This document shows, piece after piece, positions 1-64,000 of a stretch of DNA of 64,000 nucleotides. The translations under genes were made by a program, and so were the position numbers. Numbering within the stretch: position 1 is the stretch's first letter; every line of letters begins with the position of its first letter. The stretch spans positions 58,514 through 122,513 of the forward strand of contig JBEKXS010000001.1 in NCBI GenBank assembly GCA_049511795.1. The letters are read 5' to 3'. A model generated the notes under the pieces. That model did not search any database, was not told the origin of the DNA, and saw only the letters and a program-made list of their open reading frames with translations. The DNA is from Candidatus Pacearchaeota archaeon (lineage in GTDB: Archaea > Nanobdellota > Nanobdellia > Pacearchaeales > GW2011-AR1).

Positions 1-4
1 TAGC

Positions 5-298
5 TTGGGCCAGGTTCTCAAATATGCACCTAACAAGGAAACAGCGATTGAAATGATAAAAGAATATGAAAAATTAATTATCAGGGTTTTGAACAATATG
101 AAGGAAAATATTACAGGAAGATTTGTTTTTACAGGCCCATTTATACAGACGACATCAAAATCAGCTGTAAAGAGAATAGGATGCGATGTAAACAAGATTC
201 TCAGCAACACAAGGCTCAGGCTTGTTTCTGGATTTCCCATTGCAGAATTCAGAGAAAACCAAGCTGTCGGCAGGGAAATTTTTGTTTTAGTTCATTAA
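5..298 (+). CDS. Hypothetical protein, probably the C-terminal fragment of a gene extending upstream of the window (frame opens with TTG at position 5)
   Basis: ORF is open from the window edge. No recognisable motif. Confidence 0.25.
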   Translation: MGQVLKYAPNKETAIEMIKEYEKLIIRVLNNMKENITGRFVFTGPFIQTTSKSAVKRIGCDVNKILSNTRLRLVSGFPIAEFRENQAVGREIFVLVH

Positions 299-344
299 TT
301 TTGCATTAAAAACCTTTAAAAACTATTTTTCTTGATGTTATATA

Positions 345-605
345 ATGACAAACGGAAGAGTTATACAATTCAGAAGAGGAGTAAATACTATTCGGGAAAG
401 GCATTTTATCATAGAACCTGAAGGAGTAAAAGACAGGAAAGAAGCTTCACAGCTTATAGGAAAAATTGTTGAATGGAAATCTCCTGCAGGCAAAATAATC
501 AAGGGAAAAATCACTGCTGCACACGGAACCAAAGGCCTTGTTCGCGTTGTCTTTGAGCGTGGATTGCCGGGCCAGGCATTGATAACAAAGGTGGAGATAA
601 AATAA
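345..605 (+). CDS. rpl35ae: Ribosomal protein L35Ae (eL33)
   Basis: 86-aa basic protein with eL33-like beta-barrel sequence pattern (GKIVEW...GKITAAHG...VRVVF). Followed directly by L10e. Confidence 0.55.
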   Translation: MTNGRVIQFRRGVNTIRERHFIIEPEGVKDRKEASQLIGKIVEWKSPAGKIIKGKITAAHGTKGLVRVVFERGLPGQALITKVEIK

Positions 606-606
606 A

Positions 607-1158
607 ATGGCACTAAGAAAAGCATCTGCATACACACACAAGCACGTTGTTCCTTTCACAAGGACAAGCAGCAAAAAAGGGAAAGCTTACATAAAGACAG
701 TTCCGCCTCAGGCAATTGTCAAATTCTCAATGGGCTCTCAAGGTGATTTCGAATCTGGAAAACTTCCCTTTGTTCTTACAATGATAGCTGAAGAGCATGC
801 GCAGATAAGAAACAATGCTTTGGAAGCTGCAAGGCAGTACATAAACAAGCAGCTTGATACAGACCTTCCAGGACAATATTATTTCAAGGTCGTTCCTTAC
901 CCACATCACATTCAGAGGGAAAACAAAATGCTTACAGGAGCTGGTGCAGATAGAATGCAGACAGGAATGCAGCTTTCATTCGGGAAATCTGTAGGAAAAG
1001 CAGCAATTGTAAGGCCAAATGATCCAATTTTTATGATTGCAATTCCAAATGAAAAAGCAACTGTAACTGTAAGAGAAATATTTAGGATAGTCAAGCCAAA
1101 GCTTCCCTGCAAGACAAAGATACTTTCTGAAATAAAACAAGCGCCTCCTCAAATCTAA
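607..1158 (+). CDS. rpl10e: Ribosomal protein L10e (uL16)
   Basis: 183 aa. N-terminal basic region and a GMQLSFGK...AAIVRPNDPIFMI segment resembling the uL16 MRGAFGK core. Start overlaps the upstream stop (translational coupling). Confidence 0.55.
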   Translation: MALRKASAYTHKHVVPFTRTSSKKGKAYIKTVPPQAIVKFSMGSQGDFESGKLPFVLTMIAEEHAQIRNNALEAARQYINKQLDTDLPGQYYFKVVPYPHHIQRENKMLTGAGADRMQTGMQLSFGKSVGKAAIVRPNDPIFMIAIPNEKATVTVREIFRIVKPKLPCKTKILSEIKQAPPQI

Positions 1159-1212
1159 CTTATTATTAACTATGTAGTAGTTACATCCACAATATTTATA
1201 AATATCAAAATC

Positions 1213-1812
1213 ATGAAAAAATATAATAAAATGGCTAAACAAACAAAACCAGACTTTCAGAAGTACCAGTATGGTGCATTAGCTGGAAGATTCCTGGCAT
1301 CCAAAGAAAGTGGTAGATATGCTCCCGGAGCTTTAGAAGTTCTTGCAGGCGCAAAAGGTCTTGATCTTGGCGAAGAAGCTCTTGGTTTCATAAGAGGAAC
1401 ACAGGCTTCTGAAAAAGGAATTCAAACAGCAGCAGGAATTTATACTGGTAAATTTGAAGAGAAAAGAGGAGAATATACTCCTGCAGAATTAGCTAATTGG
1501 TACGGACCTGTATTAGCTTATGCAAATTTAGAAAAAAAAGATCAGGATAAAATTCTTGCAACATTAAATGAGCATGATGAAACTTTAAATGCAATTAGAG
1601 AAGCTTCTGAAAAAGCAAATTACATTGTAGATGCTCCTGATGGACTTTTCACTGATGAGCAAAAAGATAGGGCAAAGAAACTTGTGGAAAAATATCAAAA
1701 AGTCTTGCTTGTAATAAATGTTCTTGACAACTATAAGTTTGAATCATTAAGAAGCGATGCAGTCACTGTAACAAGCGCAACAGATTTAAAGGGTCTAGCT
1801 TCTAAACTTTAA
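1213..1812 (+). CDS. Hypothetical protein
   Basis: 199-aa ORF with good codon structure and no recognised motif. Confidence 0.4.
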   Translation: MKKYNKMAKQTKPDFQKYQYGALAGRFLASKESGRYAPGALEVLAGAKGLDLGEEALGFIRGTQASEKGIQTAAGIYTGKFEEKRGEYTPAELANWYGPVLAYANLEKKDQDKILATLNEHDETLNAIREASEKANYIVDAPDGLFTDEQKDRAKKLVEKYQKVLLVINVLDNYKFESLRSDAVTVTSATDLKGLASKL

Positions 1813-1855
1813 TTTTATTTTAATTTATATTAATTTGTAAAAAATTATACATTTT

Positions 1856-1895
1856 GGGGCTTATTAAGCATTGATTTTTGTTAATGCTTGCCCAC
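1856..1895. terminator. GC-rich hairpin (GGGC...AAGCATT-loop-AATGCTT...GCCC) flanked by T/A runs, between convergent genes. Putative bidirectional terminator (element E1).
   Basis: Stem halves are reverse complements. T-runs lie on both sides. It sits between the stop of 1213..1812 (+) and the stop of 1913..2764 (-). A near-copy occurs at 16825..16868. Confidence 0.35.
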
Positions 1896-1912
1896 GAAAT
1901 TTTTATATTCAA

Positions 1913-2764
1913 TTATTCAATCAAATCCTTGACAAGTTGTGCCATTACATCCAAGAATTCTTCTGTCCTGTCCTGCCAAGCATCAATTTCAATACCACGA
2001 AGCTCATTAATTTCTCCGTGAGCTATTTTTTTATGAAGAACGAGCAAATCCCTGTACCATATTACATATTTCATGTTAAGCTTTTTTTCATCGACAAATG
2101 TTGTTTTCAAGTCAATTCCAACATGCTCTGGCGAAGCAGGAGGAACATTTGCGGCTATGAGTGCAGCATGAGCTGAATCAACCATCGCCCAATACAATCC
2201 TTCTATTGAGTTTAATACAGAAACTTTGCTTCTCATTATATGCATCGGAGCTCTCTGTAGTGCACTATATATTGCTTCTGGAGTTGATTTTATTTTTCCT
2301 TTTAATAAAAGACTTTTTAATGGGTCAAAAAATCCAGCCATATCAATCATTGCCTCTCCATAACGGAGAACATTAAGTACAACAGGATCTCCGCGCATCA
2401 AATCTTCCCACCATGTGCTTAGCTTGACAGTATTTATGTGCAAAGCCATTTGGTAAGGATTTGCCTTTATTATTTTTTCAAGCTCTTCCCTGTACCATGC
2501 AATTAATTCTTCATCCCAGTTTATTGCAACATCATCAAGAAGAATTATTATGTCAATATCAGACCCTGTCACAGCTGTCTGTTTTGCAGTTGAGCCAAAA
2601 AGAACAACTGACTTTATCAGCTTGTCAAATCTCTGGTAAGCTTTTGTTGCAAAATCCATTGCAATGTCACTTTCTTTTTTAAGCTGTAATGTAGGAATAT
2701 TTTTTGGAATCTTCGGAATTTTTAATTTAGAATTTGCTTTCTTCACAACTCTTTTTTTTGCCAT
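1913..2764 (-). CDS. Nucleotidyltransferase (minimal Pol-beta/MNT fold) with C-terminal helical domain
   Basis: VLFGSTAKQTAVTGSDIDIIILLDD matches the GS-x9-13-DxD nucleotidyltransferase signature. Confidence 0.5.
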   Translation of the reverse strand: MAKKRVVKKANSKLKIPKIPKNIPTLQLKKESDIAMDFATKAYQRFDKLIKSVVLFGSTAKQTAVTGSDIDIIILLDDVAINWDEELIAWYREELEKIIKANPYQMALHINTVKLSTWWEDLMRGDPVVLNVLRYGEAMIDMAGFFDPLKSLLLKGKIKSTPEAIYSALQRAPMHIMRSKVSVLNSIEGLYWAMVDSAHAALIAANVPPASPEHVGIDLKTTFVDEKKLNMKYVIWYRDLLVLHKKIAHGEINELRGIEIDAWQDRTEEFLDVMAQLVKDLIE

Positions 2765-2814
2765 TTTATATGCTACAATATATATTATCCAATATAGTTT
2801 TTAAATTTACTCAA

Positions 2815-4620
2815 TTACTCCATCGGTCTTCCAGACATTCTGCTTCCTTGAGCTCCAGGAGATTGTCCGCCAAGTTCTGAAGGAAGTCTTGAAAATCCTG
2901 AACCAAAAGTTTCATAATTTATCTGAGGAAGCCAATTTCCTGCAAGCCCTCCCTGATATCCTTGGTATAATCCAGATGCCTGAGACCAATAAGGCGCCAT
3001 TTTCATACTGTAAATAGGAGAACCTAAAGATTCAAGATTTTCTTGGAAAGGAGGTGTTCCGAAATGCTTCCACCAATGCCCCGCTTCAATGATTTTTCTT
3101 GCATCATATCCTTTTTCTCCAAGCTTTTCCATAATTTGTTTGAAGGGAACATTTCCCATTCCCATTGGGAGCTCTGTGTGCTCCATTCCAAAATTATCAG
3201 AAAGATGAATTTGTTTTAATACGGGAGCGACTTTTTGAGATTCTTTAACTATATCTTCTTCTGTATAACCATATCTTCTGAGAATATTTATATGTCCCAC
3301 ATCCCATGTCGCACCAATTAGTTTGTTTGCCTGTTTTCTTGCTTCATCTTCTGTCATACCAGATTTTTTGGCATTGTCTATGAAAACATCTCTTGTTTTC
3401 TCAACAACAGCTCTTACATCTTCTCCTTTGCTTAATGCATGTGTTGCAGGAGGATTTTCTATTACAAGAACAGGAGATGTATCTTTGTATTTGGAGTATG
3501 CTTGCCAAGCAGCGTTTCCAAAAGTTTCTGCAGTTTTTTTAATCTGAAATTCTTCTAAAGGAACCCATAATTTAGGAGATTTTTCTTCCAAAACTTCTGT
3601 CATTTGTCTTAATGCTTCTGAATATACTTTTGGATTAAGGTATCTATTCGGATTTATTTTGCCATCTTCCATTATCCCAACAGTTTTTCCATAATCCTCT
3701 GAAGCTTTTTTTAATTCGTCCATCCTTTTTTGGTCACCATCCATTTTTGCAAGCTCATATGCTTTGCTAAAAAGAGAATCAGCTGATATTCTTGCCTGGT
3801 CTATAAATTCAAATGCCGAATGTATTTTGCCAATTTCTGCCCTTTCTTCTTTTGAGAATTCGTTTGGATTAACTGCTCCTGCCTTAAGCTGTGTGAATTG
3901 TTGTATAAACATTGGGTGCACATCATGCATAATTCTTTCTGCGTTTTCCCTGTTAACTTCAACCTGAAAGAGCGAATTCTTCCATTCTGTATTGTTTGCG
4001 CTATCAAGGCGCATTTCAGGAGTTTTGGTAAATTCCTTTATTTCTGATCTACCTGGATGAAACTCCTTTTCTGCTTCCAAAGCTGTAATTCTTCCTGACT
4101 CTCTATTTATTGCCATAAGCTTCTGATATTCTTCATTTTCTTTTCTTTTAGCAGGTGGAAGAAGTTCTGAACCCTGTATCCCCTCTGATGTATGAAAATT
4201 TACAAAAATATTTCCTTGTGGATTCAAATCATGAGACCTTAACAAAGCTTCTGCAACTTTTCTTTCTGCAACCTCCCTCTCTGATTCACTAAATCCTGAG
4301 CGAGGGTCAATGCCTGCAACATCTATTACAGGTCCATGCATGGAAACATTAACTCCGGTCAGTTTTGCCATTCTATTAACTTCTCTTAAATGAGGCTGGG
4401 GCATAGAATCAAAAACTTCCGGAATAACAGCGGTTACGTCGACATTTCTTGCACCAGAGGAAATAGTTGTATTAATACTTTGCAAGATATTTGCAGTATC
4501 TGGTTTTGTCGTCATGCCAAGGCTTCCTGCCCTAGAATAAACATTGTCAGGAGGAACCATTGTAGAATAACCTCCCTGATAAATATCTGATATTGTATAA
4601 CCTCTTTTTTCCTCTGCCAT
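2815..4620 (-). CDS. Xylose-isomerase-like TIM-barrel protein (AP endonuclease family 2 / sugar-phosphate isomerase superfamily) with a large internal coiled-coil insertion and a G/Q-rich C-terminal tail
   Basis: Motifs VNVSMHGP, LVIENPPA (like EndoIV ENTAG), WDVGHINIL (like CxDTCH) and IHLSDNFG..HTELPMGMG (like HLNDS...H) occur in the canonical order. Confidence 0.35.
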   Translation of the reverse strand: MAEEKRGYTISDIYQGGYSTMVPPDNVYSRAGSLGMTTKPDTANILQSINTTISSGARNVDVTAVIPEVFDSMPQPHLREVNRMAKLTGVNVSMHGPVIDVAGIDPRSGFSESEREVAERKVAEALLRSHDLNPQGNIFVNFHTSEGIQGSELLPPAKRKENEEYQKLMAINRESGRITALEAEKEFHPGRSEIKEFTKTPEMRLDSANNTEWKNSLFQVEVNRENAERIMHDVHPMFIQQFTQLKAGAVNPNEFSKEERAEIGKIHSAFEFIDQARISADSLFSKAYELAKMDGDQKRMDELKKASEDYGKTVGIMEDGKINPNRYLNPKVYSEALRQMTEVLEEKSPKLWVPLEEFQIKKTAETFGNAAWQAYSKYKDTSPVLVIENPPATHALSKGEDVRAVVEKTRDVFIDNAKKSGMTEDEARKQANKLIGATWDVGHINILRRYGYTEEDIVKESQKVAPVLKQIHLSDNFGMEHTELPMGMGNVPFKQIMEKLGEKGYDARKIIEAGHWWKHFGTPPFQENLESLGSPIYSMKMAPYWSQASGLYQGYQGGLAGNWLPQINYETFGSGFSRLPSELGGQSPGAQGSRMSGRPME

Positions 4621-4678
4621 TTTCTAAATATTATGGTTAATATGTTTTAAATAGTTTTTTAGACGGGGAATTGAAATA

Positions 4679-5320
4679 CTACCTCCCTGATTGAAGTTTT
4701 TTTGGATTATACTTTTGGTATTTTATCTCTTCCTTGTCTTTGTTAGTTCCTGCTATGGAAGTATCAAAGCGCCTCATTCTTTCTGTTCTTTCCAATGAGC
4801 CCGAATTAAAACCAAAATCCTCTCTTGCAGAGAATCTTTCAGCAGCATCCCATGTCGTACCTATCTCCCTTCTTTCTCTACCTAATCTTGAGGTGTCAAC
4901 ATTTTCTATATCTGTTTCTACATGTGTTGACCCTGTATATGTTGCTTCTCCCGACTGATTTGTTGATGGCATATATTTTCCTTCTTCCGTATTTTCTTCT
5001 CCAGAAATTGCATTCGTTGTCTGCGGAATCCCTCCAACAAAAATAGGTCTTGGGGCAGACAAAGCCATTCTTTCAAGAGCAACAGAGCCTTTTTCATCTT
5101 GTTCACTAGGAAGTTTCATAAACTGATTAAATTCAAGATTTTTCAGGTCAAGATTTGTCATGTCAGACTCTTCTGTTTCTAGACCTTCTTCTAATTTCAA
5201 GCCTTCCAAATTTAGGTCAAAATCTTCTATTTTATCGCCTAACTTAATCTTATCGCGCTTACTATTATTAGCATTTTTCTTGTCAACTTTCTTGTTTTTT
5301 GGCATGAATATTCTAGACAT
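4679..5320 (-). CDS. Acidic low-complexity hypothetical protein
   Basis: 213 aa, rich in E/D/N/T. Co-oriented between 2815..4620 and 5344..6810. Confidence 0.3.
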   Translation of the reverse strand: MSRIFMPKNKKVDKKNANNSKRDKIKLGDKIEDFDLNLEGLKLEEGLETEESDMTNLDLKNLEFNQFMKLPSEQDEKGSVALERMALSAPRPIFVGGIPQTTNAISGEENTEEGKYMPSTNQSGEATYTGSTHVETDIENVDTSRLGRERREIGTTWDAAERFSAREDFGFNSGSLERTERMRRFDTSIAGTNKDKEEIKYQKYNPKKLQSGR

Positions 5321-5343
5321 AAGAAATATATAAAATTAGCTGA

Positions 5344-6810
5344 TTAAGTATAGCTTGGCATGCCGTGGGCTTTTTTGTAGACATCAAAAATTCTGAAATC
5401 TAGCTCTTTTGCTTTTTCCTCTGCAAGTGGCCTTAAAACATTTGCTTCTGCATATGATTCTTTTTCAGGCCACCAGGTTTCTTTTTTTTCTGGTCCTTCT
5501 TTTTTGCTTTCCTCTTTTCCTGATTTTTTGTTATATCCCCCAACAAGAGCCACGAAAGGATTTGATGTGTCTTTATTTTGTTCTTCTTGTAGCTCATCTT
5601 TGTCTTCCATGAAGAATTTTATTTCATCCTGAATTGCATCTAAACTTTGTCCTGTGGAGCCCTCGATAAGCTTCATGACATCATCAACATCTGAATTTTC
5701 AACTTCTTCCTTAAACTTTGCAAGTTCGTCGCTGTTTAATACGTAAGATTTGAATGTAACATCTGCGCGACCACCAAAAGCGTAATGAGACTGCTGAGCA
5801 ATCCTTTGTGGAATTCCTCTGAACTTGAATTCAACAAGAGTGCAGGCATAAAACTCTCTTTTCAATTTCTTTTTTTCAAATTCTTTAGGAAGATTTCCAG
5901 CAACAGCTTCTTCATCTGCCTTAATTTGTTGCTTTCCGAAAAGAGTGAGCTGAAGCATTATTGTATTAAATGTCTTGACAAGGGCAGGTTCTTTGTCCAT
6001 GTCTTTCATTTCAAGCTGGGCAGCTGCTTTCAAATATGGCTTTGCCCAACGAGCATAAAGTTTCAGTGAATTAACCTGACTTTGTAAGTATGATTTTTCA
6101 AGTTCATATCTTTTTCTTAATTCTTTTTCAGAATTATTCAGCCAATCATTAAATTCTAAGATTCTTGGTCTTAAAATTCTCTTAACTCTGTCATTCAAAT
6201 CAATTTTATCTATATCTTTTACATCTTTTGCAAAAAGGAATGCATCAATAAGTGTCTGAAATCCTGCTTGACCCAAAGCCATTGCCTTTATACTTGAATT
6301 TCCTTTTGTAATATCTACTTTGTCCATCCAAACTTGCTTTAAAGCGAGAATTGCAGCCTCGCGATTTTTTGTTTTTAAATCATCATATTGACTGAGCCTT
6401 ATTCTGAATTCTTTCAAGTCATAGACAAGGTTAAGCATGCTTCGCATAACAGTGTTGACATCTCCAAGAATTTTTGTTCCTTGCTGCTGCATTATTGTTG
6501 CCCTTTGCCCCATTTCTGAAAAATGGCCTGAACCAGGAGAAGATGCAAAATTATCCTCAAGCTTTTCTGTCTGAAGCCTGAAATCATTCATCATGTCAAG
6601 AATGAAGAAATAAATTGGTTCCAAAGTTTCTGATGAAGAATCATAAACAAGCCCATGCTGCGAAAGCGGCTGTTCTTCAACCTTGTCTGCAGGGATATCT
6701 GCAGGAGAACCATATTCTTTCAGAAGCTCTTTTGCGTTTTTAGCATATTTGCCAGGATTTATCTTTCCTATAATCTGCCCGATTGTAGCGACCATATACA
6801 GAATAAACAA
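5344..6810 (-). CDS. Hypothetical protein (488 aa) with extended coiled-coil-like central region
   Basis: Long ORF with good coding structure. First gene of a three-gene minus-strand unit. Confidence 0.4.
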   Translation of the reverse strand: MFILYMVATIGQIIGKINPGKYAKNAKELLKEYGSPADIPADKVEEQPLSQHGLVYDSSSETLEPIYFFILDMMNDFRLQTEKLEDNFASSPGSGHFSEMGQRATIMQQQGTKILGDVNTVMRSMLNLVYDLKEFRIRLSQYDDLKTKNREAAILALKQVWMDKVDITKGNSSIKAMALGQAGFQTLIDAFLFAKDVKDIDKIDLNDRVKRILRPRILEFNDWLNNSEKELRKRYELEKSYLQSQVNSLKLYARWAKPYLKAAAQLEMKDMDKEPALVKTFNTIMLQLTLFGKQQIKADEEAVAGNLPKEFEKKKLKREFYACTLVEFKFRGIPQRIAQQSHYAFGGRADVTFKSYVLNSDELAKFKEEVENSDVDDVMKLIEGSTGQSLDAIQDEIKFFMEDKDELQEEQNKDTSNPFVALVGGYNKKSGKEESKKEGPEKKETWWPEKESYAEANVLRPLAEEKAKELDFRIFDVYKKAHGMPSYT

Positions 6811-6872
6811 CTCTCATTTAAAAAATGTTCTTTGCCTCTAATAACTAAATTTAAAAATAAGTCCAGCCTATA

Positions 6873-7244
6873 GTGATTATGTCGTTTTTAGGTTTTGGAA
6901 AAAAGAAAAAGATTCTTGATTTGACAGAGGGTTACAGTCAAGCAGAGAAAGTAATGCAAGCAAACCAGGCAAAAAGAGATGCTATGACTTCAAGTTCTAC
7001 AGAAAACAGTTTTTCAGGAACAACCCCTTTCTCTGTTTTTGATTCTCCAGGTGCAATGAACTCTAGTTCAGGCTCAGACGATTTTGAAACAGCAGCAACG
7101 CCCGAAGAAAGGAAAAAAAGGCTTGCAAAAAGAATTTTGAACATGACAGAAAGAATCGAGGATTTGTCAAACCAGGTTTATCACTTGCAGCAAAGAGTTG
7201 AAGTTTTGGAAAAGAAGGCAAACATAACAAGCTCTGAGTATTAA
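6873..7244 (+). CDS. Hypothetical protein with Ser-rich centre and C-terminal coiled coil
   Basis: 123 aa. C-terminal heptad-like LSNQVYHLQQRVEVLEKK. Confidence 0.3.
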   Translation: MIMSFLGFGKKKKILDLTEGYSQAEKVMQANQAKRDAMTSSSTENSFSGTTPFSVFDSPGAMNSSSGSDDFETAATPEERKKRLAKRILNMTERIEDLSNQVYHLQQRVEVLEKKANITSSEY

Positions 7245-7275
7245 GATTTATTAATTAAGATTCTTTATCTCAATT

Positions 7276-7896
7276 ATGATATTAAAAACCCAAAGATTAA
7301 TCTTAAGAAAGCCGAAAATTTCTGACTGGAAGGACATTGTTGAAGGGTTAAAGGATGTTAGCGTTGCAGAGGGTTTGGAAGAAATCCCCCATCCATATAA
7401 GAAAAAAGATGCATTAATTTGGATAAAAAAAACGATTGAAAGATGGAAAAAAAAGAAAAAAGAAGTTTATACTTTTATGATAGAACTAAAATCGGAAAAA
7501 AAGATTATTGGTGGTATAGGACTACATAAAGTTGATAAATTTGTAGGAACTGCGGGAACAGGCTCATGGATAAACAAAAAATACTGGAGAAAAGGTTATG
7601 TTACAGAAGCTAAAATTGCTGTGAATGAATTTGCTTTTAACAAGTTAAAATTAAGAAAGCTTTATTCCTATGTTTATACAGATAACAAGGCCTCAAATAG
7701 AACACAGAAGAGTATGGAGTATAAATTTGAAGGCTGCTCAAAAAAAGGGTCAAGAACCAGAGCAACTGGAAAGATAAAAGATGTCAATATATATGGTCTT
7801 TTCAAAGAAGATTGGAAAAGAAATCTTCCAAAACTTAAGAAGAAATTAAATGAAAAAATAAGAAAACTGGAAAAAAATGACAATGAAAGATTTTGA
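7276..7896 (+). CDS. GNAT-family N-acetyltransferase (RimJ/RimL-like)
   Basis: N-terminal RLILRKPKISD, then a GGIGLHKVD and GYVTEA...AFNKLKLRKL acetyl-CoA binding pattern. Confidence 0.5.
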   Translation: MILKTQRLILRKPKISDWKDIVEGLKDVSVAEGLEEIPHPYKKKDALIWIKKTIERWKKKKKEVYTFMIELKSEKKIIGGIGLHKVDKFVGTAGTGSWINKKYWRKGYVTEAKIAVNEFAFNKLKLRKLYSYVYTDNKASNRTQKSMEYKFEGCSKKGSRTRATGKIKDVNIYGLFKEDWKRNLPKLKKKLNEKIRKLEKNDNERF

Positions 7897-9094
7897 CAAA
7901 AAAATAAAGGCATATGCACTGAAAAATGCAATTGCACATGATGGGAAAGCACAGACAGGCAGTGTTATTTCTTCGCTTTTCAACGACGGCTTGAAACCAG
8001 AAGATGTAAAAAAATATGCAAAAGAAATCAATAAGACTATTGAAGAAGTAAATAAATTACCTTTGGATAAGCAAAAAGAGGAATTTGAACAGTTTCAAAA
8101 AGTTGTCAGCCACAGAGAAGGGCGTGAGGGTCTTCCTGAACTTCCTGGAGCTAAAAAAGGAAAAGTAATAATGCGATTTGCTCCATCGCCATCTGGTCCA
8201 TTCCATGTTGGTCATGCTCTTACAGGCAGCTTGTCATATCTTTTTGTGAAGAAATACGGCGGAATATTTTATGTAAGAATTGAAGACACAAATCCTGAGA
8301 ATATTTATCCTCAGGCATATGACATGATAAAAAAGGAATCAAAGTGGCTTTTCCCTGGGAAATTCCTGAAAATAATAATTCAGTCAGACAGAATGAAAAT
8401 TTATTACAATCTGGCGGAAAAATTGATAAAAAAAGATGTTGCATATGTCTGCACATGCTCACAAGAAGAATTCAAGAAATTTGTAGATAATAAAAAAGAA
8501 TGCCCTTGCAGAGGAATCAGCCCCAAAGAAAACATGGAGCGATGGAAGAAAATGCTTGACAAAAAAGGCTACAAAGAAGGTGAAGCTGTTTTAAGATTCA
8601 AATCAGACATGCATGACAAGAACCCTGCAATGCGTGATTTTCCGCTTGCAAGAATAAATTTAGCAGCACATGCAAGGCAGGGAATCAAATATAGGGTTTG
8701 GCCATTGATGAATTTGGCTGTAACTGCAGATGATATTGATTTGAAGATGACTCATATAATAAGGGCAAAAGATCATAGGGACAATGCAGAAAGGCAGAAA
8801 AGAATTTACATTGCGCTTGGATTGAAGGCAAAGGTTCCCTGGACAGGATTTTTGGGAAGAATAAAATTCACAGATTTGGAGCTTTCTGCGACAAAAATGC
8901 GACAGGCAATTGACGCAGGAGAATACAAAGGATGGGATGACCCAAGGCTTCCAACAATTGCATCAATCATGAAGAAAGGGTACAAGCCTTCTGCTTTCTG
9001 GAAGTTTGCAGAGAGAATCGGGCTGTCTGAAAATGACAAAGTGATGGACAAGCATGAATTTTTCAGGCTTTTGGATGATTTTAATCGAGGATAA
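7877..9094 (+). CDS. gltX: Glutamyl-tRNA synthetase-like class I aaRS catalytic core with a ~95-aa N-terminal extension. No C-terminal anticodon-binding domain.
   Basis: RFAPSPSGPFHVGHA HIGH motif and a Glx-RS catalytic-domain pattern. Only 405 aa. The ORF ends where the anticodon-binding domains normally begin. Confidence 0.55.
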   Translation: MTMKDFDKKIKAYALKNAIAHDGKAQTGSVISSLFNDGLKPEDVKKYAKEINKTIEEVNKLPLDKQKEEFEQFQKVVSHREGREGLPELPGAKKGKVIMRFAPSPSGPFHVGHALTGSLSYLFVKKYGGIFYVRIEDTNPENIYPQAYDMIKKESKWLFPGKFLKIIIQSDRMKIYYNLAEKLIKKDVAYVCTCSQEEFKKFVDNKKECPCRGISPKENMERWKKMLDKKGYKEGEAVLRFKSDMHDKNPAMRDFPLARINLAAHARQGIKYRVWPLMNLAVTADDIDLKMTHIIRAKDHRDNAERQKRIYIALGLKAKVPWTGFLGRIKFTDLELSATKMRQAIDAGEYKGWDDPRLPTIASIMKKGYKPSAFWKFAERIGLSENDKVMDKHEFFRLLDDFNRG

Positions 9095-9170
9095 TAACAT
9101 TTTTAAACTAATATTGTTTTACTAAGACAAGTTATTGATATAACTTTAACTTAATCAAAAAGGAGGACAA

Positions 9171-9632
9171 ATGCAAAACACAAAAGGTTTATCGGAAATT
9201 GTGGCTACCTTGATAATAATTCTATTGACACTTGTTGCTGTAGGAATTATTTGGGTTGTCATAAGAGGCGTAGTTACCAACGGAGCTGGTCAGATAAGTG
9301 TCAGTGCTGAATGTACTGCTATTAATTTGAATGCTGTTTCTGTTCAGGAAACACCTGCAGGATCAGGAATTTATTCAGTTATATTGCATAGAGCAGCTGG
9401 TGGCGGAAATCTTAGTGGTATAAAGGTTAGCGTTCTTAATGCTAACGGTTCAAGTAGTGGGCCAATGGATTTTGGGTCACTTCCAGAGTTAGGTCAAAAT
9501 ACTATGTCACTTAATACTGCAAGCTTAGGATCTAATGTAACGCATGGAAACTCAATAGAGTTTACACCATTCTTTACTGATCCATCAGGAAATCAACAGC
9601 TCTGCTCACAAACACAGACATTCCAATTTTAA
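9171..9632 (+). CDS. Archaeal type IV pilin-like protein (class III signal peptide)
   Basis: N-terminus MQNTKG|LSEIVATLIIILLTLVAVG has a prepilin-peptidase-type KG/L cleavage site plus a hydrophobic helix. Strong AAAGGAGG RBS upstream. Confidence 0.5.
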   Translation: MQNTKGLSEIVATLIIILLTLVAVGIIWVVIRGVVTNGAGQISVSAECTAINLNAVSVQETPAGSGIYSVILHRAAGGGNLSGIKVSVLNANGSSSGPMDFGSLPELGQNTMSLNTASLGSNVTHGNSIEFTPFFTDPSGNQQLCSQTQTFQF

Positions 9633-9860
9633 TTTTTTTATTTTTTAATATCTGTGTTGCGTTTTTTTGTTAGTTAGAAAAATAATAAAGATGAGTCCCT
9701 AAAGGGGAGGATTTATTCGAATATTATAAAGTTTTTACTAATTCTAGAATCTTAAAGAAAGGTTTTAAAAGCCAGTTATTTATAATAAAATCATGACAGC
9801 AATGTCCGATTACCGGCATAATTAGAAAAGATTTCTTTAGCTGTCGCTATTTTTCTGACA

Positions 9861-9874
9861 AGGTTTTTATACCA
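9861..9874 (+). promoter_or_regulatory. BRE/TATA-like box (AAGGTTTTTATACC) about 28 bp upstream of tRNA-His
   Basis: TTTTTATA centred about 26-28 nt before the tRNA 5' end, the typical archaeal spacing. Confidence 0.35.
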
Positions 9875-9895
9875 TTTTCACCTGAATTAAATAAT

Positions 9896-9967
9896 GGCGG
9901 TTGTAGTATAATGGCAGTACGTGCGGTTGTGGTCCGCAAGAAGAGAGTTCGATTCTCTCCTTCCGCC
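9896..9967 (+). tRNA. tRNA-His (GUG) with encoded G-1:C73. Acceptor stem carries two U-U mismatches.
   Basis: Cloverleaf folded by hand. D-stem GTAT/GTAC with GG in the loop. Anticodon arm TGCGG-TTGTGGT-CCGCA. T-arm GAGAG-TTCGATT-CTCTC. Extra 5' G pairs with discriminator C. Lies immediately upstream of hisS. Confidence 0.55.
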
Positions 9968-9987
9968 CTTGATATAAAGAGAATAAA

Positions 9988-11121
9988 ATGAACACAGAAC
10001 CAGTAAAGGGCTTCAGGGATTTTTCAGGCGAAGAAGCCGAGAAAAGAAGGGCAATAAAAGAAATTATAGTTGACACTTTTGAAAAATATGGTTTCGAGCC
10101 TGCTGAAACTCCAATAATAGAACAGGAAGAATTTGTTCGTGGAGAAAACAAAAGCGACGAAGCTGTTTCAGACATATTCAAACTGCAGGACAAAGGGAAG
10201 AGAAATCTTGCATTGAGATATGAACTTACATTCCAGCTGAAAAGATTGATGCAAAACAAAAAACTTCCTTACAAAAGATACCAGATAGGTGAAGTTTTCA
10301 GGGACGAGCCAATATCAAGCAATAGATTCAGGCAGTTTACCCAATGTGATATTGATGTTGTTGGTTCAACTGTTAAGAACGAAGCAGAAATTCTTGCACT
10401 ATGCAACGAGATAATGAAAAAAGTTGGAATTGATCCTGTAATTTTAATAAATAATCGCGAATTGTTAAATGAAATACTCGGCGATTTGGGAATTTCAAAA
10501 AATAAAGAGCAGGTTTTGAGAGAAATTGACAAATTTGAAAAAATAGGAGAAAAAGAAGTTATTACTAATTTAAAAAAATTAAATGCAGATAAAGTAATCA
10601 AGGCATTAAAGCAAGGAGAATCCTATTTTAAAAAATTCTCATCCTACAAAGAAATAATTTCTCTTATGGAATACTGCAAACTTTATGGTGTGAAAGTTCT
10701 GTTTTCTCCAACGCTTGTCCGTGGATTAAGCTATTACAACAAAAATGTTTTTGAAATTAAGGCAAAAAATGTCAAGGAAACACTTATCGCAGGAGGAAGC
10801 TATATGTTTAATGCTGTTCAATCAACAGGAGTTGCCTTCGGTTTGGACAGAATTGCAATTCTTGCCAAAATAAATGTTGAAAAAAATAAAATGCTGGTCA
10901 TTTCTTTGGAACAGGACAGAAAAGCGATAGAACTTGCGCAGAAATTAAGAGAAAAAGGCAAGATGGTCTCTGTTTATTATGGAAAGCCATCAAAAGCGCT
11001 TGATTATGCAAATTCATATGGAATAAATGAAGTTATATTTGTTGGTGAAAGAGAAATAAAGGAAAAAAAGTTCAAAATCAAGAATATGAAGACAGGCAAG
11101 GAAAGCGTTCTTAAAATTTAA
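9988..11121 (+). CDS. hisS: Histidyl-tRNA synthetase (class II)
   Basis: N-terminal VKGFRDFSGEEA and RYELTFQ class II HisRS motifs. Compact C-terminal anticodon-binding domain. Confidence 0.75.
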   Translation: MNTEPVKGFRDFSGEEAEKRRAIKEIIVDTFEKYGFEPAETPIIEQEEFVRGENKSDEAVSDIFKLQDKGKRNLALRYELTFQLKRLMQNKKLPYKRYQIGEVFRDEPISSNRFRQFTQCDIDVVGSTVKNEAEILALCNEIMKKVGIDPVILINNRELLNEILGDLGISKNKEQVLREIDKFEKIGEKEVITNLKKLNADKVIKALKQGESYFKKFSSYKEIISLMEYCKLYGVKVLFSPTLVRGLSYYNKNVFEIKAKNVKETLIAGGSYMFNAVQSTGVAFGLDRIAILAKINVEKNKMLVISLEQDRKAIELAQKLREKGKMVSVYYGKPSKALDYANSYGINEVIFVGEREIKEKKFKIKNMKTGKESVLKI

Positions 11122-11135
11122 AAACCTGTTTTTGT

Positions 11136-11960
11136 TTGTTATATTCTATGGCTGAAAAATCTGGTGATAATATTATTGAAGTAAAAAATCTGGTGAAGAA
11201 ATTCGGCGATTTTATTGCGGTTGCAAATATATCTTTTGAAGTTAAGCATGGCGAGATTTTTGCTTTTCTAGGACCCAATGGAGCAGGAAAGACAACAACA
11301 ATAAAGATGCTTACAACACTTCTTGACCCAAATTCAGGAACAATAAGTGTTAATGGATTTAACCCTGAAAAACAAAAAGATGAAACAAGAAAATCTTTCG
11401 GAATAGTTTTCCAGGATCCTAGTTTAGATGATGACTTGACTGCCATGGAAAATATGGAATTTCACGGAATATTTTACGGAGTTCCTGACAAAATAAGAAA
11501 AGAAAGAATAGAATATCTTCTGAAATTCGTTGGTTTGTGGGAAAGGAAAGATGATTTAGTCAAAAGATTTTCAGGAGGAATGAAAAGAAGGCTGGAAATC
11601 GCACGTGGATTGATACACCACCCTAAAATTTTGTTTCTGGATGAGCCAACTTTAGGACTTGATCCGCAAACCAGAAACCATCTGTGGGAATATATAAAAA
11701 AAATGAATAAAGATGAAGGAATGACTGTTTTTCTTACAACACATTATATGGATGAAGCAGACAGGGTTGCTGACAGAATAGCTGTGATAGACCATGGAAA
11801 AATAATCAGCAGAGGAACTTCTTCACAATTAAAAAAGGAAACAAAAACAAAGAATTTGGAAGATGCATTCTTGAAGCTTACAGGTCATGGAATTAGGGAT
11901 GAGGATGCCTCTGCTAAAGAACAATTTAAAAGTCATGCAAGGAGATGGAGGGGAAGATGA
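11136..11960 (+). CDS. ABC transporter ATP-binding protein (ABC-2 exporter type)
   Basis: Walker A GPNGAGKTTT, signature FSGGMKRRL, Walker B ILFLDEPTLGLDP. Confidence 0.75.
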   Translation: MLYSMAEKSGDNIIEVKNLVKKFGDFIAVANISFEVKHGEIFAFLGPNGAGKTTTIKMLTTLLDPNSGTISVNGFNPEKQKDETRKSFGIVFQDPSLDDDLTAMENMEFHGIFYGVPDKIRKERIEYLLKFVGLWERKDDLVKRFSGGMKRRLEIARGLIHHPKILFLDEPTLGLDPQTRNHLWEYIKKMNKDEGMTVFLTTHYMDEADRVADRIAVIDHGKIISRGTSSQLKKETKTKNLEDAFLKLTGHGIRDEDASAKEQFKSHARRWRGR

Positions 11961-12703
11961 ACTCACCGGTTTACATAATGTGGCTGAGGCAGGTAAAGAA
12001 ATACCTTCGCTCGAAATCAAGAATAATCGGCTCACTTGGACAGCCACTTTTATTTTTATTTGCATTAGGATTTGGCCTTGGGGGTCTTTACAAGCAAGCT
12101 GGAGGCGGAAGTTTCATAGATTTTTTAGTTCCTGGAATTATAGCAATGAGCATTTTATTCACAGCTATGTTTGCAGGGATAGAAGTTATCTGGGACAGGC
12201 AGTTTGGTTTTTTGAAAGAGACTCTGATTGCGCCTGTTTCAAGATTCAAGATAATGCTTGGAAGAACTTTTGGAGGAGCAACAACTGCAATTTTCCAGGG
12301 AATAATTGTTTTGGTTATTTCAATAATAATAGGATTCAGGCCTGATTTACTGCTTCTTCCTGTTGCATTACTGTTTATGGTTTTAATTGGATTGTTTTTC
12401 ACTTCTCTAGGAACAGCCCTTGCTTCAAAGCTTGAAGACATGCAGGGATTCCAGTTAATAATGAACTTTCTGATAATGCCAATATTCTTTCTTTCAGGAG
12501 CTCTTTTCCCATTAGCAACTGCACCTGAAGCATTGAAAATAGTTTCTTACTTCAATCCACTAACATATGGAGTTGACGGATTGCGCGGAGCCTTGACAGG
12601 TGTTTCACAATTTGGAATTCCTCTTGATTTAGGAGTAGGAATAGTTTTGACTGCAATTGTTCTTTGGATTGGAAGCGAACTGTTTTCAAAAATTCAGATA
12701 TAA
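11945..12703 (+). CDS. ABC-2 family transporter permease
   Basis: Six predicted TM segments. Overlaps the ATPase gene by 16 nt. Confidence 0.6.
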   Translation: MEGKMNSPVYIMWLRQVKKYLRSKSRIIGSLGQPLLFLFALGFGLGGLYKQAGGGSFIDFLVPGIIAMSILFTAMFAGIEVIWDRQFGFLKETLIAPVSRFKIMLGRTFGGATTAIFQGIIVLVISIIIGFRPDLLLLPVALLFMVLIGLFFTSLGTALASKLEDMQGFQLIMNFLIMPIFFLSGALFPLATAPEALKIVSYFNPLTYGVDGLRGALTGVSQFGIPLDLGVGIVLTAIVLWIGSELFSKIQI

Positions 12704-12706
12704 AAA

Positions 12707-13327
12707 ATGAAAACGCTTACATTAAAAGAGTGGAAAAAAGATATATCAGACAATAAAGGAAAAATACTTTTGTCTATATTATTTCTTATTATAGCTTATC
12801 TATTAACAGTTCTTTCTGGAAATTATGTGGACCAAACAAAGGCTGTTTCTGTTCCAGACCTTATTTTGGATCATATTCCGGTTATTAATTTAAGTCCTAT
12901 ATTTCTATATGGAATCTGGATTGTGATAATAGTATTTCTCCTTTACCCCATACTTTACAAACCAAAGAAAATTTATTATGCTGTAGGAATGCTGAGTTTA
13001 TTTTTATGTATAAGAGCTGGTTTTCTTGTTCTAACGCATTTGAAAGCTCCAGTAGGAGCAATTAGTATTCCTGCTACAGGAATTCTTGCATTTTTGTCAT
13101 ACAGCAATGATTTGTTTTTCTCTGGTCATACAGGACTTCCATTTTTAGGTTTTCTTATTTTTGACAACAAGAAAATAAAATATTTTATGCTTTTTTCATC
13201 AATAATTCTTGCCATAACAAGCTTGCTAATGCATGTTCACTATTCAATAGACATCGCAAGTGCTTATTTCATAACTTATGGTATATATAAGATTGGAAAC
13301 AAAATATTTCTTGACTGGAAGATATAA
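12707..13327 (+). CDS. Integral membrane protein, tentatively PAP2-like lipid phosphatase
   Basis: Multiple TM helices. FFSGHTG and HVHYSIDIA loosely match PAP2 motifs 2 and 3. Confidence 0.3.
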   Translation: MKTLTLKEWKKDISDNKGKILLSILFLIIAYLLTVLSGNYVDQTKAVSVPDLILDHIPVINLSPIFLYGIWIVIIVFLLYPILYKPKKIYYAVGMLSLFLCIRAGFLVLTHLKAPVGAISIPATGILAFLSYSNDLFFSGHTGLPFLGFLIFDNKKIKYFMLFSSIILAITSLLMHVHYSIDIASAYFITYGIYKIGNKIFLDWKI

Positions 13328-13336
13328 AAACAAAAT

Positions 13337-13585
13337 TCAAACTTTTTTTCGCCAATCTACGTAACGATATCTGCCTGCAACTCTGCCGTGCCAGAGTTCT
13401 ATTATTTTTACAAGAACCAAAGTAAGAAATATCATGACAGAAGCAGGAAACATCCATGCAAATAAGTTGTCAATCATGATTGTTGGACCTTTTATTAAAA
13501 ATAAATAAAGACCTGATGCAACTGCAAAAATAAGCGCTGCAATAATTTCTGCATTTATATCCTGATTTAATAATTTATCAAGCAT
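13337..13585 (-). CDS. Small membrane protein (2 TM)
   Basis: 82 aa with two hydrophobic helices. Confidence 0.3.
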   Translation of the reverse strand: MLDKLLNQDINAEIIAALIFAVASGLYLFLIKGPTIMIDNLFAWMFPASVMIFLTLVLVKIIELWHGRVAGRYRYVDWRKKV

Positions 13586-13631
13586 AAATGGAAAAAAACA
13601 ACTCTAGTTTAAAAAATTATCTCAAAATTTC

Positions 13632-14300
13632 TCATGCAACTTCAATTTCCATTCTCCAAGTGTTATTCTCTCCTGTGAAATCAGCGCCAAGAACCTTCAG
13701 TGGGCGCTTAAAAAGAGGGCATTCAAGAACAAAGCTTTCAAATTCCCCGCCTTCACCTGCAACATGAATTTTATACTTCTCATGTATTTTTGTCACATCT
13801 TCTATAAATTTTTCATCAACAACTCTTCCCAACCAGGATGCATTCAATGGATAAGCTGCCACTCCAATTATTATAACTTTGAATTTGCTGTTTATTATAT
13901 CTCTTAAATATTGGAATTCATCCTTATGCCACAATGGATTGACACATGCAATACCAAGATTGTCGCATATTTTCTGGATTCTTGAAGCCTGATATTGTGA
14001 ATGTAATGCACCGGTAATTATTCCTTCTATTTTGTATTTCTTTACAGCATTTTTTATTGCATCTTGCAAATCTTTGAGCTCATCTTCCTTAACTCCCTTT
14101 GTTGTTGCAACCATCAAAGGCAATCCCATGACTTCTGCCTGCTTTTCTGTTTTTCCTATTGATGCAGTATGAAACATGTAGCTTTCAGGATTTTCTGAAT
14201 GGATTGTTATAAGGCAAGCTATGTCATGGCCTGCTTTCTTAGCGAGATAAGTTGCCATTGTTGAATCTTTTCCGCCTGAGAACAAAACTCCAAGTTTCAT
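13632..14300 (-). CDS. PP-loop ATPase of the MJ0570 / diphthine-ammonia ligase (Dph6-like) family
   Basis: N-terminal VLFSGGKDS PP-loop. Length and pattern fit the archaeal MJ0570 family. Confidence 0.55.
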   Translation of the reverse strand: MKLGVLFSGGKDSTMATYLAKKAGHDIACLITIHSENPESYMFHTASIGKTEKQAEVMGLPLMVATTKGVKEDELKDLQDAIKNAVKKYKIEGIITGALHSQYQASRIQKICDNLGIACVNPLWHKDEFQYLRDIINSKFKVIIIGVAAYPLNASWLGRVVDEKFIEDVTKIHEKYKIHVAGEGGEFESFVLECPLFKRPLKVLGADFTGENNTWRMEIEVA

Positions 14301-14421
14301 GAAAATTACAAGATAGTCTGGTTTTTAAGATATTTTGTGTTGGTATATAAGTGTTGTGATAACATTTATATGAAATCTATATAAGATTAGAGTATAATTG
14401 GATATTCATGTATTTTGCTAG

Positions 14422-15459
14422 CTAATCCTTTTTTCCGTGTGCAATGCTTTCATTAAAGCCGGCAGAACTTATCTCAATAAAATCAGCTTTTCCTATAAGA
14501 TTGTTCATCTCTTTTGCTCCAATATAAGTCATTCCAGAAGCAAAACTTCCGAGAAAATCTCTGACTATTGGTTCTATTGGTCCTTTGCAAGGAACAAGAG
14601 TTTTTTCCCCTTCAACACTTATTACTTCTGGCTTTTCTCCATCTAATTCTTTCTTTTTTATAGTCATATCATAACTGGCAGAACCCCTATAAATCTTGAG
14701 CTTTTGTCCATCTTTTTCAATAATTTCTCCAGGAGTTTCATCTGTTCCTGCAAAAATGCTTCCGCACATTACAGTATCTGCACCAGCACCAATTGCTTTT
14801 ACAACATCTGCAGGTCTTCTTATCCCACTATCTGCACAAATAGGTATTTCCCCCTTGATTGCCTCATAAACATCCATTATAGCTGTAATTTGGGGTATTC
14901 CCGCTCCTGCTTTTAATCTTGTTGTACATAAACTGCCTGCCCCTATTCCAACTTTCACAGCATCTGCGCCTTTACTTAAAAAATATTCTGCAGCGTCCTT
15001 TGTTGCGATATTTCCTGCCATAATATCAACATTTGGATATTTTTCTTTAAGATGTTCAAGCGTTTTTCCTGCATATTTTGAATGCCCGTGTGCAATATCT
15101 ATGACAAGAATGTTTACTCCTGCAGAAACTAGCGCCTCTGCACGTTCTTCAACATCTTTCACTCCGATTGCAGCTGCACAGATTAAATTCTCTGCCTTGA
15201 CTTTTCTGACTTCATTTGCTTGCTGCTCTATTGTCATGAACCTATGCAAAACTCCCAAACCCCCTAACTTTCCCAAGGCAATTGCCATTCTTGACTCGCA
15301 AACAGTATCCATATTTGCAGCAACAAGAGGAATATCTATAGAGTAATTTCTTGTAACTCTTGTCTTGAAAGAAACATCTTTTCGCGAAAGAATTTTGTTG
15401 TATTTTGGAACAATAAGAACATCATCATAAGAATATCCTTTTCCTATTATTCGTGCCAT
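14422..15459 (-). CDS. IMP dehydrogenase / GMP reductase family protein (no CBS subdomain)
   Basis: [11 protein letters not shown] catalytic loop. Phosphate-binding GS/GG motifs. 345 aa without the CBS pair. Confidence 0.65.
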
Positions 15460-15515
15460 ACCATAGGATTACAATTTTTTCCAGTATTTATAGGTTGTTA
15501 TAAAAAATATTATAT

Positions 15516-16430
15516 TTAGTCAGCCATGTCGCCAAGAGGCTTGTCAAACTTTTCATTAATCTCATAAAGCCTTTCTTCTTGCTCTTCATCAAGGTTTTCA
15601 ATTTGCTCTTCAAGCTCTTTTTTTAGCTCTGCATAAGGGTCAGGGTTGTTTTTAAAATAAGTTTCATTCATCCAGATGTCAAAATCATTGAACTGGCTCT
15701 GTTGTTCCAACCAAACCTTGTTTTGATGGTCAAGATGAAGCAAAGGAGAAAATGAAACAATCCTGTCATCTTTTTTTGTCCCGACAAAATCAGTGAATGA
15801 AATCTTTGTCTTGCTGTTGTCTTTGCTGAAGTAATCAACAAGCTTTTCATAAAGCTCTCGGATTTTGTCTGTTATATTGAATTTTCTGTGGGGCATGGAA
15901 ACATCGACTTCCCTGAGCGCGTTCTTGTTCACAATTTCTTTTTTTATTCTTCTGTTTTCTGTTATAATTGCCTTGTTAAGGGAATCCATAAGCTCCTGCA
16001 AAGTAACTCTTTTGAATCTTGGCATAGGGCTTTTTGGAACAAGCTCTGGAATGAATTCATCAAGCTCAATCCTCTCCATTTCATATTTTTTCTCCTCTTT
16101 TCTCCCAAACAAGATGTCGTCAATTGATTTTATGTATTTGTTGAGAAGAATTTCTGATTTAATTCTCAAAAGAAGAGCTGCTGCAAGAAGAACTTTGCTT
16201 GAAACAAAGAAATCAGCCTCTTCAAGGCTCTTTATCTTGTCAAGATATTTGTCTGTGAGGGTAACTATGTTTATGTTCCATGGGTCAAGCTGCTCTGTAT
16301 TGATAAGATCATAAATGATTTCCTGCCAGCCGATTTCCCTGCTGAAAAGCAAGTCGTGAATTTGCTCCTGCTTTACAGAAGGCTGGGCAGTTTTTTCAAC
16401 TTCCCCATCTTTTTGCACTCTTTTTTCCAT
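15516..16430 (-). CDS. scpA: Segregation and condensation protein A (ScpA kleisin)
   Basis: N-terminal pattern ...LDPWNINIVTLTDKYLDKIKSLEEADFFVSSKVLLAAALLLRIKSEILL is typical of ScpA. Confidence 0.6.
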   Translation of the reverse strand: MEKRVQKDGEVEKTAQPSVKQEQIHDLLFSREIGWQEIIYDLINTEQLDPWNINIVTLTDKYLDKIKSLEEADFFVSSKVLLAAALLLRIKSEILLNKYIKSIDDILFGRKEEKKYEMERIELDEFIPELVPKSPMPRFKRVTLQELMDSLNKAIITENRRIKKEIVNKNALREVDVSMPHRKFNITDKIRELYEKLVDYFSKDNSKTKISFTDFVGTKKDDRIVSFSPLLHLDHQNKVWLEQQSQFNDFDIWMNETYFKNNPDPYAELKKELEEQIENLDEEQEERLYEINEKFDKPLGDMAD

Positions 16431-16486
16431 GTAATCAATATAATAAACAGGAACTTATAAATTCTATTAAGCTGAAATATAATTGT

Positions 16487-16614
16487 GTAGTGCCTAACTT
16501 AAATATGTTGTAGTACCTACATATAGCTCTGCACGGAAATAGGCTTAGATTTCGTGCAAAGTCACCTACATATATTCAGTGTAGTGCCTGAAATGTTTAT
16601 TTGTAGTACCTAAA
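16487..16614 (+). repeat. Two ~40-bp direct repeat units, each containing GTAGTGCCTAA and GTAGTACCTA half-sites about 21-23 bp apart. A ~9-bp hairpin (16531..16559) lies between the units.
   Basis: Copies at 16487-16497, 16511-16520, 16582-16590, 16604-16614. Reverse-complement copies at 42462-42472 and 42485-42495. Confidence 0.6.
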
Positions 16615-16824
16615 GAACCCAGATACAGAATTAATTAATTACTACTCTAGGTTAATCAATGGATGTCATTTTTCAAGAGTAACAGAGACGAAACATTTAA
16701 ATATGAGCAGGACGTCAGGTTTTTATCACCTCTTTTTCCCCAGGAGACGCTTCAGACCACACTAATTTAAGAGGCCTGAAGCACTCCCGAGGGTTCATAA
16801 TCGATTTAGAAAAAATTGATATTG

Positions 16825-16868
16825 CGGGCTTATTAAGATTCAGTATTTTTATTGATTGCTTGCCCGCG
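16825..16868 (+). terminator. Element E2, a near-copy of E1 (GCGGGCTTATTAAG...GCTTGCCCGC), followed by GATTTTTTAT. Terminator-like hairpin.
   Basis: Shares GGGCTTATTAAG and TGCTTGCCC blocks with 1856..1895. Followed by a T-run. Sits at the end of a 488-bp ORF-free region. Confidence 0.3.
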
Positions 16869-16918
16869 TGATTTTTTATCACAACAAAATTTTAATACAT
16901 TCAATTTAGAAAATAATA

Positions 16919-17197
16919 ATGACAGAAAGCCATTATTCTGAAGCAGAACGCAGAGATTTTAGCAATATAATAGAAGCAACTGAAAAATGCTATGCTGCAC
17001 AAGTAAAACAAGGTTATTGGTGGTATACTAATTGCACAAAAGATGAGCTCGAAAAAGTTAAACAAAAAGTGGTTGCAGATGGTCTCGAATTTATTGTTGG
17101 GAACACTGCTTTTGAGAATTTAATTAAAGGTAAAACGATGAAAGGAAAATGCGCTGTTTTAGTAAGGAAAAAAAGAAGAGAGAGTAGATATCCGTAA
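16919..17197 (+). CDS. Hypothetical protein
   Basis: 92-aa ORF. Confidence 0.3.
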   Translation: MTESHYSEAERRDFSNIIEATEKCYAAQVKQGYWWYTNCTKDELEKVKQKVVADGLEFIVGNTAFENLIKGKTMKGKCAVLVRKKRRESRYP

Positions 17198-17230
17198 ATA
17201 ACATCTTTCATAACAATTAATCTTTTAAGC

Positions 17231-17572
17231 TTGGATTTTTTCTTTATATCTATGTCAGACTCTTTAGAAGAAGTTGCCCATTGGAAATTGAGAATTAAAG
17301 AGGATGCATTGAAGGGGCTAATGATAGGAGTTAGAAACACTGCAAAAGCTTTTCTAGAAGATAAGACTGTAGTTGAAGTTAAAAGAATAGATATAGAAGC
17401 AGATTCACATAGAATAGACAGTACAATTGATATAGGAATATATGTAAAAAAGAAAGTTGGTGAAGTATATCCTGCTAATCTTGTAGGAATGATAGCACAT
17501 GATATAAATAACCGGTTTGGCGCTCTTGTTTATCAAGAATATAGAAGAGAAGATTTTACTTCTTCCCCGTAA
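17231..17572 (+). CDS. Hypothetical protein
   Basis: 113-aa ORF. The true start is possibly an internal Met. Confidence 0.3.
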   Translation: MDFFFISMSDSLEEVAHWKLRIKEDALKGLMIGVRNTAKAFLEDKTVVEVKRIDIEADSHRIDSTIDIGIYVKKKVGEVYPANLVGMIAHDINNRFGALVYQEYRREDFTSSP

Positions 17573-17759
17573 ATTCAGAGTAATGGCATTTTCCGCAGTA
17601 AGCTCTTCCTTGTGAGATCATAAGGAAAACTCCTGGTCCGCATCTTGGGCAGAAACGCTCACGCTTAACAACATCGCCTTCAATTTTGTACTTAGTATAT
17701 TTCTTGCTTGTTGGCTTGTTCTTGTGCGGTTTTTTTCCTTTCTTTTTTTCTTTTGCCAT
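17556..17759 (-). CDS. rps27ae: Ribosomal protein S27a (eS31), zinc-ribbon
   Basis: Basic N-terminus plus CPRCG...CGKC zinc ribbon. 67 aa. Confidence 0.65.
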   Translation of the reverse strand: MAKEKKKGKKPHKNKPTSKKYTKYKIEGDVVKRERFCPRCGPGVFLMISQGRAYCGKCHYSEFTGKK

Positions 17760-17779
17760 TTTTTATTTTTGTTAATTAT

Positions 17780-18073
17780 TTATTTTGCAGGAGCTGCTTT
17801 TTCCTTAACAGCGCCTTCTTTTTTCTTCTTGACTTCAACTATGTTTTTTTCTTTCTCAGAAGTGTAAACATTTGCCTCTATTGTGAATGTCTTTTTCCCA
17901 AAATTTCCTCTTATATTCTTTATTTTTATATTTTCCACAGGAGAGGAGAACTTTTTTGAAATTACTTCAAGAATCTGGACTCTGCTTGGGTTTATTTCTG
18001 ATTCTACAGTGCCCTTGACTTCTTTTCTTCCGAAAAGAGGGTTATTTTTTTCTTCAAGAATTTTAATTTCCAT
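17780..18073 (-). CDS. rps24e: Ribosomal protein S24e
   Basis: MEIKILEEKNNPLFGRKEV...NIRGNFGK matches the conserved S24e start. Confidence 0.65.
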   Translation of the reverse strand: MEIKILEEKNNPLFGRKEVKGTVESEINPSRVQILEVISKKFSSPVENIKIKNIRGNFGKKTFTIEANVYTSEKEKNIVEVKKKKEGAVKEKAAPAK

Positions 18074-18090
18074 TTTATTTTTATGTTTGC

Positions 18091-18279
18091 TTATCTTGTC
18101 TTAATTGCAAAGTTTCCCTTGTCCTTTATGTTTAGTTTTTTTGCAATCTCTGATTTTTCAGGATTCAATACCTGAATTCTTCCCTTGAAACCTTCTATTG
18201 ATTCTTTTGAGCCGCATTTAGGGCATTTTTCTCCTTCATAAATTGAATTGCAAACTCTACATGCTTTTTGTTTAGGCAT
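18091..18279 (-). CDS. spt4: Transcription elongation factor Spt4 / RNAP subunit E''
   Basis: 62 aa with a CRVC...CPKCG zinc ribbon. Conserved position next to rpoE' and S24e/S27a. Confidence 0.6.
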   Translation of the reverse strand: MPKQKACRVCNSIYEGEKCPKCGSKESIEGFKGRIQVLNPEKSEIAKKLNIKDKGNFAIKTR

Positions 18280-18478
18280 CTTGAACTGCTCCTTCTATAC
18301 CAGATGTTGGATTATTTAATTTTAACGCTGTTTTTTCACTTGGAAATCTCTTTGTGTATGCTTCAAATATATAAGGAAAACATTCTTCTTCTGTTGGATA
18401 TAACTTTTTTAATCTTGCAACTTCTTCTTCAGGCAATTGGCTTGCATAGAATCTGACTCCCTGTTCAAGTCCTGTCAT
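18272..18478 (-). CDS. Hypothetical small protein
   Basis: 68-aa ORF in an operon with rpoE' and spt4. Confidence 0.3.
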   Translation of the reverse strand: MTGLEQGVRFYASQLPEEEVARLKKLYPTEEECFPYIFEAYTKRFPSEKTALKLNNPTSGIEGAVQDA

Positions 18479-18479
18479 T

Positions 18480-19082
18480 TTACTTCTTTCCCCCTTTCTT
18501 TGCAGCTTTTGCTTCTTCTCTTTCTGTTTTTTTATTTTCCTTTTCTTTCTTCATAGAATCTTCTTTTATCCATTCAAGCTTTCCCAATCCAGGCTGCCTC
18601 ATTGTCAATCCTATTTTTGGCTCATCGCCTTTGTGACTTATAGCAACAATTCTTGCTAGGCACAAATCCCCTGATTTGAGAACTTTTTTGCTTGATTTTC
18701 CAGTAAGAGTATTTGTCTTTGAAAAACTGACGTAATCTTCCATTGTTTGGCTTATATGTATCATGCCCCTCATGCTTCCCATATCAATGAAAGCGCCGAA
18801 GTTTGTTATCTCAGATATTGTTCCAAAAATAAGTTCATGCAGTTCAGGCTTCCATGTCAAAAGAGTGAATGTTGAATTGTAATAGGCTGCGCCGTCGCCA
18901 GGAATAAGAATTCCCTCGCCAACACGCAAAACATCTATGACAGAAATTACTTTTCCCAATTCCTTGTCATAATAATTAGCATAGCTTTCTCTCAACTGCT
19001 TTTCAACAGCCTCTATAGTAGGAATTCCGAATAGCTTTGGTTCAACACGTATATAGTCTTCAACTTCTGTAAGATAGAACAT
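18480..19082 (-). CDS. rpoE: RNA polymerase subunit E' (Rpb7 homolog, S1 domain)
   Basis: N-terminal Rpb7-like fold pattern. S1-domain segment GDLCLARIVAISHKGDEPKIGLTMRQPGLG. Lys-rich tail. Confidence 0.65.
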   Translation of the reverse strand: MFYLTEVEDYIRVEPKLFGIPTIEAVEKQLRESYANYYDKELGKVISVIDVLRVGEGILIPGDGAAYYNSTFTLLTWKPELHELIFGTISEITNFGAFIDMGSMRGMIHISQTMEDYVSFSKTNTLTGKSSKKVLKSGDLCLARIVAISHKGDEPKIGLTMRQPGLGKLEWIKEDSMKKEKENKKTEREEAKAAKKGGKK

Positions 19083-19143
19083 TTTTAGCTTGTTTTGCTT
19101 TTTTTACCTGTTTGAAATAGTAAAAATCGGTTTAAAAAGCTTA

Positions 19144-19482
19144 TTATATAATTTCAAGTTTTTTTCTTCCTCGAATAATCATCTTTGAATTCCTTATTTT
19201 CTTTTGCAAGCCCTTGTCAAGAGTCGCCACGATTGCTGTCGGGTTTTTTCTGGCGAAAGAGATTATTGCATTGTCTGCATCTTTTCCTGGCATTTCCAGC
19301 AATTCAAATTCATTTTTATTAAGAATTCTGAGCGCAAGCTCTGCTCCAAGGCCTTTCAGCTCTTTTATTGTCTGTTCTGGAACAATAATATGAAGTCCCT
19401 TGTCCTGTATTTCGTCAAAAAAATCTATTTTCTGGGCAACAGCTGTAATAATAAAGCTTGTGTCAAGTATTATATTTTTCAT
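19144..19482 (-). CDS. PIN-domain nuclease
   Basis: MKNIILDTSFII... N-terminal Asp motif plus later acidic residues. 112 aa. Confidence 0.5.
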   Translation of the reverse strand: MKNIILDTSFIITAVAQKIDFFDEIQDKGLHIIVPEQTIKELKGLGAELALRILNKNEFELLEMPGKDADNAIISFARKNPTAIVATLDKGLQKKIRNSKMIIRGRKKLEII

Positions 19483-19555
19483 AAATATTTCAGCAGATTA
19501 TTGTATAAAAACTTAACATCTTAACATTTATTAATATAATTCTGCAACATATATA

Positions 19556-20119
19556 ATGCAAGAGAGGGATAACATTCTAAGAATTTTTCAGGAGACCAAG
19601 GTCGCTGTTGAAAGAGATGATTCTGCAGCAATTCACAGCCTGAGCAATCAGACAAACAATACAGCTGCGCTTACAAACGACCCTGACAACATCGCTGCTG
19701 CAGTTGTTGTATATGCTTTGAGTAATATTGTTGAAAGAAAAGATTATTACTCAAGGGCGCAGGGATGGAAAAAGTTCTATGATTCATATCTTCTCACAAT
19801 TGACAAAATAATTGATGCAATAGAGAACAGGGATGATGGTGCTTACAGGGAAAACATAAAAGTCATAAGAGGCGCAATAGAAAAACTTTCTGGAAAATTA
19901 AGGGATTACATCCAGGATGTATTCAGAAGAACAAGTATCAACAGGGCCTCAAAACTTTATGAGCACGGGCTTTCAATGGAAAAAACATCAAAGCTTTTGG
20001 GAGTTTCAATGTTTGAGCTCGCAGAATATGCAGGGGCAAAGCAGCTTGGAGATGTTCCCCAAGCAAGAACAATGGATGTCAGGGAAAGAATTAAACTTGC
20101 AGTGGATTTTTTCAAATGA
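19556..20119 (+). CDS. Hypothetical protein with C-terminal HTH-like segment
   Basis: SMEKTSKLLGVSMFELAEYAG resembles a helix-turn-helix. Translationally coupled (ATGA overlap) to the downstream gene. Confidence 0.35.
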   Translation: MQERDNILRIFQETKVAVERDDSAAIHSLSNQTNNTAALTNDPDNIAAAVVVYALSNIVERKDYYSRAQGWKKFYDSYLLTIDKIIDAIENRDDGAYRENIKVIRGAIEKLSGKLRDYIQDVFRRTSINRASKLYEHGLSMEKTSKLLGVSMFELAEYAGAKQLGDVPQARTMDVRERIKLAVDFFK

Positions 20120-20847
20120 GCCGCGAACCAGTCAACATCGAAAAGCCGAAATATCTGCCAATAACAAAGAAGGCAATTCTTTTTGACTCTGGACCAATAA
20201 TAAGCTTCGCGATGAATGGAATGACAGGAGTTTTTCGCGAATTAAAAAAGATTTTCAGGGGAAAATTCATAATAACAAATGAAGTCAAGAGTGAGGTAAT
20301 TGATGTTCCCTTAAGGATAAAAAGATTTGAGCTTGAAGCATTGATGATAAAAAGACTTCTTGATGAAGGGGTTTTTGAGCTGCCAACTTCGCTTGATGTC
20401 AAGGATTCTGAAATTGAAAAAATAGATCAGGAATTTCTCAATACCGCAAACTCAACTTTCAATGGTGATGGAAAGGACATACATATTCTGGACCATGGAG
20501 AATCCTCATGCCTTGCATTGAGCAAAATCCTGAATGAAAAAGGAGTGAAAAACATAATAGCAATTGATGAGAGAACAACAAGACTTCTAGTTGAAAAGCC
20601 CGACAATCTTAAGGAACTTTTTGAGGAAAGATTTCACACAAAAATAAAAATGGATTCAGAAAAAACAAAAATGTTTACCAATTTCAAGATCATCCGCTCC
20701 CCTGAGCTTGCATATGTTGCATACAAAAATAACCTTCTTGGAATAAAAGACGGAAAAACAATCCTTGATGCTGTTCTTTATTCAATGAAATTCAAGGGAG
20801 CTTCGATTTCCGGCGAGGAAATCGAGCAGATAAAAAGCATTGGATAA
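20116..20847 (+). CDS. Hypothetical protein, PIN-like N-terminal half
   Basis: AILFDSGPIIS plus a later ILDHGESSCLALS...IIAIDE acidic pattern reminiscent of the PIN fold. Confidence 0.3.
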   Translation: MSREPVNIEKPKYLPITKKAILFDSGPIISFAMNGMTGVFRELKKIFRGKFIITNEVKSEVIDVPLRIKRFELEALMIKRLLDEGVFELPTSLDVKDSEIEKIDQEFLNTANSTFNGDGKDIHILDHGESSCLALSKILNEKGVKNIIAIDERTTRLLVEKPDNLKELFEERFHTKIKMDSEKTKMFTNFKIIRSPELAYVAYKNNLLGIKDGKTILDAVLYSMKFKGASISGEEIEQIKSIG

Positions 20848-20883
20848 AAGCTTTTAAAAATCAATTACTTCTTCTAAAAATAA

Positions 20884-20954
20884 GGGTGCGTAGGCTAGTG
20901 GTAGACTACCTGGCTCCAGCCCAGGAGATGGGGGTTCGATTCCCTCCGTGCCCA
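20884..20954 (+). tRNA. tRNA-Trp (CCA)
   Basis: Acceptor GGGTGCG/CGTGCCC with two G-U pairs. Anticodon arm CCTGG-CTCCAGC-CCAGG. T-arm GGGGG-TTCGATT-CCCTC. Discriminator A. D-stem is weak. Promoter box AAAAGCTTTTAAAAA lies 25-35 bp upstream. Confidence 0.6.
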
Positions 20955-21007
20955 TTTTCTAACACAAGTATAACAATTCTTATAAGTAACAATTTTATTT
21001 TTGAGAA

Positions 21008-21421
21008 ATGAAAACACTTGAAGTTGTTGCAGCTGTTATTGAAAAAGATGGAAAATTTTTAGTAGCGCAAAAACCATCAAATCATGCGGTTATCCCAAAT
21101 AAATGGGAATTTCCCGGCGGAAGAACAGATGGTCAAGCTCATAATGTAGCATTGAAACGTGAGTTAAGAGAAGAAATGGATGGTTTTGAAGTTGATATTG
21201 AAAGGTTTTTAGGAAAATATACTCACTCTTATGATGGAAAGACAATGATTGAATTATATGCCTATCTATGCTATCCAAAAAATGAGCCAAGATGCCTGGA
21301 GCATCAGAAAATTGCATGGGTTGATCCAAGAAATTTATTATTCTATGATATGGCTCACATTGATATGGAAATTGTCAGAACAGCATTAGTAAGAAAAACT
21401 CAGTATCCAAAAAGTTCTTAA
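21008..21421 (+). CDS. NUDIX hydrolase
   Basis: Nudix box GGRTDGQAHNVALKRELREEMDG. Confidence 0.65.
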   Translation: MKTLEVVAAVIEKDGKFLVAQKPSNHAVIPNKWEFPGGRTDGQAHNVALKRELREEMDGFEVDIERFLGKYTHSYDGKTMIELYAYLCYPKNEPRCLEHQKIAWVDPRNLLFYDMAHIDMEIVRTALVRKTQYPKSS

Positions 21422-21443
21422 ATCAATTTTATTTGAATCAGCT

Positions 21444-21605
21444 ATGGCATCATATCCACCAGGACCCCAGAAAGTCAAGATAGACTACAACATAGACAGA
21501 AAAGCCTATGATGACTTTGTAAGGACATGCAGCAGAAAGGGAATGGCACCTCAGGTAATCTTGGAACAGGCAATGAGAAAATACGCACAGACAGGACAAA
21601 TTTAA
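21444..21605 (+). CDS. Small (53 aa) hypothetical, possibly ribbon-helix-helix-like
   Basis: ORF found by hand (shorter than the track cutoff). No strong motif. Confidence 0.2.
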   Translation: MASYPPGPQKVKIDYNIDRKAYDDFVRTCSRKGMAPQVILEQAMRKYAQTGQI

Positions 21606-21823
21606 GCAGTTGACAAATTCAACATTCATAAACTTCTTAAAGCCATTTTTCGATAGATAAAAATAAAAGAGGATTAACATAAATAATAATGAGCTATGAT
21701 GGTTCGCATCTTGTATGCGAAAAACACGAAATCGCAACAATATACTGCACAATAAATAAAGAATGGGTTTGTGTTGAATGTGAAATTGAGAAAAAAAGTA
21801 AATCATGGTAAATAAAAAATAAA

Positions 21824-22681
21824 ATGTGGAATCAAATCAAAACAGTCTTGCTGCTAGGAATACTTACTGCAATACTATTACTAATAGGGGGATTTTTCGG
21901 GACAACAGGACTTACTATAGCTATTATTATAGTTGTTCTTATGAATTCCATAACATATTTCTTTTCTGACAAGATTGCCCTTATGATGTACAGGGCAAAG
22001 CTATTGAAGAAAACAGAATATCCGTGGCTTCATGCGATGGTGAAAGATTTGGCAAAGAAATCAGGAATACCCGAGCCAAAGGGAATTTACATAATACCTA
22101 CTGAACAAGCAAATGCTTTCTGTGCTGGTCGCGGGCCAAAGCACTATGTTGTAGCATGTACAGAAGGAATTCTTAAAATTCTTGACAAAGACGAACTAAA
22201 AGGAGTTTTAAGCCATGAATTAAGCCATGCAAAGAACAGAGATGTTCTTATTGCAACAGTTGCAGCAACAATTGCTGGTGTTATTTCTTATCTTGCTCAG
22301 ATGGCGCAGTTCGCCGCGATTTTTGGAGGAATGGGAAGAAACAGCAATAATAACAATAATTCAGGAGGAATGATTGAGCTTCTTGTTCTGGCAATTCTTA
22401 CACCAATTATTGCTTTAATTATTCAGCTTTCAATCTCAAGAAGCAGAGAATACATGGCAGACGAAAGCGGGGCAAAACTTCTCAATGACGGAAAGCCTTT
22501 GGCAATTGCTCTGGAAAAAATAGATAGTTCTGTAAAACAAAAGCCAATGAAATTTGGAAACAAGGCTGCAAGCACTCTGTTTATTGAAAATCCTTTTCAA
22601 GGCAGCGCACTTTTGAACCTTTTTTCAACCCATCCACCTACTGCTGAAAGAATAAGAAGACTGAAGGAAATGAAGTTCTGA
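21824..22681 (+). CDS. htpX: HtpX-like M48 zinc metalloprotease with Asn/Gly-rich insert
   Basis: N-terminal TM helices, HELSHAKNRD HExxH motif, and a MGRNSNNNNNSGG low-complexity insert. Confidence 0.7.
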   Translation: MWNQIKTVLLLGILTAILLLIGGFFGTTGLTIAIIIVVLMNSITYFFSDKIALMMYRAKLLKKTEYPWLHAMVKDLAKKSGIPEPKGIYIIPTEQANAFCAGRGPKHYVVACTEGILKILDKDELKGVLSHELSHAKNRDVLIATVAATIAGVISYLAQMAQFAAIFGGMGRNSNNNNNSGGMIELLVLAILTPIIALIIQLSISRSREYMADESGAKLLNDGKPLAIALEKIDSSVKQKPMKFGNKAASTLFIENPFQGSALLNLFSTHPPTAERIRRLKEMKF

Positions 22682-22727
22682 GAAATAAAAGCTTTTAAAT
22701 CTCTAAACACCTCTGAAAAGCATTAAA

Positions 22728-24230
22728 ATGTGCAGATTAAAATTGTTTTTCATTGGGTTAATCTTCTCTTTATTCGGCATTTTGTTTATTGTTCAATTAG
22801 TCAGTGCAACAGGCCCAAATATATTCCCAGGGATATTTTATGATAATGTAACAAATATAACAATAACAATCGGGCAGAACAACTCAATAACTAATTTTTA
22901 TATGAATACTTCAAATTCTTATTTCGATAATCAAAGTATTGTTTTTTCAACTAATTCTGGAAGTGCAACACAAAAATTTACAGTTTCTAGTATGCTTGGT
23001 TCTGTTGACGGGCAAGTAAGCATACAAAAAGGTATGCAAATACCTAAATTCCTAAGTATGAATCTTCATCCTCTTTCTCCATGGGATGCTTATCTTCCAG
23101 AAGCTCTTTCAGGGTATAACTTAACAATAAGTCAAATAAACAATGATTGCATAACAAACAACTGTTCAATATTCAACCAATATCTAATTAATGATAACAT
23201 AATCATTCCATCAAAAACAAATCTTATATTCACAAAAAATAGCACAAATTACAGTTTCGCAAATGATTATGGTTATGATAATATAAGCAGTTATCAAAGT
23301 AGTATAAGCCAAATAATAACTGATAGCATAATGCAAATGAACATATCAAATATAATATCAGACATGCTGCCAATGATAACAAATAACTTGACATATTACA
23401 ATGTAGATGTTTCACAACTTCTTCTAAGTGCAATTAATTCTAATTATAGAGTGAGTTATATAAATCTCTCAAAAATCAACTTTAAAAATGGTAGTTATAC
23501 TATTCCTATTACAATAGCTAATGGAACTAATTCAATCATAAAAAATATTTTAGTAAAACTTCAGGACATTTCAAACACAACTCAAATAGCAGATACAACT
23601 CCACCAGTCATAACAGTAATTTCTCCAAATAATAATGAATTATTTAATGTTTCAAATGTTACTCTTGACATAAATACAAGTGAAGATGCAAGTGGGTGGT
23701 ACAATTTGAATGGAACAAATGTTTCTATGACAAGAACTTCCCCTACTTCGTTTGAAAATGATTTATCTCTTTCAGATGGAAATTATGTTGTGATTTTCTA
23801 TGCAGAAGATTTATCAGGGAATATTGGACAAACAACAACAAACTTTAACATAAACACAACAATAATTTCCAGTAATAATATAGGAACTAATAATAATAGT
23901 AATAGTAGTAATAATGGAAATAATGGTGGATCTTCTGGAGGAGATAGTAATGGAGGAAGTTCTGGTGGTGGAGGCGGTGGTGGAGGAAGTAGTGGAGGTC
24001 ACAGTTCTTATGTAAATACACCTCTTAGCAATTCTTTGCCTAATCAAAATGCAAACCCCCAAACAGGAACAATAACTGCACAAGCAACAGCTCCATTAAA
24101 CAGCAAGAACAGCTCATTTGATATAACTGGAGTTTTAGTTATTCTGGGGATATTCGCCGGACTTGGCATTTTTTTAGCTATAATAACTTTTTCATTAAAT
24201 CATAAAAAAATTAGAAATGAAAAATTATAG
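22728..24230 (+). CDS. Secreted Asn/Ser/Thr-rich surface protein with Gly/Ser linker and C-terminal TM anchor plus basic tail
   Basis: Signal-like N-terminus, poly-G/S tract, C-terminal hydrophobic helix followed by KKIRNEKL. Paralog of 26255..27865. Confidence 0.45.
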   Translation: MCRLKLFFIGLIFSLFGILFIVQLVSATGPNIFPGIFYDNVTNITITIGQNNSITNFYMNTSNSYFDNQSIVFSTNSGSATQKFTVSSMLGSVDGQVSIQKGMQIPKFLSMNLHPLSPWDAYLPEALSGYNLTISQINNDCITNNCSIFNQYLINDNIIIPSKTNLIFTKNSTNYSFANDYGYDNISSYQSSISQIITDSIMQMNISNIISDMLPMITNNLTYYNVDVSQLLLSAINSNYRVSYINLSKINFKNGSYTIPITIANGTNSIIKNILVKLQDISNTTQIADTTPPVITVISPNNNELFNVSNVTLDINTSEDASGWYNLNGTNVSMTRTSPTSFENDLSLSDGNYVVIFYAEDLSGNIGQTTTNFNINTTIISSNNIGTNNNSNSSNNGNNGGSSGGDSNGGSSGGGGGGGGSSGGHSSYVNTPLSNSLPNQNANPQTGTITAQATAPLNSKNSSFDITGVLVILGIFAGLGIFLAIITFSLNHKKIRNEKL

Positions 24231-24855
24231 GAATATAAGGTCAAAAGTAATTGGTCTGGGTATTGCTGCTATGGCTACTGCTTTCGCATCTTGCAAAGAT
24301 GTACCATTTATGCCAAGATGGGATACTGATTTTTACATGCCTTTGAGCACAAGAGCAATTTATCTCAAGGATTATTTTCAATTTGGATTTATACCTTCAG
24401 GAATTTCAGCAAATGTAAGCTTTTCTCCTGAAAAGCAGGAACTTCCAGGAGTAGTCAGAGATGCTTTAAAAAATATAGAAACAAATTCTACAAGAGCAAG
24501 AACAGTTCTGACCCTAAACTTATCAAAAAGTACTCCAATAACAACAAGTGATACAATATTAATAACAAAAGATTCTGCAAGTCTTACAAATCCTGGCTTG
24601 GAAGATATTGTCTTTCCAGTAAATCTAGGCAGTAATGATACTTTAGTAACAGATTCTATACAATTAACTATGCCTTCAATTAGGATGCTGCAAGATGCAG
24701 CATATAATGGGTCTCCATTATGGGTTCAAATGAGAGGTTATGTAAGCAATGATAGTAGTTATTCTATCCCAATAAATGCCTCAGACTCTATTACTGCAAA
24801 ATTATCAATAACAGCTAGAATTTTTATATCAGAGAGAGGTGGTGGAAAACCATGA
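24217..24855 (+). CDS. Putative lipoprotein (bacterial-style lipobox AFASC)
   Basis: Signal peptide ending in ...ATAFASCKD. Overlaps the upstream and downstream genes. Confidence 0.35.
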   Translation: MKNYRNIRSKVIGLGIAAMATAFASCKDVPFMPRWDTDFYMPLSTRAIYLKDYFQFGFIPSGISANVSFSPEKQELPGVVRDALKNIETNSTRARTVLTLNLSKSTPITTSDTILITKDSASLTNPGLEDIVFPVNLGSNDTLVTDSIQLTMPSIRMLQDAAYNGSPLWVQMRGYVSNDSSYSIPINASDSITAKLSITARIFISERGGGKP

Positions 24856-26195
24856 AGAAGATTTTACTGGGGTTAGTTAGTCTTCTACTCCCAACAGTAC
24901 TTAATGCACAACTCCCAAATCCATCGACTCGTGCTCTTGGAATGGATGGAGCATATACTTCAATAGCTCAAGGTTATGAATCCACATTTTGGAACCCAGC
25001 AATGTTGGCAACAGAAGGTAGACCTAAATTTAGTATTAGTCTGCCTCATGGAGATTTAGAAATAGGTAGTAATATCTATAATTTTTCTGATTTTGGAAAA
25101 TATGCAAATCATTACCTAAGTGACTCAGATAAGCAAACTTTGTTGAGTAAACTAGAACCAGGTCTACCACTTAGAATCCATACAGAATTTGGTGTTGTAC
25201 CTTTTGGATTATCAATCGGTCAATTTGCTATGGCAATTGGCACATATGGCGAAGGTAATGCGTCAATTAGTAATGATGCTATGCAATTGTTATTGTATGG
25301 TAACTCTACTCTCAGTAATCCAAATCAATTATTTACTGCTAACGGATCAAGAGGAAATGGGTTAGTTGCAACAACCGCTGCAGTAAGTTTTGCATTACCA
25401 TTCTCTTTACGAAACAATCGCTTATCTTTTGGTATTACAGGCAAGTATACAATTGGTCACTTCCTGGCTTCTGTAGAGGATTTTGGTTCGAATATAAACA
25501 CAAATCCTTCATTTCATATAACAGAAGCAGCACAAGCTATTTATACAAATTATAGTAGTGATTGCAAAAGTATCAATCCATTTAGTAATAGTGATTGTGG
25601 GGGTATGGCAGGAAGAGGCATAAGTGCAGATTTTGGAGTTACTTTGCAGATTCCAAATAGGGATATAACAATTTCAGCTGTTTTAGTCAATGGTCTTGGT
25701 AGTATGACTTGGAACCAAAATCGTTTTGTTTATAAGCGCACAAAATGCCAGATAGATTATATGTCATCAGATAATTTTATTAAGACATGCACTGATTCAA
25801 CAAAACTAACAACAGAAGAATCAATCAATGCCGATTCACAGGCACGTGTTTTTCGTGATTCTTTGTTGCATAACTCAAATTTCTCTAGATTAATCCGGAC
25901 CGGATTTGCACTTAAAAAGAAGAATCTTACTATAGGTAGTACAATGCAGTTTAGATTGGGTAAAGGATTTGATGAACAACCGGAACAACTTATTTCTGCT
26001 GGTTTGGAATACAATATTTTAGGTTTTCTACCAGTTAGAATTGGGTCTTCATGGGATTTTAATAAAACCAAAACTTTTTCAGCAGGTACAGGACTTAAGA
26101 TTTCAAGAGTAAATGTTGATGTTTCTATAACAAGTATCTCTGGACCATCTTATTCAGGACTACGATTAGGAGCTGGTACCAGTCTTATATGGTAA
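24852..26195 (+). CDS. Beta-barrel outer-membrane-protein-like protein (signal peptide, alternating amphipathic strands, C-terminal ...SLIW)
   Basis: MKKILLGLVSLLLPTVLNAQ signal. Many short alternating hydrophobic/polar stretches. Terminal aromatic residue typical of bacterial OMP beta-barrels. Confidence 0.4.
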   Translation: MKKILLGLVSLLLPTVLNAQLPNPSTRALGMDGAYTSIAQGYESTFWNPAMLATEGRPKFSISLPHGDLEIGSNIYNFSDFGKYANHYLSDSDKQTLLSKLEPGLPLRIHTEFGVVPFGLSIGQFAMAIGTYGEGNASISNDAMQLLLYGNSTLSNPNQLFTANGSRGNGLVATTAAVSFALPFSLRNNRLSFGITGKYTIGHFLASVEDFGSNINTNPSFHITEAAQAIYTNYSSDCKSINPFSNSDCGGMAGRGISADFGVTLQIPNRDITISAVLVNGLGSMTWNQNRFVYKRTKCQIDYMSSDNFIKTCTDSTKLTTEESINADSQARVFRDSLLHNSNFSRLIRTGFALKKKNLTIGSTMQFRLGKGFDEQPEQLISAGLEYNILGFLPVRIGSSWDFNKTKTFSAGTGLKISRVNVDVSITSISGPSYSGLRLGAGTSLIW

Positions 26196-26254
26196 AGAAT
26201 TGCTGCGTCTCTAAGTAAAAAAGAAGTATTATTATGTACAACAAAAATTTATAA

Positions 26255-27865
26255 ATGTTTAAGAACTCTTTAAAAAGAATTAAAATGAACAACTCCAAAT
26301 TATTTCTTGTTGGAGTGATGATATCTTTATTTGTTATTGTCGCTCTTGTCCCTTCTCTAAATGCTATTTCTTCTAGCGATATTAATCAGTTTCTTCAGGA
26401 AAGTGTCACAAATCTTACAGTAACAATACACCAAAATGATGCACAAGCAAATTTATACTTAAATACAAAAGGAACATCTTTTGACCGGCAGATAATAACT
26501 TCAAATAATATCAATATTACAGATTTGCTGAATAAATTAGGAGAAACTTCTCTATGCAATAAACTACCTTTTAATTGTACTAATTTTAGTCTAACTTTTA
26601 ATATTTCCGATGTCCTTAATGGAGTTAATTGGTCCATAGGAATAACAAAAGGATCAAACATAACTCAATTAAGTAATTTATCAACTTCAGAAAATGTTCC
26701 TCTTGAAATGATTAGTTCTGGTTGGCCGGATATAAGGTCAATTAACTTCTCAAACATAACGACCATCACAGAGATTAACAATTATCTAGCGGCACATTCT
26801 CTTAATTATACTTTTGACAGAAATATAACTTTCACAAAACAGGGGACAGATTACATTTTATGGAATAGCGACGGGTATGGGGATCTTGGTTCTGCAACAA
26901 AAGATAATATAAGAAAGATAATAAGTGATGATGTTGAAAGCATGACAATCCAGCAAATTGTTGATAAAGCAATTCCTGTGTTAAACAATTTGTCAAATGG
27001 AAGCGGAGATACTCTTAACAGTTTATTGAATGGAACTAACTTGAATTTCATAGTAACTGCAGTTGATCTTTCAAAGGTTAATTTAGAGGATGGAAATTAT
27101 GTTGTTCCTATTACAATTAGTGATGGGACAAATGCTTACACAAAGAAAATCTACTTAGTTTTGCAGGGAATTAAAAACATAGGAACTGATAATTCAACTG
27201 GAGGTGTTTATGAATCAAGCAACCCAGAAATTCAGAATTATCTTAATAATATAATAGGATTCAATGATGGAGCAGTAACTGTTTCATTATTTGATGATGG
27301 TTCAAATTATCCATCAATTTCAGGAACTGTTATTAAATATCTAGATTTTACATTCACTCAGGGGATAACTGGAAGTGCAATAATTAACTTTAAAATTCCT
27401 AATTACAAAAACATTGATCCAACAAGAATAGTTTTATACCATTTTGATGGAACAAATTGGAATCAATTATCAACACATTATAACGGTTTAGATAGCAGCA
27501 AAAATTATTTATTTGATGCAACAACAACAAGCTTCTCACCATTTGCAATAGTTGAAACAGTTGCACCCATTGCAATAGCGCCAGCAATAGGTAATAATGG
27601 CGGAGTTTATGGAGGAACATTTGTAACAGCACCTATAGCAACAACTCCGGCTGTAACTACACCTACAGCTAATACTCCAACAACACCAACAGCAACAGGA
27701 TTCAACTTCTTCAGGGCACTTGGTGCAGTCGTGGGAGCTCCTAACAGCACAGGAACAGGCATTGTAGTCTTTATTGTGGTTATCTTTATTGTTGGCGGAG
27801 TAATTACAGTATTTGTAATGAATAGGAAGCCATCAAAGAAGAAAGCAGAAAAAGACGAAGAATAA
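26255..27865 (+). CDS. Secreted Asn/Ser/Thr-rich surface protein with Thr/Pro linker and C-terminal TM anchor. Paralog of 22728..24230.
   Basis: Shared blocks with the paralog (NLTVTIHQNDAQANLYLNT vs NITITIGQNNSITNFYMNT; DLSKVNLEDGNYVVPITISDGTN vs NLSKINFKNGSYTIPITIANGTN). C-terminal TM plus a KKKAEKDEE tail. Confidence 0.45.
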   Translation: MFKNSLKRIKMNNSKLFLVGVMISLFVIVALVPSLNAISSSDINQFLQESVTNLTVTIHQNDAQANLYLNTKGTSFDRQIITSNNINITDLLNKLGETSLCNKLPFNCTNFSLTFNISDVLNGVNWSIGITKGSNITQLSNLSTSENVPLEMISSGWPDIRSINFSNITTITEINNYLAAHSLNYTFDRNITFTKQGTDYILWNSDGYGDLGSATKDNIRKIISDDVESMTIQQIVDKAIPVLNNLSNGSGDTLNSLLNGTNLNFIVTAVDLSKVNLEDGNYVVPITISDGTNAYTKKIYLVLQGIKNIGTDNSTGGVYESSNPEIQNYLNNIIGFNDGAVTVSLFDDGSNYPSISGTVIKYLDFTFTQGITGSAIINFKIPNYKNIDPTRIVLYHFDGTNWNQLSTHYNGLDSSKNYLFDATTTSFSPFAIVETVAPIAIAPAIGNNGGVYGGTFVTAPIATTPAVTTPTANTPTTPTATGFNFFRALGAVVGAPNSTGTGIVVFIVVIFIVGGVITVFVMNRKPSKKKAEKDEE

Positions 27866-27867
27866 TT

Positions 27868-28602
27868 CTACAATTTCCCAACTCTTCCAAACTCATAAAC
27901 CTTGTCGTCGCCGATGACATAAACCTTGAACTTCAAGATATCTTTTCTGGGAATTATTGAGAAAGAGTCAAGATGAGATTCTTTGTACTCATTTACAGGG
28001 GTTCCTTCATAGAAGCCAACAAAACTTGGAACAACAATGAATGTTTTTCCTTTAATTTTTCCGACAAGGAAGCACTTGTAATCCTCTTTTTTAACCCCTG
28101 GCTTTTCTGCAAGCGTGACAGATGGATGCCTATGGCCTGAAACAACAATATTTATTTTTTTGTCGAAAACTTCTGGATAAGAAATATGACCGTGAAGAAA
28201 TGCCAAATCCCCCTCAATGTAATAATTTTTCAAGGGCAAACCAAGCTGCGAAGTGTCATGGTTTCCCTTTATTATTATAATGTCTTTTTCATTGACATAT
28301 TCATGAAGAAACTCAAGAATTTTGTTGAAGTTCTTTTTTTCAGCGTATTCCCAGCTGAACATATGTTTGACATCTCCGATAAAAATCACTTTCTTGATTT
28401 TCCATGAACTTTCCTCAATTTTTTTTATGATTTTCTTTAAGTCCTCTATAACCTCCTTGACCTGCTGTTCTGGAACAAGAATTCCTGATTCAATCAGAGC
28501 TTCCTCATATCCAATATGCAAATCTCCTATTACAAGAATGCCTTCTTTTGGGAAGAAAAGGCATTTGTCAATTAACTCGTAGCGTGATTGTAGTTGTGCC
28601 AT
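27868..28602 (-). CDS. Calcineurin-like metallophosphoesterase (MPE)
   Basis: GDLHIG, GDVKHMF and GNHD motifs. Directly downstream of the Lhr helicase. Confidence 0.6.
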   Translation of the reverse strand: MAQLQSRYELIDKCLFFPKEGILVIGDLHIGYEEALIESGILVPEQQVKEVIEDLKKIIKKIEESSWKIKKVIFIGDVKHMFSWEYAEKKNFNKILEFLHEYVNEKDIIIIKGNHDTSQLGLPLKNYYIEGDLAFLHGHISYPEVFDKKINIVVSGHRHPSVTLAEKPGVKKEDYKCFLVGKIKGKTFIVVPSFVGFYEGTPVNEYKESHLDSFSIIPRKDILKFKVYVIGDDKVYEFGRVGKL

Positions 28603-28858
28603 TTTATTATCTTATTTTTAAAATATAAATCCTTAAAAACTCATCGGAATTATTATCATTAATGGATATGTATTTGGACGGAGAATTTTACACTCCAGTT
28701 GCCTTTGATTCTTACAACGGGGTTTTATATTTCGCGCTTTTACCTATTGATTTAATGATGATAGAAGATTGTGTTAATGAAAAGGAAGGTGAGTTAGAGA
28801 GTTTGATAATTAGTAGTCAAGATATAGGAGATGCAGGAGAAAGAGTTTCTATAAAAGT

Positions 28859-31459
28859 TTAATCATTAATTTCTCCCTTCTTTATCACATTCTGCATGTG
28901 AAGCTGATGCATTCTTCGCAAAAATGCCTGTTTGTCTTCAATCCTTATTAAATCAGAATGGCCCTGAAGGATAAGATTAAGAGCAAACGGAGAAGGAATA
29001 GGAGTTTCAATCATCTTTATTTTTACTTTTCCTTGCTCTATCCAATGAAGAATTAGTTTTGCGCTTTCAACATCCATCAAATCCTCGAAAATCTCACGCC
29101 TTGCTTCTCGCAAAATGGGAAATTCATTGCTGATTTTCTTCACAGCTGCAAGAAGGAAATGGGATTTCATCTGCTGCTTTCCAACTGTTCTTCTTACTCC
29201 TTTGTAATTTCGCAGGATCATTAAAGCACGGGTTGCACAGTGACGAAAACGCCTTGCCAAAACATCTGTCCTGTCGATTGCTTCTTTAAGATATTTTTCA
29301 AGATTTTTTTCCTTTAATTCAGCTAAAGCACGAGTTATGATCATGTTTTCCCCTGAAAGGAAGAATCCATTATCAGAGATGCCAACTTGGATGTCCCTGC
29401 CTCCTAAAGCCCCTATCATGTATCCTATAGCCCTTGAGAGAGCATCATTTACTCTTCTGCCATAAAGAGTGTGGAATAAAAGATATTTTTTGTCATTATC
29501 TACAAATTTTTCAACAATTATTGTGCTTTCATCTGGAATTTCAAGGAAACTATACTGTTCTAGAAAATAATTGTAAATTGATTCTGCTGTTTCTTCAGGA
29601 ACATAAAGATATCCTCTGATAAATTCAAGAATTTGTTTTTTTGGCTGCTTTGATTTCAGCTTTTTGTTCATGAGCGTACGAAATTGGTTTATTTCAAGGG
29701 CAGAATCAAAGCTTAAAGGAAGCATCTCTGAAAACCAAGATGGAATTGTTGGACTCTTTCTTACTTCTGAAGCAACATAAAGATTCATTCCTCTTGTATA
29801 TCTGTTAAGATATTTTTTTCCTCCAAGGACAAAAACATCTCCTGCCCTCATCCTGGAAAGAAATGTTTCATCAATCATCCCAACAACTTCATCTGTTCCA
29901 GCTACTTTTACTTTGATAAAAGACTCTTCAGGAATTGTTCCAATGTTTGTTAAGTAAAGCACACGAGCCATCATTCCTCTTTTTCCTATTTCCTTTGTCT
30001 CCTTGTCATACCAGATTTTTGCATAAACATGATTTTTTTCAAGCGCATATTCTCCTGACAAATAACTTATGACATCCATAAAATCAGAACGTGTCAAGTC
30101 TGAGTAACAATAGCTTTTTCTTAGCAAATTGAAAAGCTCCTGCTCTTTCCAAACTTTATAGATTGCCATTCCAAATATTTGCTGGGAGAGAACATCAAGG
30201 CAGTTTCTTGGAAAACGGATTTTGTTTATTTTTCTTTCAACCATTTCTTTCTGAATAACGGCGCATTCAACAAGATCATCTCGGTCAAGAATAATGAATC
30301 TTCCTTTCGCCATGCTGTGAAGCTGATGACCTGCACGTCCGAGACGCTGCAATGCACGCGAACTGCTTTTTGGAGAACCTAACATTATAACCAAATCAAT
30401 AAAACCAATATCAATTCCCAGTTCAAGAGATGTTGAGCATACGACAACTTTCAGTTTTCCTTGTCTAAGGCGTTCTTCAATATCATATCTGTGCGCCTTG
30501 CTGAGCGAAGAGTGATGCGCAGCTATGTTTTCATCTCCATAAACTGTTGGATATCTTTCTTTCAGAAAATTAACAACACGCTCTGTTGCAGAACGCGTGT
30601 TTGTGAAAATCAATGTTGTTTTATGTTCCTGAACAAGCTTTGATACAAGATCATACATCTTAAGACTAAGTCCTTCATCTTCAACAACGTTTTTTACAGG
30701 AGAAAGGACCTGGATATCAATCTTTTTTTCAAGATTTATTTTTGCAATTGAAACTTCACGATCATCTGAAATACCGACGAGAAATCGTGCAACTTCTGGC
30801 ATTGGTTCTATTGTTGCGCTGAGACCAATTTTAACAGGCCAGCTTGTGCTTACTTCATTCAGCCTTTCAAGCGTAATGCTAAGATATGCTCCACGCTTGT
30901 TGTCAAGAGAATGAATTTCATCTACAATGCAGAACTCAACTTCGCGAAGATTTTCTATGAAATTCTTGCTGGTAAGAATTATTGCAAGAGATTCAGGAGT
31001 TGTTACAAGAATATGAGGCGGATTTTTCAGCATTTTTGACTTTTCTGCAGCTGTTGTATCTCCTGTTCTGAGTGCAATCCTGATTTTCTGGAATTTTATT
31101 CCCTTTTTTTCAGCGAGTGCTTCGATATCATGCAAAGGTTCAATAAGATTTTTGTGAATATCATTGCTCAATGCTTTCAATGGGCTTGTATAAACAGCGT
31201 AGATCTTGTTCTTCAGCTCGTTTTTTTCTGCAAGAATTATCAAATGATTAAGAATAGAAAGAAAAGCTGTAAGTGTTTTTGTTCCGCCCGTTTCTGCAGA
31301 AATAAGAATGTTTTTTCTTTTCCAAATGTTGAGAACGCCATATTTTTGTGTTAATGAAAACTCCCAGAATTTTGAAAAAAACCATTCAGTAACAAGGGGA
31401 TGAAGAATTTCCTTTATTTCAGCAACAGTGTTCTGCTTAGCTTCGATTATTTTTGTCAT
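28859..31459 (-). CDS. lhr: Lhr-family superfamily-2 ATP-dependent helicase
   Basis: Walker A AETGGTKT, DEIHSL (DExH), SATIEP, helicase C motifs (LGRAGH). Lhr-like N-terminal pattern and a long C-terminal domain. Confidence 0.7.
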   Translation of the reverse strand: MTKIIEAKQNTVAEIKEILHPLVTEWFFSKFWEFSLTQKYGVLNIWKRKNILISAETGGTKTLTAFLSILNHLIILAEKNELKNKIYAVYTSPLKALSNDIHKNLIEPLHDIEALAEKKGIKFQKIRIALRTGDTTAAEKSKMLKNPPHILVTTPESLAIILTSKNFIENLREVEFCIVDEIHSLDNKRGAYLSITLERLNEVSTSWPVKIGLSATIEPMPEVARFLVGISDDREVSIAKINLEKKIDIQVLSPVKNVVEDEGLSLKMYDLVSKLVQEHKTTLIFTNTRSATERVVNFLKERYPTVYGDENIAAHHSSLSKAHRYDIEERLRQGKLKVVVCSTSLELGIDIGFIDLVIMLGSPKSSSRALQRLGRAGHQLHSMAKGRFIILDRDDLVECAVIQKEMVERKINKIRFPRNCLDVLSQQIFGMAIYKVWKEQELFNLLRKSYCYSDLTRSDFMDVISYLSGEYALEKNHVYAKIWYDKETKEIGKRGMMARVLYLTNIGTIPEESFIKVKVAGTDEVVGMIDETFLSRMRAGDVFVLGGKKYLNRYTRGMNLYVASEVRKSPTIPSWFSEMLPLSFDSALEINQFRTLMNKKLKSKQPKKQILEFIRGYLYVPEETAESIYNYFLEQYSFLEIPDESTIIVEKFVDNDKKYLLFHTLYGRRVNDALSRAIGYMIGALGGRDIQVGISDNGFFLSGENMIITRALAELKEKNLEKYLKEAIDRTDVLARRFRHCATRALMILRNYKGVRRTVGKQQMKSHFLLAAVKKISNEFPILREARREIFEDLMDVESAKLILHWIEQGKVKIKMIETPIPSPFALNLILQGHSDLIRIEDKQAFLRRMHQLHMQNVIKKGEIND

Positions 31460-31541
31460 GTTTTATTTTTTCAAACAAGCTAGGAATGATATTAATAATA
31501 TGATATTAAATAACTTATGCACGACAGATTTTGGGATAAAA

Positions 31542-31784
31542 TTACCTTCTTTTTCTCTTGTAATATGCCTTTTCAGTCACGATAAGGTAAATTATTTCTG
31601 GAATTCCAAGAAGATTCACTATTAAAAATACAATAAACCACACAATATGATTCATTCTGGCAGATCTCCATAATGCAAGAGCTTTCCAGACAACTGTCCA
31701 TATTACAACAAGCACGAAAAGAAGCACAAGCATTCCAACAGACATCCCAATATTGGATGCAATCATGTCTAATGTTGTAGCCAT
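31542..31784 (-). CDS. Small membrane protein (2 TM)
   Basis: 80 aa with two hydrophobic helices and a C-terminal KRKRR. Confidence 0.3.
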   Translation of the reverse strand: MATTLDMIASNIGMSVGMLVLLFVLVVIWTVVWKALALWRSARMNHIVWFIVFLIVNLLGIPEIIYLIVTEKAYYKRKRR

Positions 31785-31945
31785 AGACAGAATAAGCTGC
31801 CCGAGTTTATAAACTTTGCAAAAAATATATTGAGAAAATGTCTTTACAATTGTATATTCATGTTATTATATATCAGTAAGTATAAATCTTTAAATACTTC
31901 CCGAAGTTCTGGTCTTCAATTATACAAGCTCTTGGGATAAAAGAG

Positions 31946-31971
31946 TGTTGCATATACAATAGGTTGTATAC
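31946..31971 (+). promoter_or_regulatory. Tandem palindromes TTGCATATACAA and TTGTATACAA abutting the nrdR start. Candidate operator.
   Basis: Two near-perfect palindromes about 15 bp apart, immediately upstream of and overlapping the ATG of nrdR. Confidence 0.25.
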
Positions 31972-32407
31972 AATGAACTGCCCATATTGCGGTGGAGATT
32001 CCAAGGTTACGGACAAGAGAGGCTCTCCTGAGGGAACGAGAAGGCGTCGTGAGTGCTTGAGATGTAAAAAGAGGTTTACCACTTACGAAAGATTGAGCCA
32101 CGGCGATTTTTTTATAATTAAGAAAGATGGGCGCAGGGAGAAATATTCAAGGGAAAAGCTTGAAACCGGAGTTGAAAGGGCGTTTGAAAAGCGGCCTGTT
32201 GCAAAGGAAAAGATAACAAAAATGATAAACGAGATTGAAGAGCAGCTTGGAAAACTTGGAAAAAAAGAGGTTAAGAGTGCGTTCATTGGCGAGTTAGTCA
32301 TGAAAAAAATAAAAAAGCTTGACAATGTTGCCTACATCAGATTTGCTTCTGTTTACCGTGATTTTCAGGACATAAAAGATTTCAAAAAGGAGCTGAAGGA
32401 ACTGTAA
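31971..32407 (+). CDS. nrdR: Transcriptional repressor NrdR (zinc ribbon plus ATP-cone). Start adjusted to the ATG giving MNCPYCGG.
   Basis: CPYC...CLRC zinc ribbon followed by an ATP-cone pattern. Ends 1 nt before the RNR gene. Confidence 0.7.
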
Positions 32408-32408
32408 A

Positions 32409-35400
32409 ATGGGAACTATTAACTATTCTCGCCAAGAAATAAGAGTATATGACAAAGAAAGGCATGTTTCTGTTGAAGAAGCAAATGAATTATTAGGAAA
32501 AAATGATTTGTCTCCAGAATTATTAAAAACAGCAATGGAAACTGGGTTGATAAGAATATATAAATTCAATGGTGGCAAATACCTTGACAGACTTGATATA
32601 GGTAGGGTTTATGAGAAACCTGTCACAGAAAAAAAAGGTCTTTCTATAGAAAGATTTTTTACAAGACAAGGAGAAAGTCCTTTAGAAACAGAAAAATATT
32701 CACAAAAACATTTAGAAATAAAGACCAAGGATGGAAAAGTTATTTTTGAAATTGATGCAGAGTTCCCTGAATCATGGGATGAAAATTCTGCAAGAATAGT
32801 TGCTCAGAAATATTTCTTCAGACCCGTAGAATCAGAATGGCAGGAAAGAATAAAAAATAAAACTGGCTTTCCTGGGGAAAACTCATTGAAGCACTTAATT
32901 TCCAGAGTTACAAATTTTTTTGCGGATGAAGGAGAAAAAAGAGGCTATTTTGCAACTCCTGAAGACAAAAGTGCATTTAGGGATGAGCTATTGTGGTTAC
33001 AGCTTCATAGAAGGGGCGCATTCAATTCTCCAGTACAGTTCAATGCAGGAATTTTTAATGAATACGGAATAAGGGGGAGCCATAGCATAAATTTTTACAG
33101 AAACCCAGAAACAGGAGAAGTTATTAAAATGGAAAATCAAGAGTTCATGCATCCTCAGGCTCATGCCTGTTTTATTACAGGACCAAGAGATGATTTGGAA
33201 AGCATTCTTCAACATACTGTTAATGAAGGAGCAATTTTTAGCGCAGGTTCTGGTGTTGGGCAAGATATTGGAGCATTAAGAGAAGAAGGGGCTCCTTTAT
33301 CTGGCGGTGGAAAATCTTCAGGACCATTGAGTTTCTTAAAAACAATGGATGATAATGCAGGAACAATAAAATCAGGAGGCAAAAGCAGAAGAGCTGCAAG
33401 AATGACAACAATGAGATATTACCATCCAGACATTATGAAATTCATCGAAGCGAAATTGAAAGAGGACAAAAAGGCTCTTACTTTAATAAGAAATGGCTAT
33501 GAAGGGGGAATGGATGGTGAAGCTTACAGAACAGTTACACTCCAAAATACAAATGTTTCTGTAAGACTTGATGATTATTTCTTCGAACAACTAGAAAAAG
33601 GAGGGGATGTTGAATTAAAAAGAATAAAAACAGGAGAAGTTGTTGAAAGGGTTTCTGCTGACAGGATGCTCAAGGAAATTGCTTTTGGAAGCTGGAGAAT
33701 AGGAGATCCGGGAGTTCAATATGAATCTAAAATTCAAGAGATGCATACTGTTCCTAATTCAGGAAGACAAAACTCAACAAATCCGTGCGGAGAATACATG
33801 TTTTTGAATGATACTTCTTGTAATTTGGCCTCGCTGAACCTTCTTTCTTTCAGTGATGACAAAGGAAATTTTGATTATAAATCAATGATAAGGGCTGCAA
33901 GAATCTTTGCAATTGCGCAAGACATAGCAAATGATGCAGCATCTTACCCTGTAGAGCAAATTGCAGAAATAAGTCCTGAATTTAGGACAATCGGACTTGG
34001 ATTTGCTAATCTTGGGAGTTTGTTAATGAGAAGAGGACTTGCTTATAACTCTGACGAAGGAAGAGCGCTTGCAGGGGGGATAATGTCCCTAATTACAGGG
34101 GTTGCTTATGAAACTTCAGCAGAAATGGCAGGAGGACTTGGAACATTTACGCATTTCAATTTTAACAGAACAGAGATGCTTGGCGTTATGGACACTCACA
34201 AAAGAAGTCTTGATGATATTTTATGGGATAAAATTCCTGAACAAGGATTTAAAGAAACAGCTTATCAGACTTGGAGGAATGTCATTCTGAATGGAATCAA
34301 AAACGGATTCAGAAATGCGCAGACAACAGTCATTGCTCCTACCGGAACTATTTCTTATTTAATGGGTGCGCAGGATTCAACAGGGATAGAACCTCCTATT
34401 TCTTTAATAATAAACAAAGATTTGGCAGGGGGAGGTTCAATAAGAATAGCAAATGCAGAAGTTCCAAATGCTCTTAAAAATCTTGGATATGATGAAAAAC
34501 AGATAAAAGATATTATAGCATATGTAGAAAAACAGGTTTCTCCTGAATTAAGCAGAGGAACAGTTATAGGAGCTCCACACTTGAGTCCAGATCATTATTC
34601 TATATTTGATACAGCTCTTGGAAATTATGAAGGAAAGGGGAGCATTTCTTTCGAGGGACATGTAAGAATGATGGGGGCTGTGCAGCCTTTTGTTTCTGGA
34701 GGAATTTCTAAGACAAACAATCTTCCTGAAAGAGCAACTGTAAAAGACCATTATGAAGGATTTATTCTTGGACATAAATTAGGATTGAAAGGTTTGACAA
34801 CATTCAGAACAAACAGTAAGCCTATAAGTGCTATGAATTTCGGGAGAAAAAATTCTGTAGAATTTAAAAGAGGAGAAAAAGAAGATTTGGTATATAAAAG
34901 AAATGCATTTGAGCAAGAAGTTGAAATTGGAGGTTCTCCATTTCATATAATAGTAAGTGAATACCCTGATGGTAGACCTGGTCAAATTTTGTTTGCGGCC
35001 TACAAAGAAGGAGGAGCTCTTAAATCATTATTCACAATAGAAGGAATTACAGCTTCAAAGGCATTAAAGAGAGGGGTATCTCTTGAAGATGTAGTAAAAG
35101 GTTGGCTGGGGCAAGGATTTGAACCCCATGGATTTGTAAAAATTTCTAATTCAGAGGGTAAAATTGAACCACACCCATATATTAAGGAGGCATCTTCTGC
35201 CCTTGATTTTGCATCCAAACTGCTTTTATTAGAATATATGGGAAGGACTGAATTTGCAGGAGAACCAGATAAAGTTAACAGAAAACAATTAAGAGGATTC
35301 CAAAATGGAGCATTTAGAACATTTTCAAGAATGAATCTGGATTCTTGGGATGTTAATGCTGTTCTTAATGATGCTGAACTTGGAGGATTTGTAGCTCCAA

Positions 35401-35555
35401 CAGAAGAAGAATTGATTAATGGAAATAATCATACAATACTAATCAATGAAAGAGGAGTTACATGTGATCATTGTGGAAATATCATGAGAAAAACTTCTTC
35501 AAATTGTTATGAGTGTCCTGTTTGTGCAGAAAAAAGAGGTGGTTGTGGACTTTAA
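32409..35555 (+). CDS. nrdJ: Class II (adenosylcobalamin-dependent) ribonucleotide reductase with C-terminal Cys-rich zinc finger
   Basis: Catalytic NPCGEYMFLNDTSCNLASLNL motif. Length 1048 aa. C-terminal CDHCG...CYECPVC. Confidence 0.75.
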   Translation: MGTINYSRQEIRVYDKERHVSVEEANELLGKNDLSPELLKTAMETGLIRIYKFNGGKYLDRLDIGRVYEKPVTEKKGLSIERFFTRQGESPLETEKYSQKHLEIKTKDGKVIFEIDAEFPESWDENSARIVAQKYFFRPVESEWQERIKNKTGFPGENSLKHLISRVTNFFADEGEKRGYFATPEDKSAFRDELLWLQLHRRGAFNSPVQFNAGIFNEYGIRGSHSINFYRNPETGEVIKMENQEFMHPQAHACFITGPRDDLESILQHTVNEGAIFSAGSGVGQDIGALREEGAPLSGGGKSSGPLSFLKTMDDNAGTIKSGGKSRRAARMTTMRYYHPDIMKFIEAKLKEDKKALTLIRNGYEGGMDGEAYRTVTLQNTNVSVRLDDYFFEQLEKGGDVELKRIKTGEVVERVSADRMLKEIAFGSWRIGDPGVQYESKIQEMHTVPNSGRQNSTNPCGEYMFLNDTSCNLASLNLLSFSDDKGNFDYKSMIRAARIFAIAQDIANDAASYPVEQIAEISPEFRTIGLGFANLGSLLMRRGLAYNSDEGRALAGGIMSLITGVAYETSAEMAGGLGTFTHFNFNRTEMLGVMDTHKRSLDDILWDKIPEQGFKETAYQTWRNVILNGIKNGFRNAQTTVIAPTGTISYLMGAQDSTGIEPPISLIINKDLAGGGSIRIANAEVPNALKNLGYDEKQIKDIIAYVEKQVSPELSRGTVIGAPHLSPDHYSIFDTALGNYEGKGSISFEGHVRMMGAVQPFVSGGISKTNNLPERATVKDHYEGFILGHKLGLKGLTTFRTNSKPISAMNFGRKNSVEFKRGEKEDLVYKRNAFEQEVEIGGSPFHIIVSEYPDGRPGQILFAAYKEGGALKSLFTIEGITASKALKRGVSLEDVVKGWLGQGFEPHGFVKISNSEGKIEPHPYIKEASSALDFASKLLLLEYMGRTEFAGEPDKVNRKQLRGFQNGAFRTFSRMNLDSWDVNAVLNDAELGGFVAPTEEELINGNNHTILINERGVTCDHCGNIMRKTSSNCYECPVCAEKRGGCGL

Positions 35556-35613
35556 TTTCAGAGTTTTACTTTATCACAATGATTTTTATAAACCTTAACA
35601 AGTATAGAAAATT

Positions 35614-36123
35614 ATGAGTTCCTCAATAGAAATACCTTCTTGGGATGATTATTTTATGACCTTAGTCTATATGGTGGCTTCCAGAAGCAAAGATTGGAGA
35701 ACACATATGGGCGCTGTTATTGTCGATCAAAATCATTTTATTGTGTCTACAGGGTATAATAGTTTCCCAAGGCATATTGATGATAAAAAAGCTGAAAGAC
35801 AGGAAAAGAATGAGAAAAAATATTGGATATTACATGCTGAAGAAAATGCAATACTCAATTCCGGGAGACTAACCTTAGAAGGATGCACATTGTATACTAA
35901 TGCTATTCCTTGCAGTGATAAATGTGCAATACAAATTGTCCAAAAAAGACCAAAAGAAGTTGTTGTTGATAAAAAATGGCCTACAAATACCGCCGAATGG
36001 ACTGAAAGGAACAAAAGAACATTGGAAATGTTTGCAGAAGCAGAAATAGGTTTTAGGCAGCTTGACACAAATTATATTCAAGTCGTCAGATTCAACGACG
36101 GTATTGTTTTACCCTTAAAATAA
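35614..36123 (+). CDS. dCMP deaminase (cytidine/deoxycytidylate deaminase family)
   Basis: HAEENAI and PCSDKCA zinc-binding motifs. Confidence 0.65.
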   Translation: MSSSIEIPSWDDYFMTLVYMVASRSKDWRTHMGAVIVDQNHFIVSTGYNSFPRHIDDKKAERQEKNEKKYWILHAEENAILNSGRLTLEGCTLYTNAIPCSDKCAIQIVQKRPKEVVVDKKWPTNTAEWTERNKRTLEMFAEAEIGFRQLDTNYIQVVRFNDGIVLPLK

Positions 36124-36177
36124 TCTTTTTATCACAATCATATTTATAAAACGAGGCGCCATAAAATTAAATAAAAA

Positions 36178-37266
36178 ATGGTGAAGCAGTATCTTGAGCA
36201 TTCTAGAGAAATATTAACTTCCCCTAAAAGTTTGTTCAAGGGCGGAAGCAAGGAGGTCCCTATTATTTCTTTATTCGGCTACCAGAATGAATATGACCTT
36301 CGCGATGGTTTTCCTCTTCTTACGACAAAAAAAATGGCAATAATTTCATTGATTCATGAGCTTCTATGGTTTATGAGCGGAGACACAAATATCAAATATC
36401 TTGTCGACAATAAAGTTCCAATATGGACAAGGGATGCATTTAATTTCAACTTGGAAGCAATGGCAAGAGAAGGAGTTTTTCCAGGACAACTGGCAAAATA
36501 TTCCCCCGATTGGCAAAAAGCATTGTCTGAATATGAACAAAGAGTAAGAGAAGATTCAGATTTTGCAAAGAGGTGGGGAAATTTAGGACCTGTATATGGT
36601 CAGCAATGGAGAAATTGGAAATCTGTTGGCGAAGATGGGAAAGTAGTTGTTGTAGATCAGCTTGGAAAACTTATTGAAAGTTTAGAAAAAAAGCCAACAA
36701 GCAAAAAAATAATTATGACTGCCTGGAATCCAGGGGAATTGTCAAGAATGGCTCTTGAACCTTGCCATATGTTTGTTCAGGTTGATTCTGACTCAAATGT
36801 AATGGACTTATTTATGCATCAGAGAAGCTGTGACCAATTTTTGGGAGTTCCATTTAATATTGCAAGCTATGCAATGTTTACTAAAGTTATTGCGCAACAA
36901 GCAGGATTTGAGACAAGAAGATTTATTCATAGTTTTGGAAGTGCGCATTTTTACTGTGGAACAGGCGAAAGAGGAAGATGGTATGGAGAACATCTTGATG
37001 AATTCAGGCAAAAAGTTGGACAGTGTATGTTTCCAGATGATTATAATGAAGCGCGTTTCTGGTTGGAAAGAAATCTCCCTCCTGAAGCAGAAGGGCAAGA
37101 AGGTTATGATCATGTTACTGCAATTATAGAACAACTTGCTAGACCAACAAGACCATTACCAAAAATGACAATTGCAGACAAGCCTTTTTATGAATTAAAA
37201 AGAGAAGATTTCAAATTAGAAAGTTATGACCCCTGGCCAAAAATAGAAAGAAAAATGGCTGTATAA
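36178..37266 (+). CDS. thyA: Thymidylate synthase ThyA (long form with insertions)
   Basis: LLWFMSGDTN, GPVYGQQWRNW, LEPCHMFVQ (catalytic Cys), MHQRSCDQFLGVPFNIASYA. Confidence 0.8.
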   Translation: MVKQYLEHSREILTSPKSLFKGGSKEVPIISLFGYQNEYDLRDGFPLLTTKKMAIISLIHELLWFMSGDTNIKYLVDNKVPIWTRDAFNFNLEAMAREGVFPGQLAKYSPDWQKALSEYEQRVREDSDFAKRWGNLGPVYGQQWRNWKSVGEDGKVVVVDQLGKLIESLEKKPTSKKIIMTAWNPGELSRMALEPCHMFVQVDSDSNVMDLFMHQRSCDQFLGVPFNIASYAMFTKVIAQQAGFETRRFIHSFGSAHFYCGTGERGRWYGEHLDEFRQKVGQCMFPDDYNEARFWLERNLPPEAEGQEGYDHVTAIIEQLARPTRPLPKMTIADKPFYELKREDFKLESYDPWPKIERKMAV

Positions 37267-37267
37267 A

Positions 37268-37762
37268 ATGAAAGACCCTGAATTGATAATAATCGTTGCT
37301 GCATCTTTGAATGATGTAATTGGAAAGGATGGCAATACTCCTTGGGATATTCCTGAAGACAGGCAACATTTCAAAAATCTTACTTTAAATCATCCTGTGA
37401 TAATGGGAAGAAAAACTTATGAGTCAATTCCTCCAAGATTCAGGCCTCTTCCGCAAAGAAAGAACATCGTGCTTTCATCTTCTCTTGAGGAAATTCCAGA
37501 AATTTATATTGCAAGAAGCATGAAAGAAGCAATAGAACTTGTAGATGGGCAGGATGCATATGTAATGGGCGGTGCACAAGTTTATAGAGAATTTTTTAAT
37601 ATTACATCAAGGATAGAATTAACAAGAGTGGAAAGGAAATACGAAGGGGACGCCTTTTTTCCAAGAATTGATCTTACAGTGTGGAAAAAAGTTGGAAAAG
37701 ATGAAGATGGAGTAAGCAGGACAGGCATACCTTATTCTTTTCAGAGATATGAAAGAGCATAG
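37268..37762 (+). CDS. folA: Dihydrofolate reductase
   Basis: IIVAASLNDVIGKDGNTPWDIPEDRQHFKNLTLNHPVIMGRKTYESIP is a canonical DHFR N-terminus. Overlaps the thyA stop. Confidence 0.75.
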   Translation: MKDPELIIIVAASLNDVIGKDGNTPWDIPEDRQHFKNLTLNHPVIMGRKTYESIPPRFRPLPQRKNIVLSSSLEEIPEIYIARSMKEAIELVDGQDAYVMGGAQVYREFFNITSRIELTRVERKYEGDAFFPRIDLTVWKKVGKDEDGVSRTGIPYSFQRYERA

Positions 37763-37808
37763 AAGATAGTAAGACAAATTTTATAAATCCAGATAATTCT
37801 TAGAGTTT

Positions 37809-38147
37809 ATGAAAACAGCAAAAGTCAAAACAAAGGGTGTTACAGAGCTGTCAGGAAATGAATTTCCTGATTTCACAAAAAAAGGCACTGTTCTTGTTGA
37901 TTTTTTTGCAGACTGGTGCATGCCATGCCTCATGATGGCTCCTGTAATGGAAGAACTTTCTGAAAAATTCACAGGAAAGATAAAATTCGCAAAAATAAAT
38001 GTTGATGAGAACCAGCAGATTTCACACAAATTCAAGGTCATGTCAATACCAAATTTCATTCTTTTCAAGGACGGCAAGCCAATTGACCAGTTTATAGGCT
38101 CAATGCCGATGGAAGATTTCGAGGAAAAGCTGAAAAGGCATCTGTAA
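37809..38147 (+). CDS. trx: Thioredoxin
   Basis: WCMPC active site in FFADWCMPCLMMAP. 112 aa. Confidence 0.7.
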   Translation: MKTAKVKTKGVTELSGNEFPDFTKKGTVLVDFFADWCMPCLMMAPVMEELSEKFTGKIKFAKINVDENQQISHKFKVMSIPNFILFKDGKPIDQFIGSMPMEDFEEKLKRHL

Positions 38148-38160
38148 TTATTCTTAGTAG

Positions 38161-38175
38161 AAAGCTTTTTTAAAC
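38161..38175 (+). promoter_or_regulatory. AAAGCTTTTTTAAAC BRE/TATA-like box upstream of tRNA-Lys
   Basis: Same palindromic motif as upstream of tRNA-Trp (20847..20860) and of 22728 (22687..22700). About 25-35 nt before the mature 5' end. Confidence 0.35.
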
Positions 38176-38198
38176 ATCATTTTATTTATTGAGCTAAC

Positions 38199-38273
38199 GG
38201 CTCCGTAGCTCAGCATGGATAGAGCACCGGACTTTTAATCCGGGTGTCGTGGGTTCAAATCCCATCGGGGCCA
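38199..38273 (+). tRNA. tRNA-Lys (UUU)
   Basis: Perfect cloverleaf: acceptor GGCTCCG/CGGGGCC, D-stem GCTC/GAGC, anticodon arm CCGGA-CTTTTAA-TCCGG, T-arm GTGGG-TTCAAAT-CCCAT, discriminator A. Confidence 0.8.
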
Positions 38274-38339
38274 TTCTGTTTTTCTTTGTTTTCTCTTAGG
38301 TATACAAATACTTTTAAATAAAAAAAAGTAAATAAAATA

Positions 38340-38621
38340 ATGTCTTTTGAAATAAAACCATTTGGTAATGGTAAAGGTTTTGGTTACAGAGTGGTGAGAG
38401 CAGATAATGGTGCATGGACAGAGTCTTATGTTTTTGCAGAAATTATAGACAATCGTTATGTTTTAAGCTGGAATAATGGTCTGTCTCATGGAAATTTTAG
38501 AGATTTGGGGTTAAATGAAAGAAACGTTGCTGATACAAGTCTCTGGCGCAAAGCGGAAGAATTGTTGGAAGAAAAAATAAAAGAAGAAGCTGTTTTATCT
38601 GGAAGCCATAGCAAAACTTAA
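38340..38621 (+). CDS. Hypothetical protein
   Basis: 93-aa ORF just downstream of tRNA-Lys. Confidence 0.3.
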   Translation: MSFEIKPFGNGKGFGYRVVRADNGAWTESYVFAEIIDNRYVLSWNNGLSHGNFRDLGLNERNVADTSLWRKAEELLEEKIKEEAVLSGSHSKT

Positions 38622-38645
38622 AAGTAACTTATTCGATACTAATTT

Positions 38646-39056
38646 ATGCATAAGAAAAAAAAGGTGTGGATTTCTGTCATTGTGATTGTTGCAGCGATTG
38701 TCATATTATACTTTGTATTAAAAAGTCCACAAACAGGAACAAATGTAAATAATAACAATGAGAATGCTTCTGCTCCAAATCAAAATGCTCCATCTTCTGC
38801 AAGCACACCAAAAACAAATTTAGCATTATATTATAATCTTGACTGGCAAAAAGATTATATTGACAAGCCGAATAATATTGTTTCAATTTCTATTTCAGGA
38901 AATTACAACGCGATAAATATAAGCAGCCAGACAGAAATTTCACAAGTAACACTGAGCGGAACAAACAACAAAATAACATTCTGCAACAGCACATATCCTG
39001 CGCCTGTAATAAACAAAATCGGAATCAACAACGTAATAAATTATGTTGTCTGCTGA
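38646..39056 (+). CDS. Membrane-anchored or secreted Asn-rich hypothetical protein
   Basis: N-terminal TM/signal helix, Asn-rich linker. Confidence 0.3.
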   Translation: MHKKKKVWISVIVIVAAIVILYFVLKSPQTGTNVNNNNENASAPNQNAPSSASTPKTNLALYYNLDWQKDYIDKPNNIVSISISGNYNAINISSQTEISQVTLSGTNNKITFCNSTYPAPVINKIGINNVINYVVC

Positions 39057-39152
39057 TTTTTTTCTTAATAGTATAATTTAGTCGCATAATGCTTTTAAAT
39101 AAAATTCCCTTATGTTCTCTATCGGATTTTTTGGTAAATCCATTATAAAAAA

Positions 39153-39410
39153 ATGAGGGTTTTGCTTGAAAGTATTGTTGTTAATGGTATGAAGTTGTAT
39201 GCCCCTATTTCTCAAAATGGCGGGAACTACTCAGCATTAATTGGCAGAAAATTTTATGTATGTGAAAAAAGCAAGAAAGGCTACACAATAAAGGGTGATA
39301 ATTTAAGGGCCGCGATGGTTGGAGATGACCCTTTCTTTCCGGGAAAAGAAGATGATGACAAAGACAAAAGAGTAATTTATGATGCAGTTCCTGAACTGGT
39401 ATCCCCTTAA
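39153..39410 (+). CDS. Hypothetical protein
   Basis: 85-aa ORF. Confidence 0.25.
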   Translation: MRVLLESIVVNGMKLYAPISQNGGNYSALIGRKFYVCEKSKKGYTIKGDNLRAAMVGDDPFFPGKEDDDKDKRVIYDAVPELVSP

Positions 39411-39520
39411 GGGAGTTTTTTCATGATTTTTGGCAAATTCCTCTAAATCGCGACGGGACAGGGTTCTGTAAAGTTATCGGTTGGTAGAAAAGGTTAAAAG
39501 TTGGGATTCTTTAGAATTTT

Positions 39521-39703
39521 ATGGTTACGCCGAGCAGGGTTAGGATGAACAAATTAAGGCATAAGCACGGAATGATAGCCAAAGAAAAACAGGCAGAAAA
39601 CGAAGAAAATAAGTCTTGGAGAGAAAGAAGTTCTAAATCAATATCTCAAGAAGAACATCAAGAAAGACTAAATAAACTGAAAGAAATTGGATTATTAAAA
39701 TGA
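39521..39703 (+). CDS. Small highly charged protein, translationally coupled (ATGA) to the downstream gene
   Basis: 60 aa, K/E/R-rich. Its stop overlaps the start of 39700..40338. Confidence 0.3.
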   Translation: MVTPSRVRMNKLRHKHGMIAKEKQAENEENKSWRERSSKSISQEEHQERLNKLKEIGLLK

Positions 39704-40338
39704 GTGAAAGTAAAGCAAAGGCAAAACTGAACGGAGATGTAATAAAACTACCCCTTAGTTTTTCTCAAGGCAGTATTAGGGTAGCAGACAATAAAGGAAA
39801 TCACTTTCAAAAACCAACACAGCAAATTATGGATAAGGAATTGTATATTGAATGGATGATAACTAATGATGAAATTAAATTGTTGTCAAAACTTATCCCC
39901 AAGAAAAATATAGGAGATTTGATAAAAGTGTTACAAAGAATAAATAAGTTTGCAGAAGCAACGAAATATTCTAAAAGAGAATCAGATAGAGGAGAAAAAG
40001 TTATTGCTGAATTTGAGGGCTTTAAGATATATCATTATACAGATGATTTTAATTCTTTTGAGAAAGTTCTTGGTTCTACATTAAAAGTAAGATTAACATT
40101 TAAGTTAGGAGATTATGGTGTTACATCCCATCCTCATATGTATGTTCTTGTCCCATTCAATTTTAAGACATTAAAAATAAAAAATATCTCTGGGAATGTT
40201 AAGATAGGAGAACCTCTTGGAAAAAAGTGTTTTGCAGAACTAAATTTGACAGAAGAAGAACTTAAAGAGATAATATTAACACTTGCTCACGCTTCAAGTA
40301 ATCATAGAAATGATTTGATTAAAGTTCTTGAATCCTGA
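39700..40338 (+). CDS. Hypothetical protein, candidate restriction endonuclease partner of the adjacent methyltransferase
   Basis: Convergent with, and overlapping by 20 nt, the 3' end of the MTase gene. No clear catalytic motif. Confidence 0.25.
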   Translation: MSESKAKAKLNGDVIKLPLSFSQGSIRVADNKGNHFQKPTQQIMDKELYIEWMITNDEIKLLSKLIPKKNIGDLIKVLQRINKFAEATKYSKRESDRGEKVIAEFEGFKIYHYTDDFNSFEKVLGSTLKVRLTFKLGDYGVTSHPHMYVLVPFNFKTLKIKNISGNVKIGEPLGKKCFAELNLTEEELKEIILTLAHASSNHRNDLIKVLES

Positions 40339-41455
40339 AATCCAAAACATCATTTTTCTTTATTGACTTACTGCCTACTCTATGGGTTATGTTTCTAAAA
40401 TGTTCTAAATTCTTATTAAGGGCTTTACAAACAGATTCTTTTATCTTTTTATTGCTATTGAACTCATCTTTAAATTTAAAGACAAAAAACATATCATTCA
40501 AAACATCTTCTTTGACATTAATTAACCCTGATTTTCCCACGCTTACATTACCCACTCTTGTAACTGCAAGAGCATAATCCTTAACATCTTTTTCTTTTGG
40601 TATTTCTTGGTGTTGTAAAATGTTAGCCCCTGAAATATTGTTTTTTGTATAATCTCTTTGATAATGGGCTTTTTCATTAGATAAGAAATCAAATAAAGGT
40701 TTTCCTTCTTGATGGTTTTTTATTTTGTATAAAAATGTTTTTGGGATTAATTCTTCTGTTAGTAATAGATTTTTGTCTAAAACTTCTTTAACATTCTGTC
40801 CATCTTCATAAAGGATTATTATTTTATCTCTGAATTTATCTATATTTGTAAAGATAGCAAAACAGCAAGGTATAGGTTCTTCAACCATATTCTTACTATT
40901 CTGATAAATTATTATTGTGCTAAATCTGTTTATGATTTCTTTCTTAACTTCTTTATTTTTCTTTGCTATGAAAAAGGAGATAGGCAAAACAAAAGCTATA
41001 CTTGAATTTTCATCTTTAAGATGTTTTATAGATTTCAAAATAAAAGCATTTTCTATTTGAACTTTCTCTTTTTTCTTGAAGGATTCTGTTAAATAATCTT
41101 CATTATTCTTATACTTCTTTGGGAAAAAATAGCTGTCTTTGACATTATATTTTGTAAATGGTGGATTTCCTATAATCAAATCAAACTTTTTATCTAAATC
41201 AAACAAAAAGAAATCACAGGGCTTACTTGTCAGATTCTCATCTATTTCACACTCTTGAATATTGTTAAAACCCTGCTCTTGCATTCCCTTTACAAAGTTT
41301 CTTGTCCCTGCTGATGGTTCTAAAACATTTATATCTCTATTGTAATCTTTATATTCTAAAAGAAGTCTAATTACTCTATCAACAACATTTCTTTTAGTGA
41401 AATATTGTCCCCAAACAAATTTCTTATCGCCCATATCTATTTTATGCTTTGACAT
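40319..41455 (-). CDS. N6-adenine DNA methyltransferase (gamma-class, TaqI-like order: motif I then IGNPPF) with C-terminal target-recognition domain
   Basis: Motif I VLEPSAGTRNF. Motif IV IGNPPF. About 180-aa C-terminal variable domain. The annotated start lies 3 nt from the transposase stop, so the real start may be the internal Met at about 41434. Confidence 0.6.
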   Translation of the reverse strand: MSKHKIDMGDKKFVWGQYFTKRNVVDRVIRLLLEYKDYNRDINVLEPSAGTRNFVKGMQEQGFNNIQECEIDENLTSKPCDFFLFDLDKKFDLIIGNPPFTKYNVKDSYFFPKKYKNNEDYLTESFKKKEKVQIENAFILKSIKHLKDENSSIAFVLPISFFIAKKNKEVKKEIINRFSTIIIYQNSKNMVEEPIPCCFAIFTNIDKFRDKIIILYEDGQNVKEVLDKNLLLTEELIPKTFLYKIKNHQEGKPLFDFLSNEKAHYQRDYTKNNISGANILQHQEIPKEKDVKDYALAVTRVGNVSVGKSGLINVKEDVLNDMFFVFKFKDEFNSNKKIKESVCKALNKNLEHFRNITHRVGSKSIKKNDVLDFRIQEL

Positions 41456-42505
41456 TTTTTAACTCTTTTGACTTGCTAAGTATATCAAGTCAAGCCATTT
41501 ATTTTTCCCAAGATTAAGATTAACCCCTGCTTGTTCAATAGGAGTTTTATTTATGCCTTGATGGATTCTTATAAAATTGTAATAAACAACAAACAAAGAC
41601 AAAATAGCTTCTGCACTTTCAGGGCTTTTGAAATTTCTCATAACCTTGATTCTTGCCCTGATAGTACCTTGTATTCTTTCTATTATGTTATTTCTTCTGT
41701 CTTCACTTGCTTTTAATCTTGTATAAACTTCTCTATCTAATTTTCTGTTTCTTGAACCCCAAACTTTTCTATATGCTTTCTTATAAGCAAAAGCTGAATC
41801 TGTGAATAATGATAATGGTTTATTCTGTGCTTTGAAGAAAAGCATTTTAGCACTCTTTGTATCTCTTTTTGTTGAGTAATGAGAAGAAACCAAAACTCTT
41901 GTTTCCTTATCTATCATATCCCAAAAATAATGCTGTTCATTCTTACATTTAACAAAAATCTCATCTGCGTGATAAATTCTTGAAAGATTTAAGTCAAATT
42001 TTCTCTGAAAATCTTTTAACAATATAGCATATCTTCTTATCCAGTTTAGAACAGCTTGATGGCTTACTTGATAATCTGAAAACTGGTTAAAATGCTCTTT
42101 GACTTTTCTTAAACTCAACCCATTCATATAAAGAGAAACGCACTGGGTTATTACTTCTCTTTTGTGCTTTGTTTTGAAGAAACCATCATCAACCACAAAA
42201 CATTCAGAACAGGAATTACATTTCCATCTTTGCTTTTTTGTGGTATGGTTGAATCTGAAACCCCACTTAATAACTTCTTCAGATTTACAATAAGGACAAA
42301 CCTTCGGCTTGATAACCGAAACTAATTTATAGTTCTGTGTCTTCTGATTTTCGTTATTCATTTTGCGATGGGTAACCTGCCCTTCGGGGCAGTCATATTT
42401 ATTTGTATAAATATTAGATTAGTAAATAACTAATCTATTTAAATGTTTCTATGAGAAGTAATTAGGCACTACAATTCACTATTATTAGGCACTACAACAA
42501 GGGGA
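41400..42505 (-). mobile_element. IS6-family insertion sequence. Exact ends not resolved. Region bounded by the MTase start and GGCACTACAA repeats.
   Basis: Transposase ORF. Upstream GC-rich UUCG hairpin (42377..42392). IS26-IR-like GGCACTACAA copies at 42465..42474 and 42488..42497. Confidence 0.35.
41459..42361 (-). CDS. tnp: IS6-family DDE transposase with N-terminal zinc-ribbon
   Basis: CPYC...CNSCSEC zinc finger. YHADEIFVK, DKETRVLVSSHYSTKRDTKSAKMLF, FTDSAFAYKKAYRKV and RNFKSPESAEAILSLFVVYYNFIR blocks parallel the IS26 Tnp26 blocks WHMDETYVK, DSRGRTVDFYLSSRRNSKAAYRFL, NTDKAPAY, GFKSMKTAYATIKGIEVMRAL. Confidence 0.7.
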   Translation of the reverse strand: MNNENQKTQNYKLVSVIKPKVCPYCKSEEVIKWGFRFNHTTKKQRWKCNSCSECFVVDDGFFKTKHKREVITQCVSLYMNGLSLRKVKEHFNQFSDYQVSHQAVLNWIRRYAILLKDFQRKFDLNLSRIYHADEIFVKCKNEQHYFWDMIDKETRVLVSSHYSTKRDTKSAKMLFFKAQNKPLSLFTDSAFAYKKAYRKVWGSRNRKLDREVYTRLKASEDRRNNIIERIQGTIRARIKVMRNFKSPESAEAILSLFVVYYNFIRIHQGINKTPIEQAGVNLNLGKNKWLDLIYLASQKS

Positions 42506-42696
42506 GAAAGTGTCATAAATATCTGTTCGGCAAAAATCTCGTCAGATTCTTTCCTTAATTTTTTATTAAGAAATTTATCAAGTTTTTTCTGATAGTTTGG
42601 AATATCTATGCCGTACTTTTTATCAAATTCATTAGTAAGTTCAATAATTTTTTCCCTCATTTCTACAACCTTCAAGTCATTTTCTTTCCAGTTCAT
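42469..42696 (-). pseudogene. Truncated hypothetical gene (75 aa) whose C-terminus is encoded by the GGCACTACAA repeats. Probable remnant of the partner of the upstream AbrB-like gene.
   Basis: Start overlaps the stop of the AbrB-like ORF (ATGA). The last 12 codons read through both repeat copies. Confidence 0.3.
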
Positions 42697-42851
42697 TTTT
42701 TCTTTTTCTCCTTTTCTGTTTTCCTGATTTTTACTTCAAGAATATCTCCAAGTTCCAAGCCCAATTTTTCTATTGTTTCTATTGGAATCGTAATTACTTT
42801 GGAACTACCCCCATCCCTGATTTTTGCGTCAAATTGGCTTTCAGTTTCCAT
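42696..42851 (-). CDS. AbrB/SpoVT-MazE-like small DNA-binding protein (antitoxin-like), 51 aa
   Basis: Hand-translated: METESQFDAKIRDGGSSKVITIPIETIEKLGLELGDILEVKIRKTEKEKKK. Swapped-hairpin AbrB-type pattern (GSSKVITIP...LGL..GD.L). Confidence 0.4.
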
Positions 42852-42955
42852 AATATATCTTAAACCTTTTTTAACAAGATTAAATATACATTTGACTATA
42901 AAAAACTTGTGTTTTTACAAAAGATTTAAAAGTAGTCATTTACTAACCTTTCTAT

Positions 42956-43216
42956 ATGGCAAAGGCAATACCAAAGTGGGTACAAGAAAGATTGTCAAGA
43001 CTTTGGAAAAAATATGAGGGGAAAGACATAACATATGAAAATATAGAAAAAACTTTGACTATGGATGATAAAAATACAATAAATGCTTTTTTGAATGAAC
43101 TCAAAACAGCAGGATGGATAGAAGTTAAATCAAATGAATCAGACGCAAGAAAGAAAATATATATTTTAAAATCTCCAAGCGTGGTTATGTTGGAAATAAA
43201 AAAGGAAGAAAAATGA
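42956..43216 (+). CDS. Winged-helix DNA-binding protein
   Basis: 86 aa. ...INAFLNELKTAGWIEVK... recognition helix plus wing. Translationally coupled (ATGA) to the downstream gene. Confidence 0.4.
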   Translation: MAKAIPKWVQERLSRLWKKYEGKDITYENIEKTLTMDDKNTINAFLNELKTAGWIEVKSNESDARKKIYILKSPSVVMLEIKKEEK

Positions 43217-44331
43217 TAATACACGATGTTATTACTGAGGCAGTTGATAAAGATTCAAGACTGGTTTTGAAAAGAATAAAAACTTCTGAAGGAGATTTTT
43301 CAAACAGAAAACTTGCTATTACAAACTTTATGTATAATTGTGAAAGGGACAGGATGAAATATGGACAACCATTATTTAATGGAATTTTCCAAACGTGTCA
43401 TATCAGATTTGATAGGATTCTTAATGACTGGGATTATCTTGGGCTTGAAAACTCCAAAAAACACGCACAGAAAAACAATCGTATATTTTTGCCTTACAAA
43501 CAAAGAAATGAAGAACAGCTATCCCAAATGAAATGGGAAAATTCTGTTAGCGATTTCAATACTATGGTTGGAAAGGTTGATAATGTTCCATTTGTCCTGC
43601 CTCTTTATGCAACCCTTAATGATTGGAAAAAATACAGGGCAAACGCTATTTCAATATTAAACCAAAATCAAACATTAATTCCTATAATCTCATCAAAGCA
43701 TAATGTTTCACATTTTCCAACAATAATAAAATATGAAAAAGGAAAAGATAATCTTATAGGGATAAATTCTTATGAATTGAGTGACATAACAGAAAGAACA
43801 AACCTTTCATATTTGAGAGCAATAAACAGCGATACAAAAACAGGTGATAAAACTTCTTTATTTGTAAATTTCAATTATCCAAGAATCCTTACAAGATTAT
43901 CAAATATCGCTGGTTCTTTTGCATTTACTTGCTTTGCAGGAGATATTTTTTCTGAAAGAGCAAGTTTCCCACAAGGAATGAAAAGAGAATCTGTTAATCT
44001 TATGTTTGACAGAAAGCCAGAAGAATATTCTTTTTATGATTCTAAAGAAAAGAAATTCAATAAATCCTTGCCTCAGAAAGAATGGTATGGTGTTGATTTA
44101 ACCAAAAGTTCTATGGCTAACGTTTCAGTTCTTCACGGATTAAGTGGTTATCAAGTAATAAAATGTTTAAGTCACATTAAACAACAAGATGATTTAGATT
44201 TAATTAATGCTTTAATATTGAATCAGCAAGATGTTTTGAAATTTATGAAAAATTATACTGGTTGGAGTGTATTCTTAGACAGAATGGTTATCCCATCTTC
44301 ACAAACGCAACAAACCCTCTTAAAATTCTAA
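43213..44331 (+). CDS. Hypothetical protein (372 aa), no recognisable domain
   Basis: Good coding structure. No motif matched from memory. Confidence 0.35.
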   Translation: MIIHDVITEAVDKDSRLVLKRIKTSEGDFSNRKLAITNFMYNCERDRMKYGQPLFNGIFQTCHIRFDRILNDWDYLGLENSKKHAQKNNRIFLPYKQRNEEQLSQMKWENSVSDFNTMVGKVDNVPFVLPLYATLNDWKKYRANAISILNQNQTLIPIISSKHNVSHFPTIIKYEKGKDNLIGINSYELSDITERTNLSYLRAINSDTKTGDKTSLFVNFNYPRILTRLSNIAGSFAFTCFAGDIFSERASFPQGMKRESVNLMFDRKPEEYSFYDSKEKKFNKSLPQKEWYGVDLTKSSMANVSVLHGLSGYQVIKCLSHIKQQDDLDLINALILNQQDVLKFMKNYTGWSVFLDRMVIPSSQTQQTLLKF

Positions 44332-44617
44332 TAGTCACGTGACACAAGGAAAAAACATTAAGGGGTTGCTTGTTCTTTCCAAGCAAGTAAATCCCTTAAT
44401 GCCTTCTTAAAAATATTAATTTTCCATTCCTTTTAAACTTTTATTCAATTTTCACCAACCGAAGATTTGACAGAACCACGGGACAGAAACATTTTTAAAC
44501 CAAATTTTGATATCTTTTATTATTGATGAGTTGTCAAAACTCTTCTGGAAAGTGCCTAAAACCCCCTGCCAGAAAAATTAAATTCACCGTCGGTAACTGT
44601 CTAAAACTGCCAAAAAT

Positions 44618-44830
44618 ATGCATATTCTACAACCAAAACATACCAAACTAAAAGAGAAAGAGTCCCAGGAATTACTTGCAAAACTCAATATTTCTAAAGC
44701 TCAGCTGCCAAAAATACTTTCAACAGACCCTGCATTGCCTGAAGAATGTGCTGTTGGCGATGTCATAAAGATAGAAAGGAAAGAGCATGACAGCGATAAA
44801 ACAACCCCATATTACAGAGTTGTTGTTTAA
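44618..44830 (+). CDS. rpoH: RNA polymerase subunit H (Rpb5 homolog)
   Basis: 70 aa. ...HELVPKH-like HILQPKHTKL and C-terminal DPVARYYG-like TTPYYRVVV pattern. Immediately upstream of rpoB. Confidence 0.7.
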   Translation: MHILQPKHTKLKEKESQELLAKLNISKAQLPKILSTDPALPEECAVGDVIKIERKEHDSDKTTPYYRVVV

Positions 44831-44875
44831 AGAAAGTCCAAGCGAAATTAAGTAAAATTTGCATAAAAAGCCAAA

Positions 44876-47800
44876 ATGAAACCAGGAAAACACCTAATTG
44901 TGAAAAAGTATCTTGAAGAACACTCTCTGGTAGAAAGTAATATTATTTCTTTCAATAATTTCGTTGAAAAAAGAATGCAGGAAATCGTCGATGAAATTGC
45001 AGGAACAATAAACAACGAAGATTTTGAAATAACACTTGGAAAAATAGAAATTGGGAAACCAAAAGTCATAGAAGCTGACGGAAGTTCCTCGCTTATAACG
45101 CCTCAGGAAGCAAAATTAAGGGATTTAACATATGCTGCTCCTGTAAGCCTTGAATTGACAGTAAAAAAAGACGACCAAGTTGACTCAGAAACAGTTGAAA
45201 TCGGAAAAATTCCTATAATGGTAAGGAGTAAATTCTGCAACACATATGGAATGACAAAAGATCAGCTTATAGAAACATATCACGACCCATTGGACCCTGG
45301 TGGATATTTTGTCATAAAGGGAAATGAGCGTGTCATGGTAATGGCAGAAGACCTTGCAGAAAACCAGCCATTTATAGAAGATAATTCAAAAGGAGATTTA
45401 ACACTAAAATTGTTCTCATCAAAGGGAACTTACAGAATTCCTGTCCTTATTTCTGAAAACAAGGAAGGAATAATTGATGTTTCATTCAGCAAATTCAAAG
45501 ATGTTCCTGCTGTCGTAATCCTTAAAGCTCTTGGACTGATAAAAGAGTCAGACATTGCAAAATACATCGGAAAGGAAACAGACGCCGTAATTGTCAATTT
45601 GTATGAATTTGCGCACATTGCAACAAAAGAAGATGCAATGCTTTACATTTCAGAGAAAACAAGCCTTCAAGGAACAAAGAAAGAAATTCTTGACAGAGTT
45701 AAGCAGAGAATTGATTCATATCTTTTCCCACACATAGGGCAAAAGAAAGAAGACAGGATAAAAAAAGCTATAACTTTATGCAAGCTCATAAAGCAATTCC
45801 TTATTTCAAAGGAAAATCCAAAATTAAGAACAGATAAGGACCATTATGCAAATAAAAGGGTCAGGCTTTCTGGAGACCTTCTTGCAACTTTGTTCAGGGT
45901 TAATCTAGGAATTTTGATAAGAGATATCCAATACTCATTGCAAAAATCAGCGAAGAGAAAAAAATTCTTTTCAATAAAAATAATTGCAAAATCAACTCTC
46001 TTTTCGCATAGAGTAGAATCAGCAATTGCAACAGGAAGCTGGACAGGAGAAAGAAGCGGAATAACACAGAACATGGATAAGACAAATTATCTTGCAACTA
46101 TTTCACAGCTTCAGCGTGTTTCATCTATGCTTGCAAGTGACCAGGAAAATTTCGCTGCAAGAACATTGCATCCAACTCATTACGGAAGATTCTGCCCTAT
46201 TGAAACTCCTGAAGGAACAGAAATCGGACTCAGAAAAAATCTTGCAATTCTCAGTAGAGTTTCAACAAGAACAGACCTTAGCGAGGAAAAATTCCTGAAA
46301 GACCTTTCTATTCATGGTCTTGAGGTTGAAGGAACAGACGGAACAGAAGTTTTCCTTAACGGTATTTTCATTGGGATGGTAAAAAATCCAAAAGAGTTCA
46401 CAATGGCAATAAGGGAAAAAAGAAGGAAAGGGGAATTGCCTATTGAAATGAACATAAGGCATGATGAAAATTTCCAGACAGTAAATGTTTACACAGAACC
46501 TGGAAGAGTTTTAAGACCCTTGATAATTGTCGACAATGGTGTTTCAAGATTGAAGAATGAGCACATGGTAAGAGTCGAAAGCAATGAAATAGGATGGAAA
46601 GACCTTTTAAGAGAAGGAGTTATTGAATATATAGATGCTGCAGAGGAAGAAGAAGCGCTTGTTGCATTGCATGAAGAAGAATTAACTCACGAGCACACTC
46701 ACCTTGAAATTGACCCAACAGACTTGTTCGGTGTCATAACAAGCCTTGTTCCATATTCAAATCACGATCAAAGTTCCAGACTTAACAGAGGAAGTAAGAC
46801 ACAAAAACAGGCTCTTGGTCTTTATGCTGCAAATTATTTGACAAGGCTTGACACAGATGTTTCCATTCTTCAATATCCCCAAAAACCAATTGTAAGAAGT
46901 TTTGTTTATGATACATTGCAGGCATATCCTGCAGGACAAAATCTTGTCGTTGCTGTGATGACTCATGAAGGTTACAACATGGAAGATGCACTTGTTTTCA
47001 ACAAAGGTAGTCTTGATCGTGGAGTGGGAAGAAGTTTTTATTTTAGGCCTTACAGCGCTGTTGAAATGAATTATGCAGGTGGATTAAAAGATGAAATAGT
47101 CATTCCTGAAAAAGATTCTTCAGGTTACAGGACAGAGGAAAGCTACAAGCATCTTGAATCAGATGGAATTGTTTCTCCTGAAGCAGAAATTGACGAGGGA
47201 GAAGTCATGATTGGAAAAGTTTCTCCACCAAAATTCCTTTCAGAGGCAAGAGAAATTTCTGTAAGGACAAAGAAAGAGTCCAGTGTTGCAATGAAGCAGG
47301 AAGAAAAAGGAATTGTTGAAGGTGTTTTCATAACAGAAGACGACGATGGAAACAAAATTGTCCAGGTTAAAACAAGAGACCAAAGAATTCCAGAGCTTGG
47401 AGACAAATTCGCAACATCTCACGGACAAAAAGGAGTTATTGGATTAATTGTTGATGAAGAAGATGTTCCATTCACTTCAAAAGGAATAAGGCCAGATGTA
47501 ATGTTTAATCCACATGGTCTTCCAAGCAGAATGACAGTTGGTTATCTTCTTGAATTGCTTGCAGGAAAAGTAGGATGTTTGAAGGGAGAAGTCATGGACG
47601 GAACAGCCTTCTCTGGAACAAGCAAAAAAGAACTTGAAGAAGCTTTGAAAGAGCTTGGATTCAGGTATGATGGAAAAGAAACAATGTATTCTGGAATAAC
47701 TGGAAAGAAAATGCAGACAAAAATCTTCGTCGGTAATTTATATTACTTGAAGCTTAAATATATGGTTGGAAATAAGCTTCATGGAAGAGCTTCTGGTAAA

Positions 47801-48130
47801 ATTGCTTTACTTACAAGACAGCCTGTTGAAGGTCGTTCTCGTGGTGGAGCATTGAGGCTTGGAGAGATGGAGCAACAGGCAATGGTTGCACATGGAGCCT
47901 CTCTTCTTTTGAAAGAAAGATATGATTCTGACAAAGTTGTTCTTCATATCTGCACAAAATGTGGAGCTTTGGCAATAGAAGACAATATCAGGGACAAAAC
48001 AGTCTGCCCTATTTGCAATTCAGAGGAAGTCGAGCCTGTTGAAGTATCATATGCATTCAAGCTTTTAATTGAAGAACTCCAAGGACTTCACATTCACACA
48101 AACTTTGACCTGAAAAATAAGTATGAATAA
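44876..48130 (+). CDS. rpoB: RNA polymerase subunit B (unsplit)
   Basis: 1084 aa. Conserved Rpb2 blocks (GRFCPIETPEGTEIGL, NYAGGLKD-region, GQKGVIG, C-terminal Cys4 zinc motif CTKCG...CPIC). Confidence 0.9.
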   Translation: MKPGKHLIVKKYLEEHSLVESNIISFNNFVEKRMQEIVDEIAGTINNEDFEITLGKIEIGKPKVIEADGSSSLITPQEAKLRDLTYAAPVSLELTVKKDDQVDSETVEIGKIPIMVRSKFCNTYGMTKDQLIETYHDPLDPGGYFVIKGNERVMVMAEDLAENQPFIEDNSKGDLTLKLFSSKGTYRIPVLISENKEGIIDVSFSKFKDVPAVVILKALGLIKESDIAKYIGKETDAVIVNLYEFAHIATKEDAMLYISEKTSLQGTKKEILDRVKQRIDSYLFPHIGQKKEDRIKKAITLCKLIKQFLISKENPKLRTDKDHYANKRVRLSGDLLATLFRVNLGILIRDIQYSLQKSAKRKKFFSIKIIAKSTLFSHRVESAIATGSWTGERSGITQNMDKTNYLATISQLQRVSSMLASDQENFAARTLHPTHYGRFCPIETPEGTEIGLRKNLAILSRVSTRTDLSEEKFLKDLSIHGLEVEGTDGTEVFLNGIFIGMVKNPKEFTMAIREKRRKGELPIEMNIRHDENFQTVNVYTEPGRVLRPLIIVDNGVSRLKNEHMVRVESNEIGWKDLLREGVIEYIDAAEEEEALVALHEEELTHEHTHLEIDPTDLFGVITSLVPYSNHDQSSRLNRGSKTQKQALGLYAANYLTRLDTDVSILQYPQKPIVRSFVYDTLQAYPAGQNLVVAVMTHEGYNMEDALVFNKGSLDRGVGRSFYFRPYSAVEMNYAGGLKDEIVIPEKDSSGYRTEESYKHLESDGIVSPEAEIDEGEVMIGKVSPPKFLSEAREISVRTKKESSVAMKQEEKGIVEGVFITEDDDGNKIVQVKTRDQRIPELGDKFATSHGQKGVIGLIVDEEDVPFTSKGIRPDVMFNPHGLPSRMTVGYLLELLAGKVGCLKGEVMDGTAFSGTSKKELEEALKELGFRYDGKETMYSGITGKKMQTKIFVGNLYYLKLKYMVGNKLHGRASGKIALLTRQPVEGRSRGGALRLGEMEQQAMVAHGASLLLKERYDSDKVVLHICTKCGALAIEDNIRDKTVCPICNSEEVEPVEVSYAFKLLIEELQGLHIHTNFDLKNKYE

Positions 48131-48137
48131 ATAAAAA

Positions 48138-48443
48138 ATGAACAAAACAGAAAGAATTAAGGATATGAGAATGGTTTCGACATTAGTTTACGATAGAAAA
48201 TACACTGCTGCTAATGGCAAAGTTATGGATGAAGTAACAGCATGGGTTGGTTTACAATCTCCTTTTGTTGGATTTTCTGGAGATTTTGATTATTATGCAC
48301 TTAATAGAGAACAAACACAAGTTGTAAGGGTTAATCCATCTGAAAGAACAATAGAATTATCAAAAGATGTTGATACAGACCAAAAAGGAACTATTGAATA
48401 TATACTAAAAACGGAAATAAGGGGACCTGACCTAGCTGCTTAA
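48138..48443 (+). CDS. Hypothetical protein (101 aa) inserted between rpoB and rpoA
   Basis: Tightly packed (8 nt after rpoB, 8 nt before rpoA). No similarity recognised. Confidence 0.4.
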   Translation: MNKTERIKDMRMVSTLVYDRKYTAANGKVMDEVTAWVGLQSPFVGFSGDFDYYALNREQTQVVRVNPSERTIELSKDVDTDQKGTIEYILKTEIRGPDLAA

Positions 48444-48451
48444 AAACAAAA

Positions 48452-51400
48452 ATGGCAAAAACAATCAGAAAAAAAATAAAATCAATAAGCTTTTCATTGC
48501 TTAGCCCTGAGAAAATAAAAAAGCTCTCTGTTGCGAAAATAGTTACGCCAGAACTTTATGATATAGATGGTTATCCTGTCGACGGTGGTTTGATGGATTT
48601 AAGATTGGGAGCAATTGATCCGGGTGTAAGATGTAGAACATGTGGTGGAAGACTGAAAGAATGCCTTGGACACCCCGGAAGTATTGACCTCGCAAGATCT
48701 TTAATACATTTAAAATATGTTCCAATGATTGAGCTCGGATTACGTTGTTTCTGCAAACAATGCGGAAAATTAATGCTTTCTGAAAAAGACCTTGCAAAAT
48801 ACACGCCAAGCCAGAGAATAAAGAAAGCAAAGGATGTAAAGAAATGCCCACACTGCAATACTGTTCAGGAAAAAATAAAGCTTGACAAGCCAACAACATT
48901 CTACAGAGGAAAAACAAGAATATTCCCAACAGAGATAAGAGATACCCTTGTTAATATTCCAGATGAAGAACTTAAAAAAATAGGAATGAATCCTCACAAT
49001 TTCAGGCCAGAATGGGGTGTACTCACAATTCTTCTTGTTCCTCCTGTAACAGTAAGGCCTTCAATTATTCTTGAATCAGGAGAAAGAAGTGAGGATGATT
49101 TAACTCACAAGCTTTCAGATATAATAAGAGCAAATCAGAGACTTTGGGAAAATCTTAATGCTGGAGCGCCAGAGGTTATTATCGAGGATTTGTGGGATTT
49201 GCTTCAATTCCATGTAACAACATTCTTTGATAACACTGTTACAAGAATTCCTCCTGCAAGGCACAGGTCAGGACAGCCATTGAAAACAATCACAGAAAGA
49301 ATAAAGGGTAAGGAAGGAAGAATCAGGAAAAATCTTGCAGGTAAAAGAGTTAATTATTCTGGAAGAACTGTTATCTCTCCTGATCCATCAATGCAGATAA
49401 ATGAAGTTGGAATTCCTTTTGAAATTGCAAAAATTGTAACAGTCGCTGAAACAGTAACTGACCTAAACATTGACAGGCTGAAAAAAAAGGTAGAAAGTGC
49501 AGAAGTTTATCCTGGAGCAAATTATGTAATAAGACCTGATGGAAAACGTAAAAAAATAACGCCAGAATTGAAAGAAGAAATAATCAACGAGCTTGTTCCT
49601 GGATATCAGGTTGAAAGGCATCTTGAAAACGGAGACATTGTTCTTTTCAACCGTCATCCTAGCCTTCACAAAGGAAGCTTGATGGCGCATTATGTAAAAG
49701 TCCTTCCTGGAAGAACATTCAGGCTTCACCCTGCTGCAAAAACACCTTACAATGCTGATTTCGACGGTGATGAAATGAACATTCACAGCCCACAGACAGA
49801 GGAAGCAAGAGCAGAGGCAAAGATTTTGCTTGAAGTAAAGAAAAATCTCATTTCTCCGAAGAATAATACAAACTGGATTGGTTGTCTTGGGGATGCAATA
49901 ACAGGAGATTATCTCATGGGTTTAGAAGAATTTTCAAGAGAAGATGCAAACCAGCTTCTTTACAGCTCTGGAATCGATGGAGAAGTTTCAAAGAAAACAA
50001 TCAGTGGAATAGAATTATTTTCAAAAATACTTCCTAAAATTGATTTCTCAGGCGAAACAGTAAAAATAAAGGACGGACAGATAACAAAGGGTATTCCTGA
50101 CAAGACTCTTTTCGGCGATGAAGATGGTGTCTTGATAAAGGATATAGACAAGAAATTCGGAAGAAATGTTGCATTTGAATCAATAAGAAAAGCGTTCAAT
50201 ATTGGCAAGAATTATCTTACAGGAAGGGGAATAAGCTTCTCTGTAGATGATTTCGATGTTGACCAAAAAATATTTGATATGTCTGAAGAAATTGTCAAAA
50301 AAGCAGAGGAAAAAACAACAGAGATAATCGACGAATACAACAAAGGGACTCTTGAAATCATACAAGGAAAAAGTCTTGAAGAATCAAGGGAAATAAAAAT
50401 TCTTAAGGTTCTTAATGAAGTAAGAACAAAAATAGGAGAAATTGTTAAGGAAGAATTCCCAAAGGACAGTCCTGTCACTTACATGATAAAATCCGGAGGC
50501 GGAGGAAACATGCTTAACATAACACAAATGGCTTGCTGTGTAGGGCAACAGGACTTGGAAGGAAGAAGAATTGATTTGGGATACAATGATAGAACACTTT
50601 CATTTTTCAAGAAAGGGGATTTGAATCCAAAAGCAAAGGGTTTCATAAGAAGCGCATTCATGAAAGGTTTGAAGCCAGAAGAATTTTTCTTCCAGGCAAT
50701 AACAGGAAGATCTTCACTTATGGATACTGCTCTTAGAACGCCAAGGTCTGGTTATTTGTACAGAAGGCTTGCAAATGCACTTCAGGACTTAAGGATGGAA
50801 TATGACAGCACTGTTAGAGACAGCAACAACAACATAATTCAGTTTATTTACGGCGACGATGGAATAGATGTTTCAAAGCTTCATCTTGGAGGAAAACTCG
50901 ACCCTGGTGAAGCAATAGGAATAATTACTGCTCAGAGCTTTGGGGAACCATCAACGCAAATGGTATTGAGAACATTCCACTTTGCAGGTGTCTCTGAAAT
51001 GCAGGTTACGCAAGGACTTCCAAGGCTTATTGAAATATTTGATGCAAGAAAAAAGCCATCAAGCCCTAAAATGGAAATCTATCTGAAAAAAGAATTCAAC
51101 AATGAAAAAGACGCAAGAGTATTCGCAGAAAAAATAAAGGAAGTCACTGTCAGCGATTTTGCATCTGAAATAAACATTGATTTCACTGACAAAAAAATCG
51201 AAGTCAAGATTGACAAGGAAGGATTGCATCAAAGTCATACTTCTGTAAAGAAAATTGTTGAAAGGCTTAAGGAACTTGGATTCTCATGCAATGAAAAAAC
51301 AGATTCAATATCTATCAAAGCGCCGGGAGAGATCAGTTTCAAGGAACTTTACAAGCTAAAAGAAAAATTGAAAAAAACAATTATTTCAGATATAAAGGGA

Positions 51401-51943
51401 GTAAAGCAGATTCTCATCGTAAAAAGAGCAGAAGATTACATTGTCATGACATTGGGAACAAACTTAAAGAGAATATTGGAACTGAAAGAAGTAAACACTC
51501 AAAGAACAATTTCAAATGACCTTCATGAAGTTGCAGATGTTCTTGGCATCGAGGCTGCAAGGCAATTGATAATAAATGAAATACAGGAAGTTTTGAACAC
51601 ACAGGGCCTTGATATAGACAAGAGGCACTTGAAACTTGTCTCTGATGCTATGACAAACACCGGAGAAGTAAAAGGTGTGACAAGAATAGGAATAATCGCG
51701 CAAAAATCCTCGATACTTGCAAGAGCAACATTCGAAACACCTGTAAAGCAATTTGTAAATGCGACGATAAAGGGAAACAAGGACCAGCTTACAAGCGTAA
51801 TTGAAAATGTCATTCTCAACCAGCCAATTCCTGTTGGAACAGGACTACCAGGACTTTTAGTAAAGGTTGTCGGACCTCTCGTAAAGGAAGAATCCAAGAA
51901 GAAGTTTGCAAAAAAAGAAGTTGTAGACGAGGTTGCCAAGTAA
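48452..51943 (+). CDS. rpoA: RNA polymerase subunit A with A' and A'' fused in one ORF
   Basis: N-terminal zinc motifs and the NADFDGDEMN active site (A' part). Bridge-helix block FFFQAITGRSSLMDTALRTPRSGYLYRRL continues without a stop into the trigger-loop block GEAIGIITAQSFGEPSTQMVLRTFHFAGV and the A''-type C-terminus. Confidence 0.85.
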   Translation: MAKTIRKKIKSISFSLLSPEKIKKLSVAKIVTPELYDIDGYPVDGGLMDLRLGAIDPGVRCRTCGGRLKECLGHPGSIDLARSLIHLKYVPMIELGLRCFCKQCGKLMLSEKDLAKYTPSQRIKKAKDVKKCPHCNTVQEKIKLDKPTTFYRGKTRIFPTEIRDTLVNIPDEELKKIGMNPHNFRPEWGVLTILLVPPVTVRPSIILESGERSEDDLTHKLSDIIRANQRLWENLNAGAPEVIIEDLWDLLQFHVTTFFDNTVTRIPPARHRSGQPLKTITERIKGKEGRIRKNLAGKRVNYSGRTVISPDPSMQINEVGIPFEIAKIVTVAETVTDLNIDRLKKKVESAEVYPGANYVIRPDGKRKKITPELKEEIINELVPGYQVERHLENGDIVLFNRHPSLHKGSLMAHYVKVLPGRTFRLHPAAKTPYNADFDGDEMNIHSPQTEEARAEAKILLEVKKNLISPKNNTNWIGCLGDAITGDYLMGLEEFSREDANQLLYSSGIDGEVSKKTISGIELFSKILPKIDFSGETVKIKDGQITKGIPDKTLFGDEDGVLIKDIDKKFGRNVAFESIRKAFNIGKNYLTGRGISFSVDDFDVDQKIFDMSEEIVKKAEEKTTEIIDEYNKGTLEIIQGKSLEESREIKILKVLNEVRTKIGEIVKEEFPKDSPVTYMIKSGGGGNMLNITQMACCVGQQDLEGRRIDLGYNDRTLSFFKKGDLNPKAKGFIRSAFMKGLKPEEFFFQAITGRSSLMDTALRTPRSGYLYRRLANALQDLRMEYDSTVRDSNNNIIQFIYGDDGIDVSKLHLGGKLDPGEAIGIITAQSFGEPSTQMVLRTFHFAGVSEMQVTQGLPRLIEIFDARKKPSSPKMEIYLKKEFNNEKDARVFAEKIKEVTVSDFASEINIDFTDKKIEVKIDKEGLHQSHTSVKKIVERLKELGFSCNEKTDSISIKAPGEISFKELYKLKEKLKKTIISDIKGVKQILIVKRAEDYIVMTLGTNLKRILELKEVNTQRTISNDLHEVADVLGIEAARQLIINEIQEVLNTQGLDIDKRHLKLVSDAMTNTGEVKGVTRIGIIAQKSSILARATFETPVKQFVNATIKGNKDQLTSVIENVILNQPIPVGTGLPGLLVKVVGPLVKEESKKKFAKKEVVDEVAK

Positions 51944-51999
51944 ACCTAGTATACTGAGTATAACATTAATTTTAAAAAGGAGAGGGATTAAATTATTTT

Positions 52000-52170
52000 A
52001 TGGACACTATTTTAGGTATTGTAATTTTAGATGCGGTTCTATTACTTATTGGTGTGTTCATGTCATGGAAAGAGTTGAATAAAAAACATACAGATGTAGT
52101 CTGGAAGCTAGTTGAATATGTAACAATGGCACTTGTGGGTTATCTCCTCGCAACAGGGAGGATAGTATAA
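52000..52170 (+). CDS. Small membrane protein (56 aa) with GGAGAGGG RBS
   Basis: Hand-found ORF MDTILGIVILDAVLLLIGVFMSW... SD-like sequence 14 nt upstream. Confidence 0.3.
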   Translation: MDTILGIVILDAVLLLIGVFMSWKELNKKHTDVVWKLVEYVTMALVGYLLATGRIV

Positions 52171-52171
52171 A

Positions 52172-52288
52172 ATGACAAATATAATTACTATTATCGGAAT
52201 ATGTGTTTTTGTCTTTGGTGGAATAGTCAAAAACAAAGAATTATTGGGTTTAGGAACTGTCTTGATTATACTAGGAGCTTTTATTTAA
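52172..52288 (+). CDS. Small membrane protein (38 aa) with GGGAGG RBS
   Basis: MTNIITIIGICVFVFGGIVKNKELLGLGTVLIILGAFI. Starts 2 nt after the previous stop. Confidence 0.25.
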   Translation: MTNIITIIGICVFVFGGIVKNKELLGLGTVLIILGAFI

Positions 52289-52374
52289 TTTTTGTGTAAA
52301 AATAAATTAACAAAGATTTATAAGACAAATAATTTTAAAATTCATATCAAGAGGTTAAAAATTCAATAAACAAA

Positions 52375-52785
52375 ATGCAAACTATAGACATGCAGGAGAT
52401 TCGCTATCTGAATCTTTTCGAGCAATTGACAGGTGTGAGAACGCGTTTCTGCTTTCGATACAATGAAAATATAATTTTTTGTGTGCCAAAGCCGCTTGTT
52501 GCAAAAGCAGTCGGGCTGGGCGGAAGAAACATAAGAAGAATGAGCGAAATTCTTGGAAAAAGAATAAGAGTAATTGCAGCTCCGCGCGGGCTTTCTGATT
52601 CCGGAGATTTCATAAAGACCATAATCTCGCCATTAACACTCAAAGATTTTGAAATAACTGACACGGAAATAATTGCCGGCGGAGGAAAAAACAAGGCGGC
52701 GCTCATAGGCAGAAATAAAAGAAGATTGCTTGAAATGCAGAAAATAGTTCGTGATTTTTTCGAGAGAGATTTCAGGATTGCCTGA
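52375..52785 (+). CDS. nusA: Archaeal NusA-like transcription factor (KH domains)
   Basis: 136 aa with two KH-like GxxG segments (VGLGGRNIRRM, IIAGGGKNKAALIGRNKRRL). Conserved position between rpoA and S12. Confidence 0.65.
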   Translation: MQTIDMQEIRYLNLFEQLTGVRTRFCFRYNENIIFCVPKPLVAKAVGLGGRNIRRMSEILGKRIRVIAAPRGLSDSGDFIKTIISPLTLKDFEITDTEIIAGGGKNKAALIGRNKRRLLEMQKIVRDFFERDFRIA

Positions 52786-52843
52786 TTTTTTGGTAATTTT
52801 CCCTCTAAAAACCTTTATAAACTATTTTTTTATCATAATTTAA

Positions 52844-53266
52844 ATGGGATTAAAAAACGCAGCTAAATTAAAGAAAAACAGGAAGAAATTCAGATGGAAA
52901 GACAGAAATTTCAAAGTGAGAACTCTCGGTCTTTATGAAAAGGCAGATCCATTGGAAGGCGCAAGCCAGGCCAAGGGAATTGTGCTTCAAAAAGTTCAAA
53001 AAGAAGCAAAGCAGCCAAACTCAGCGATGAGAAAATGCTGCAAGGTACAACTTAAGAAAAATTCCAAGATTGTAACAGCATTTATTCCAGGAAATTTGGC
53101 CCAAAGGTTCATTGATGAGCACGATGAAGTTCTTATAGAAAGAATTGGTGGAAAGCAGGGAAGAACAAAAGGAGATATTCCAGGCGTTCGTTTCCAGGTT
53201 ATACAAGTAAATGACCAACCATTGCATTTGCTTTGGCTTGGAAAGATAGAGAAGGGTAGAAGGTAA
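52844..53266 (+). CDS. rps12: Ribosomal protein S12 (uS12)
   Basis: [28 protein letters not shown] matches the uS12 core (PNSA-RK). Confidence 0.8.
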
Positions 53267-53267
53267 A

Positions 53268-53876
53268 ATGGCAGAACAGGCACAAATTTTCAAGATTTTT
53301 GACTTGTATGAAACAGACAATCTTGTTGTGGAAGACCCTGGATTGAAAAATGTCATAAATCTGAAGCCAAAATTAATTTTAAAAACCAGTGGAAGAAATT
53401 TCCAGAAATTCGGGCAGACAAAAGTAAACCTTGTTGAAAGACTGATAAATCATTTGGGAGTTGCAGGCCACAGGGGAAAAAAACACAAAATAATTCTTGG
53501 CACATCAACAGGAAAATATTCAAGAAATGCAAGAATAGTTTTAAATGCATTTGAACAAGTTGCTAAGAAAACAGGAAAAAATCCTGTTGCAGTTTTCCTT
53601 AAAGCTGTTGAGAAATCAGCACCAAGGGACGAAGTAACTGTTATTGAATATGGCGGGGCAAGATATCCTCAGGCAGTTGATGTCTCTCCTTTAAGGCGTG
53701 TCAATCTTGCAATAAAGCACATTGTTCAGGGTGCTTCAGACAAAGCTTTCGGAAAGAAAAAAGACATTGCACAGGCATTGGCAGAAGAAATAATCCTTGC
53801 TTCAGAAGAAAACGGCGATAGTTTTGCATTCAAGAAGAAAAATGAATCAGAGAAGCAAGCTGATTCTGCAAGGTAA
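53268..53876 (+). CDS. rps7: Ribosomal protein S7 (uS7)
   Basis: uS7 length and pattern (…LVERLINHLGVAGHRGKK…AVDVSPLRRVNLAI…). Confidence 0.8.
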   Translation: MAEQAQIFKIFDLYETDNLVVEDPGLKNVINLKPKLILKTSGRNFQKFGQTKVNLVERLINHLGVAGHRGKKHKIILGTSTGKYSRNARIVLNAFEQVAKKTGKNPVAVFLKAVEKSAPRDEVTVIEYGGARYPQAVDVSPLRRVNLAIKHIVQGASDKAFGKKKDIAQALAEEIILASEENGDSFAFKKKNESEKQADSAR

Positions 53877-53897
53877 ATAAATTAATTTCATTTTCAC

Positions 53898-56087
53898 ATG
53901 GCAGACAAAGAAACACAGTTTGAAAAAATAAAAAGAATTAGCAGTCAGCAAAAACATATTCGTAACATTGCAACTTCTGCGCACATTCACCACGGGAAAA
54001 CTGCATTGACAGATAATCTTTTGGCAGCTTCAGGGCATATGGCTGCAAAATCTGCAGGAGACCTTGAGGCAGGAATGGCAACATGGCAGCACTTAGATGA
54101 ACAGGAAAGGCTTATGACAGTTGATTCTGCAAACGTTTCAATGGTTCACAATTTCCATGGAGATGAATATTTAATCAATCTTATCGACACTCCAGGGCAT
54201 GTTGATTTCTCAGGAAATGTTACAAGAGCTATGAGGGCTATTGACGGAACAATTGTTCTTGTATGCGCTGTCGAGGGAATAATGCCGCAAACAGAGACAG
54301 TAATCAAGCAAGCATTGAGAGAAAGAGTAAGGCCTGTTCTTTTCATAAACAAAGTTGACCGTTTAATCAAAGAATTGAAATTAAATCCAGAACAAATGCA
54401 GAAAAGATTTGTTGATATTTTCCATGAGTTCAATGATCTTATAAGAAAAATAGCTGACGAAGATTTTAAGGAAAAATGGCAGGTTGATATCAAAGATGGG
54501 AGCGTTGCATTTGGATCAGCTAGGGAAAACTGGGCTCTCTCAGTACCATTCATGGAGAAAAAAGGAATCACATTCAAGGATATTTTCAAACTTTATGAAA
54601 TGGATGAAGAGCATAAAAAAGAATGGGTTTGGAAAAATGCGCCTCTTTATGAAGTTCTTCTTGATATGGTAGTAAAGCATCTTCCAGATCCATTGGAAGC
54701 GCAAAAATATAGGATACCAAAAATCTGGCACGGAGAAATTGATTCTGATTTTGGAAAAGGATTAATTCACTGCGACCCAAAAGGAAAAGTCGCTTTTGTC
54801 ATAACAAGAATTGTCATCGATCCAAGAAGCGGAAAAGAAATTTCAGCAGGAAGACTTTTTTCAGGAACATTGCAGACAGGTCAGGAAGTTTATCTTAACC
54901 TTGCAAAGAAAAAACAAAAAATACAGCAGCTTTTCATTTATGATGGAGTAAAACCAGAGCAAATAGAGCATATAGGACCTGGAAATGTTCTTGCAATCTC
55001 TGGGGTTACAGGAGAAGCTGGAGAAACAGTAACTCTTGAGCCAGAAACTCCATTTGAAGAATTAAAGCACATATTTGAGCCTGTTATTACAAAAGCTATT
55101 GAAGTTACAAAAACTGCAGATCTTCCTAAACTCGTTGATATTTTGAAAAAAGTTGCTAAAGAGGATCCTTCTATAAAAATTGAAATTAACGAGCAGACAG
55201 GAGAATCATTGATGAGCGGAATGGGAGAATTGCATCTTGAAATCATAGAAAACAGAATAAGAACAGAGAAAGGACTTGAAGTAAAAACTTCACAGCCAAT
55301 TGTTGTTTACAGGGAAACAACAGGAAAAGAATCTCCTTCTGTTGAAGGAAGAAGTCCTAACAAGCATAACAGCTTTTTCATAAGTGTTGAGCCTCTTGAA
55401 GACAAAATTTACGAGGCAATAAAATCAGGCGAGTTGCGTGAAGGAAGAGTCAAGAAAAAGAGCGATGAGCTTGCAAAGGTTCTTTCAAAACTTGGATGGG
55501 ACGGAGACCAGATAAGAGCGATAAGGGATGTTTACAAGGGAAATATTTTCACAGATGAAACAAGAGGAGAAGTTCATATTGGAGAAGTAATTGATATGGT
55601 TCTTGATGCTTTTGAAATGGTTATGGACCAAGGTCCTATAGCAAGAGAACCATGCATGAAGATGAAAGTATCATTAACAGACATAAAGCTTCATGAAGAC
55701 GCAATCCACAGAGGTCCTGCACAGGTTTATCCTGCTGTAAGAGAAGCAATAACAGAGGCAATGAAGAAAGGTGGAGCTTTCCTTCTTGAGCCAATGCAAA
55801 TTCATGTTATTGATATCCCTGAAAAATTCCTCGGAGAAGTCACAAAACTCGTCGGAGGAAAAAGAGGGCAAATGCTTGAAATCAGACACACAGACAGCGG
55901 AACAGAAGTTGAGGCAAAGCTTCCTGTTGCCGAAATGATTGGTTGGAGCTCGGACTTAAGGTCTGCAACAGAAGGAAGAGGAACAAGCTCACTACTGGAT
56001 CAAAGTTTTGAAAAAATGCCTCAGAACCTTCAGCCAGATGTAGTAAGAAAAATCAGACAAAGAAAGGGTTTAGCTGAGAACCAGTAG
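53898..56087 (+). CDS. fusA: Translation elongation factor 2 (aEF-2)
   Basis: G-domain (AHIHHGKT, DTPGHVDF, NKVDR). Diphthamide-site AIHRGPAQ. 729 aa. Confidence 0.9.
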   Translation: MADKETQFEKIKRISSQQKHIRNIATSAHIHHGKTALTDNLLAASGHMAAKSAGDLEAGMATWQHLDEQERLMTVDSANVSMVHNFHGDEYLINLIDTPGHVDFSGNVTRAMRAIDGTIVLVCAVEGIMPQTETVIKQALRERVRPVLFINKVDRLIKELKLNPEQMQKRFVDIFHEFNDLIRKIADEDFKEKWQVDIKDGSVAFGSARENWALSVPFMEKKGITFKDIFKLYEMDEEHKKEWVWKNAPLYEVLLDMVVKHLPDPLEAQKYRIPKIWHGEIDSDFGKGLIHCDPKGKVAFVITRIVIDPRSGKEISAGRLFSGTLQTGQEVYLNLAKKKQKIQQLFIYDGVKPEQIEHIGPGNVLAISGVTGEAGETVTLEPETPFEELKHIFEPVITKAIEVTKTADLPKLVDILKKVAKEDPSIKIEINEQTGESLMSGMGELHLEIIENRIRTEKGLEVKTSQPIVVYRETTGKESPSVEGRSPNKHNSFFISVEPLEDKIYEAIKSGELREGRVKKKSDELAKVLSKLGWDGDQIRAIRDVYKGNIFTDETRGEVHIGEVIDMVLDAFEMVMDQGPIAREPCMKMKVSLTDIKLHEDAIHRGPAQVYPAVREAITEAMKKGGAFLLEPMQIHVIDIPEKFLGEVTKLVGGKRGQMLEIRHTDSGTEVEAKLPVAEMIGWSSDLRSATEGRGTSSLLDQSFEKMPQNLQPDVVRKIRQRKGLAENQ

Positions 56088-56141
56088 TCACAAGATATTA
56101 ATAAGTACTAAAAGAAAAGAAAAAAGTTTAAACTTATATTC

Positions 56142-57848
56142 TTACTTAGGTCTAATTTTAGGCCTCATTACTGCTATTACACCTGCAATAAGACCAATTG
56201 CAACTAGAATTATTATTATAATTCCTACAGGACTTCCCAATGCTCCGATTACTCCACCTGTTATTGGTGCTGGAGTATTAGTTGCAGCTCCTGTTATTGG
56301 AGCTCCACCGCCGGCTGCTGTTGTTGCAGGATTAGTTGTTGGTGTTGTTGCTACAGGTGCTGTTACATATGTTCCTCCATAAGCATTTCCACCGCCACCA
56401 CCATTTGAAGGAGGAGGGGATGTTATTTGAGCATTACATAAATCTGAAGTTAAATAATCATTAGAACCTTGAGAAGTTAATTGTAAAAGAGTACAACTAT
56501 TAGCAGCACTATTATACTCATAATAAGGTTTTGTCACATTCAAAATTACAGTTACTGTTTGTCCGCTGACTGTTCCTGTGTATGTGTATGTTCCTGCTGG
56601 ATAGTTGTCATCAATAACTAAAGATTTACTCCCTAATCCAAGAGCATACTGAAATCCATCAATTAAAGCATAATTTCCTGCACCATCAGAAGTCAAGTAG
56701 AAGAAGGGTGAAGTTCCTATAATCTCATTGCCAATTTGAGTTTGCATAGCTGGAATCCAACCTGATTTAGCTGCAAAGTAATTTGTTAAGGTTGTTTGCT
56801 GTGTGCTGTTAGCTGCTAGAGAAAATGCGTATTTATTATTTGGTAATGGACCATTGGTAACTATTACATTACTAACATTTAATGTGTAGCAAGCATTAGT
56901 ACCATTATTCGTTCCACTGCAAGAACCAGAATCAGTTGTTGCAAGAGTGGCTCCAGAAAGAGTACCAATTGATACGGCGTTGCTGGTAATAGTTGCGGAT
57001 GTTAATATTGGTGTTGGTACTGTTGGTGAGTTTACAATTCCACCAGTTCCAGTGAATGTAACAGCAGTCTGAGACAGAGCCATTCCATTTAGTGTTGCAC
57101 CATTCAAATTAATATAGGTTGATGGTCCTGCTAATATTACTCCCTCAAAAACTGAAGTACTCTGAAGTTCAGCATATGCACCTGCAACAGTCCAGAATAT
57201 GTTTTGAGACTGACAAGCTCCAGTTAATGTAATCTGAGTATTGCTTCCTACAGTGAGGTCACCTGCTATTTGGAAGATAAATGTATCAGAAGAATCTGGA
57301 CAATAAAGTGTAACACCCTTCACATCCCCATTAGCAATATTGTGAGGATTACCAGCATTTATTAATAGTCCATTTGACCATTTGTAAAGACCAGGTGTTA
57401 ATGTCATCCCACTAATATCTCCAGCTCCTAATTCAGTAGCGGTAGGAGTTCCCTCACCTGTACCTGATGCTGTATTATAAGCAGTTTGCATATCACCTGC
57501 TGCATTAGTTACTAGAGCAGGAGTTGCACCTCCACCTGCTATTCCTGTATAATCATATGCATACATCTTTTCAGACACTAAAGATGATGTCGCAAAGTTA
57601 AGTGAAGAATCCATTGTTTGGCTAAACCCTGTAAAAGCAGTACTAGTGACTCCTTGACCTAATCCAATATTTCCAACAATTGAAGTGATTCCAGCAGCTG
57701 AAATACCTGTATCTGCAAAAACAGCAAAATTACCTGATGCTCCAAGACTAGGTAGTGCTGGACCAGCTGCTGTAACAGAAAATGCAGATAAAAGAATTGC
57801 TACAGAGAGCAATGCGAAAATTAAAAACTTTGATTTATTATTTGTCAT
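56142..57848 (-). CDS. Secreted DUF3494 (ice-binding-protein-like) family surface protein with C-terminal TM anchor
   Basis: Signal peptide. GNIGLGQGVTSTAFTGF...TATELGAGDISGMTLTPGLYKWS blocks typical of DUF3494. C-terminal hydrophobic helix plus RPKIRPK. Confidence 0.55.
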   Translation of the reverse strand: MTNNKSKFLIFALLSVAILLSAFSVTAAGPALPSLGASGNFAVFADTGISAAGITSIVGNIGLGQGVTSTAFTGFSQTMDSSLNFATSSLVSEKMYAYDYTGIAGGGATPALVTNAAGDMQTAYNTASGTGEGTPTATELGAGDISGMTLTPGLYKWSNGLLINAGNPHNIANGDVKGVTLYCPDSSDTFIFQIAGDLTVGSNTQITLTGACQSQNIFWTVAGAYAELQSTSVFEGVILAGPSTYINLNGATLNGMALSQTAVTFTGTGGIVNSPTVPTPILTSATITSNAVSIGTLSGATLATTDSGSCSGTNNGTNACYTLNVSNVIVTNGPLPNNKYAFSLAANSTQQTTLTNYFAAKSGWIPAMQTQIGNEIIGTSPFFYLTSDGAGNYALIDGFQYALGLGSKSLVIDDNYPAGTYTYTGTVSGQTVTVILNVTKPYYEYNSAANSCTLLQLTSQGSNDYLTSDLCNAQITSPPPSNGGGGGNAYGGTYVTAPVATTPTTNPATTAAGGGAPITGAATNTPAPITGGVIGALGSPVGIIIIILVAIGLIAGVIAVMRPKIRPK

Positions 57849-57881
57849 TTTGTTTTTTTGATTAAATTAAAGAGAATAAGG

Positions 57882-57923
57882 GAGTATATATGCTGGCGCG
57901 GTAGCCATACATAATTGTTGTAT
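57882..57923 (-). promoter_or_regulatory. Conserved 42-bp upstream element with a GC-rich box and ATATATAC TATA-like core. Near-identical copy at 62639..62680.
   Basis: GAGTATATATGCTGGCGCGGTAGCCATACATAATTGTTGTAT on the plus strand (about 38 of 42 positions identical to the second copy). Lies 34-75 nt upstream of the minus-strand ATG at 57848. Confidence 0.4.
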
Positions 57924-57967
57924 ATGCTAGTACTTCTCTTTGTATAAAAAATAAAGAATAAGAAATC

Positions 57968-58927
57968 TTAGTTTGATATTGTTACAGCGTTGTATTGCAA
58001 TGTAACAGCTGTTTGTGCCAATGCTCTACCATTCAGTATTGCGCCAGTGTTTAGTGCAATATTTGTTTGATCTAAAATATTCCCTTGGAAGTTAGATGTT
58101 GTTCCAAGTGTTGTTGTTCCAGCAACCTGCCAGAAAATGTTCTTTGGTCGGCAACTACCACTTAAAGCAATCATTGCGCCATTACCTACAGTAAGAGTTT
58201 GTGCTATTTGGAAAATAAAGACAGCATTCGTATTGCCTCCACAGTTAAGAGTAACACCAGTTGGTATTGTCAATCCAGTACTCCATTTGTATAGTCCAGG
58301 TGTTAGTGTCATCCCATCAATATTTCCAGCTCCAAGTTCAGTAGCAGTAGGGTTTGTCCTTCCAGCTGCGTCAGTATATGCTGTTTGCATATCGCTTATA
58401 GCTGTACCTATATTAATAGGAGTAGGGGGTGAATAATCTGATGCATATACTTTTCCAGTAACTAAAGATGATGTTGAAAATGTATTAGAAGAATCCATTG
58501 TTAATCCAAATCCAGTAATAGCAGTTGAGGTGATTGGACTAACTCCAATGTTTCCAGTGATTGAAGTTGTTCCAGTTGTTGATATTCCTGTTTTTGCTAA
58601 TATAACAAAATTACCTGCTGTTCCAAGATTTACTGCTGCAGGACCTGATGCACCAGTTGTTGCGTTACCTGAAGTTCCTCCAGACGAACCAGAACTTCCT
58701 CCGCTACTTCCACCACTACTTGTTCCTCCAGAAGTCCCACCTGATGTTCCGCCAGAACTTGTTCCTCCTGAATTTCCAGTAGTTCCAGTTCCTCCTGTTG
58801 AAGGAGTTCCTGTTGTAGGAGTACCTGTTGAAACAGAAGGTGTACTATAATTTGAATATATTAAATAACCTAAAACTATAACTACTACAATCAAAATAAC
58901 CCAGCCCCATAAACCTCTTTTATTCAT
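57968..58927 (-). CDS. DUF3494 (ice-binding-like) family protein with N-terminal TM anchor and Gly/Ser/Thr-rich linker. Paralog of 56142..57848.
   Basis: NLGTAGNFVILAKTGISTTGTTSITGNIGVSPITSTAITGF and TATELGAGNIDGMTLTPGLYKWS blocks shared with the paralog. Confidence 0.55.
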   Translation of the reverse strand: MNKRGLWGWVILIVVVIVLGYLIYSNYSTPSVSTGTPTTGTPSTGGTGTTGNSGGTSSGGTSGGTSGGTSSGGSSGGSSGSSGGTSGNATTGASGPAAVNLGTAGNFVILAKTGISTTGTTSITGNIGVSPITSTAITGFGLTMDSSNTFSTSSLVTGKVYASDYSPPTPINIGTAISDMQTAYTDAAGRTNPTATELGAGNIDGMTLTPGLYKWSTGLTIPTGVTLNCGGNTNAVFIFQIAQTLTVGNGAMIALSGSCRPKNIFWQVAGTTTLGTTSNFQGNILDQTNIALNTGAILNGRALAQTAVTLQYNAVTISN

Positions 58928-58978
58928 ATTATTTATTAATAAATTTTTATATTTAAATACTTTTTGTTGTATATCTTA

Positions 58979-60151
58979 TTACTTCTCTTTTATCATTCTT
59001 TGCTTTAAAGAAGTGAATACTTTGCTGATTATGGGTACTGTTATTTTTGGTTTTTCAGGTTTATGAAATTTCTCTATTTTATCGTGCCTTTGTTTAAAGG
59101 TTTCAAAATAGGTTAAGAGTAATGGTAATAATATAGGTCCGATGAATATTCCAGGAACCCCAAACATGGTGGCTCCGCCTATGACACCTATGATTACAAC
59201 TATTTGACTTACCTTGGTTTTTGTTTTTGAATGCACTATCTTCGCAAGTAGAATACTATCAATGGTACCTATTATAACAAGGCAGTAGAAGAATAGTCCT
59301 ATTCCTCTATACATGAGCCCATAATCATGAGAAAGATAACCACTTATAACCATAAATAGCGAGATAGGTACCCATAAAATTGCTGTTCCAATAGTTGGAA
59401 TCAAAGCAGCGAAAGCCATCACAAGTCCTAAGATTATCGGAAGAGGAACACCAAATATGTAAAATCCTATAGTTCCTAAGACTCCCTGGACGAATGCAAC
59501 AAATAATTGTGCATAAACTACTGTATGGGTTATATCTCCGAATTCCGTGATAAGTCTTTTTGTTGTCTTTTTTCTCATTGGGAGTATATTCTCTATTTTT
59601 TTTAATATATTCTCCCAGTCTTTTAGGATAAAGAATGACATAACTAATGCAAGAATAATTTCTGCGATTATGATAGGTATAGTAAGAATAAAGGTTGCTA
59701 TTTTTTCCTCCAAAATAGGAAGTAGTTTCTGCAGTTGCGTGTTAAATCCAAATGCTGACAATCGGTCTAAGCTAAATTTTTCTATGTGGTTAATAACAGA
59801 ACATAATGTTGAGTTTGCACTAGTGCATCCGATACCAAAGAGTTGTCCCTTCGCAATATTATTTGATAATGAACTGTAAAGAGCAGATCCTTGCTGTGTA
59901 ACTTCGAATGCTAAGAAAGCGAATGGAATTAATACAATAATTACAATAATGAACAGAGATAAAATAATTGAAAGAGATTTATAGGGTATCTTTTTATTTA
60001 TTTTAGTATACAGAGGAAAAGCAATATAAGAGAGAATTGTGCTGCTTAAAAGAATAGTTATCATAGGCCTGACAAGGAAGAATAACAGAATTAATGCCAG
60101 CACAAACATTATGAACGGGACTACTTTTTGATACTGGTTTTGGATTGCCAT
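58979..60151 (-). CDS. AI-2E family (PerM/UPF0118) membrane transporter
   Basis: 390 aa, about 8 TM helices, characteristic AI-2E pattern and length. Confidence 0.55.
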   Translation of the reverse strand: MAIQNQYQKVVPFIMFVLALILLFFLVRPMITILLSSTILSYIAFPLYTKINKKIPYKSLSIILSLFIIVIIVLIPFAFLAFEVTQQGSALYSSLSNNIAKGQLFGIGCTSANSTLCSVINHIEKFSLDRLSAFGFNTQLQKLLPILEEKIATFILTIPIIIAEIILALVMSFFILKDWENILKKIENILPMRKKTTKRLITEFGDITHTVVYAQLFVAFVQGVLGTIGFYIFGVPLPIILGLVMAFAALIPTIGTAILWVPISLFMVISGYLSHDYGLMYRGIGLFFYCLVIIGTIDSILLAKIVHSKTKTKVSQIVVIIGVIGGATMFGVPGIFIGPILLPLLLTYFETFKQRHDKIEKFHKPEKPKITVPIISKVFTSLKQRMIKEK

Positions 60152-60172
60152 TGTGTAAATGGTAACGAGAAT

Positions 60173-60658
60173 TTACCTTGCCTGGGTTTCACCAGGAGAT
60201 GCTAAAATTGAGTCTCCTTTATTTTCTGAGTCCCCTTCTGAAAATCTATAGTGCCTTGTTATTTTTATTTTGGCAGTATCTTCAATAACGTCCCCTGATT
60301 TGTCAGGCAGTAAGCTCATATTGTTAATATCTATTCCCTGAATTTCTATCTCAACTTTTCTGACGCTTGAGTGGTTTGGTGTTAAAACAATTGTTTTGTG
60401 GTCGGGTCCCCATTTTTTCTCGAATGTTCCTGAAGTGTAATTAAATTTAGACAAAGGTATGTTTGGAATATCTGAGATATTGGCTTTGAGATATATTATG
60501 TAGTCTCCGTAGGTCATTATAGGTATTGTACCTTTCCCTTCTGCCTCACTGGCTTTTTCAAAGGCTTCTGCATTCTTCCTATGTATATAGTACAAGCTGT
60601 CTTTTTCATTTATGCAGTTTGTTATTTCATCTATTTTGTCTTCTTTTGTCTGTTCCAT
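60173..60658 (-). CDS. Hypothetical protein
   Basis: 161-aa ORF. Confidence 0.3.
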   Translation of the reverse strand: MEQTKEDKIDEITNCINEKDSLYYIHRKNAEAFEKASEAEGKGTIPIMTYGDYIIYLKANISDIPNIPLSKFNYTSGTFEKKWGPDHKTIVLTPNHSSVRKVEIEIQGIDINNMSLLPDKSGDVIEDTAKIKITRHYRFSEGDSENKGDSILASPGETQAR

Positions 60659-60751
60659 TATATTACTCCGAAATATTTAAGCAAAACAAATCCACCGATT
60701 AATGCAAGTATGAAAAATATTACGCCTCCAACAGATCCTTGTTTGTTCATT

Positions 60752-61045
60752 TTATTTTTTAAATAAGTCATTTTTTTTATTTCTACCAACCAAATAATAA
60801 ATTATTGCTGTTATTATGCTAAAAAATATGGCTAATACAACCCAAAGAACTTTCATTCCGTCAGATAGTCTCTTGTTATTTACAAGTACATCATAAATAA
60901 CCCATATTGCTGCTATAACTGCTATAATCATAAATAACAGACCAAATCCATATCCACCCATCATTCCAAATCCGAAGCCTCCAAATAATAGTAAAACTAA
61001 AACAACTATTAATATAATCATTAAAGTTTTATTTTCGTTTTTCAT
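60752..61045 (-). CDS. PLDc_N-domain small membrane protein
   Basis: WVIYDVLVNNKRLSDGMKVLWVVLAIFFSIITAIIYYLVGR resembles the PLD nuclease N-terminal (PLDc_N) motif. Two TM helices. Confidence 0.4.
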   Translation of the reverse strand: MKNENKTLMIILIVVLVLLLFGGFGFGMMGGYGFGLLFMIIAVIAAIWVIYDVLVNNKRLSDGMKVLWVVLAIFFSIITAIIYYLVGRNKKNDLFKK

Positions 61046-61055
61046 TTTTTATTGT

Positions 61056-61175
61056 TTAAGTCCTCATTATATTTCTTCCAGCGGGCCTGTTTTTTACATG
61101 ACCTTTTCCGCCCTTTCCCTTTCTAGCTCTTGCCTTTGCTGCCTTCATTCTTCCGCCTCTGCTTTTTTTTGCCAT
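61056..61175 (-). CDS. Very basic 39-aa micro-protein (MAKKSRGGRMKAAKARARKGKGGKGHV...)
   Basis: Hand-found ORF. K/R/G-rich like small ribosomal or nucleic-acid-binding peptides. Confidence 0.2.
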   Translation of the reverse strand: MAKKSRGGRMKAAKARARKGKGGKGHVKNRPAGRNIMRT

Positions 61176-61228
61176 TTTTTGTTTTTTACTCCTGTTTAAT
61201 TTTTAGATTATGATTATTTAATTTATAA

Positions 61229-61564
61229 TTACCTTGTTCTTGTTGTTGTAGTTGTTACTGAAGTTCCACTCGGCAATGCTGCTCTTCTTGATCTTCTCCG
61301 TGTTGAACGCCTATGATATGCAGTTCTTCCTCTTGGTCCTCTAGGTCCTTGGACTACTCTTGTTGGACCGGAACTTGCTAAACCAATAACTAATAATAGG
61401 AAACCAATAATTGCAGATGCATATGCCCATCCTACAGGAATAGTTACATTAGCAGATGAACTATTTGAATTTACACCGGCTTGAATATTCTGGAAAGGTA
61501 CAAAATAGAACAATCCTCCAAGAACTAGAAAAATTACTCCAAATATAATCAGGCTTGCTTTCAT
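61229..61564 (-). CDS. Membrane protein with Arg/Thr-rich C-terminal tail
   Basis: Two TM helices, then GPRGPRGRTAYHRRSTRRRSRR...TTTTTRTR. Confidence 0.3.
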   Translation of the reverse strand: MKASLIIFGVIFLVLGGLFYFVPFQNIQAGVNSNSSSANVTIPVGWAYASAIIGFLLLVIGLASSGPTRVVQGPRGPRGRTAYHRRSTRRRSRRAALPSGTSVTTTTTRTR

Positions 61565-61619
61565 TTTGTTCTCCTTTCTTGTTTTTTCATTTTATTTAAA
61601 ATTATGAAGTGTGATATTT

Positions 61620-61817
61620 CTAAGCTGCTTTTATTGTATGAGCTATTACCGAAATTATGAACAGTATTACAAAAATTATTGCTAGCCACTTTGCTATTGT
61701 TAATGAAACTCCTGAAATAAGCCCGAATCCAAATATTGCAGAGACTATTGCTATAATTAAGAATATAACTGCCCAAGCCAACCAACCAACTGTTCCTTGT
61801 TTGTTCATTTTATTCAT
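61620..61817 (-). CDS. DUF1328 (UPF0391) small membrane protein
   Basis: WLAWAVIFLIIAIVSAIFGFGLISG...AKWLAIIFVILFIISVI matches the DUF1328 two-helix pattern. Confidence 0.45.
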   Translation of the reverse strand: MNKMNKQGTVGWLAWAVIFLIIAIVSAIFGFGLISGVSLTIAKWLAIIFVILFIISVIAHTIKAA

Positions 61818-61928
61818 TTTTTATACTTTATGTTAAATCTGTTATGATATATATAGTCGCGCTGTATGAACCCATACTCTTAATCTGAATGTTAAGTTCT
61901 AAAAAATAATTATAATTAAAAAAATTAA

Positions 61929-62303
61929 TTAAAACTTTTCATCACCGCAAAAATATAATCTTTCATTTATTATTTTATTATCTTTCCAGTGCTGAACATT
62001 TACCCTGTGAATTATTTTCTCTTTTTTATTTTTATCTTCAATGTTTATAGCCCATTCTGTCATTGAAATATTATCATCAACTCCCCCAAAAGTAACAGAT
62101 TTTATTTCAGCGCTGTTTAATTTTTCTATTTCCTTAAGAAATATGGTTTCTCTCTTTCTGTTATTTTCTTTTCCGTTTATGGGAAGATTTCCATTTACCT
62201 GTGTAATTACTTCATCTCCGTAATATTTTTCAAATGCTTCCAAAAGCTTGCCGTCCCTAATTAAAGCATTCAATTTTTCTACGTTATTTTTTAGTTTTAT
62301 CAT
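61929..62303 (-). CDS. NTF2/SnoaL-like fold protein (tentative)
   Basis: 124 aa. An N-terminal helix then a beta-rich pattern suggests an NTF2-like domain. Confidence 0.3.
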   Translation of the reverse strand: MIKLKNNVEKLNALIRDGKLLEAFEKYYGDEVITQVNGNLPINGKENNRKRETIFLKEIEKLNSAEIKSVTFGGVDDNISMTEWAINIEDKNKKEKIIHRVNVQHWKDNKIINERLYFCGDEKF

Positions 62304-62324
62304 TTTCTTGGATAAAAATATTTT

Positions 62325-62600
62325 TTAGGTGAAAATAAAAAGGGCTTCAACTGCCAAAACAATCAGCAGTCCTAAAACTACGACTAAGACCATATTCGTA
62401 TTTCTGTCTTTCACTTCTCTTCTATTGTCGGTTATATCATCATTTCTTAATCTGTTCTCTCCCATAGTTCTATCTGCTTTGGATCTTCTTTCTGCAGTTA
62501 ATTCGTCATTTCTAAATCGACTATCTTTCATTGTCTTGTCTGCCGTTTCTCTTTTGTCCGTAGTTACCACATCATTCTTCATTCTTTGCGTATTTGTCAT
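62325..62600 (-). CDS. Small membrane-anchored protein with tandem charged peptide repeats
   Basis: Repeats DKTMKDSRFRNDELTAERRSKA / DRTMGENRLRNDDITDNRREVK, then a C-terminal TM helix. Confidence 0.35.
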   Translation of the reverse strand: MTNTQRMKNDVVTTDKRETADKTMKDSRFRNDELTAERRSKADRTMGENRLRNDDITDNRREVKDRNTNMVLVVVLGLLIVLAVEALFIFT

Positions 62601-62638
62601 TTTTTTCTTTCCTCCATTGCATTATATCATAATCAAAA

Positions 62639-62680
62639 GAGTATATATGCTGGCGCTGTAGCAAGACATAATTGTTGTAT
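62639..62680 (-). promoter_or_regulatory. Second copy of the conserved 42-bp upstream element (see 57882..57923), 39-80 nt upstream of the ATG at 62600
   Basis: GAGTATATATGCTGGCGCTGTAGCAAGACATAATTGTTGTAT. A GGAGG RBS follows before the ATG. Confidence 0.4.
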
Positions 62681-62706
62681 GAGAAAATACTTTATCGTGT
62701 AAAAAT

Positions 62707-63483
62707 TTATACTACTTTTTTAGAATAATCCCAAAGAATGCCATAAAAATCAAGATATTCTTTTGCAATAACATCATTTTCTATTACAATTGTATAAATA
62801 GGATCAATCCAAAGAGTGATATAAACAGAGCCATTGCAGACTACATGGGTTATTTGGGAAGTTTTAGCCTGCTGAGTTTTAGGTAAAAGCCTTGCTTCTG
62901 TAAATTTTAAGTTGCTGAGCGTTTTAACTTCTTCATGAGGAAGCTTATAAAAAAGAAGTTTAAGCTCAATATGATTTTTTATTCTTTCAAGATGGAAAGA
63001 ATTCATTAATCTATCATTAAGAACATTGATTATGCTCTCATTTTCTGCAAGACCATAAATCCAGATATCTGATTTTTTTTCCAAGAGACCGAATAAAATG
63101 CTTTTTACGGCATTTAATCCTTCTAAAGTATAAACTTTGGGCGTATGACCAGACACAAAAGTTGTTTTTATGAATTCCATTGCTGTTTTTAGATTTTCCA
63201 ATTTATCTTTTTCTTCATTAATAATCAAGTCTGTTGCTAAAGCGGCAAATACCTGCTTTCCTTCTTTGTTGGACAAATAAACCAGATTTCTTTCCTTAAG
63301 CTTTGTTAAGGTGTCATATACATTAGCCCTATGCATGCCTGTTCTTTTTGAAATCTGTGTTGCAGTAGATTCCTTGTTTTTTAGCAAATCAAGGTAAACA
63401 GTAGTCTGCATTTTAGGGATGCCTACTGATTCAAAAGCTTTCAAGATATGTTCGTCTACCATTTTATTTTTAAGTGTTTTCAC
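62707..63483 (-). CDS. TrmB-family transcriptional regulator
   Basis: N-terminal wHTH (KMQTTVYLDLLKNKESTATQISKRTGMHRANVYDTLTKLKERNLV) and a TrmB-like C-terminal domain. Confidence 0.5.
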   Translation of the reverse strand: MKTLKNKMVDEHILKAFESVGIPKMQTTVYLDLLKNKESTATQISKRTGMHRANVYDTLTKLKERNLVYLSNKEGKQVFAALATDLIINEEKDKLENLKTAMEFIKTTFVSGHTPKVYTLEGLNAVKSILFGLLEKKSDIWIYGLAENESIINVLNDRLMNSFHLERIKNHIELKLLFYKLPHEEVKTLSNLKFTEARLLPKTQQAKTSQITHVVCNGSVYITLWIDPIYTIVIENDVIAKEYLDFYGILWDYSKKVV

Positions 63484-63531
63484 TATATATTTTTTTTGGT
63501 TTGAGTAAATAATAAAATCAATAAAAAATTT

Positions 63532-63867
63532 TTAATTCAGTTTTACAGCAGTGCCGTAGGCAAGAATTTCTGATGAGCCGCGCATTATTGAGGAAGCATC
63601 AAATCTCATTGCAATTATTCCATCTGCTCCCATCTTGATTGCATTGTTTATCATTCTGTTATATGCCTCATCACGTGACTGGTTTATCAATTCTGTAAAT
63701 GTCTCTATTTCTCCGCCGACAAGACTCTTAAGCCATGCCATGATATCTCTTCCAAGATTTCTGCTTCTTACAGTATTTCCCCTAACAACTCCAAGAATTT
63801 TTTTAACTTTTCTGCCTGGAATATCATTCATTGTCACAGCAGTGATACCTTTGCTATCTTGTGCCAT
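63532..63867 (-). CDS. YbjQ/UPF0145 (DUF74) family protein
   Basis: ITAVTMNDIPGRK...GADGIIAMRFD pattern typical of UPF0145. Confidence 0.55.
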   Translation of the reverse strand: MAQDSKGITAVTMNDIPGRKVKKILGVVRGNTVRSRNLGRDIMAWLKSLVGGEIETFTELINQSRDEAYNRMINNAIKMGADGIIAMRFDASSIMRGSSEILAYGTAVKLN

Positions 63868-64000
63868 TTTTATCTCTTTCTGACTTCTTCAATTTTATTT
63901 TCTTTTTTATTGAGTAATATTACAATCCCTATAATAGCGACAATAATCCCAAAGATTAATACAATAAGTTGTGAAAAATAAACAAAACAGATGTACAATC

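Follow-up and report, generated by a model that had tools for sequence, protein, structure and literature searches.

A candidate small RNA gene with an invariant pyrimidine-rich 5' tail next to scpA in a Pacearchaeota genome

The intergenic region and its features

The window, i.e., the whole stretch of 64,000 nucleotides analysed here, has a coding density of about 93 % in a greedy model of open reading frames (ORFs) of at least 50 aa and tRNA genes. By the same model, positions 16431-16918 form its largest gap with 488 nt, followed by one of 286 nt, which confirms the initial annotation of this region as the longest coding-free stretch. The gap lies between the divergent scpA (15516-16430; ScpA assigned via Pfam PF02616) and a 92-aa ORF (16919-17197). 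Its features are listed in Table 1.

Three hairpins had been described in the gap, and all of them are present. The first, a stem of about 9 bp placed at 16531..16559, was found 1 nt off. It folds with an MFE of -10.1 kcal/mol (z = -2.7), is missing at the equivalent place in the closest relative L009 and in other relatives, and is species-specific and probably incidental. The palindrome GCTTCAG...CTGAAGC (arms 16749-16758/16773-16782) turned out to form the upper helix within a structure of 71 nt (16725-16795; MFE -22.5, z = -3.2). The third hairpin, 'E2', had been interpreted as a terminator-style end. The hairpin exists, its reading as a mere terminator did not hold: it is a conserved module with a fixed 5-nt bulge, here called module X. 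A scan for simple bacterial terminators called nothing in the gap, because the hairpin loop exceeds the limit of the scan. As a whole, 16720-16885 reached an MFE of -48 kcal/mol (z = -5.6) and none of 200 shuffles folded as well. The 71-nt core and E2 are more than chance, since both show conservation and covariation across many other genomes. A structured RNA is supported for only part of the 488 nt; about half of the gap (16431-16703) is promoter and regulatory DNA.

Table 1 Features of the scpA intergenic region and a second box site in the window
Feature	Position	Strand	Remarks
TATA box of divergent scpA	16455..16462	-	TTTATAAG on the minus strand; sequence read
11-bp direct boxes TGTAGTRCCTA	16486-16496, 16509-16519, 16580-16590, 16602-16612	+	array 16486..16612
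Hairpin 1	16530..16558		9 bp, between the two box pairs; arms UGCACGGAA/UUUCGUGCA at 16530-16538/16550-16558
Promoter-proximal conserved block	16638..16686	+	ATTACTACTCTAG...TGTCATTTTTCAAGAGTAACAG; directly upstream of BRE
BRE and TATA box of the small RNA gene	16689..16703	+	BRE CGAAACA; TATA box TTTAAATA, 16696-16703
Invariant single-stranded 5' tail	16725..16737	+	AUCACCUCUUUUU; start deduced from promoter geometry
Core hairpin	16738..16795	+	base CCC-A-GG / CC-YA-GGG conserved, then UU
Small hairpin hp2	16800..16820	+	AUCGAUUU-AGAAA-AAAUUGAU, A-rich loop
Module X ('E2' hairpin)	16824..16867	+	GC clamp GCGGGC/GCCCGC, 5-nt bulge UUAUU, AU-rich upper helix
T6 run	16872-16877	+	likely archaeal termination signal, deduced from sequence
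Second box site	42436..42496	-	pair of GTAGTGCCTAA boxes at a distance of 23 nt; same BRE/TATA, GAAACATTTAAATA

Structure and distribution of the small RNA

The 13 nt of the tail were invariant in 175 distinct versions of the RNA, including those from unrelated contexts. In 168 of these versions the tail was predicted to be unpaired, with a median pairing probability of 0.001, which presents a conserved, unpaired seed as expected of 5'-seed sRNAs. The hairpin varies in length from about 20 to 100 nt at constant tail and helix base; the shortest versions of the RNA have 44-54 nt. The upper helix in the window copy is GCUUCAG(ACC)/(GGC)CUGAAGC, with a variable apical part. Among 74 sequences, the 15 pairs of the core hairpin were paired to 98.8 %, slid controls reached at most 62 %, and 189 cells with compensatory double changes were observed versus 46 in shuffles. 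About 11 % of the paired cells were G-U, compatible with the plus strand only. The combination of an invariant unpaired tail and a length-variable hairpin is the pattern expected of a seed plus scaffold. Pairing of the tail with the hairpin in a pseudoknot or triple helix was rejected, as the hairpin sequence varies while the tail is constant and predicted unpaired. Two overlapping ORFs, 16663-16770 (+) and 16715-16882 (-), were rejected as protein-coding due to indels that are not multiples of three, the changing hairpin length and the G-U covariation. Likewise, a minus-strand RNA or a 5' UTR of scpA does not agree with the G-U pairs, the opposite BRE orientation and the distance of the scpA TATA box to its ATG.

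Positions 16686-16800 were matched in at least 63 of 80 related genomes (nhmmer, E 1e-26 to 1e-3). The core motif occurred exactly once per locus in 76 of the 80, and the covariance model R1 gave one strong match per locus (77 single matches). Core RNAs were present in at least 118 metagenome contigs, and the matches listed by the metagenome scan comprise at least 120 contigs. Altogether, about 200 RNA-bearing contigs of Pacearchaeota type (DPANN) were obtained from groundwater, peat, lake and marine samples. Eight contigs with identical ScpA were 100 % identical in the intergenic region, hence uninformative for covariation. The RNA is unlikely to be dispensable, because it is encoded by a single-copy gene with 13 invariant nt and a strictly conserved helix base.

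Weak homologues of the 92-aa ORF were detected in only 3 of the roughly 200 RNA-bearing loci, which speaks against the earlier suggestion of a leader or UTR of this ORF. The next gene after the RNA is convergent or a different one in most relatives; a leader or riboswitch was rejected for lack of a conserved same-strand association with the downstream gene. A recurrent linkage was observed to a cluster of rps24e/rps27ae, rpoE and a PIN-domain gene (Fcf1-like), even in the absence of scpA.

Promoter and 3' end

The BRE/TATA element is located 22 nt ahead of A16725. Its columns were invariant or nearly so in 62 aligned loci, with the consensus CGAAAG/C-TTTAWATA. In 158 of the 175 distinct versions the TATA 8-mer started 28-29 nt upstream of the first A of the RNA, thus the gene has a promoter of its own at a fixed distance, a second trait of 5'-seed sRNAs. 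The tRNA genes in the window have the same promoter geometry, and that of Nanoarchaeum equitans promoters matches as well (PMC3491384). The tRNA genes in the window look leaderless. Among the identities considered in the initial annotation, the lineage-specific sRNA is the one that agrees with the BRE/TATA element, the covarying hairpin and the plus-strand conservation in about 200 contigs. We regard a genuine conserved sRNA gene as highly probable.

Downstream of the core, hp2 precedes module X at a fixed distance in relatives, with a stem sequence that differs among genomes. Module X (MFE -15.1, z = -3.7) is followed by GATTTTTTAT. It was found in 51 distinct versions, always on the same strand and downstream of the core, at +86 to +1854. 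The architecture of clamp, 5-nt bulge and helix was shared by 44 versions, and the upper helices of all 51 differed. Oligo-T terminators have been described for Nanoarchaeota (PMC3491384). Termination at the T6 run would likely yield a transcript of about 153 nt comprising core, hp2 and module X, so in this genome the RNA probably extends to about position 16877.

Proposed mode of action

The best explanation overall, with a probability of about 0.5, is an independent sRNA gene whose product acts in trans via its 5' seed. We infer transcription, both RNA ends and the mode of action from sequence features. The region 16725-16795 (+) would be the core of a small non-coding RNA that is transcribed on its own and starts at A16725 according to the promoter geometry. 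The single-stranded pyrimidine-rich tail would be the functional site and the hairpin would present it, with only the hairpin base CCC-A-GG / CC-YA-GGG-UU being fixed. The first 8 nt of the tail, AUCACCUC, presumably equal the 3' anti-Shine-Dalgarno (anti-SD) tail of 16S rRNA; a 16S gene was absent from 1.5 Mb of related DNA searched. The seed may pair with purine-rich SD-like sequences (...AAAGAGGUGAU...). At those cistrons that are led by an SD, a minority, the sRNA may thus compete with the presumably identical 3' end of 16S rRNA. Archaeal sRNAs that mask ribosome binding sites (RBS) provide a precedent (PMC5867862). Seed pairing to SD-like sites is a tentative part of the proposal, and a doubtful one.

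In the flanking DNA of this lineage, AGAGGTG-type SDs were located 10 times within 25 nt of starts versus 0 times further upstream, and AAAAGAGG 12 times near starts versus 2 times further upstream. Both form more base pairs with the tail of the sRNA than with that of 16S rRNA. Outside the gene itself, the complement of all 8 nt, GAGGTGAT, was essentially absent, with about 13 of 90 occurrences in 804 kb and none upstream of genes; an SD sponge with full 8-mer targets was rejected on this ground. GGAGG preceded 3-4 % of the genes, thus SD use is rare, and many genes look leaderless. The SD of the neighbouring rps27ae was discarded as conserved target because complementarity was inconsistent and the closest relative L009 has no SD there. 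A conserved target was not found in about 1.5 Mb of flanking DNA.

That 13 nt stay unchanged over distant lineages and in copies on mobile elements points to one universal partner, either a protein or rRNA, and away from a variety of mRNAs. Of the other explanations, a protein-binding mimic of the 16S rRNA 3' end survives best, and we consider it unlikely. Here AUCACCUC, the U5 tract and the hairpin would together bind, or titrate away, a factor whose usual target is the 3' tail of 16S rRNA or single-stranded U-rich RNA, with Nob1, a Dim2/Pno1-like KH protein or an Sm-like protein as candidates. The RNA would then function in the maturation of the small subunit, or as a small RNP, instead of pairing with mRNAs. 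Such a function is consistent with the identical tail in all 175 versions and in unrelated contexts, with the missing complementary target in the flanking DNA, with the fixed helix base and the conserved A/YA internal loop beside the U5 tract, and with the recurrent linkage to the rps24e/rps27ae-rpoE-PIN cluster. However, this linkage may be mere conserved gene order, and the match to the 16S tail covers 8 nt and was noticed post hoc. A broader version is improbable: a 16S 3'-end mimic that is conserved throughout DPANN archaea of the Nanoarchaeia type and copied by their mobile elements, acting as small-RNP guide or decoy or as gate for SD-dependent translation, with the gene serving also as att site. 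Two variants of the mimic are conceivable, an Sm-like/U7-like or Nob1/Dim2-associated RNP in small-subunit maturation, or a global gate on SD-dependent translation in mostly leaderless organisms.

The RNA gene as integration site

In the relatives L049, L160 and L096, inserts of 0.3-1.6 kb are flanked on either side by repeats of the final 17-33 nt of the gene, with two copies of 33 nt in L049 and three copies of 17 nt in L160. Such direct repeats of a gene 3' end around inserts characterise an att site. Module X is situated downstream of the inserts in relatives. In about a dozen genomes the core is followed by variable small ORFs on the same strand. RNA copies were also detected beside a tyrosine-recombinase-like ORF and on IMG/VR contigs, and the RNA is retained on putative mobile elements. 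Around the downstream ORFs of the window itself, neither a repeat pair nor an integrase was seen.

The repeats, the position of module X, the variable ORFs and the copies beside the recombinase-like ORF and on IMG/VR contigs would also suit a platform acting in cis, with a strong promoter, a structured 5' leader and an att site for small gene cassettes, and with the RNA product being secondary. In most loci, however, the RNA is not followed by an ORF in its own orientation; a convergent gene comes next, or nothing but X or Y. A role of the invariant 5' tail in recombination is not obvious, no integrase is near the window copy, and tRNA genes serve as integration targets without being platforms. 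We give this explanation little credit.

Upstream boxes and the scpA promoter

The TATA box of scpA is positioned 25 nt before its ATG, therefore scpA is probably leaderless. The site, GGAACTTATAAAT, is kept in relatives. Between the two promoters, the 11-bp boxes are arranged in pairs with a spacing of 22-23 nt, and a degenerate copy is present near 16558-16568. GTAGTRCCTA was matched 8 times in the window versus 1.7 expected, and 0 of 100 shuffles reached 8. In 740 kb of related loci, 100 of 103 matches were in the orientation of the RNA and at most 330 nt upstream of it. The boxes were almost confined to loci with scpA as divergent neighbour. They were absent in 30 of the 80 related genomes and from almost every context that lacks scpA, while the RNA persists. 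Conservation of 16580-16686 was observed by nhmmer and in aligned upstream regions; in other lineages, related TAACTAC-type half-sites take the position of the promoter-proximal block. The boxes are probably sites for a DNA-binding protein, and 16486-16688 would be regulatory DNA common to the sRNA gene and the divergent, leaderless scpA. The second box site in the window is upstream of a transposase of the IS6/IS240 family in a low-GC island. A shared neighbour protein at both sites was rejected, as the two 300-aa neighbours, ScpA and the IS6 transposase, are unrelated.

Archaeal origins have inverted ORB boxes around an AT-rich stretch, usually next to orc1/cdc6. The segment 16486-16612 could be regarded as a replication origin or partition site, with the boxes as iterons near scpA and the RNA as an origin-proximal transcript. 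The two-helical-turn spacing of direct repeats (22-23 bp) specific to the intergenic region, the adjacent segregation gene scpA and an ORB-like box about 100 nt upstream of a long RNA variant, present only in L113 and L136, point in this direction. Within about 10 kb, however, there is no orc1/cdc6 or other initiator gene, and the window has no ORB consensus, inverted arrangement or long AT-rich unwinding stretch. GC skew tracks gene orientation only, and the RNA persists where the boxes are missing. An origin is thus very improbable.

Relation to known RNA families

The window had no match for the gap RNA in Rfam 15 at gathering thresholds, and a permissive scan of 16300-17050 yielded nothing below E = 8. 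The Archaea_SRP, RNaseP_arch and sRNA families, named in the initial annotation for a check, matched neither the window copy nor divergent homologues: scans of 27 divergent loci with short and long homologues gave no family, only tRNAs and noise. ARAGORN reported nothing in the gap; the RNA is not tRNA-like. Archaeal SRP RNA has a helix 8 apex with a GNAR tetraloop, conserved internal loops and a length of about 300 nt. This earlier candidate was dismissed, since no model matched, the apex is the most variable region and complete versions have 44-54 nt. CR-I and CR-V (P4) motifs are hallmarks of RNase P RNA. Types A, M and T were rejected without an Rfam match, and neither GAGGAAAGUCC nor ACAGAA...GGCUUA is among the invariant columns. 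Box C/D sRNAs carry a C box RUGAUGA near the 5' end, a D box CUGA near the 3' end and internal C'/D' boxes; none of these boxes was among the conserved columns of 74 aligned sequences, and the sole snoRNA match of the permissive scan (E = 10) was on the opposite strand. H/ACA sRNAs have a large internal loop, the pseudouridylation pocket, in the hairpin and an ACA directly 3' of it. The gap RNA has neither pocket nor ACA: its internal loops are 1x2 and 2x2, and an invariant GGGUU follows on the 3' side. A divergent member of a universal family (SRP, RNase P, C/D, H/ACA, 5S, tRNA) is hardly credible any more, even if the segment of about 153 nt is near the length of the double-hairpin H/ACA RNA of N. 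equitans (159 nt; PMC3491384) and reduced DPANN genomes often have RNAs missed by standard models, as there is no Rfam match below E = 8 for the window copy and none for homologues, ARAGORN was blank, C/D boxes, pocket and ACA are missing, and the shortest versions are too small for SRP RNA, RNase P RNA and 5S rRNA; chance hairpins with a terminator, the other part of this explanation, are excluded by conservation and covariation.

A literature search that included the literal sequence found no description of the RNA. The gene is previously undescribed and outside Rfam. The genomes of DPANN archaea are tiny and contain hardly any spare DNA, and to our knowledge almost nothing is known of their non-coding RNAs beyond rRNA, tRNA and guide RNAs. 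An anti-SD-like tail in a lineage that rarely uses SDs offers a concrete and testable approach to translation initiation or 30S biogenesis in these uncultivated organisms. Annotation of metagenome-assembled genomes can make immediate use of the covariance model and the motif ATCACCTCTTTTTNCCCAGG. Duplication of the 3' end identifies a new hot spot of integration, which aids in finding mobile elements of DPANN archaea.

Comparison with known systems

The H/ACA RNA of N. equitans (159 nt, two hairpins; PMC3491384) is similar in length, multi-hairpin layout, its own box A promoter and the T-stretch. The gap RNA differs in internal loops of at most 2x2; its common form lacks a K-turn, and its hairpins are not followed by ACA. 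With tRNA and tmRNA genes as integration targets it shares the duplicated 3' end around inserts in relatives and the variable downstream genes, but the RNA is not tRNA-like, and the downstream ORFs in the window have no integrase or repeat pair around them. U7 snRNA and Sm-class RNPs exhibit the same modular order: a 5' guide with CUCUUU, a U-rich tract and a terminal hairpin. U7 snRNA is eukaryotic, and its likeness to the DPANN RNA is in architecture only. The 3' tail of 16S rRNA (...GAUCACCUCCU-3') is single-stranded like the tail of the RNA and presumably identical in the 8 nt AUCACCUC. In the gap RNA, however, this sequence forms the 5' end of a molecule of about 70 nt, is followed by U5 instead of CU-3', and has the hairpin after and not before it. 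RybB and OmrA/B of enterobacteria and sRNA41 and sRNA154 of Methanosarcina mazei (PMC5867862) are likewise stand-alone genes with their own promoters, and have a short, highly conserved single-stranded 5' end, then a scaffold hairpin and a run of U. A pyrimidine-rich seed resembling an anti-SD is another trait in common with 5'-seed and RBS-masking sRNAs. The gap RNA differs from them by sequence, by a seed that is invariant over a far wider phylogenetic range, by the rare SD use of its host and by its copies on putative mobile elements.

Small RNA gene in the intergenic region of scpA

The window of this DPANN archaeon (NCBI kingdom Nanobdellati) has a GC content of about 35 %, and the locus lies among typical archaeal housekeeping genes, namely IMP dehydrogenase, diphthamide synthase, RpoE/Rpb7, Spt4, S24e, S27, an Fcf1-like PIN protein, RNA polymerase subunits, EF-2 and ribonucleotide reductase. 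Calling gaps against greedily chosen ORFs of 50 aa or more and the three tRNAs confirmed 16431-16918 (488 nt) as the longest coding-free stretch, followed by one of 286 nt. The three hairpins proposed for this gap in the initial annotation were all present, at coordinates within 1-2 nt, and each folded better than shuffles. Its candidate structured ncRNA locus was borne out and became more specific: the gap encodes a member of a new small RNA family that is spread widely in DPANN, along with the promoter, regulatory boxes and a second, conserved hairpin module.

Coordinates of features in the window
Feature	Position	Strand	Remarks
scpA	15516-16430	-	Pfam PF02616; adjoins the gap
scpA TATA box, TTTATAAG	16455-16462	-	motif conserved in relatives
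TGTAGTRCCTA boxes	between scpA and RNA promoters		four perfect, one degenerate; two pairs, spacing 22-23 nt
Upstream hairpin	16530-16558		z = -2.7 vs shuffles
Promoter-proximal block	16638-16686		conserved
BRE/TATA of small RNA gene, CGAAAC-A-TTTAAATA	16689-16703	+	textbook archaeal element
Structured segment	16720-16885		MFE -48 kcal/mol, z = -5.6
Core RNA (71 nt)	16725-16795	+	z = -3.2 vs shuffles
Small hairpin hp2	16800-16820		A-rich loop
Module X hairpin	16824-16867		z = -3.7 vs shuffles
T6 run	16872-16877		
tRNA genes	9897-9968; 20884-20954; 38199-38273		TATA-like box ending 23-25 nt before mature 5' end
Low-GC island	~38300-44600		GC 0.28-0.31; directly after tRNA-Lys
Eco57I-like methylase	40319-41455	-	in low-GC island
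IS6/IS240-family DDE transposase	41459-42361	-	in low-GC island
Second box/promoter site	42436-42496	-	two GTAGTGCCTAA boxes 23 nt apart and GAAACATTTAAATA BRE/TATA
Ice-binding-like domain proteins	56142-57848; 57968-58927	-	PF11999; adjoining genes

Eight contigs with identical ScpA were identical in the intergenic region as well and gave no comparative signal, thus 80 more distant loci from other genomes (ScpA 62-87 % identical) were fetched. With the 3' half of the gap (16686-16890) as query, nhmmer gave matches in at least 63 genomes (E-values 1e-26 to 1e-3), located upstream of scpA and on the strand opposite to it. Aligned loci presented the order CGAAAG/C-TTTAWATA, about 22 variable nt, an invariant (T)ATCACCTCTTTTTNCCCAGG, a hairpin and CCYAGGGTT. 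Of the 80 loci, 76 contained the string ATCACCTCTTT a single time, as did the window. Strong matches to the covariance model of the core were limited to one per locus (67-94 bits), with weak antisense echoes only. The exact pattern ATCACCTCTTTTTNCCCAGG was present in at least 120 metagenome contigs; two GC-rich matches (L101 and L143) had neither promoter nor hairpin and are probably unrelated.

Covariation in the relatives' intergenic regions, proposed as a check in the initial annotation, was pronounced. For 74 distinct cores, RNAalifold yielded a structure of 15 pairs with standard pairing in 98.8 % of the cells. Both sides had changed in 189 cells, compared with 46 ± 6.5 in column shuffles, and each of the eight upper-helix pairs had compensatory changes. 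When the 3' partners were shifted by 1-3 columns, pairing fell to 23-62 %. About 121 of 1110 cells were G-U or U-G, which would read as A-C mismatches on the opposite strand; thus the structure is located on the plus strand, in agreement with the BRE orientation. The comparison establishes existence, structure, strand and distribution of the RNA gene, and only these.

Known RNA families did not account for the gene. Rfam 15 identified only the three tRNAs in the window, no match with E < 8 in the gap region and none in 27 divergent loci. SRP RNA and RNase P RNA, both considered earlier, are excluded: the helix-8 motif of the former and the CR-I and CR-V motifs of the latter are absent from the conserved columns, and versions of 44-54 nt are far too small for either or for 5S rRNA. 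The conserved columns also contain no C/D boxes, no H/ACA pocket and no ACA. Literature searches, including the literal sequence, retrieved no description of the RNA. The suggestion of a leader of 16919-17197 is ruled out, since no more than 3 loci out of about 200 contained weak homologues of the window's downstream ORFs (92 and 113 aa).

Promoter and regulatory DNA

The BRE/TATA element of the small RNA gene ends 22 nt before A16725, and the TATA 8-mer starts 28-29 nt upstream of the first A in 158 of 175 distinct versions. The tRNA genes of the window also have a TATA-like box at this distance, measured from the mature 5' end. For Nanoarchaeum equitans, box A has been placed 26-27 nt ahead of mapped starts and termination occurs at T-stretches (PMC3491384). 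From this promoter geometry we infer that the primary transcript begins at A16725 on the plus strand. With a TATA-like box that ends 23-25 nt before the mature 5' end, transcripts of the three tRNA genes would begin at +1 or right beside it; N. equitans has the same arrangement. To our knowledge, that organism has no RNase P; an RNase P RNA was not found within the window.

A conserved TATA box 25 nt before the ATG suggests that scpA is probably leaderless. Related loci totalling 740 kb gave 103 TGTAGTRCCTA matches, of which 100 were at most 330 nt upstream of the RNA and in its orientation, usually two per locus. Metagenome contigs contained them in 26 of 61 cases with scpA as divergent neighbour versus 1 of 39 elsewhere, thus the boxes are lineage- or context-specific and lie outside the universal RNA gene. 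They look like sites for some DNA-binding protein. In other lineages, related half-sites of the TAACTAC type occupy the position of the promoter-proximal block. The upstream hairpin was not kept, even in the closest relative. A further pair of these boxes, with the same BRE/TATA as the small RNA gene, precedes the IS6/IS240 transposase in the low-GC island beside tRNA-Lys, which points to a regulator common to both sites or to copying of the promoter.

Fixed tail, variable hairpin

Across the metagenome and IMG/VR sets, the hairpin between CCCAGG and CCYAGGGTT varied widely in length. The common form of the RNA has 66-79 nt, short versions (44-54 nt) have stems of about 20 nt with tetraloop caps, and long versions (110-125 nt) exhibit an apical AGUA/GAA motif, bulged-G-like. 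Seven long variants have the apical motif UGAGUAG-[hairpin]-CGAAGUAAU in common (L113, L125, L128, L129, L136, L177, L197); it resembles a bulged-G or loop-E module, perhaps an extension for protein binding. Four elements are the same in every version: a tail of 13 nt, the CCC:GGG helix, an A/YA internal loop and the UU at the end. In 168 of 175 versions the tail was predicted to be unpaired (median pairing probability 0.001). On these predicted folds, a fixed tail on a variable hairpin is characteristic of a single-stranded functional site presented by a scaffold. Locus L182 carries two copies in tandem; the additional one precedes the main copy by about 60 nt and has an altered helix base, CCC-A-CGC...GCG-A-GGG; strictly kept are therefore only the tail, CCC/GGG and two A residues.

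Downstream modules and integration

In many genomes the core is followed by an hp2-type small hairpin with A-rich loop and, at a fixed distance, by module X, which consists of a GGGC:GCCC clamp, a 5-nt bulge UUAYU and an upper helix. This architecture was adopted by 44 of 51 distinct versions, the upper helix being different in all 51. Module X always followed the core in the same orientation, at +86 to +1854. Some genomes have a related hairpin, Y (AGUCGUGG...CCACGC), in addition to X or in its place. Nine loci (L010, L016, L017, L027, L028, L036, L040, L066, L074) have Y as AAGUCGUGG...CCACGC followed by AUUAUAUUCA, between core and X or after X and with an X-like architecture. Core, X and Y are each followed by a similar A(U/A)UYAUAUU motif. 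The window has core, hp2 and X in direct succession up to the T6 run, which suggests a transcript of about 153 nt; X may belong to this RNA or form a unit of its own.

Several relatives repeat the last 17-33 nt of the core on either side of inserts of 0.3-1.6 kb with small ORFs: L049 has two copies of CCTAGGGTTTRAACTTTTGCTTAAAAACCCTCGG about 0.9 kb apart, L160 three copies of CTCCCAGGGTTATAATC together with two modules X, and L096 is an additional case. tRNA genes serving as att sites present the same pattern of flanking repeats. By this analogy, the 3' end of the RNA gene is a putative att-like integration hot spot in relatives, and integration there would explain the variable gene content downstream.

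Copies of the RNA were also observed on mobile-element-like contigs. A scan of IMG/VR yielded three predicted viral contigs (L125/L209, L210, L211); in L125, present in IMG/VR as L209, a D5-like primase/helicase ORF follows the RNA. Another IMG/VR copy sits between two genes, has the minimal size of 44 nt and ends in T8. In L136, a tyrosine-recombinase-like ORF is found 2-3 kb upstream of the RNA, and the divergent neighbour is a winged-helix-like ORF of 324 aa. The long variants of the RNA in L113 and L136 are preceded, at a distance of about 80-105 nt, by a textbook ORB-like box, TGTTTCCAATGGAAACGTCGGGGTGTGGGGGT. The low-GC island of the window, with several further small unassigned ORFs, is probably an integrated mobile element.

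Possible mode of action

The first 8 nt of the tail, AUCACCUC, equal the general anti-Shine-Dalgarno tail of 16S rRNA; the fetched DNA contained no 16S gene. Pairing of the RNA in trans, via this 5' seed, with SD-like sites ranks first among the mechanisms and is tentative (probability about 0.3). SD motifs are rare in the lineage: GGAGG precedes 3-4 % of the genes, and among long ORFs about 43 % carry a TATA-like box between -35 and -15. The rare SDs in the fetched loci were often of the AGAGGUG type, not GGAGG, and recurred upstream of rps27ae and of a low-molecular-weight phosphatase-like gene after a tRNA. AGAGGTG-type SDs occurred 10 times near starts versus 0 further upstream, AAAAGAGG 12 times versus 2, and both would pair with the sRNA tail over more bases than with the 16S tail. 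However, the complete 8-mer complement was never found upstream of any gene, the SD of the neighbouring rps27ae was not consistently complementary, and no conserved target of the tail was found. A mimic bound by a protein recognising the 16S 3' end comes second and is rather improbable. The extreme invariance of the tail, mobile-element copies included, fits a universal partner at least as well as seed pairing; such a partner could be a protein that recognises the 16S 3' end or a U-rich strand beside a helix. Neither a cis-acting cassette platform nor a replication origin is likely.

Seed pairing has precedents: archaeal sRNAs masking ribosome-binding sites are on record (PMC5867862). With its invariant 5' single strand, scaffold hairpin and U-run, the RNA has the same architecture as 5'-seed trans-acting sRNAs.

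Follow-up and report, generated by a model that had tools for sequence, protein, structure and literature searches.

A short repeat occurs at two places, near 16.5 kb and near 42.4 kb, in a 64-kb stretch of DNA from a Candidatus Pacearchaeota archaeon, the whole of which was analysed and is called the window below. The first place is a long intergenic region and the second adjoins the gene of an IS6-family transposase, and the question is whether the copies are remains of a mobile element or sites read by a DNA-binding protein. DPANN archaea are uncultivated or barely cultivated, with small genomes and almost no classical regulators, and to our knowledge almost no gene regulation has been described in them.

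Copies of the word and the transposase locus

The core GTAGTRCCT (R being the code for a purine) has six matches in the 64 kb for 0.21 expected, and shuffled sequences never held more than two. At up to one mismatch, GTAGTGCCTAA has five matches in the window against 0.51 expected, as many being found in none of 100 shuffles. On the plus strand the core starts at 16487, 16510, 16581 and 16603, and on the minus strand it covers 42464-42472 and 42487-42495. All four plus-strand and both minus-strand copies of the original prediction therefore exist, and its first plus-strand start was right, whereas the other three (16511, 16582 and 16604) were off by one. Counting the invariant T ahead of the core in a logo of 80 sites, the full word has 12 nt, TGTAGTRCCTAA (Table 1). 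Start-to-start spacings are 23, 71 and 22 bp in the plus-strand array at 16.5 kb and 23 bp in the minus-strand pair at 42.4 kb. With three mismatches the word is at chance level in the window (46 matches for 47 expected), therefore no hidden degenerate copies are present and the window holds exactly six sites.

Table 1. Coordinates of the sites and neighbouring features in the window
Feature	Position	Strand	Evidence or remark
scpA (segregation and condensation protein A)	15516..16430	-	Pfam SMC_ScpA, E=5e-13; homologues named ScpA
TATA-like box TTATAAA, putative scpA promoter of leaderless-type geometry	16455..16461	-	23 nt before ATG
Site A1, TGTAGTGCCTAA	16486..16497	+	0 mismatches
Site A2, TGTAGTACCTAC	16509..16520	+	23 bp after A1
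39-bp palindromic segment between pairs A and B	16526..16564	.	Alignment; absent from closest relative L066
Site B1, TGTAGTGCCTGA	16580..16591	+	Pattern search
Site B2, TGTAGTACCTAA	16602..16613	+	22 bp after B1
Conserved box ATTACTACTCTA	16638..16649	+	Kept in orthologous loci
Conserved box TGTCATTTTTCAAGAGTAACA	16664..16684	+	Distance from last site helically phased across species
BRE/TATA-like CGAAACATTTAAATA, putative promoter of ncRNA gene	16689..16703	+	Kept in all orthologous loci
Unannotated conserved ncRNA, ~73 nt	16725..16797	+	Starts ~22 nt after BRE/TATA-like CGAAACATTTAAATA
IS6-family (DDE_Tnp_IS240) transposase gene	41459..42361	-	Pfam E=1.5e-19; downstream of C1 and C2
BRE/TATA-like GAAACATTTAAATA, putative transposase promoter	42436..42449	-	Kept in homologous module L248
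Site C2, TGTAGTGCCTAA	42462..42473	-	23 bp after C1
Site C1, TGTAGTGCCTAA	42485..42496	-	Pattern search

Sites A1 to B2 occupy a 488-bp gap between scpA on the minus strand, whose start is 56 nt from A1, and a 92-aa ORF. The 71-bp spacing within this array is due to a 39-bp insertion between pair A and pair B. The inserted segment, missing from the closest relative (ScpA 88% identical), is bordered by an 11-bp direct repeat ACCTACATATA (16515-16525 and 16564-16574) and folds into a hairpin of -6.7 kcal/mol (z -2.4). Neither the rest of the window nor any of the fetched loci has a second copy of this segment, which may have arisen as a very small hairpin insertion or by slippage. Sites C1 and C2 are located between a 75-aa ORF, which follows a MazE/AbrB-like gene, and the transposase gene. 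From the end of C2 it is 12 nt to the BRE-like element and 18 nt to the TATA-like box of the transposase gene, whose start is 100 bp from the pair. Both minus-strand copies overlap the final codons of ORF 42469..42696 (75 aa), as had been proposed; the accompanying idea that this ORF is truncated did not hold, as five homologues have 73 aa against 75 and only the last ~10 residues differ.

The original prediction held that the copies may be solo ends or MITE-like remnants, that is, terminal or subterminal repeats of an IS6-family element. The proximity of the DDE_Tnp_IS240 gene speaks for this, as do the hexamer GGCACT in the reverse complement of the word, which we take to occur also in the IS26 end, and the direct repeat around the 39-bp insertion in the 16.5-kb array. 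However, this insertion parts the sites and does not carry them. At 42.4 kb the copies lie solely on the 5' side of the transposase gene, both in direct orientation, and the word read as GGCACT faces away from the gene; no inverted partner was found past its 3' end, where the best candidate (75% over 20 nt) is inside a methylase gene. Moreover, the 12-nt core alone is conserved, flanks and between-copy spacers being random in the 80 sites, and the three units in the window have nothing in common beyond the cores. It had been proposed to see whether copies flank other IS6 transposases; among about 190 further loci, retrieved through the motif or through its protein, none has an IS6-type transposase, and the exact transposase of the window, encoded on 19 contigs, has an identical context in all 19.

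A homologous MazE/73-aa/IS240-transposase module in another genome (L248) aligns across the site with 78% nucleotide identity and is without the pair; at its position only a degenerate AAAATGCCCAA is present, the flanks TTTATGAC and AGAAACATTTAAATA being retained. Because this module aligns through the site without the pair, the latter is a local gain within a conserved module and not an element boundary. A search for target-site duplications here likewise met no definable element boundary, homology with L248 being continuous on both sides of the site, and the 8-bp duplication expected of IS6 ends was not found. The best-supported reading of these alignments is that the 42.4-kb pair would be a lineage-specific, recent gain of two sites just upstream of the transposase promoter. 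An origin of the copies from IS6 ends is thus exceedingly improbable, and the analysis takes away a false mobile-element annotation.

The module itself comprises five genes (window 41459-44331; L248 865-3724) and is known from these two different genomes. It consists of a 372-aa and an 84/86-aa gene, divergent from the MazE/AbrB-like gene (50/52 aa), the 73/75-aa gene and the IS240-type DDE transposase gene (300/307 aa), and in the window an Eco57I-type methylase gene (40319-41455) comes next after it. The 42.4-kb genes lie in a low-GC stretch (0.28-0.31 over 40-44.5 kb). As the transposase is known solely in this fixed context, it appears to be domesticated or linked to cargo rather than part of a free IS.

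The word at the scpA promoter

A scan of one genome per species with the pattern TGTAGTRCCT-N11-14-TGTAGTRCCT retrieved 112 stretches, and among the titles listed 31 of 80 are MAGs of Nano-, Pace-, Woese-, Micr-, Iain- or Altiarchaeota. Nearly all archaeal pairs have a gap of 12-13 nt and AA after CCT, and the archaeal loci carry a TTTATAA box 5-25 nt ahead of the first copy; bacterial matches to the pair pattern are mostly coding tandem repeats. At 22 loci the nearest divergent ORF codes for a ScpA homologue (57-74% identity), and altogether 27 loci found by the motif, as well as the window, have the sites immediately ahead of a gene for a ScpA homologue (57-88% identity). At least two sites with at most one mismatch are present within 400 nt of the scpA start in 32 of the 34 Pace-, Woese- and Nanoarchaeota loci examined, contig-edge loci and the window counted. 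The association also appears in a sample drawn independently of the motif, for which the contigs of six ScpA homologues from a protein search were fetched: four of the six have two to four exact sites, and the other two have the variant GTAGTGGTTAA or GTAGTTACTAA. Sites at scpA are arranged as pairs or quartets about 22-23 bp apart. The 80-site logo reads T-G-T-A-G-T-R-C-C-T-A-A, with 12 near-invariant positions between unconserved flanks and spacers, and with the strict pattern most Pace- and Woesearchaeota genomes match at the scpA locus alone. Taken together, these comparisons indicate that TGTAGTRCCTAA is most likely a conserved, putative protein-binding site at the scpA promoter in many DPANN archaea. 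Such conservation of a word at scpA across a phylum was not met in the open-access literature searched.

The distances between the sites and their surroundings vary in a regular manner. Across species, the scpA ATG lies 23, 27, 33-35, 43-45, 51-56 or 87 bp from the first site, and the last site lies 31, 39, 50-52, 59-63, 72 or 82 bp from a conserved GTCATT...GTAACA box. When periods of 6-16 bp were scanned, 10.5 bp was the best for both distances, with R of 0.77 for the scpA ATG and 0.85 for the box; on unique values this gives p = 0.04 and p = 0.005, respectively, under a max-R null, p-values that are generous because the loci are related. Judged from these spacings, indels at the scpA locus clearly appear to have come in whole helical turns. 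Phasing at 10.5 bp is characteristic of proteins that act jointly on duplex DNA, and it ties the array to both divergent promoters.

The divergent promoter on the other side of the array precedes an unannotated ncRNA. Its 5' tail AUCACCUCUUUUUCCCCAGG (UAUCACCUCUUUUUCCCCAGG) is nearly invariant, and its hairpin shows compensatory double changes in 7 of 14 pairs (RNAalifold, 23 species). The same tail resembles the 3' end of 16S rRNA (anti-Shine-Dalgarno AUCACCUCC). A second hairpin at 16824-16878 on the plus strand, GCGGGCUUAUUAAGA...UCUUGCCCGC, with GUGAU and a U-run after it, occurs in 14 loci and shows compensatory changes in three of five outer pairs, and some relatives have a third hairpin, AAAGTCGTGGAGC...GCTCCCACGC. 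A search of Rfam over 16380-16960, both at the gathering cut-off and at E<=10, gave no match for any of this region, the second hairpin included. Between array and ncRNA, the conserved box ATTACTACTCTA has TACTAC in common with the reverse complement of the A-variant site.

A candidate reader of the word

At eight loci away from scpA, clusters of the word abut a small ORF whose product starts with MAF(L/I/V)RKKK.xGxxYxYL..S.R..GKV.QK...YLG; no other recurrent neighbour gene was found at the non-scpA loci. These clusters come from Micrarchaeota, Methanosarcinales, Nanoarchaeota and even Acidobacteriaceae. The shared domain is N-terminal, has about 36 residues (consensus MxFxRKKKIxGxxYYYLVKSxRVxGKVxQKVxxYLG) and matches no family in Pfam or NCBIfam. 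A word-indexed search yielded 263 relatives, the majority of them hypothetical proteins with 51 aa from Woese- and Pacearchaeota, and an exhaustive profile search gave 3,284 clusters at E<=1e-3. The domain stands alone (~50 aa) or, in some proteins, has a class II aminoacyl-tRNA synthetase or a DnaJ domain after it. For example, it is fused to the N-terminus of a glycyl-tRNA-synthetase-like (GlyRS) class II enzyme in L001 (1-1108, minus strand) and L111 (5182-6849, plus strand), and it is encoded by a separate gene 24 nt upstream of that synthetase in L250 (2501-4239, plus strand) and L197 (4001-5634, plus strand). At these GlyRS-linked loci, from Pace- and Nanoarchaeota, the TATA-to-ATG interval contains the word or a variant of it. 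Neither a family member (six-frame hmmsearch) nor a GlyRS gene was found in the window.

The position of the word relative to the family's own genes was followed on contigs fetched by exact protein and by back-translated patterns in metagenomes. In 14 of 15 close homologues the ATG is preceded at -18 to -20 by GTAGTGCCTAA, which directly follows TTTAAATA, and two to five extra copies are located further upstream; every copy has the same orientation, the opposite strand having none. The word also occupies the TATA-to-ATG interval at L073, L108, L111, L001, L187, L195 and L250. In distant subfamilies (35-50% identity) this place is taken by TTGTGCCTAA (nine loci), GTAGATCCTAA, TGTAGTGGTTAA, ATAGTGCCTAA or GTAGTTACTAA, and two of the subfamily variants recur upstream of scpA in other lineages. 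Site spacings at the loci found from the protein cluster at 22-24, 42-47, 68-78 and 116-125 bp. The family's loci in relatives hence combine a site in the gene's own promoter with co-variation of word and protein, and the helix-face relation is that of the scpA loci. This own-promoter position and this co-variation support a link, probable on sequence grounds, between the word and one protein family.

At three loci from Woesearchaeota and a Methanosarcinales MAG (L187 4001-8156, L195 4001-6546 and L073 4813-6442), the 51-54-aa gene overlaps that of a membrane-anchored, cysteine-rich protein of 494-539 aa; the next ORFs are without Pfam domains. The small protein was considered as OrfA of an OrfA/OrfB-type IS, and this was rejected, the overlapping 533-539-aa ORF coding for the membrane-anchored Cys-rich protein, homologous to the 494-aa ORF of L073, and not for a transposase. 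In two Acidobacteriaceae MAGs (L029 1772-1819 and L082 6065-6112), four abutting 12-bp copies (TGTAGTGCCTAA x4) lie directly upstream of, and inverted to, the gene of a 65-aa homologue of the domain, and therefore the pairing of protein and word reaches bacteria.

Two virus-like contigs with a large terminase subunit in common, one binned as a Levyibacteriota MAG and the other an IMG/VR contig (L006 370-481 and L119 1532-1567), have two to four copies of TGTAGTGCCTAA in non-coding DNA ahead of the terminase region. A search beside both clusters yielded no small-protein gene; the cluster of L006 has a palindrome TTTACTACTAATTAGTAGTAAA next to it. Arrays of four to seven copies of (T/C)GTAGTGCCTAAC are present in Iainarchaeum, Micrarchaeota and related contigs (L071 5220-5658, L041 878-995, L015 5618-5701 and L092 5059-5445). 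Those of L071 and L041 are in long gene-poor stretches, the former adjoining a TFE-alpha gene and a tRNA-like sequence, and those of L015 and L092 are inside called ORFs, the L015 copies being translated as VVPK repeats at the end of the small-protein ORF.

The fold of the domain was predicted by AlphaFold2 from 97 sequences (pLDDT 87), with strands at residues 2-9, 12-23 and 26-37 and a helix at 38-50. Foldseek returned nothing significant, the best TM-score being 0.58 (MoSub1), and the nearest solved folds are the nucleic-acid binders PC4/Sub1 and PUR; a sequence search of solved structures gave no match. Pfam AP2 is matched at E<=1 by two of the 97 members, below threshold (best 20.7 bits for a cut-off of 33.3), the best match having E=5e-4 and placing residues 4-45 on profile positions 6-42, co-linear over the domain. 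Arm-DNA-bind_4 is matched at E<=1 by three of the 97, and one family member is labelled 'AP2 domain' by JGI. By eye, the motif YLG-x-F-D-x-x-E-x-A-Y of a 63-aa subfamily looks like what we take to be the AP2 pattern WLGTFxTxExAAxAY. Profile comparison with single sequences of Tn916 Int and AtERF1 gave no signal. An AP2/integrase-like beta-sheet reader is thus a lead and not a finding. The word itself, asymmetric, 12 nt long and repeated head-to-tail, is in keeping with a small monomeric domain.

The proposed operator and known systems

We consider that TGTAGTRCCTAA is the word of operator arrays for this small beta-sheet family, which would control the two divergent promoters, of scpA and of the ncRNA, and in second place that of the transposase gene, and we give this reading a probability of roughly two in three. 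It draws on the observed conservation, position and phasing of the word and on its association and co-variation with the family, from which we infer physical binding, the sign of regulation and a family member in this genome. The original suggestion of protein-binding sites with two-turn spacing is likewise strengthened, at the level of sequence comparison, by helical phasing, a conserved promoter-proximal position and the link to one protein family.

A sequence-specific DNA-binding protein, for which the family with the ~36-residue domain is the candidate, would read the word, and the four plus-strand copies would form an operator array in the divergent scpA/ncRNA promoter region. Archaeal TATA boxes are centred near -26, which puts the word of the family's own genes between this box and the first base of a leaderless message. 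A protein bound there would block recruitment of RNA polymerase, resulting in autorepression; further copies are present upstream at multiples of ~23 bp. The scpA sites lie upstream of the TATA box, inverted relative to this autoregulatory layout. Monomers bound head-to-tail there, at two-turn intervals, would share one helix face beside the BRE/TATA element, where they may act on TFB/TBP or on polymerase recruitment; they would be on the same face as the conserved box before the ncRNA promoter.

A more speculative extension is that the word may belong to a DPANN-wide regulatory code set by a previously unrecognised mini DNA-binding domain and marking the promoters of scpA and of the adjacent small RNA, in which the Pacearchaeota form joined or adjacent to GlyRS would directly gate chromosome-segregation genes and couple translational capacity to the cell cycle; we regard this as doubtful. 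Nothing relevant to the word or to DPANN regulators was found in the open-access literature searched; the protein family, the word and the GlyRS link were not met there, whereas operators of autoregulated regulators are already known. The 12-nt word, its candidate reader, the scpA/ncRNA target and their geometry make up a directly testable regulatory circuit, and they can guide the annotation of promoters, small genes and ncRNAs across thousands of metagenome-assembled genomes.

The array could alternatively serve DNA transactions, as an iteron-like origin or as a centromere-like or condensin-loading site by scpA, bound by the small protein of the family or by Orc1/Cdc6. Its direct-repeat period, the restriction of the strict pattern to one locus per genome in most Pace- and Woesearchaeota, the gene-free region of ~490 bp conserved beside a chromosome-segregation gene across a phylum, and the 4-7-copy arrays in long intergenic regions of Iainarchaeum and Micrarchaeota contigs are all compatible with such a role. 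However, conserved ncRNA genes that have a promoter of their own take up this gene-free region, and the placing of the word before GlyRS and, at many small genes, between TATA and ATG is the geometry of a promoter element. An origin in particular is disfavoured by copies that are all direct, with no inverted arrangement around an AT-rich unwinding element, by a word presumably unlike the canonical ORB dyad, by gene tables of six loci in which orc1/cdc6 is not among the neighbouring genes, and by a cumulative GC skew without a turning point at 16.5 kb, itself a weak test over 64 kb. We therefore judge a role in DNA transactions unlikely.

Just as unlikely is that a different factor, such as a conserved winged-helix regulator, reads the word and that the small-protein genes are its regulon. 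The absence of a family member from the window would fit this, and the co-variation of word and protein could be phylogenetic; but the word is placed between TATA and ATG in essentially every family member examined, in very distant lineages including bacterial ones, it changes along with the protein subfamily, and its non-palindromic, head-to-tail form suits a small monomeric domain better than a dimeric helix-turn-helix protein. Action in RNA, with the repeats as part of a leader or a small RNA, might be thought of in a region so rich in conserved structured RNAs, all the more as the copies of any one array are all on one strand. Against it, the own-gene word is not transcribed because it is upstream of the expected start site, the distance to the TATA boxes at scpA varies from 5 to 25 nt, 10.5-bp phasing belongs to duplex DNA, and around the copies no covarying structure was found and the spacers are random, which leaves this reading with very little probability.

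Among known systems, the terminal inverted repeats of IS26/IS6 share with the word the hexamer GGCACT on the reverse strand, and an IS6-family gene is near one of the two loci; here, however, there is no inverted pair, the orientation is wrong, no association exists elsewhere and a homologous module is without the copies. As in ParB-parS, which loads bacterial condensin, and in archaeal SegB sites, a short conserved word is clustered by a chromosome-segregation gene, whereas parS is palindromic and read by ParB and the word described here is asymmetric with promoter geometry, no ParB/SegB homologue being seen nearby. Plasmid iterons have a similar direct-repeat period of ~22-23 bp and are bound head-to-tail by an autorepressing initiator; unlike them, the present sites have no rep or replication initiator gene adjacent in any locus and are found in promoters of housekeeping genes, chromosomally conserved across a phylum.

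Autoregulated archaeal transcription factors with operators that overlap their promoters, of the MDR1, Lrs14, Phr and TrmB type, are similar in having a site between TATA and the start of their own gene, extra sites upstream and helical phasing with the promoter. They differ in that the candidate here has a predicted beta-sheet domain of ~36 residues that belongs to no Pfam or NCBIfam family, and not a helix-turn-helix or ribbon-helix-helix, and in that the word is non-palindromic, head-to-tail and conserved over several DPANN phyla. Finally, with the AP2/ERF domain and the arm-type domain of integrases (the N-terminal part of Tn916 and lambda Int) the candidate shares a predicted order of three antiparallel strands and then a helix, and, like integrase arm sites, the word is monomer-sized, asymmetric, about 12 bp long and set in direct repeats.

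Follow-up and report, generated by a model that had tools for sequence, protein, structure and literature searches.

The window, a 64-kb stretch (64,000 nucleotides) of a Candidatus Pacearchaeota contig, contains two adjoining plus-strand genes at the positions given in a preliminary description of this DNA. The upstream gene (positions 24217 to 24855) encodes a 212-amino-acid (aa) predicted lipoprotein with a lipobox, and the downstream gene (24852 to 26195) a 447-aa DUF5723 protein of the FadL/PorV structural class; both are of Gemmatimonadales origin (see below). The reported overlap of the two genes is real and amounts to 4 nt, in the form of an ATGA stop/start. The junction (24832 to 24855, plus strand) consists of the purine-rich sequence GAGAGAGGTGGTGG and this overlap, a combination that suggests translational coupling of the lipoprotein and barrel genes. 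The archaeal orthologues share this −4 overlap, as do some of the Gemmatimonadales loci.

The flanking regions are archaeal, as had been described, with genes for ribosomal proteins S27e and S24e, Spt4, an Rpb7-like RpoE, a PGF-pre-PGF surface protein, and uL16. Further archaeal-type ORFs encode RNA polymerase and EF-2, and an Lhr gene lies on the minus strand. Directly upstream of the pair, a 500-aa archaeal surface glycoprotein (22728 to 24230, plus strand) has an N-terminal signal/TM segment, a weak Ig-like domain, a Gly/Ser-rich linker, 25 NxS/T sequons, and a C-terminal TM anchor. The stop of its gene overlaps the lipoprotein start by 14 nt, and the protein is lineage restricted, the sole other full-length homologue being found in a sister archaeon. 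Directly downstream lies the gene for a 536-aa surface glycoprotein (26255 to 27865, plus strand) that has a PGF-pre-PGF domain (TIGR04213, 1.3e-11), 18 sequons, and a C-terminal TM anchor. A TTTATAAA box at 26248 to 26255 makes the second ATG (26285) the probable start of its translation. The two glycoproteins are clear paralogues in a Smith-Waterman shuffle test (z = 26.7), and their unrelatedness, suggested by a BLASTP search with composition adjustment that returned no similarity, was set aside in light of this result. A TATA-box-like sequence, TTTTAAAT, found by eye 28 to 35 nt 5′ of the ATG of the 500-aa gene (22693 to 22700, plus strand), is a candidate for an archaeal promoter that would serve the 500-212-447 gene string. 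A scan for terminators and sigma-70 sites, which is ill-suited to archaea, found no terminator-like sites inside the cluster and no excess of sigma-70 matches over shuffled sequences (31 versus 24.6 ± 3.9 expected). The pair thus lies between two archaeal surface glycoproteins that are paralogues in tandem, the whole forming a compact and probably co-transcribed cluster, and this four-gene arrangement is common to three archaeal lineages, that of the window and two others.

The 447-aa protein begins with a Sec-type signal peptide, MKKILLGLVSLLLPTVLNAQ (residues 1 to 20; 24852 to 24911, plus strand), whose A-Q cleavage motif is kept across the family and which is followed at the cleavage site by LPNPS. 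The mature N terminus, LPNPSTRALGMDGAYTSIAQGYESTFWNPAMLATEG (residues 21 to 56; 24912 to 25019, plus strand), is the most conserved part of the protein, with a conservation of 0.84 versus 0.68 elsewhere in the barrel. In an HMM alignment (6h3i_F) it matches the N-terminal RAxGLG...WNPA segment of PorV, which corresponds to the plug/hatch region of FadL-type barrels. At the other end, the C-terminal strand and stop codon (26163 to 26195, plus strand) carry the beta-signal ...LRLGAGTSLIW. The terminal aromatic residue that had been singled out in the ending ...GAGTSLIW holds across the family as W or F, LI[WF] being conserved in ~30 homologues. With its cleavable Sec signal peptide and a beta-signal ending in an aromatic residue, the protein has the classical features of a bacterial outer-membrane protein (OMP).

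The predicted structure is a FadL-type barrel (class FadL/TodX/PorV) with the conserved WNPA N terminus, although the N-terminal 40 residues are of low confidence. The "dozens" of amphipathic segments in the preliminary description were an overstatement, the model showing about 17 to 18 beta-strand segments (DSSP), and the supposed specifically Bacteroidetes-like character of the signal peptide was not borne out, the relatives being Gemmatimonadota. A soluble beta-sandwich, the fold that had been set against a barrel, was not seen for the 447-aa protein and is instead that of the upstream lipoprotein. The protein is a member of Pfam DUF5723 (PF18990), with 65.9 bits versus a gathering cut-off of 26.8 (E = 7e-18); the match spans residues 55 to 422 and profile positions 6 to 371 of 376, and precomputed matches of homologues agree. 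NCBI labels this exact protein "DUF5723 family protein [Candidatus Pacearchaeota archaeon]." PorV is the only solved relative by sequence (PDB profile match 6h3i_F, E = 0.0044). The expectation of a PorV, FadL, or DUF OMP family was borne out: the protein falls in DUF5723, has a FadL-type fold, and gives a weak signal for PorV/PorQ. The literature contains no functionally characterized member of DUF5723.

The lipoprotein starts with MKNYRNIRSKVIGLGIAAMATAFASC, followed by KDVPF. Its lipobox codons, A-F-A-S-C (residues 22 to 26; 24280 to 24294, plus strand), end in Cys26, the predicted lipidation site. The AFASC motif had been called lipobox-like, and indeed all 12 homologues in the alignment share its Cys, as does almost every representative of the family. 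Compared with the pattern expected at the end of the signal peptide, [LVI][ASTVI][GAS]C with an unvarying Cys, the F-A-S-C of the window qualifies as a relaxed lipobox because of its Phe at −3, a residue that many bacterial homologues (AF[AT]AC) also have there. No other ORF within the 64-kb window has a lipobox. The mature protein is predicted to be a jelly-roll beta-sandwich behind the tail CKDVPFMPRWDTDFYMPLST, which is the most conserved segment of the lipoprotein. The family is small (46 clusters worldwide) and uncharacterized. Lipidation is carried out by Lgt in bacteria and by AliA/AliB in archaea, and no gene for any of these enzymes was identified in the window. AliA and lipobox lipoproteins have been reported to be common in DPANN archaea, with gaps (PMC12462473).

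Homologous loci in GTDB (~80) belong almost entirely to Gemmatimonadota, those of Gemmatimonadales having 42 to 52% identity. The only other archaeon among them is a Nanoarchaeota-labelled MAG (64% identity), and three archaeal barrel lineages were found among 5.8 billion proteins. A lipoprotein gene for ...AC followed by K[DE].PF.PRWD stays upstream of the barrel gene across Gemmatimonadota, while the other neighbours vary. In our trees, which are neighbour-joining only, the archaeal barrels are monophyletic in 100 of 100 bootstraps and all archaeal lipoproteins form one clade in 81 of 100, both nested in crown Gemmatimonadales. The recipients are thus monophyletic, narrow in distribution, and nested among broadly distributed donors, and the placement of the archaeal copies as one clade inside the bacterial ones indicates one ancient transfer. 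An ancestor of a small group of Pacearchaeota (DPANN) received both genes together from Gemmatimonadales, in a single event. That the pair came from a bacterium by horizontal transfer, one of the options first considered, is strongly supported by this donor clade, the nested phylogeny, and the joint transfer. Two cysteines of the barrel, C299 and C313 (25746 to 25790, plus strand), occur in every one of the three archaeal barrels and in none of the 28 close bacterial homologues, indicating a change that arose after the transfer. A peptide-pattern scan of metagenome contigs yielded no more archaeal copies, which carries little weight given the poor patterns, and a scan of viral contigs yielded no relative that would point to a viral vector. 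An AT-rich DUF5723 protein (P0034), considered as a second archaeal case, was rejected as bacterial, with a T9SS cargo gene adjoining.

Two adjoining bacterial-type genes in an archaeal MAG are what a chimera classically looks like, and the preliminary description had listed a bacterial fragment mis-joined into an archaeal contig, by assembly or binning, among its options. This explanation is effectively refuted. Six independent assemblies (JGI, ENA, and Logan), made from six different samples by three pipelines, are 99.995 to 100% identical to the window; five of the six span both junctions, and the pair lies deep inside contigs of 324 to 508 kb. The source samples are peat and soil. The codon composition is ameliorated: GC content is 34 to 36% here versus 63 to 74% in every bacterial homologue locus, and the GC3 of the pair (0.18 to 0.20) is close to that of the flanking surface-protein genes (0.19 to 0.22). 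Two more archaeal lineages have syntenic orthologues. Amelioration this complete implies that the pair has long been resident, which argues as well against a neutral or decaying passenger, acquired by chance, functionless in the archaeon, and heading for loss. Such a passenger would fit the fates of the pair in related archaea, one of which (L097) has only the lipoprotein, at a different locus, and another (L099) a truncated lipoprotein without the barrel, so that the barrel is dispensable in the wider archaeal group. It would also fit the faster evolution of the pair, which shows 57 to 64% identity versus 90 to 92% for neighbouring housekeeping genes of the same two genomes. However, both genes are full length and intact in three lineages that have diverged to dS ~1 to 2.6, with dN/dS within archaea of 0.10 to 0.15 for the barrel and 0.21 to 0.27 for the lipoprotein, values that include an unsaturated comparison. 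Moreover, 88 of 112 bacterially conserved columns (79%) are kept, and a new invariant Cys pair has been added, making a passenger very unlikely. Purifying selection of this kind suggests that the pair is expressed and useful in the archaeon and is neither a contaminant nor a dead passenger.

We consider it probable (roughly 0.75) that a single transfer from Gemmatimonadales provided a retained pair whose products form a lipoprotein-barrel complex at the cell surface, most plausibly acting on hydrophobic ligands or a surface partner. Both proteins would be exported by Sec. The archaeal lipoprotein pathway would lipidate the lipoprotein at Cys26 and leave it anchored to the external side of the cell membrane. 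The conserved tail behind the Cys would bind the barrel, a docking that resembles the binding of surface lipoproteins to FadL-type barrels in FCB-group bacteria. The barrel, being plugged, would not be an open pore. The complex would then most plausibly capture or pass on hydrophobic molecules, or else keep hold of a partner on the surface, where the cell comes into contact with others. We know of no archaeal machinery for inserting beta-barrels and of no outer membrane in archaea of this kind, and no genes for Omp85/BamA, Lol, Lpt, TolC, or other OMPs were found in the 64-kb window or the 20-kb flanks examined. Such cells are lipid auxotrophs and must scavenge lipids or other hydrophobic molecules. 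It is conceivable, though less likely than not, that a single-membrane DPANN archaeon uses a bacterial-derived, plugged FadL/PorV-type barrel with its lipoprotein as an envelope device for the uptake of lipids or hydrophobic compounds without BAM; the barrel could sit in the membrane of the archaeon itself or in that of an attached cell.

The same genes might instead serve as an effector directed at a host. The archaeon would live on a diderm bacterium, perhaps one of the Gemmatimonadales, and the lipoprotein would escort the barrel into the host outer membrane, where the inserted barrel would let hydrophobic nutrients or lipids pass. The identity of the donor lineage hints at physical closeness, the form in which the signal peptide, the beta-signal, and the plug motif have been kept is compatible with bacterial OMP biogenesis, and the position of the pair among fast-evolving surface proteins is typical of host-interface loci. 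To our knowledge, no DPANN archaeon has been demonstrated to have a bacterial host. According to a review, the abundance of Pacearchaeota correlates with bacterial communities, their hosts are unknown, and a bacterial host of DPANN archaea is an open possibility (PMC6349945). A secreted protein would also reach the host outer membrane from outside, whereas BAM acts from the periplasm, and since the transfer is ancient, the donor need not be the present partner; we therefore regard an effector as improbable. A genuine archaeal OMP in an outer-membrane-like second envelope layer, also among the options first raised, is highly unlikely. A classical OMP with an intact beta-signal under purifying selection would suit such a layer, and a few archaea, Ignicoccus and Altiarchaeum among them, do have double membranes (PMC7613921). 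However, a single barrel family was seen, with no further OMP genes in the window and flanks examined, and the loss of the barrel in close relatives is hard to reconcile with a structural role in the envelope.

Transmembrane beta-barrels of the outer-membrane class are regarded as characteristic of diderm bacteria and of the organelles descended from them, and they normally need BAM and an outer membrane. At the locus described here, such a barrel and its lipoprotein have long been kept intact, under selection, within a surface-protein cluster of ultra-small archaea. If the barrel is embedded in a membrane, then an OMP folds without BAM, an unrecognized outer layer exists, or the barrel is planted in a partner cell, and each of these possibilities would shed light on the cell biology of DPANN archaea and on how they interact with hosts. 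Should the pair of bacterial origin indeed work as an envelope device, it would be the first OMP-class transmembrane barrel to function in an archaeal envelope and a candidate part of the DPANN-host interface. The pair gives a first lead to the function of DUF5723 and of a small, uncharacterized lipoprotein family. Related archaea that keep the pair, the lipoprotein only, or a remnant provide a natural experiment on the contribution of the barrel, and with donor, polarity, and selection all known, the archaeal pair is a clean case.

Among known systems, PorV and PorQ of Bacteroidota are the shuttle and anchor barrels of type IX secretion in the outer membrane. The window protein scored 42.8, 13.8, and 24.3 bits with the NCBIfam models NF033709, NF033710, and NF052325, below their respective cut-offs of 90, 250, and 325, and its kinship with PorV/PorQ appears to be one of distant relatedness only. 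PorV and PorQ have PorU or PorZ as partners, whereas here the partner would be a small lipobox lipoprotein and the carrier is an archaeon. No T9SS domain was found in the window or the archaeal flanks examined, and an association with type IX secretion components or CTD-bearing cargo was seen only for a distant bacterial DUF5723 member. The FadL/TodX channels for hydrophobic compounds (Toluene_X, PF03349) align structurally with the barrel at only 9 to 12% identity; the barrel has no Toluene_X match at E ≤ 0.1, and genes for fatty-acid or aromatic catabolism are not near the archaeal pair. BamG and PorV, both FadL-family barrels, anchor surface lipoproteins or proteins in FCB bacteria, and BamG-BamH unites a FadL-type barrel with a surface lipoprotein in the Bacteroidota/FCB BAM complex (PMC12611786, PMC12578637). 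However, BamG is a Toluene_X member and the archaeal barrel is not, BamH is not among the structural matches of the lipoprotein, and neither BamA nor BamD is associated with the archaeal pair. We found no evidence that the Gemmatimonadales pair is part of BAM. An identity of the pair with BamG/BamH was accordingly rejected and kept as an architectural analogy only.

Within DUF5723, which has been documented only as predicted or detected OMPs, for example in P. gingivalis OMVs and in Brachyspira, the window protein is a full-length member above the gathering score. The members discussed earlier are all bacterial and come from diderms, whereas the window protein groups with archaeal ones, in a subclade that is AT-rich, has the extra Cys pair, and lies within an archaeal surface-protein cluster. 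A literature search on FadL, PorV, or DUF5723 barrels in DPANN or other archaea returned nothing relevant. Like other inter-domain transfers into DPANN archaea, the pair consists of lineage-restricted bacterial genes that are nested in a bacterial clade, ameliorated, and retained; here, however, what was transferred is a barrel of the outer-membrane class together with its lipoprotein, and not genes for metabolic or cytoplasmic functions.

Both open reading frames claimed in the preliminary description are present exactly as reported. The lipoprotein gene (24217-24855, +) specifies a 212-aa product whose signal peptide ends in A-F-A-S-C, and the barrel gene (24852-26195, +) encodes 447 aa, with the N-terminus MKKILLGLVSLLLPTVLNAQ and the C-terminus GAGTSLIW. 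The two genes overlap in ATGA, just after a purine-rich GAGAGAGGTGGTGG, and the start of the lipoprotein gene overlaps by 14 nt the stop of the upstream 500-aa gene (22728-24230, +); a terminator scan found no terminator-like site within the cluster. The surface glycoproteins flanking the pair, this 500-aa protein and a 536-aa protein (26255-27865, +), are tandem paralogues (z=26.7), lineage-restricted and heavily sequon-rich. The 536-aa gene probably starts at its second ATG (26285); a TTTATAAA box at 26248-26255 overlaps the first. The surroundings are archaeal, with genes for ribosomal S27e and S24e, Spt4, an Rpb7-like subunit, archaeal-type uL16, RNA polymerase and EF-2 ORFs, and a PGF-pre-PGF surface protein. 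An NCBI entry identical to the barrel is named “DUF5723 family protein [Candidatus Pacearchaeota archaeon]” and occurs on contigs as long as 508 kb.

An assembly chimera, one of the origins initially considered, is ruled against by identity among multiple assemblies, matching GC3, and archaeal synteny. The window is matched at 99.995 to 100% identity by six contigs that differ in sample and pipeline (three JGI, one ENA, and two Logan). Five of these run across both junctions, upholding continuity across 24.1-24.3 kb and 26.15-26.3 kb at the contig level. The GC3 of the pair is 0.18 and 0.20 versus 0.19 and 0.22 for the flanking archaeal surface protein genes, while every bacterial homologue locus has a GC content of 63 to 74%. 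The order surface protein/lipoprotein/barrel/surface protein is common to two more archaeal lineages, whose barrels are 64% (L007/L012, a 351-kb “Nanoarchaeota archaeon” contig) and 60% (L092) identical to that of the window. Wider synteny between L007 and the window comprises HtpX, metallophosphoesterase, Lhr, NrdR, and ribonucleotide reductase. L007 and L092, with barrels 76% identical to each other, come from one ENA sample (ERZ27233565); thus, related carriers of the pair coexist.

Horizontal acquisition from a bacterium, also proposed at the outset, is borne out by the Gemmatimonadales matches, the nested trees, and the conservation of the pair as a bacterial unit. When one genome per GTDB species was scanned, 80 loci were recovered, almost all of them from Gemmatimonadota, with 42 to 52% identity to the barrel in Gemmatimonadales and 22 to 29% in other Gemmatimonadota and Eisenbacteria. 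In these bacteria the lipoprotein gene always precedes the barrel gene, and its product starts ...AAFAAC|K[DE]VPFAPRWDADMYMPLST, compared with ...TAFASC|KDVPFMPRWDTDFYMPLST in the window. The Gemmatimonadales pair is preceded by an FHA/Ser-Thr kinase/PP2C/FHA-trypsin cluster and faces peptidoglycan-recycling genes. At three such loci (L009, L093, and L095) the conserved upstream cluster begins with DZR-FHA, and the facing genes encode an SSF transporter, GH3 (NagZ-like), AnmK, and a MurQ-like protein; this neighbourhood may be a clue to the native role. Distant Gemmatimonadota retain nothing of this arrangement except the lipoprotein-barrel pair, which marks the pair as the conserved unit, and the archaea carry exactly that unit. 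Amino acid composition assigns only three barrels and three adjacent lipoproteins, out of a 5.8-billion-protein collection, to the AT-rich archaeal type. Neighbor-joining trees place the archaeal barrels together as a single clade (100/100) nested inside crown Gemmatimonadales. A scan of viral contigs found no viral carrier of the pair. We consider this account of its origin solid.

An exhaustive profile search with the lipoprotein revealed copies lacking the barrel in other archaeal contexts. L097/L098 (GC 0.42) encodes a full-length, divergent lipoprotein (38% identity) whose lipobox and tail, ALSNC|DLPFGPRWDADLYMP, are intact, near L35ae, archaeal uL16, and a nucleotidyltransferase; the neighbourhood is syntenic with window positions 600-4600 (57 to 80% identity), and the gene downstream of the lipoprotein lies on the opposite strand. 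In L097 this stand-alone gene (1613-2260) sits between the nucleotidyltransferase gene and a 191-aa gene, which adjoin each other in the window (1213-2764); its locus therefore differs from that of the window's pair. In L099/L100, a 112-kb groundwater contig (GC 0.35) with diphthine synthase, FlaI-like ATPase, and TrmBL2, the lipoprotein copy shows 56% identity across residues 12-148 and ends abruptly thereafter, with no barrel remnant in any frame. In L099 (10001-10950) the lipoprotein remnant is followed by a minus-strand tRNA-like T-arm sequence and three direct repeats of TTGTGGCTAAAAAGGT, which may be an integration or deletion scar. Every archaeal lipoprotein belongs to a single clade (81/100) nested in crown Gemmatimonadales. 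The most parsimonious history has an ancestor of the present Pacearchaeota group acquiring the pair once, long ago, after which the window's clade kept both genes, L097 kept the lipoprotein alone, and the copy in L099 decayed.

Other features of the window were also recorded. A low-GC island (39000-44500; 0.28-0.31 versus 0.35) just after tRNA-Lys (38199-38273) holds an Eco57I-like methylase (40319-41455, -), an IS240-type DDE transposase (41459-42361, -), and unannotated ORFs, and is probably a mobile or restriction-modification island. Two tandem secreted Ice_binding-like proteins (56142-58927, -; PF11999, E=4e-42 and 2.5e-76) are encoded, the first of which also has a C-terminal TM anchor. 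A 153-aa ORF (9171-9632, +) without a Pfam match has the class-III (pilin/archaellin-type) N-terminus MQNTKGLSEIVATLIIILLTLVAVG.

Between archaeal lineages, dN/dS is 0.10 to 0.15 for the barrel and 0.21 to 0.27 for the lipoprotein, in a set including the L007-L092 comparison, where dS is unsaturated (1.0 and 0.5); the values are 0.06 for HtpX, 0.05 for Lhr, 0.14 for the neighbouring phosphoesterase, and 0.18 to 0.40 for the flanking surface proteins. All three archaeal copies retain 88 of the 112 columns that are ≥95% conserved in bacterial barrels, and an invariant Cys pair (C299/C313), found in none of the bacterial sequences, has arisen in the archaeal clade. The low dN/dS, retained columns, and gained cysteines argue that the pair is functional and adapted in archaea; neutral decay is very improbable. 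The pair evolves fast (57 to 64% identity versus 90 to 92% for housekeeping neighbours), a rate typical of proteins at a surface or interface. The barrel's loss in relatives speaks against its being essential to envelope structure.

Lipoprotein and barrel each carry a Sec signal peptide, the lipobox Cys is invariant, and the barrel is of the FadL/PorV class with a conserved plug-type N-terminus and beta-signal; the genes are tightly coupled and under purifying selection. In FCB-group bacteria, FadL-family barrels are often membrane platforms for surface lipoproteins or proteins, and PorV acts as shuttle and anchor in T9SS (PMC12611786, PMC12578637). Lipobox lipoproteins and a candidate lipidating enzyme, AliA, are reported to be common in DPANN archaea (PMC12462473). 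We infer that a lipid anchor would tether the lipoprotein to the external side of the archaeal membrane, where its conserved tail would hold the barrel; the barrel is plugged and so would not be expected to form an open pore. At the cell surface the complex would operate together with both flanking glycoproteins, and its most plausible task would be to capture or pass on hydrophobic molecules or to hold a surface partner. The weak point of this model is that archaea are not known to have machinery for inserting barrels, and no genes for it lie within the 64-kb window. Its insertion into the outer membrane of a diderm host is unlikely, and a true archaeal outer layer housing it, as the preliminary description had envisaged, is very improbable.

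Gene transfer between domains into DPANN archaea is, in general, a familiar phenomenon. We found no description in the literature of an outer-membrane barrel and lipoprotein retained and adapted in an archaeon, and the public record on the archaeal pair is automatic annotation only. The barrel falls within DUF5723. In L101 (2384-5403), the gene for a distant, AT-rich bacterial barrel of this family immediately precedes one for a Peptidase_M6 protein with a T9SS Por_Secre_tail, an arrangement consistent with a PorV-like role for some members. The archaeal barrel shares its fold with PorV/PorQ, FadL/Toluene_X, and BamG but belongs to none of them by sequence; like them, it probably works with a lipoprotein partner.
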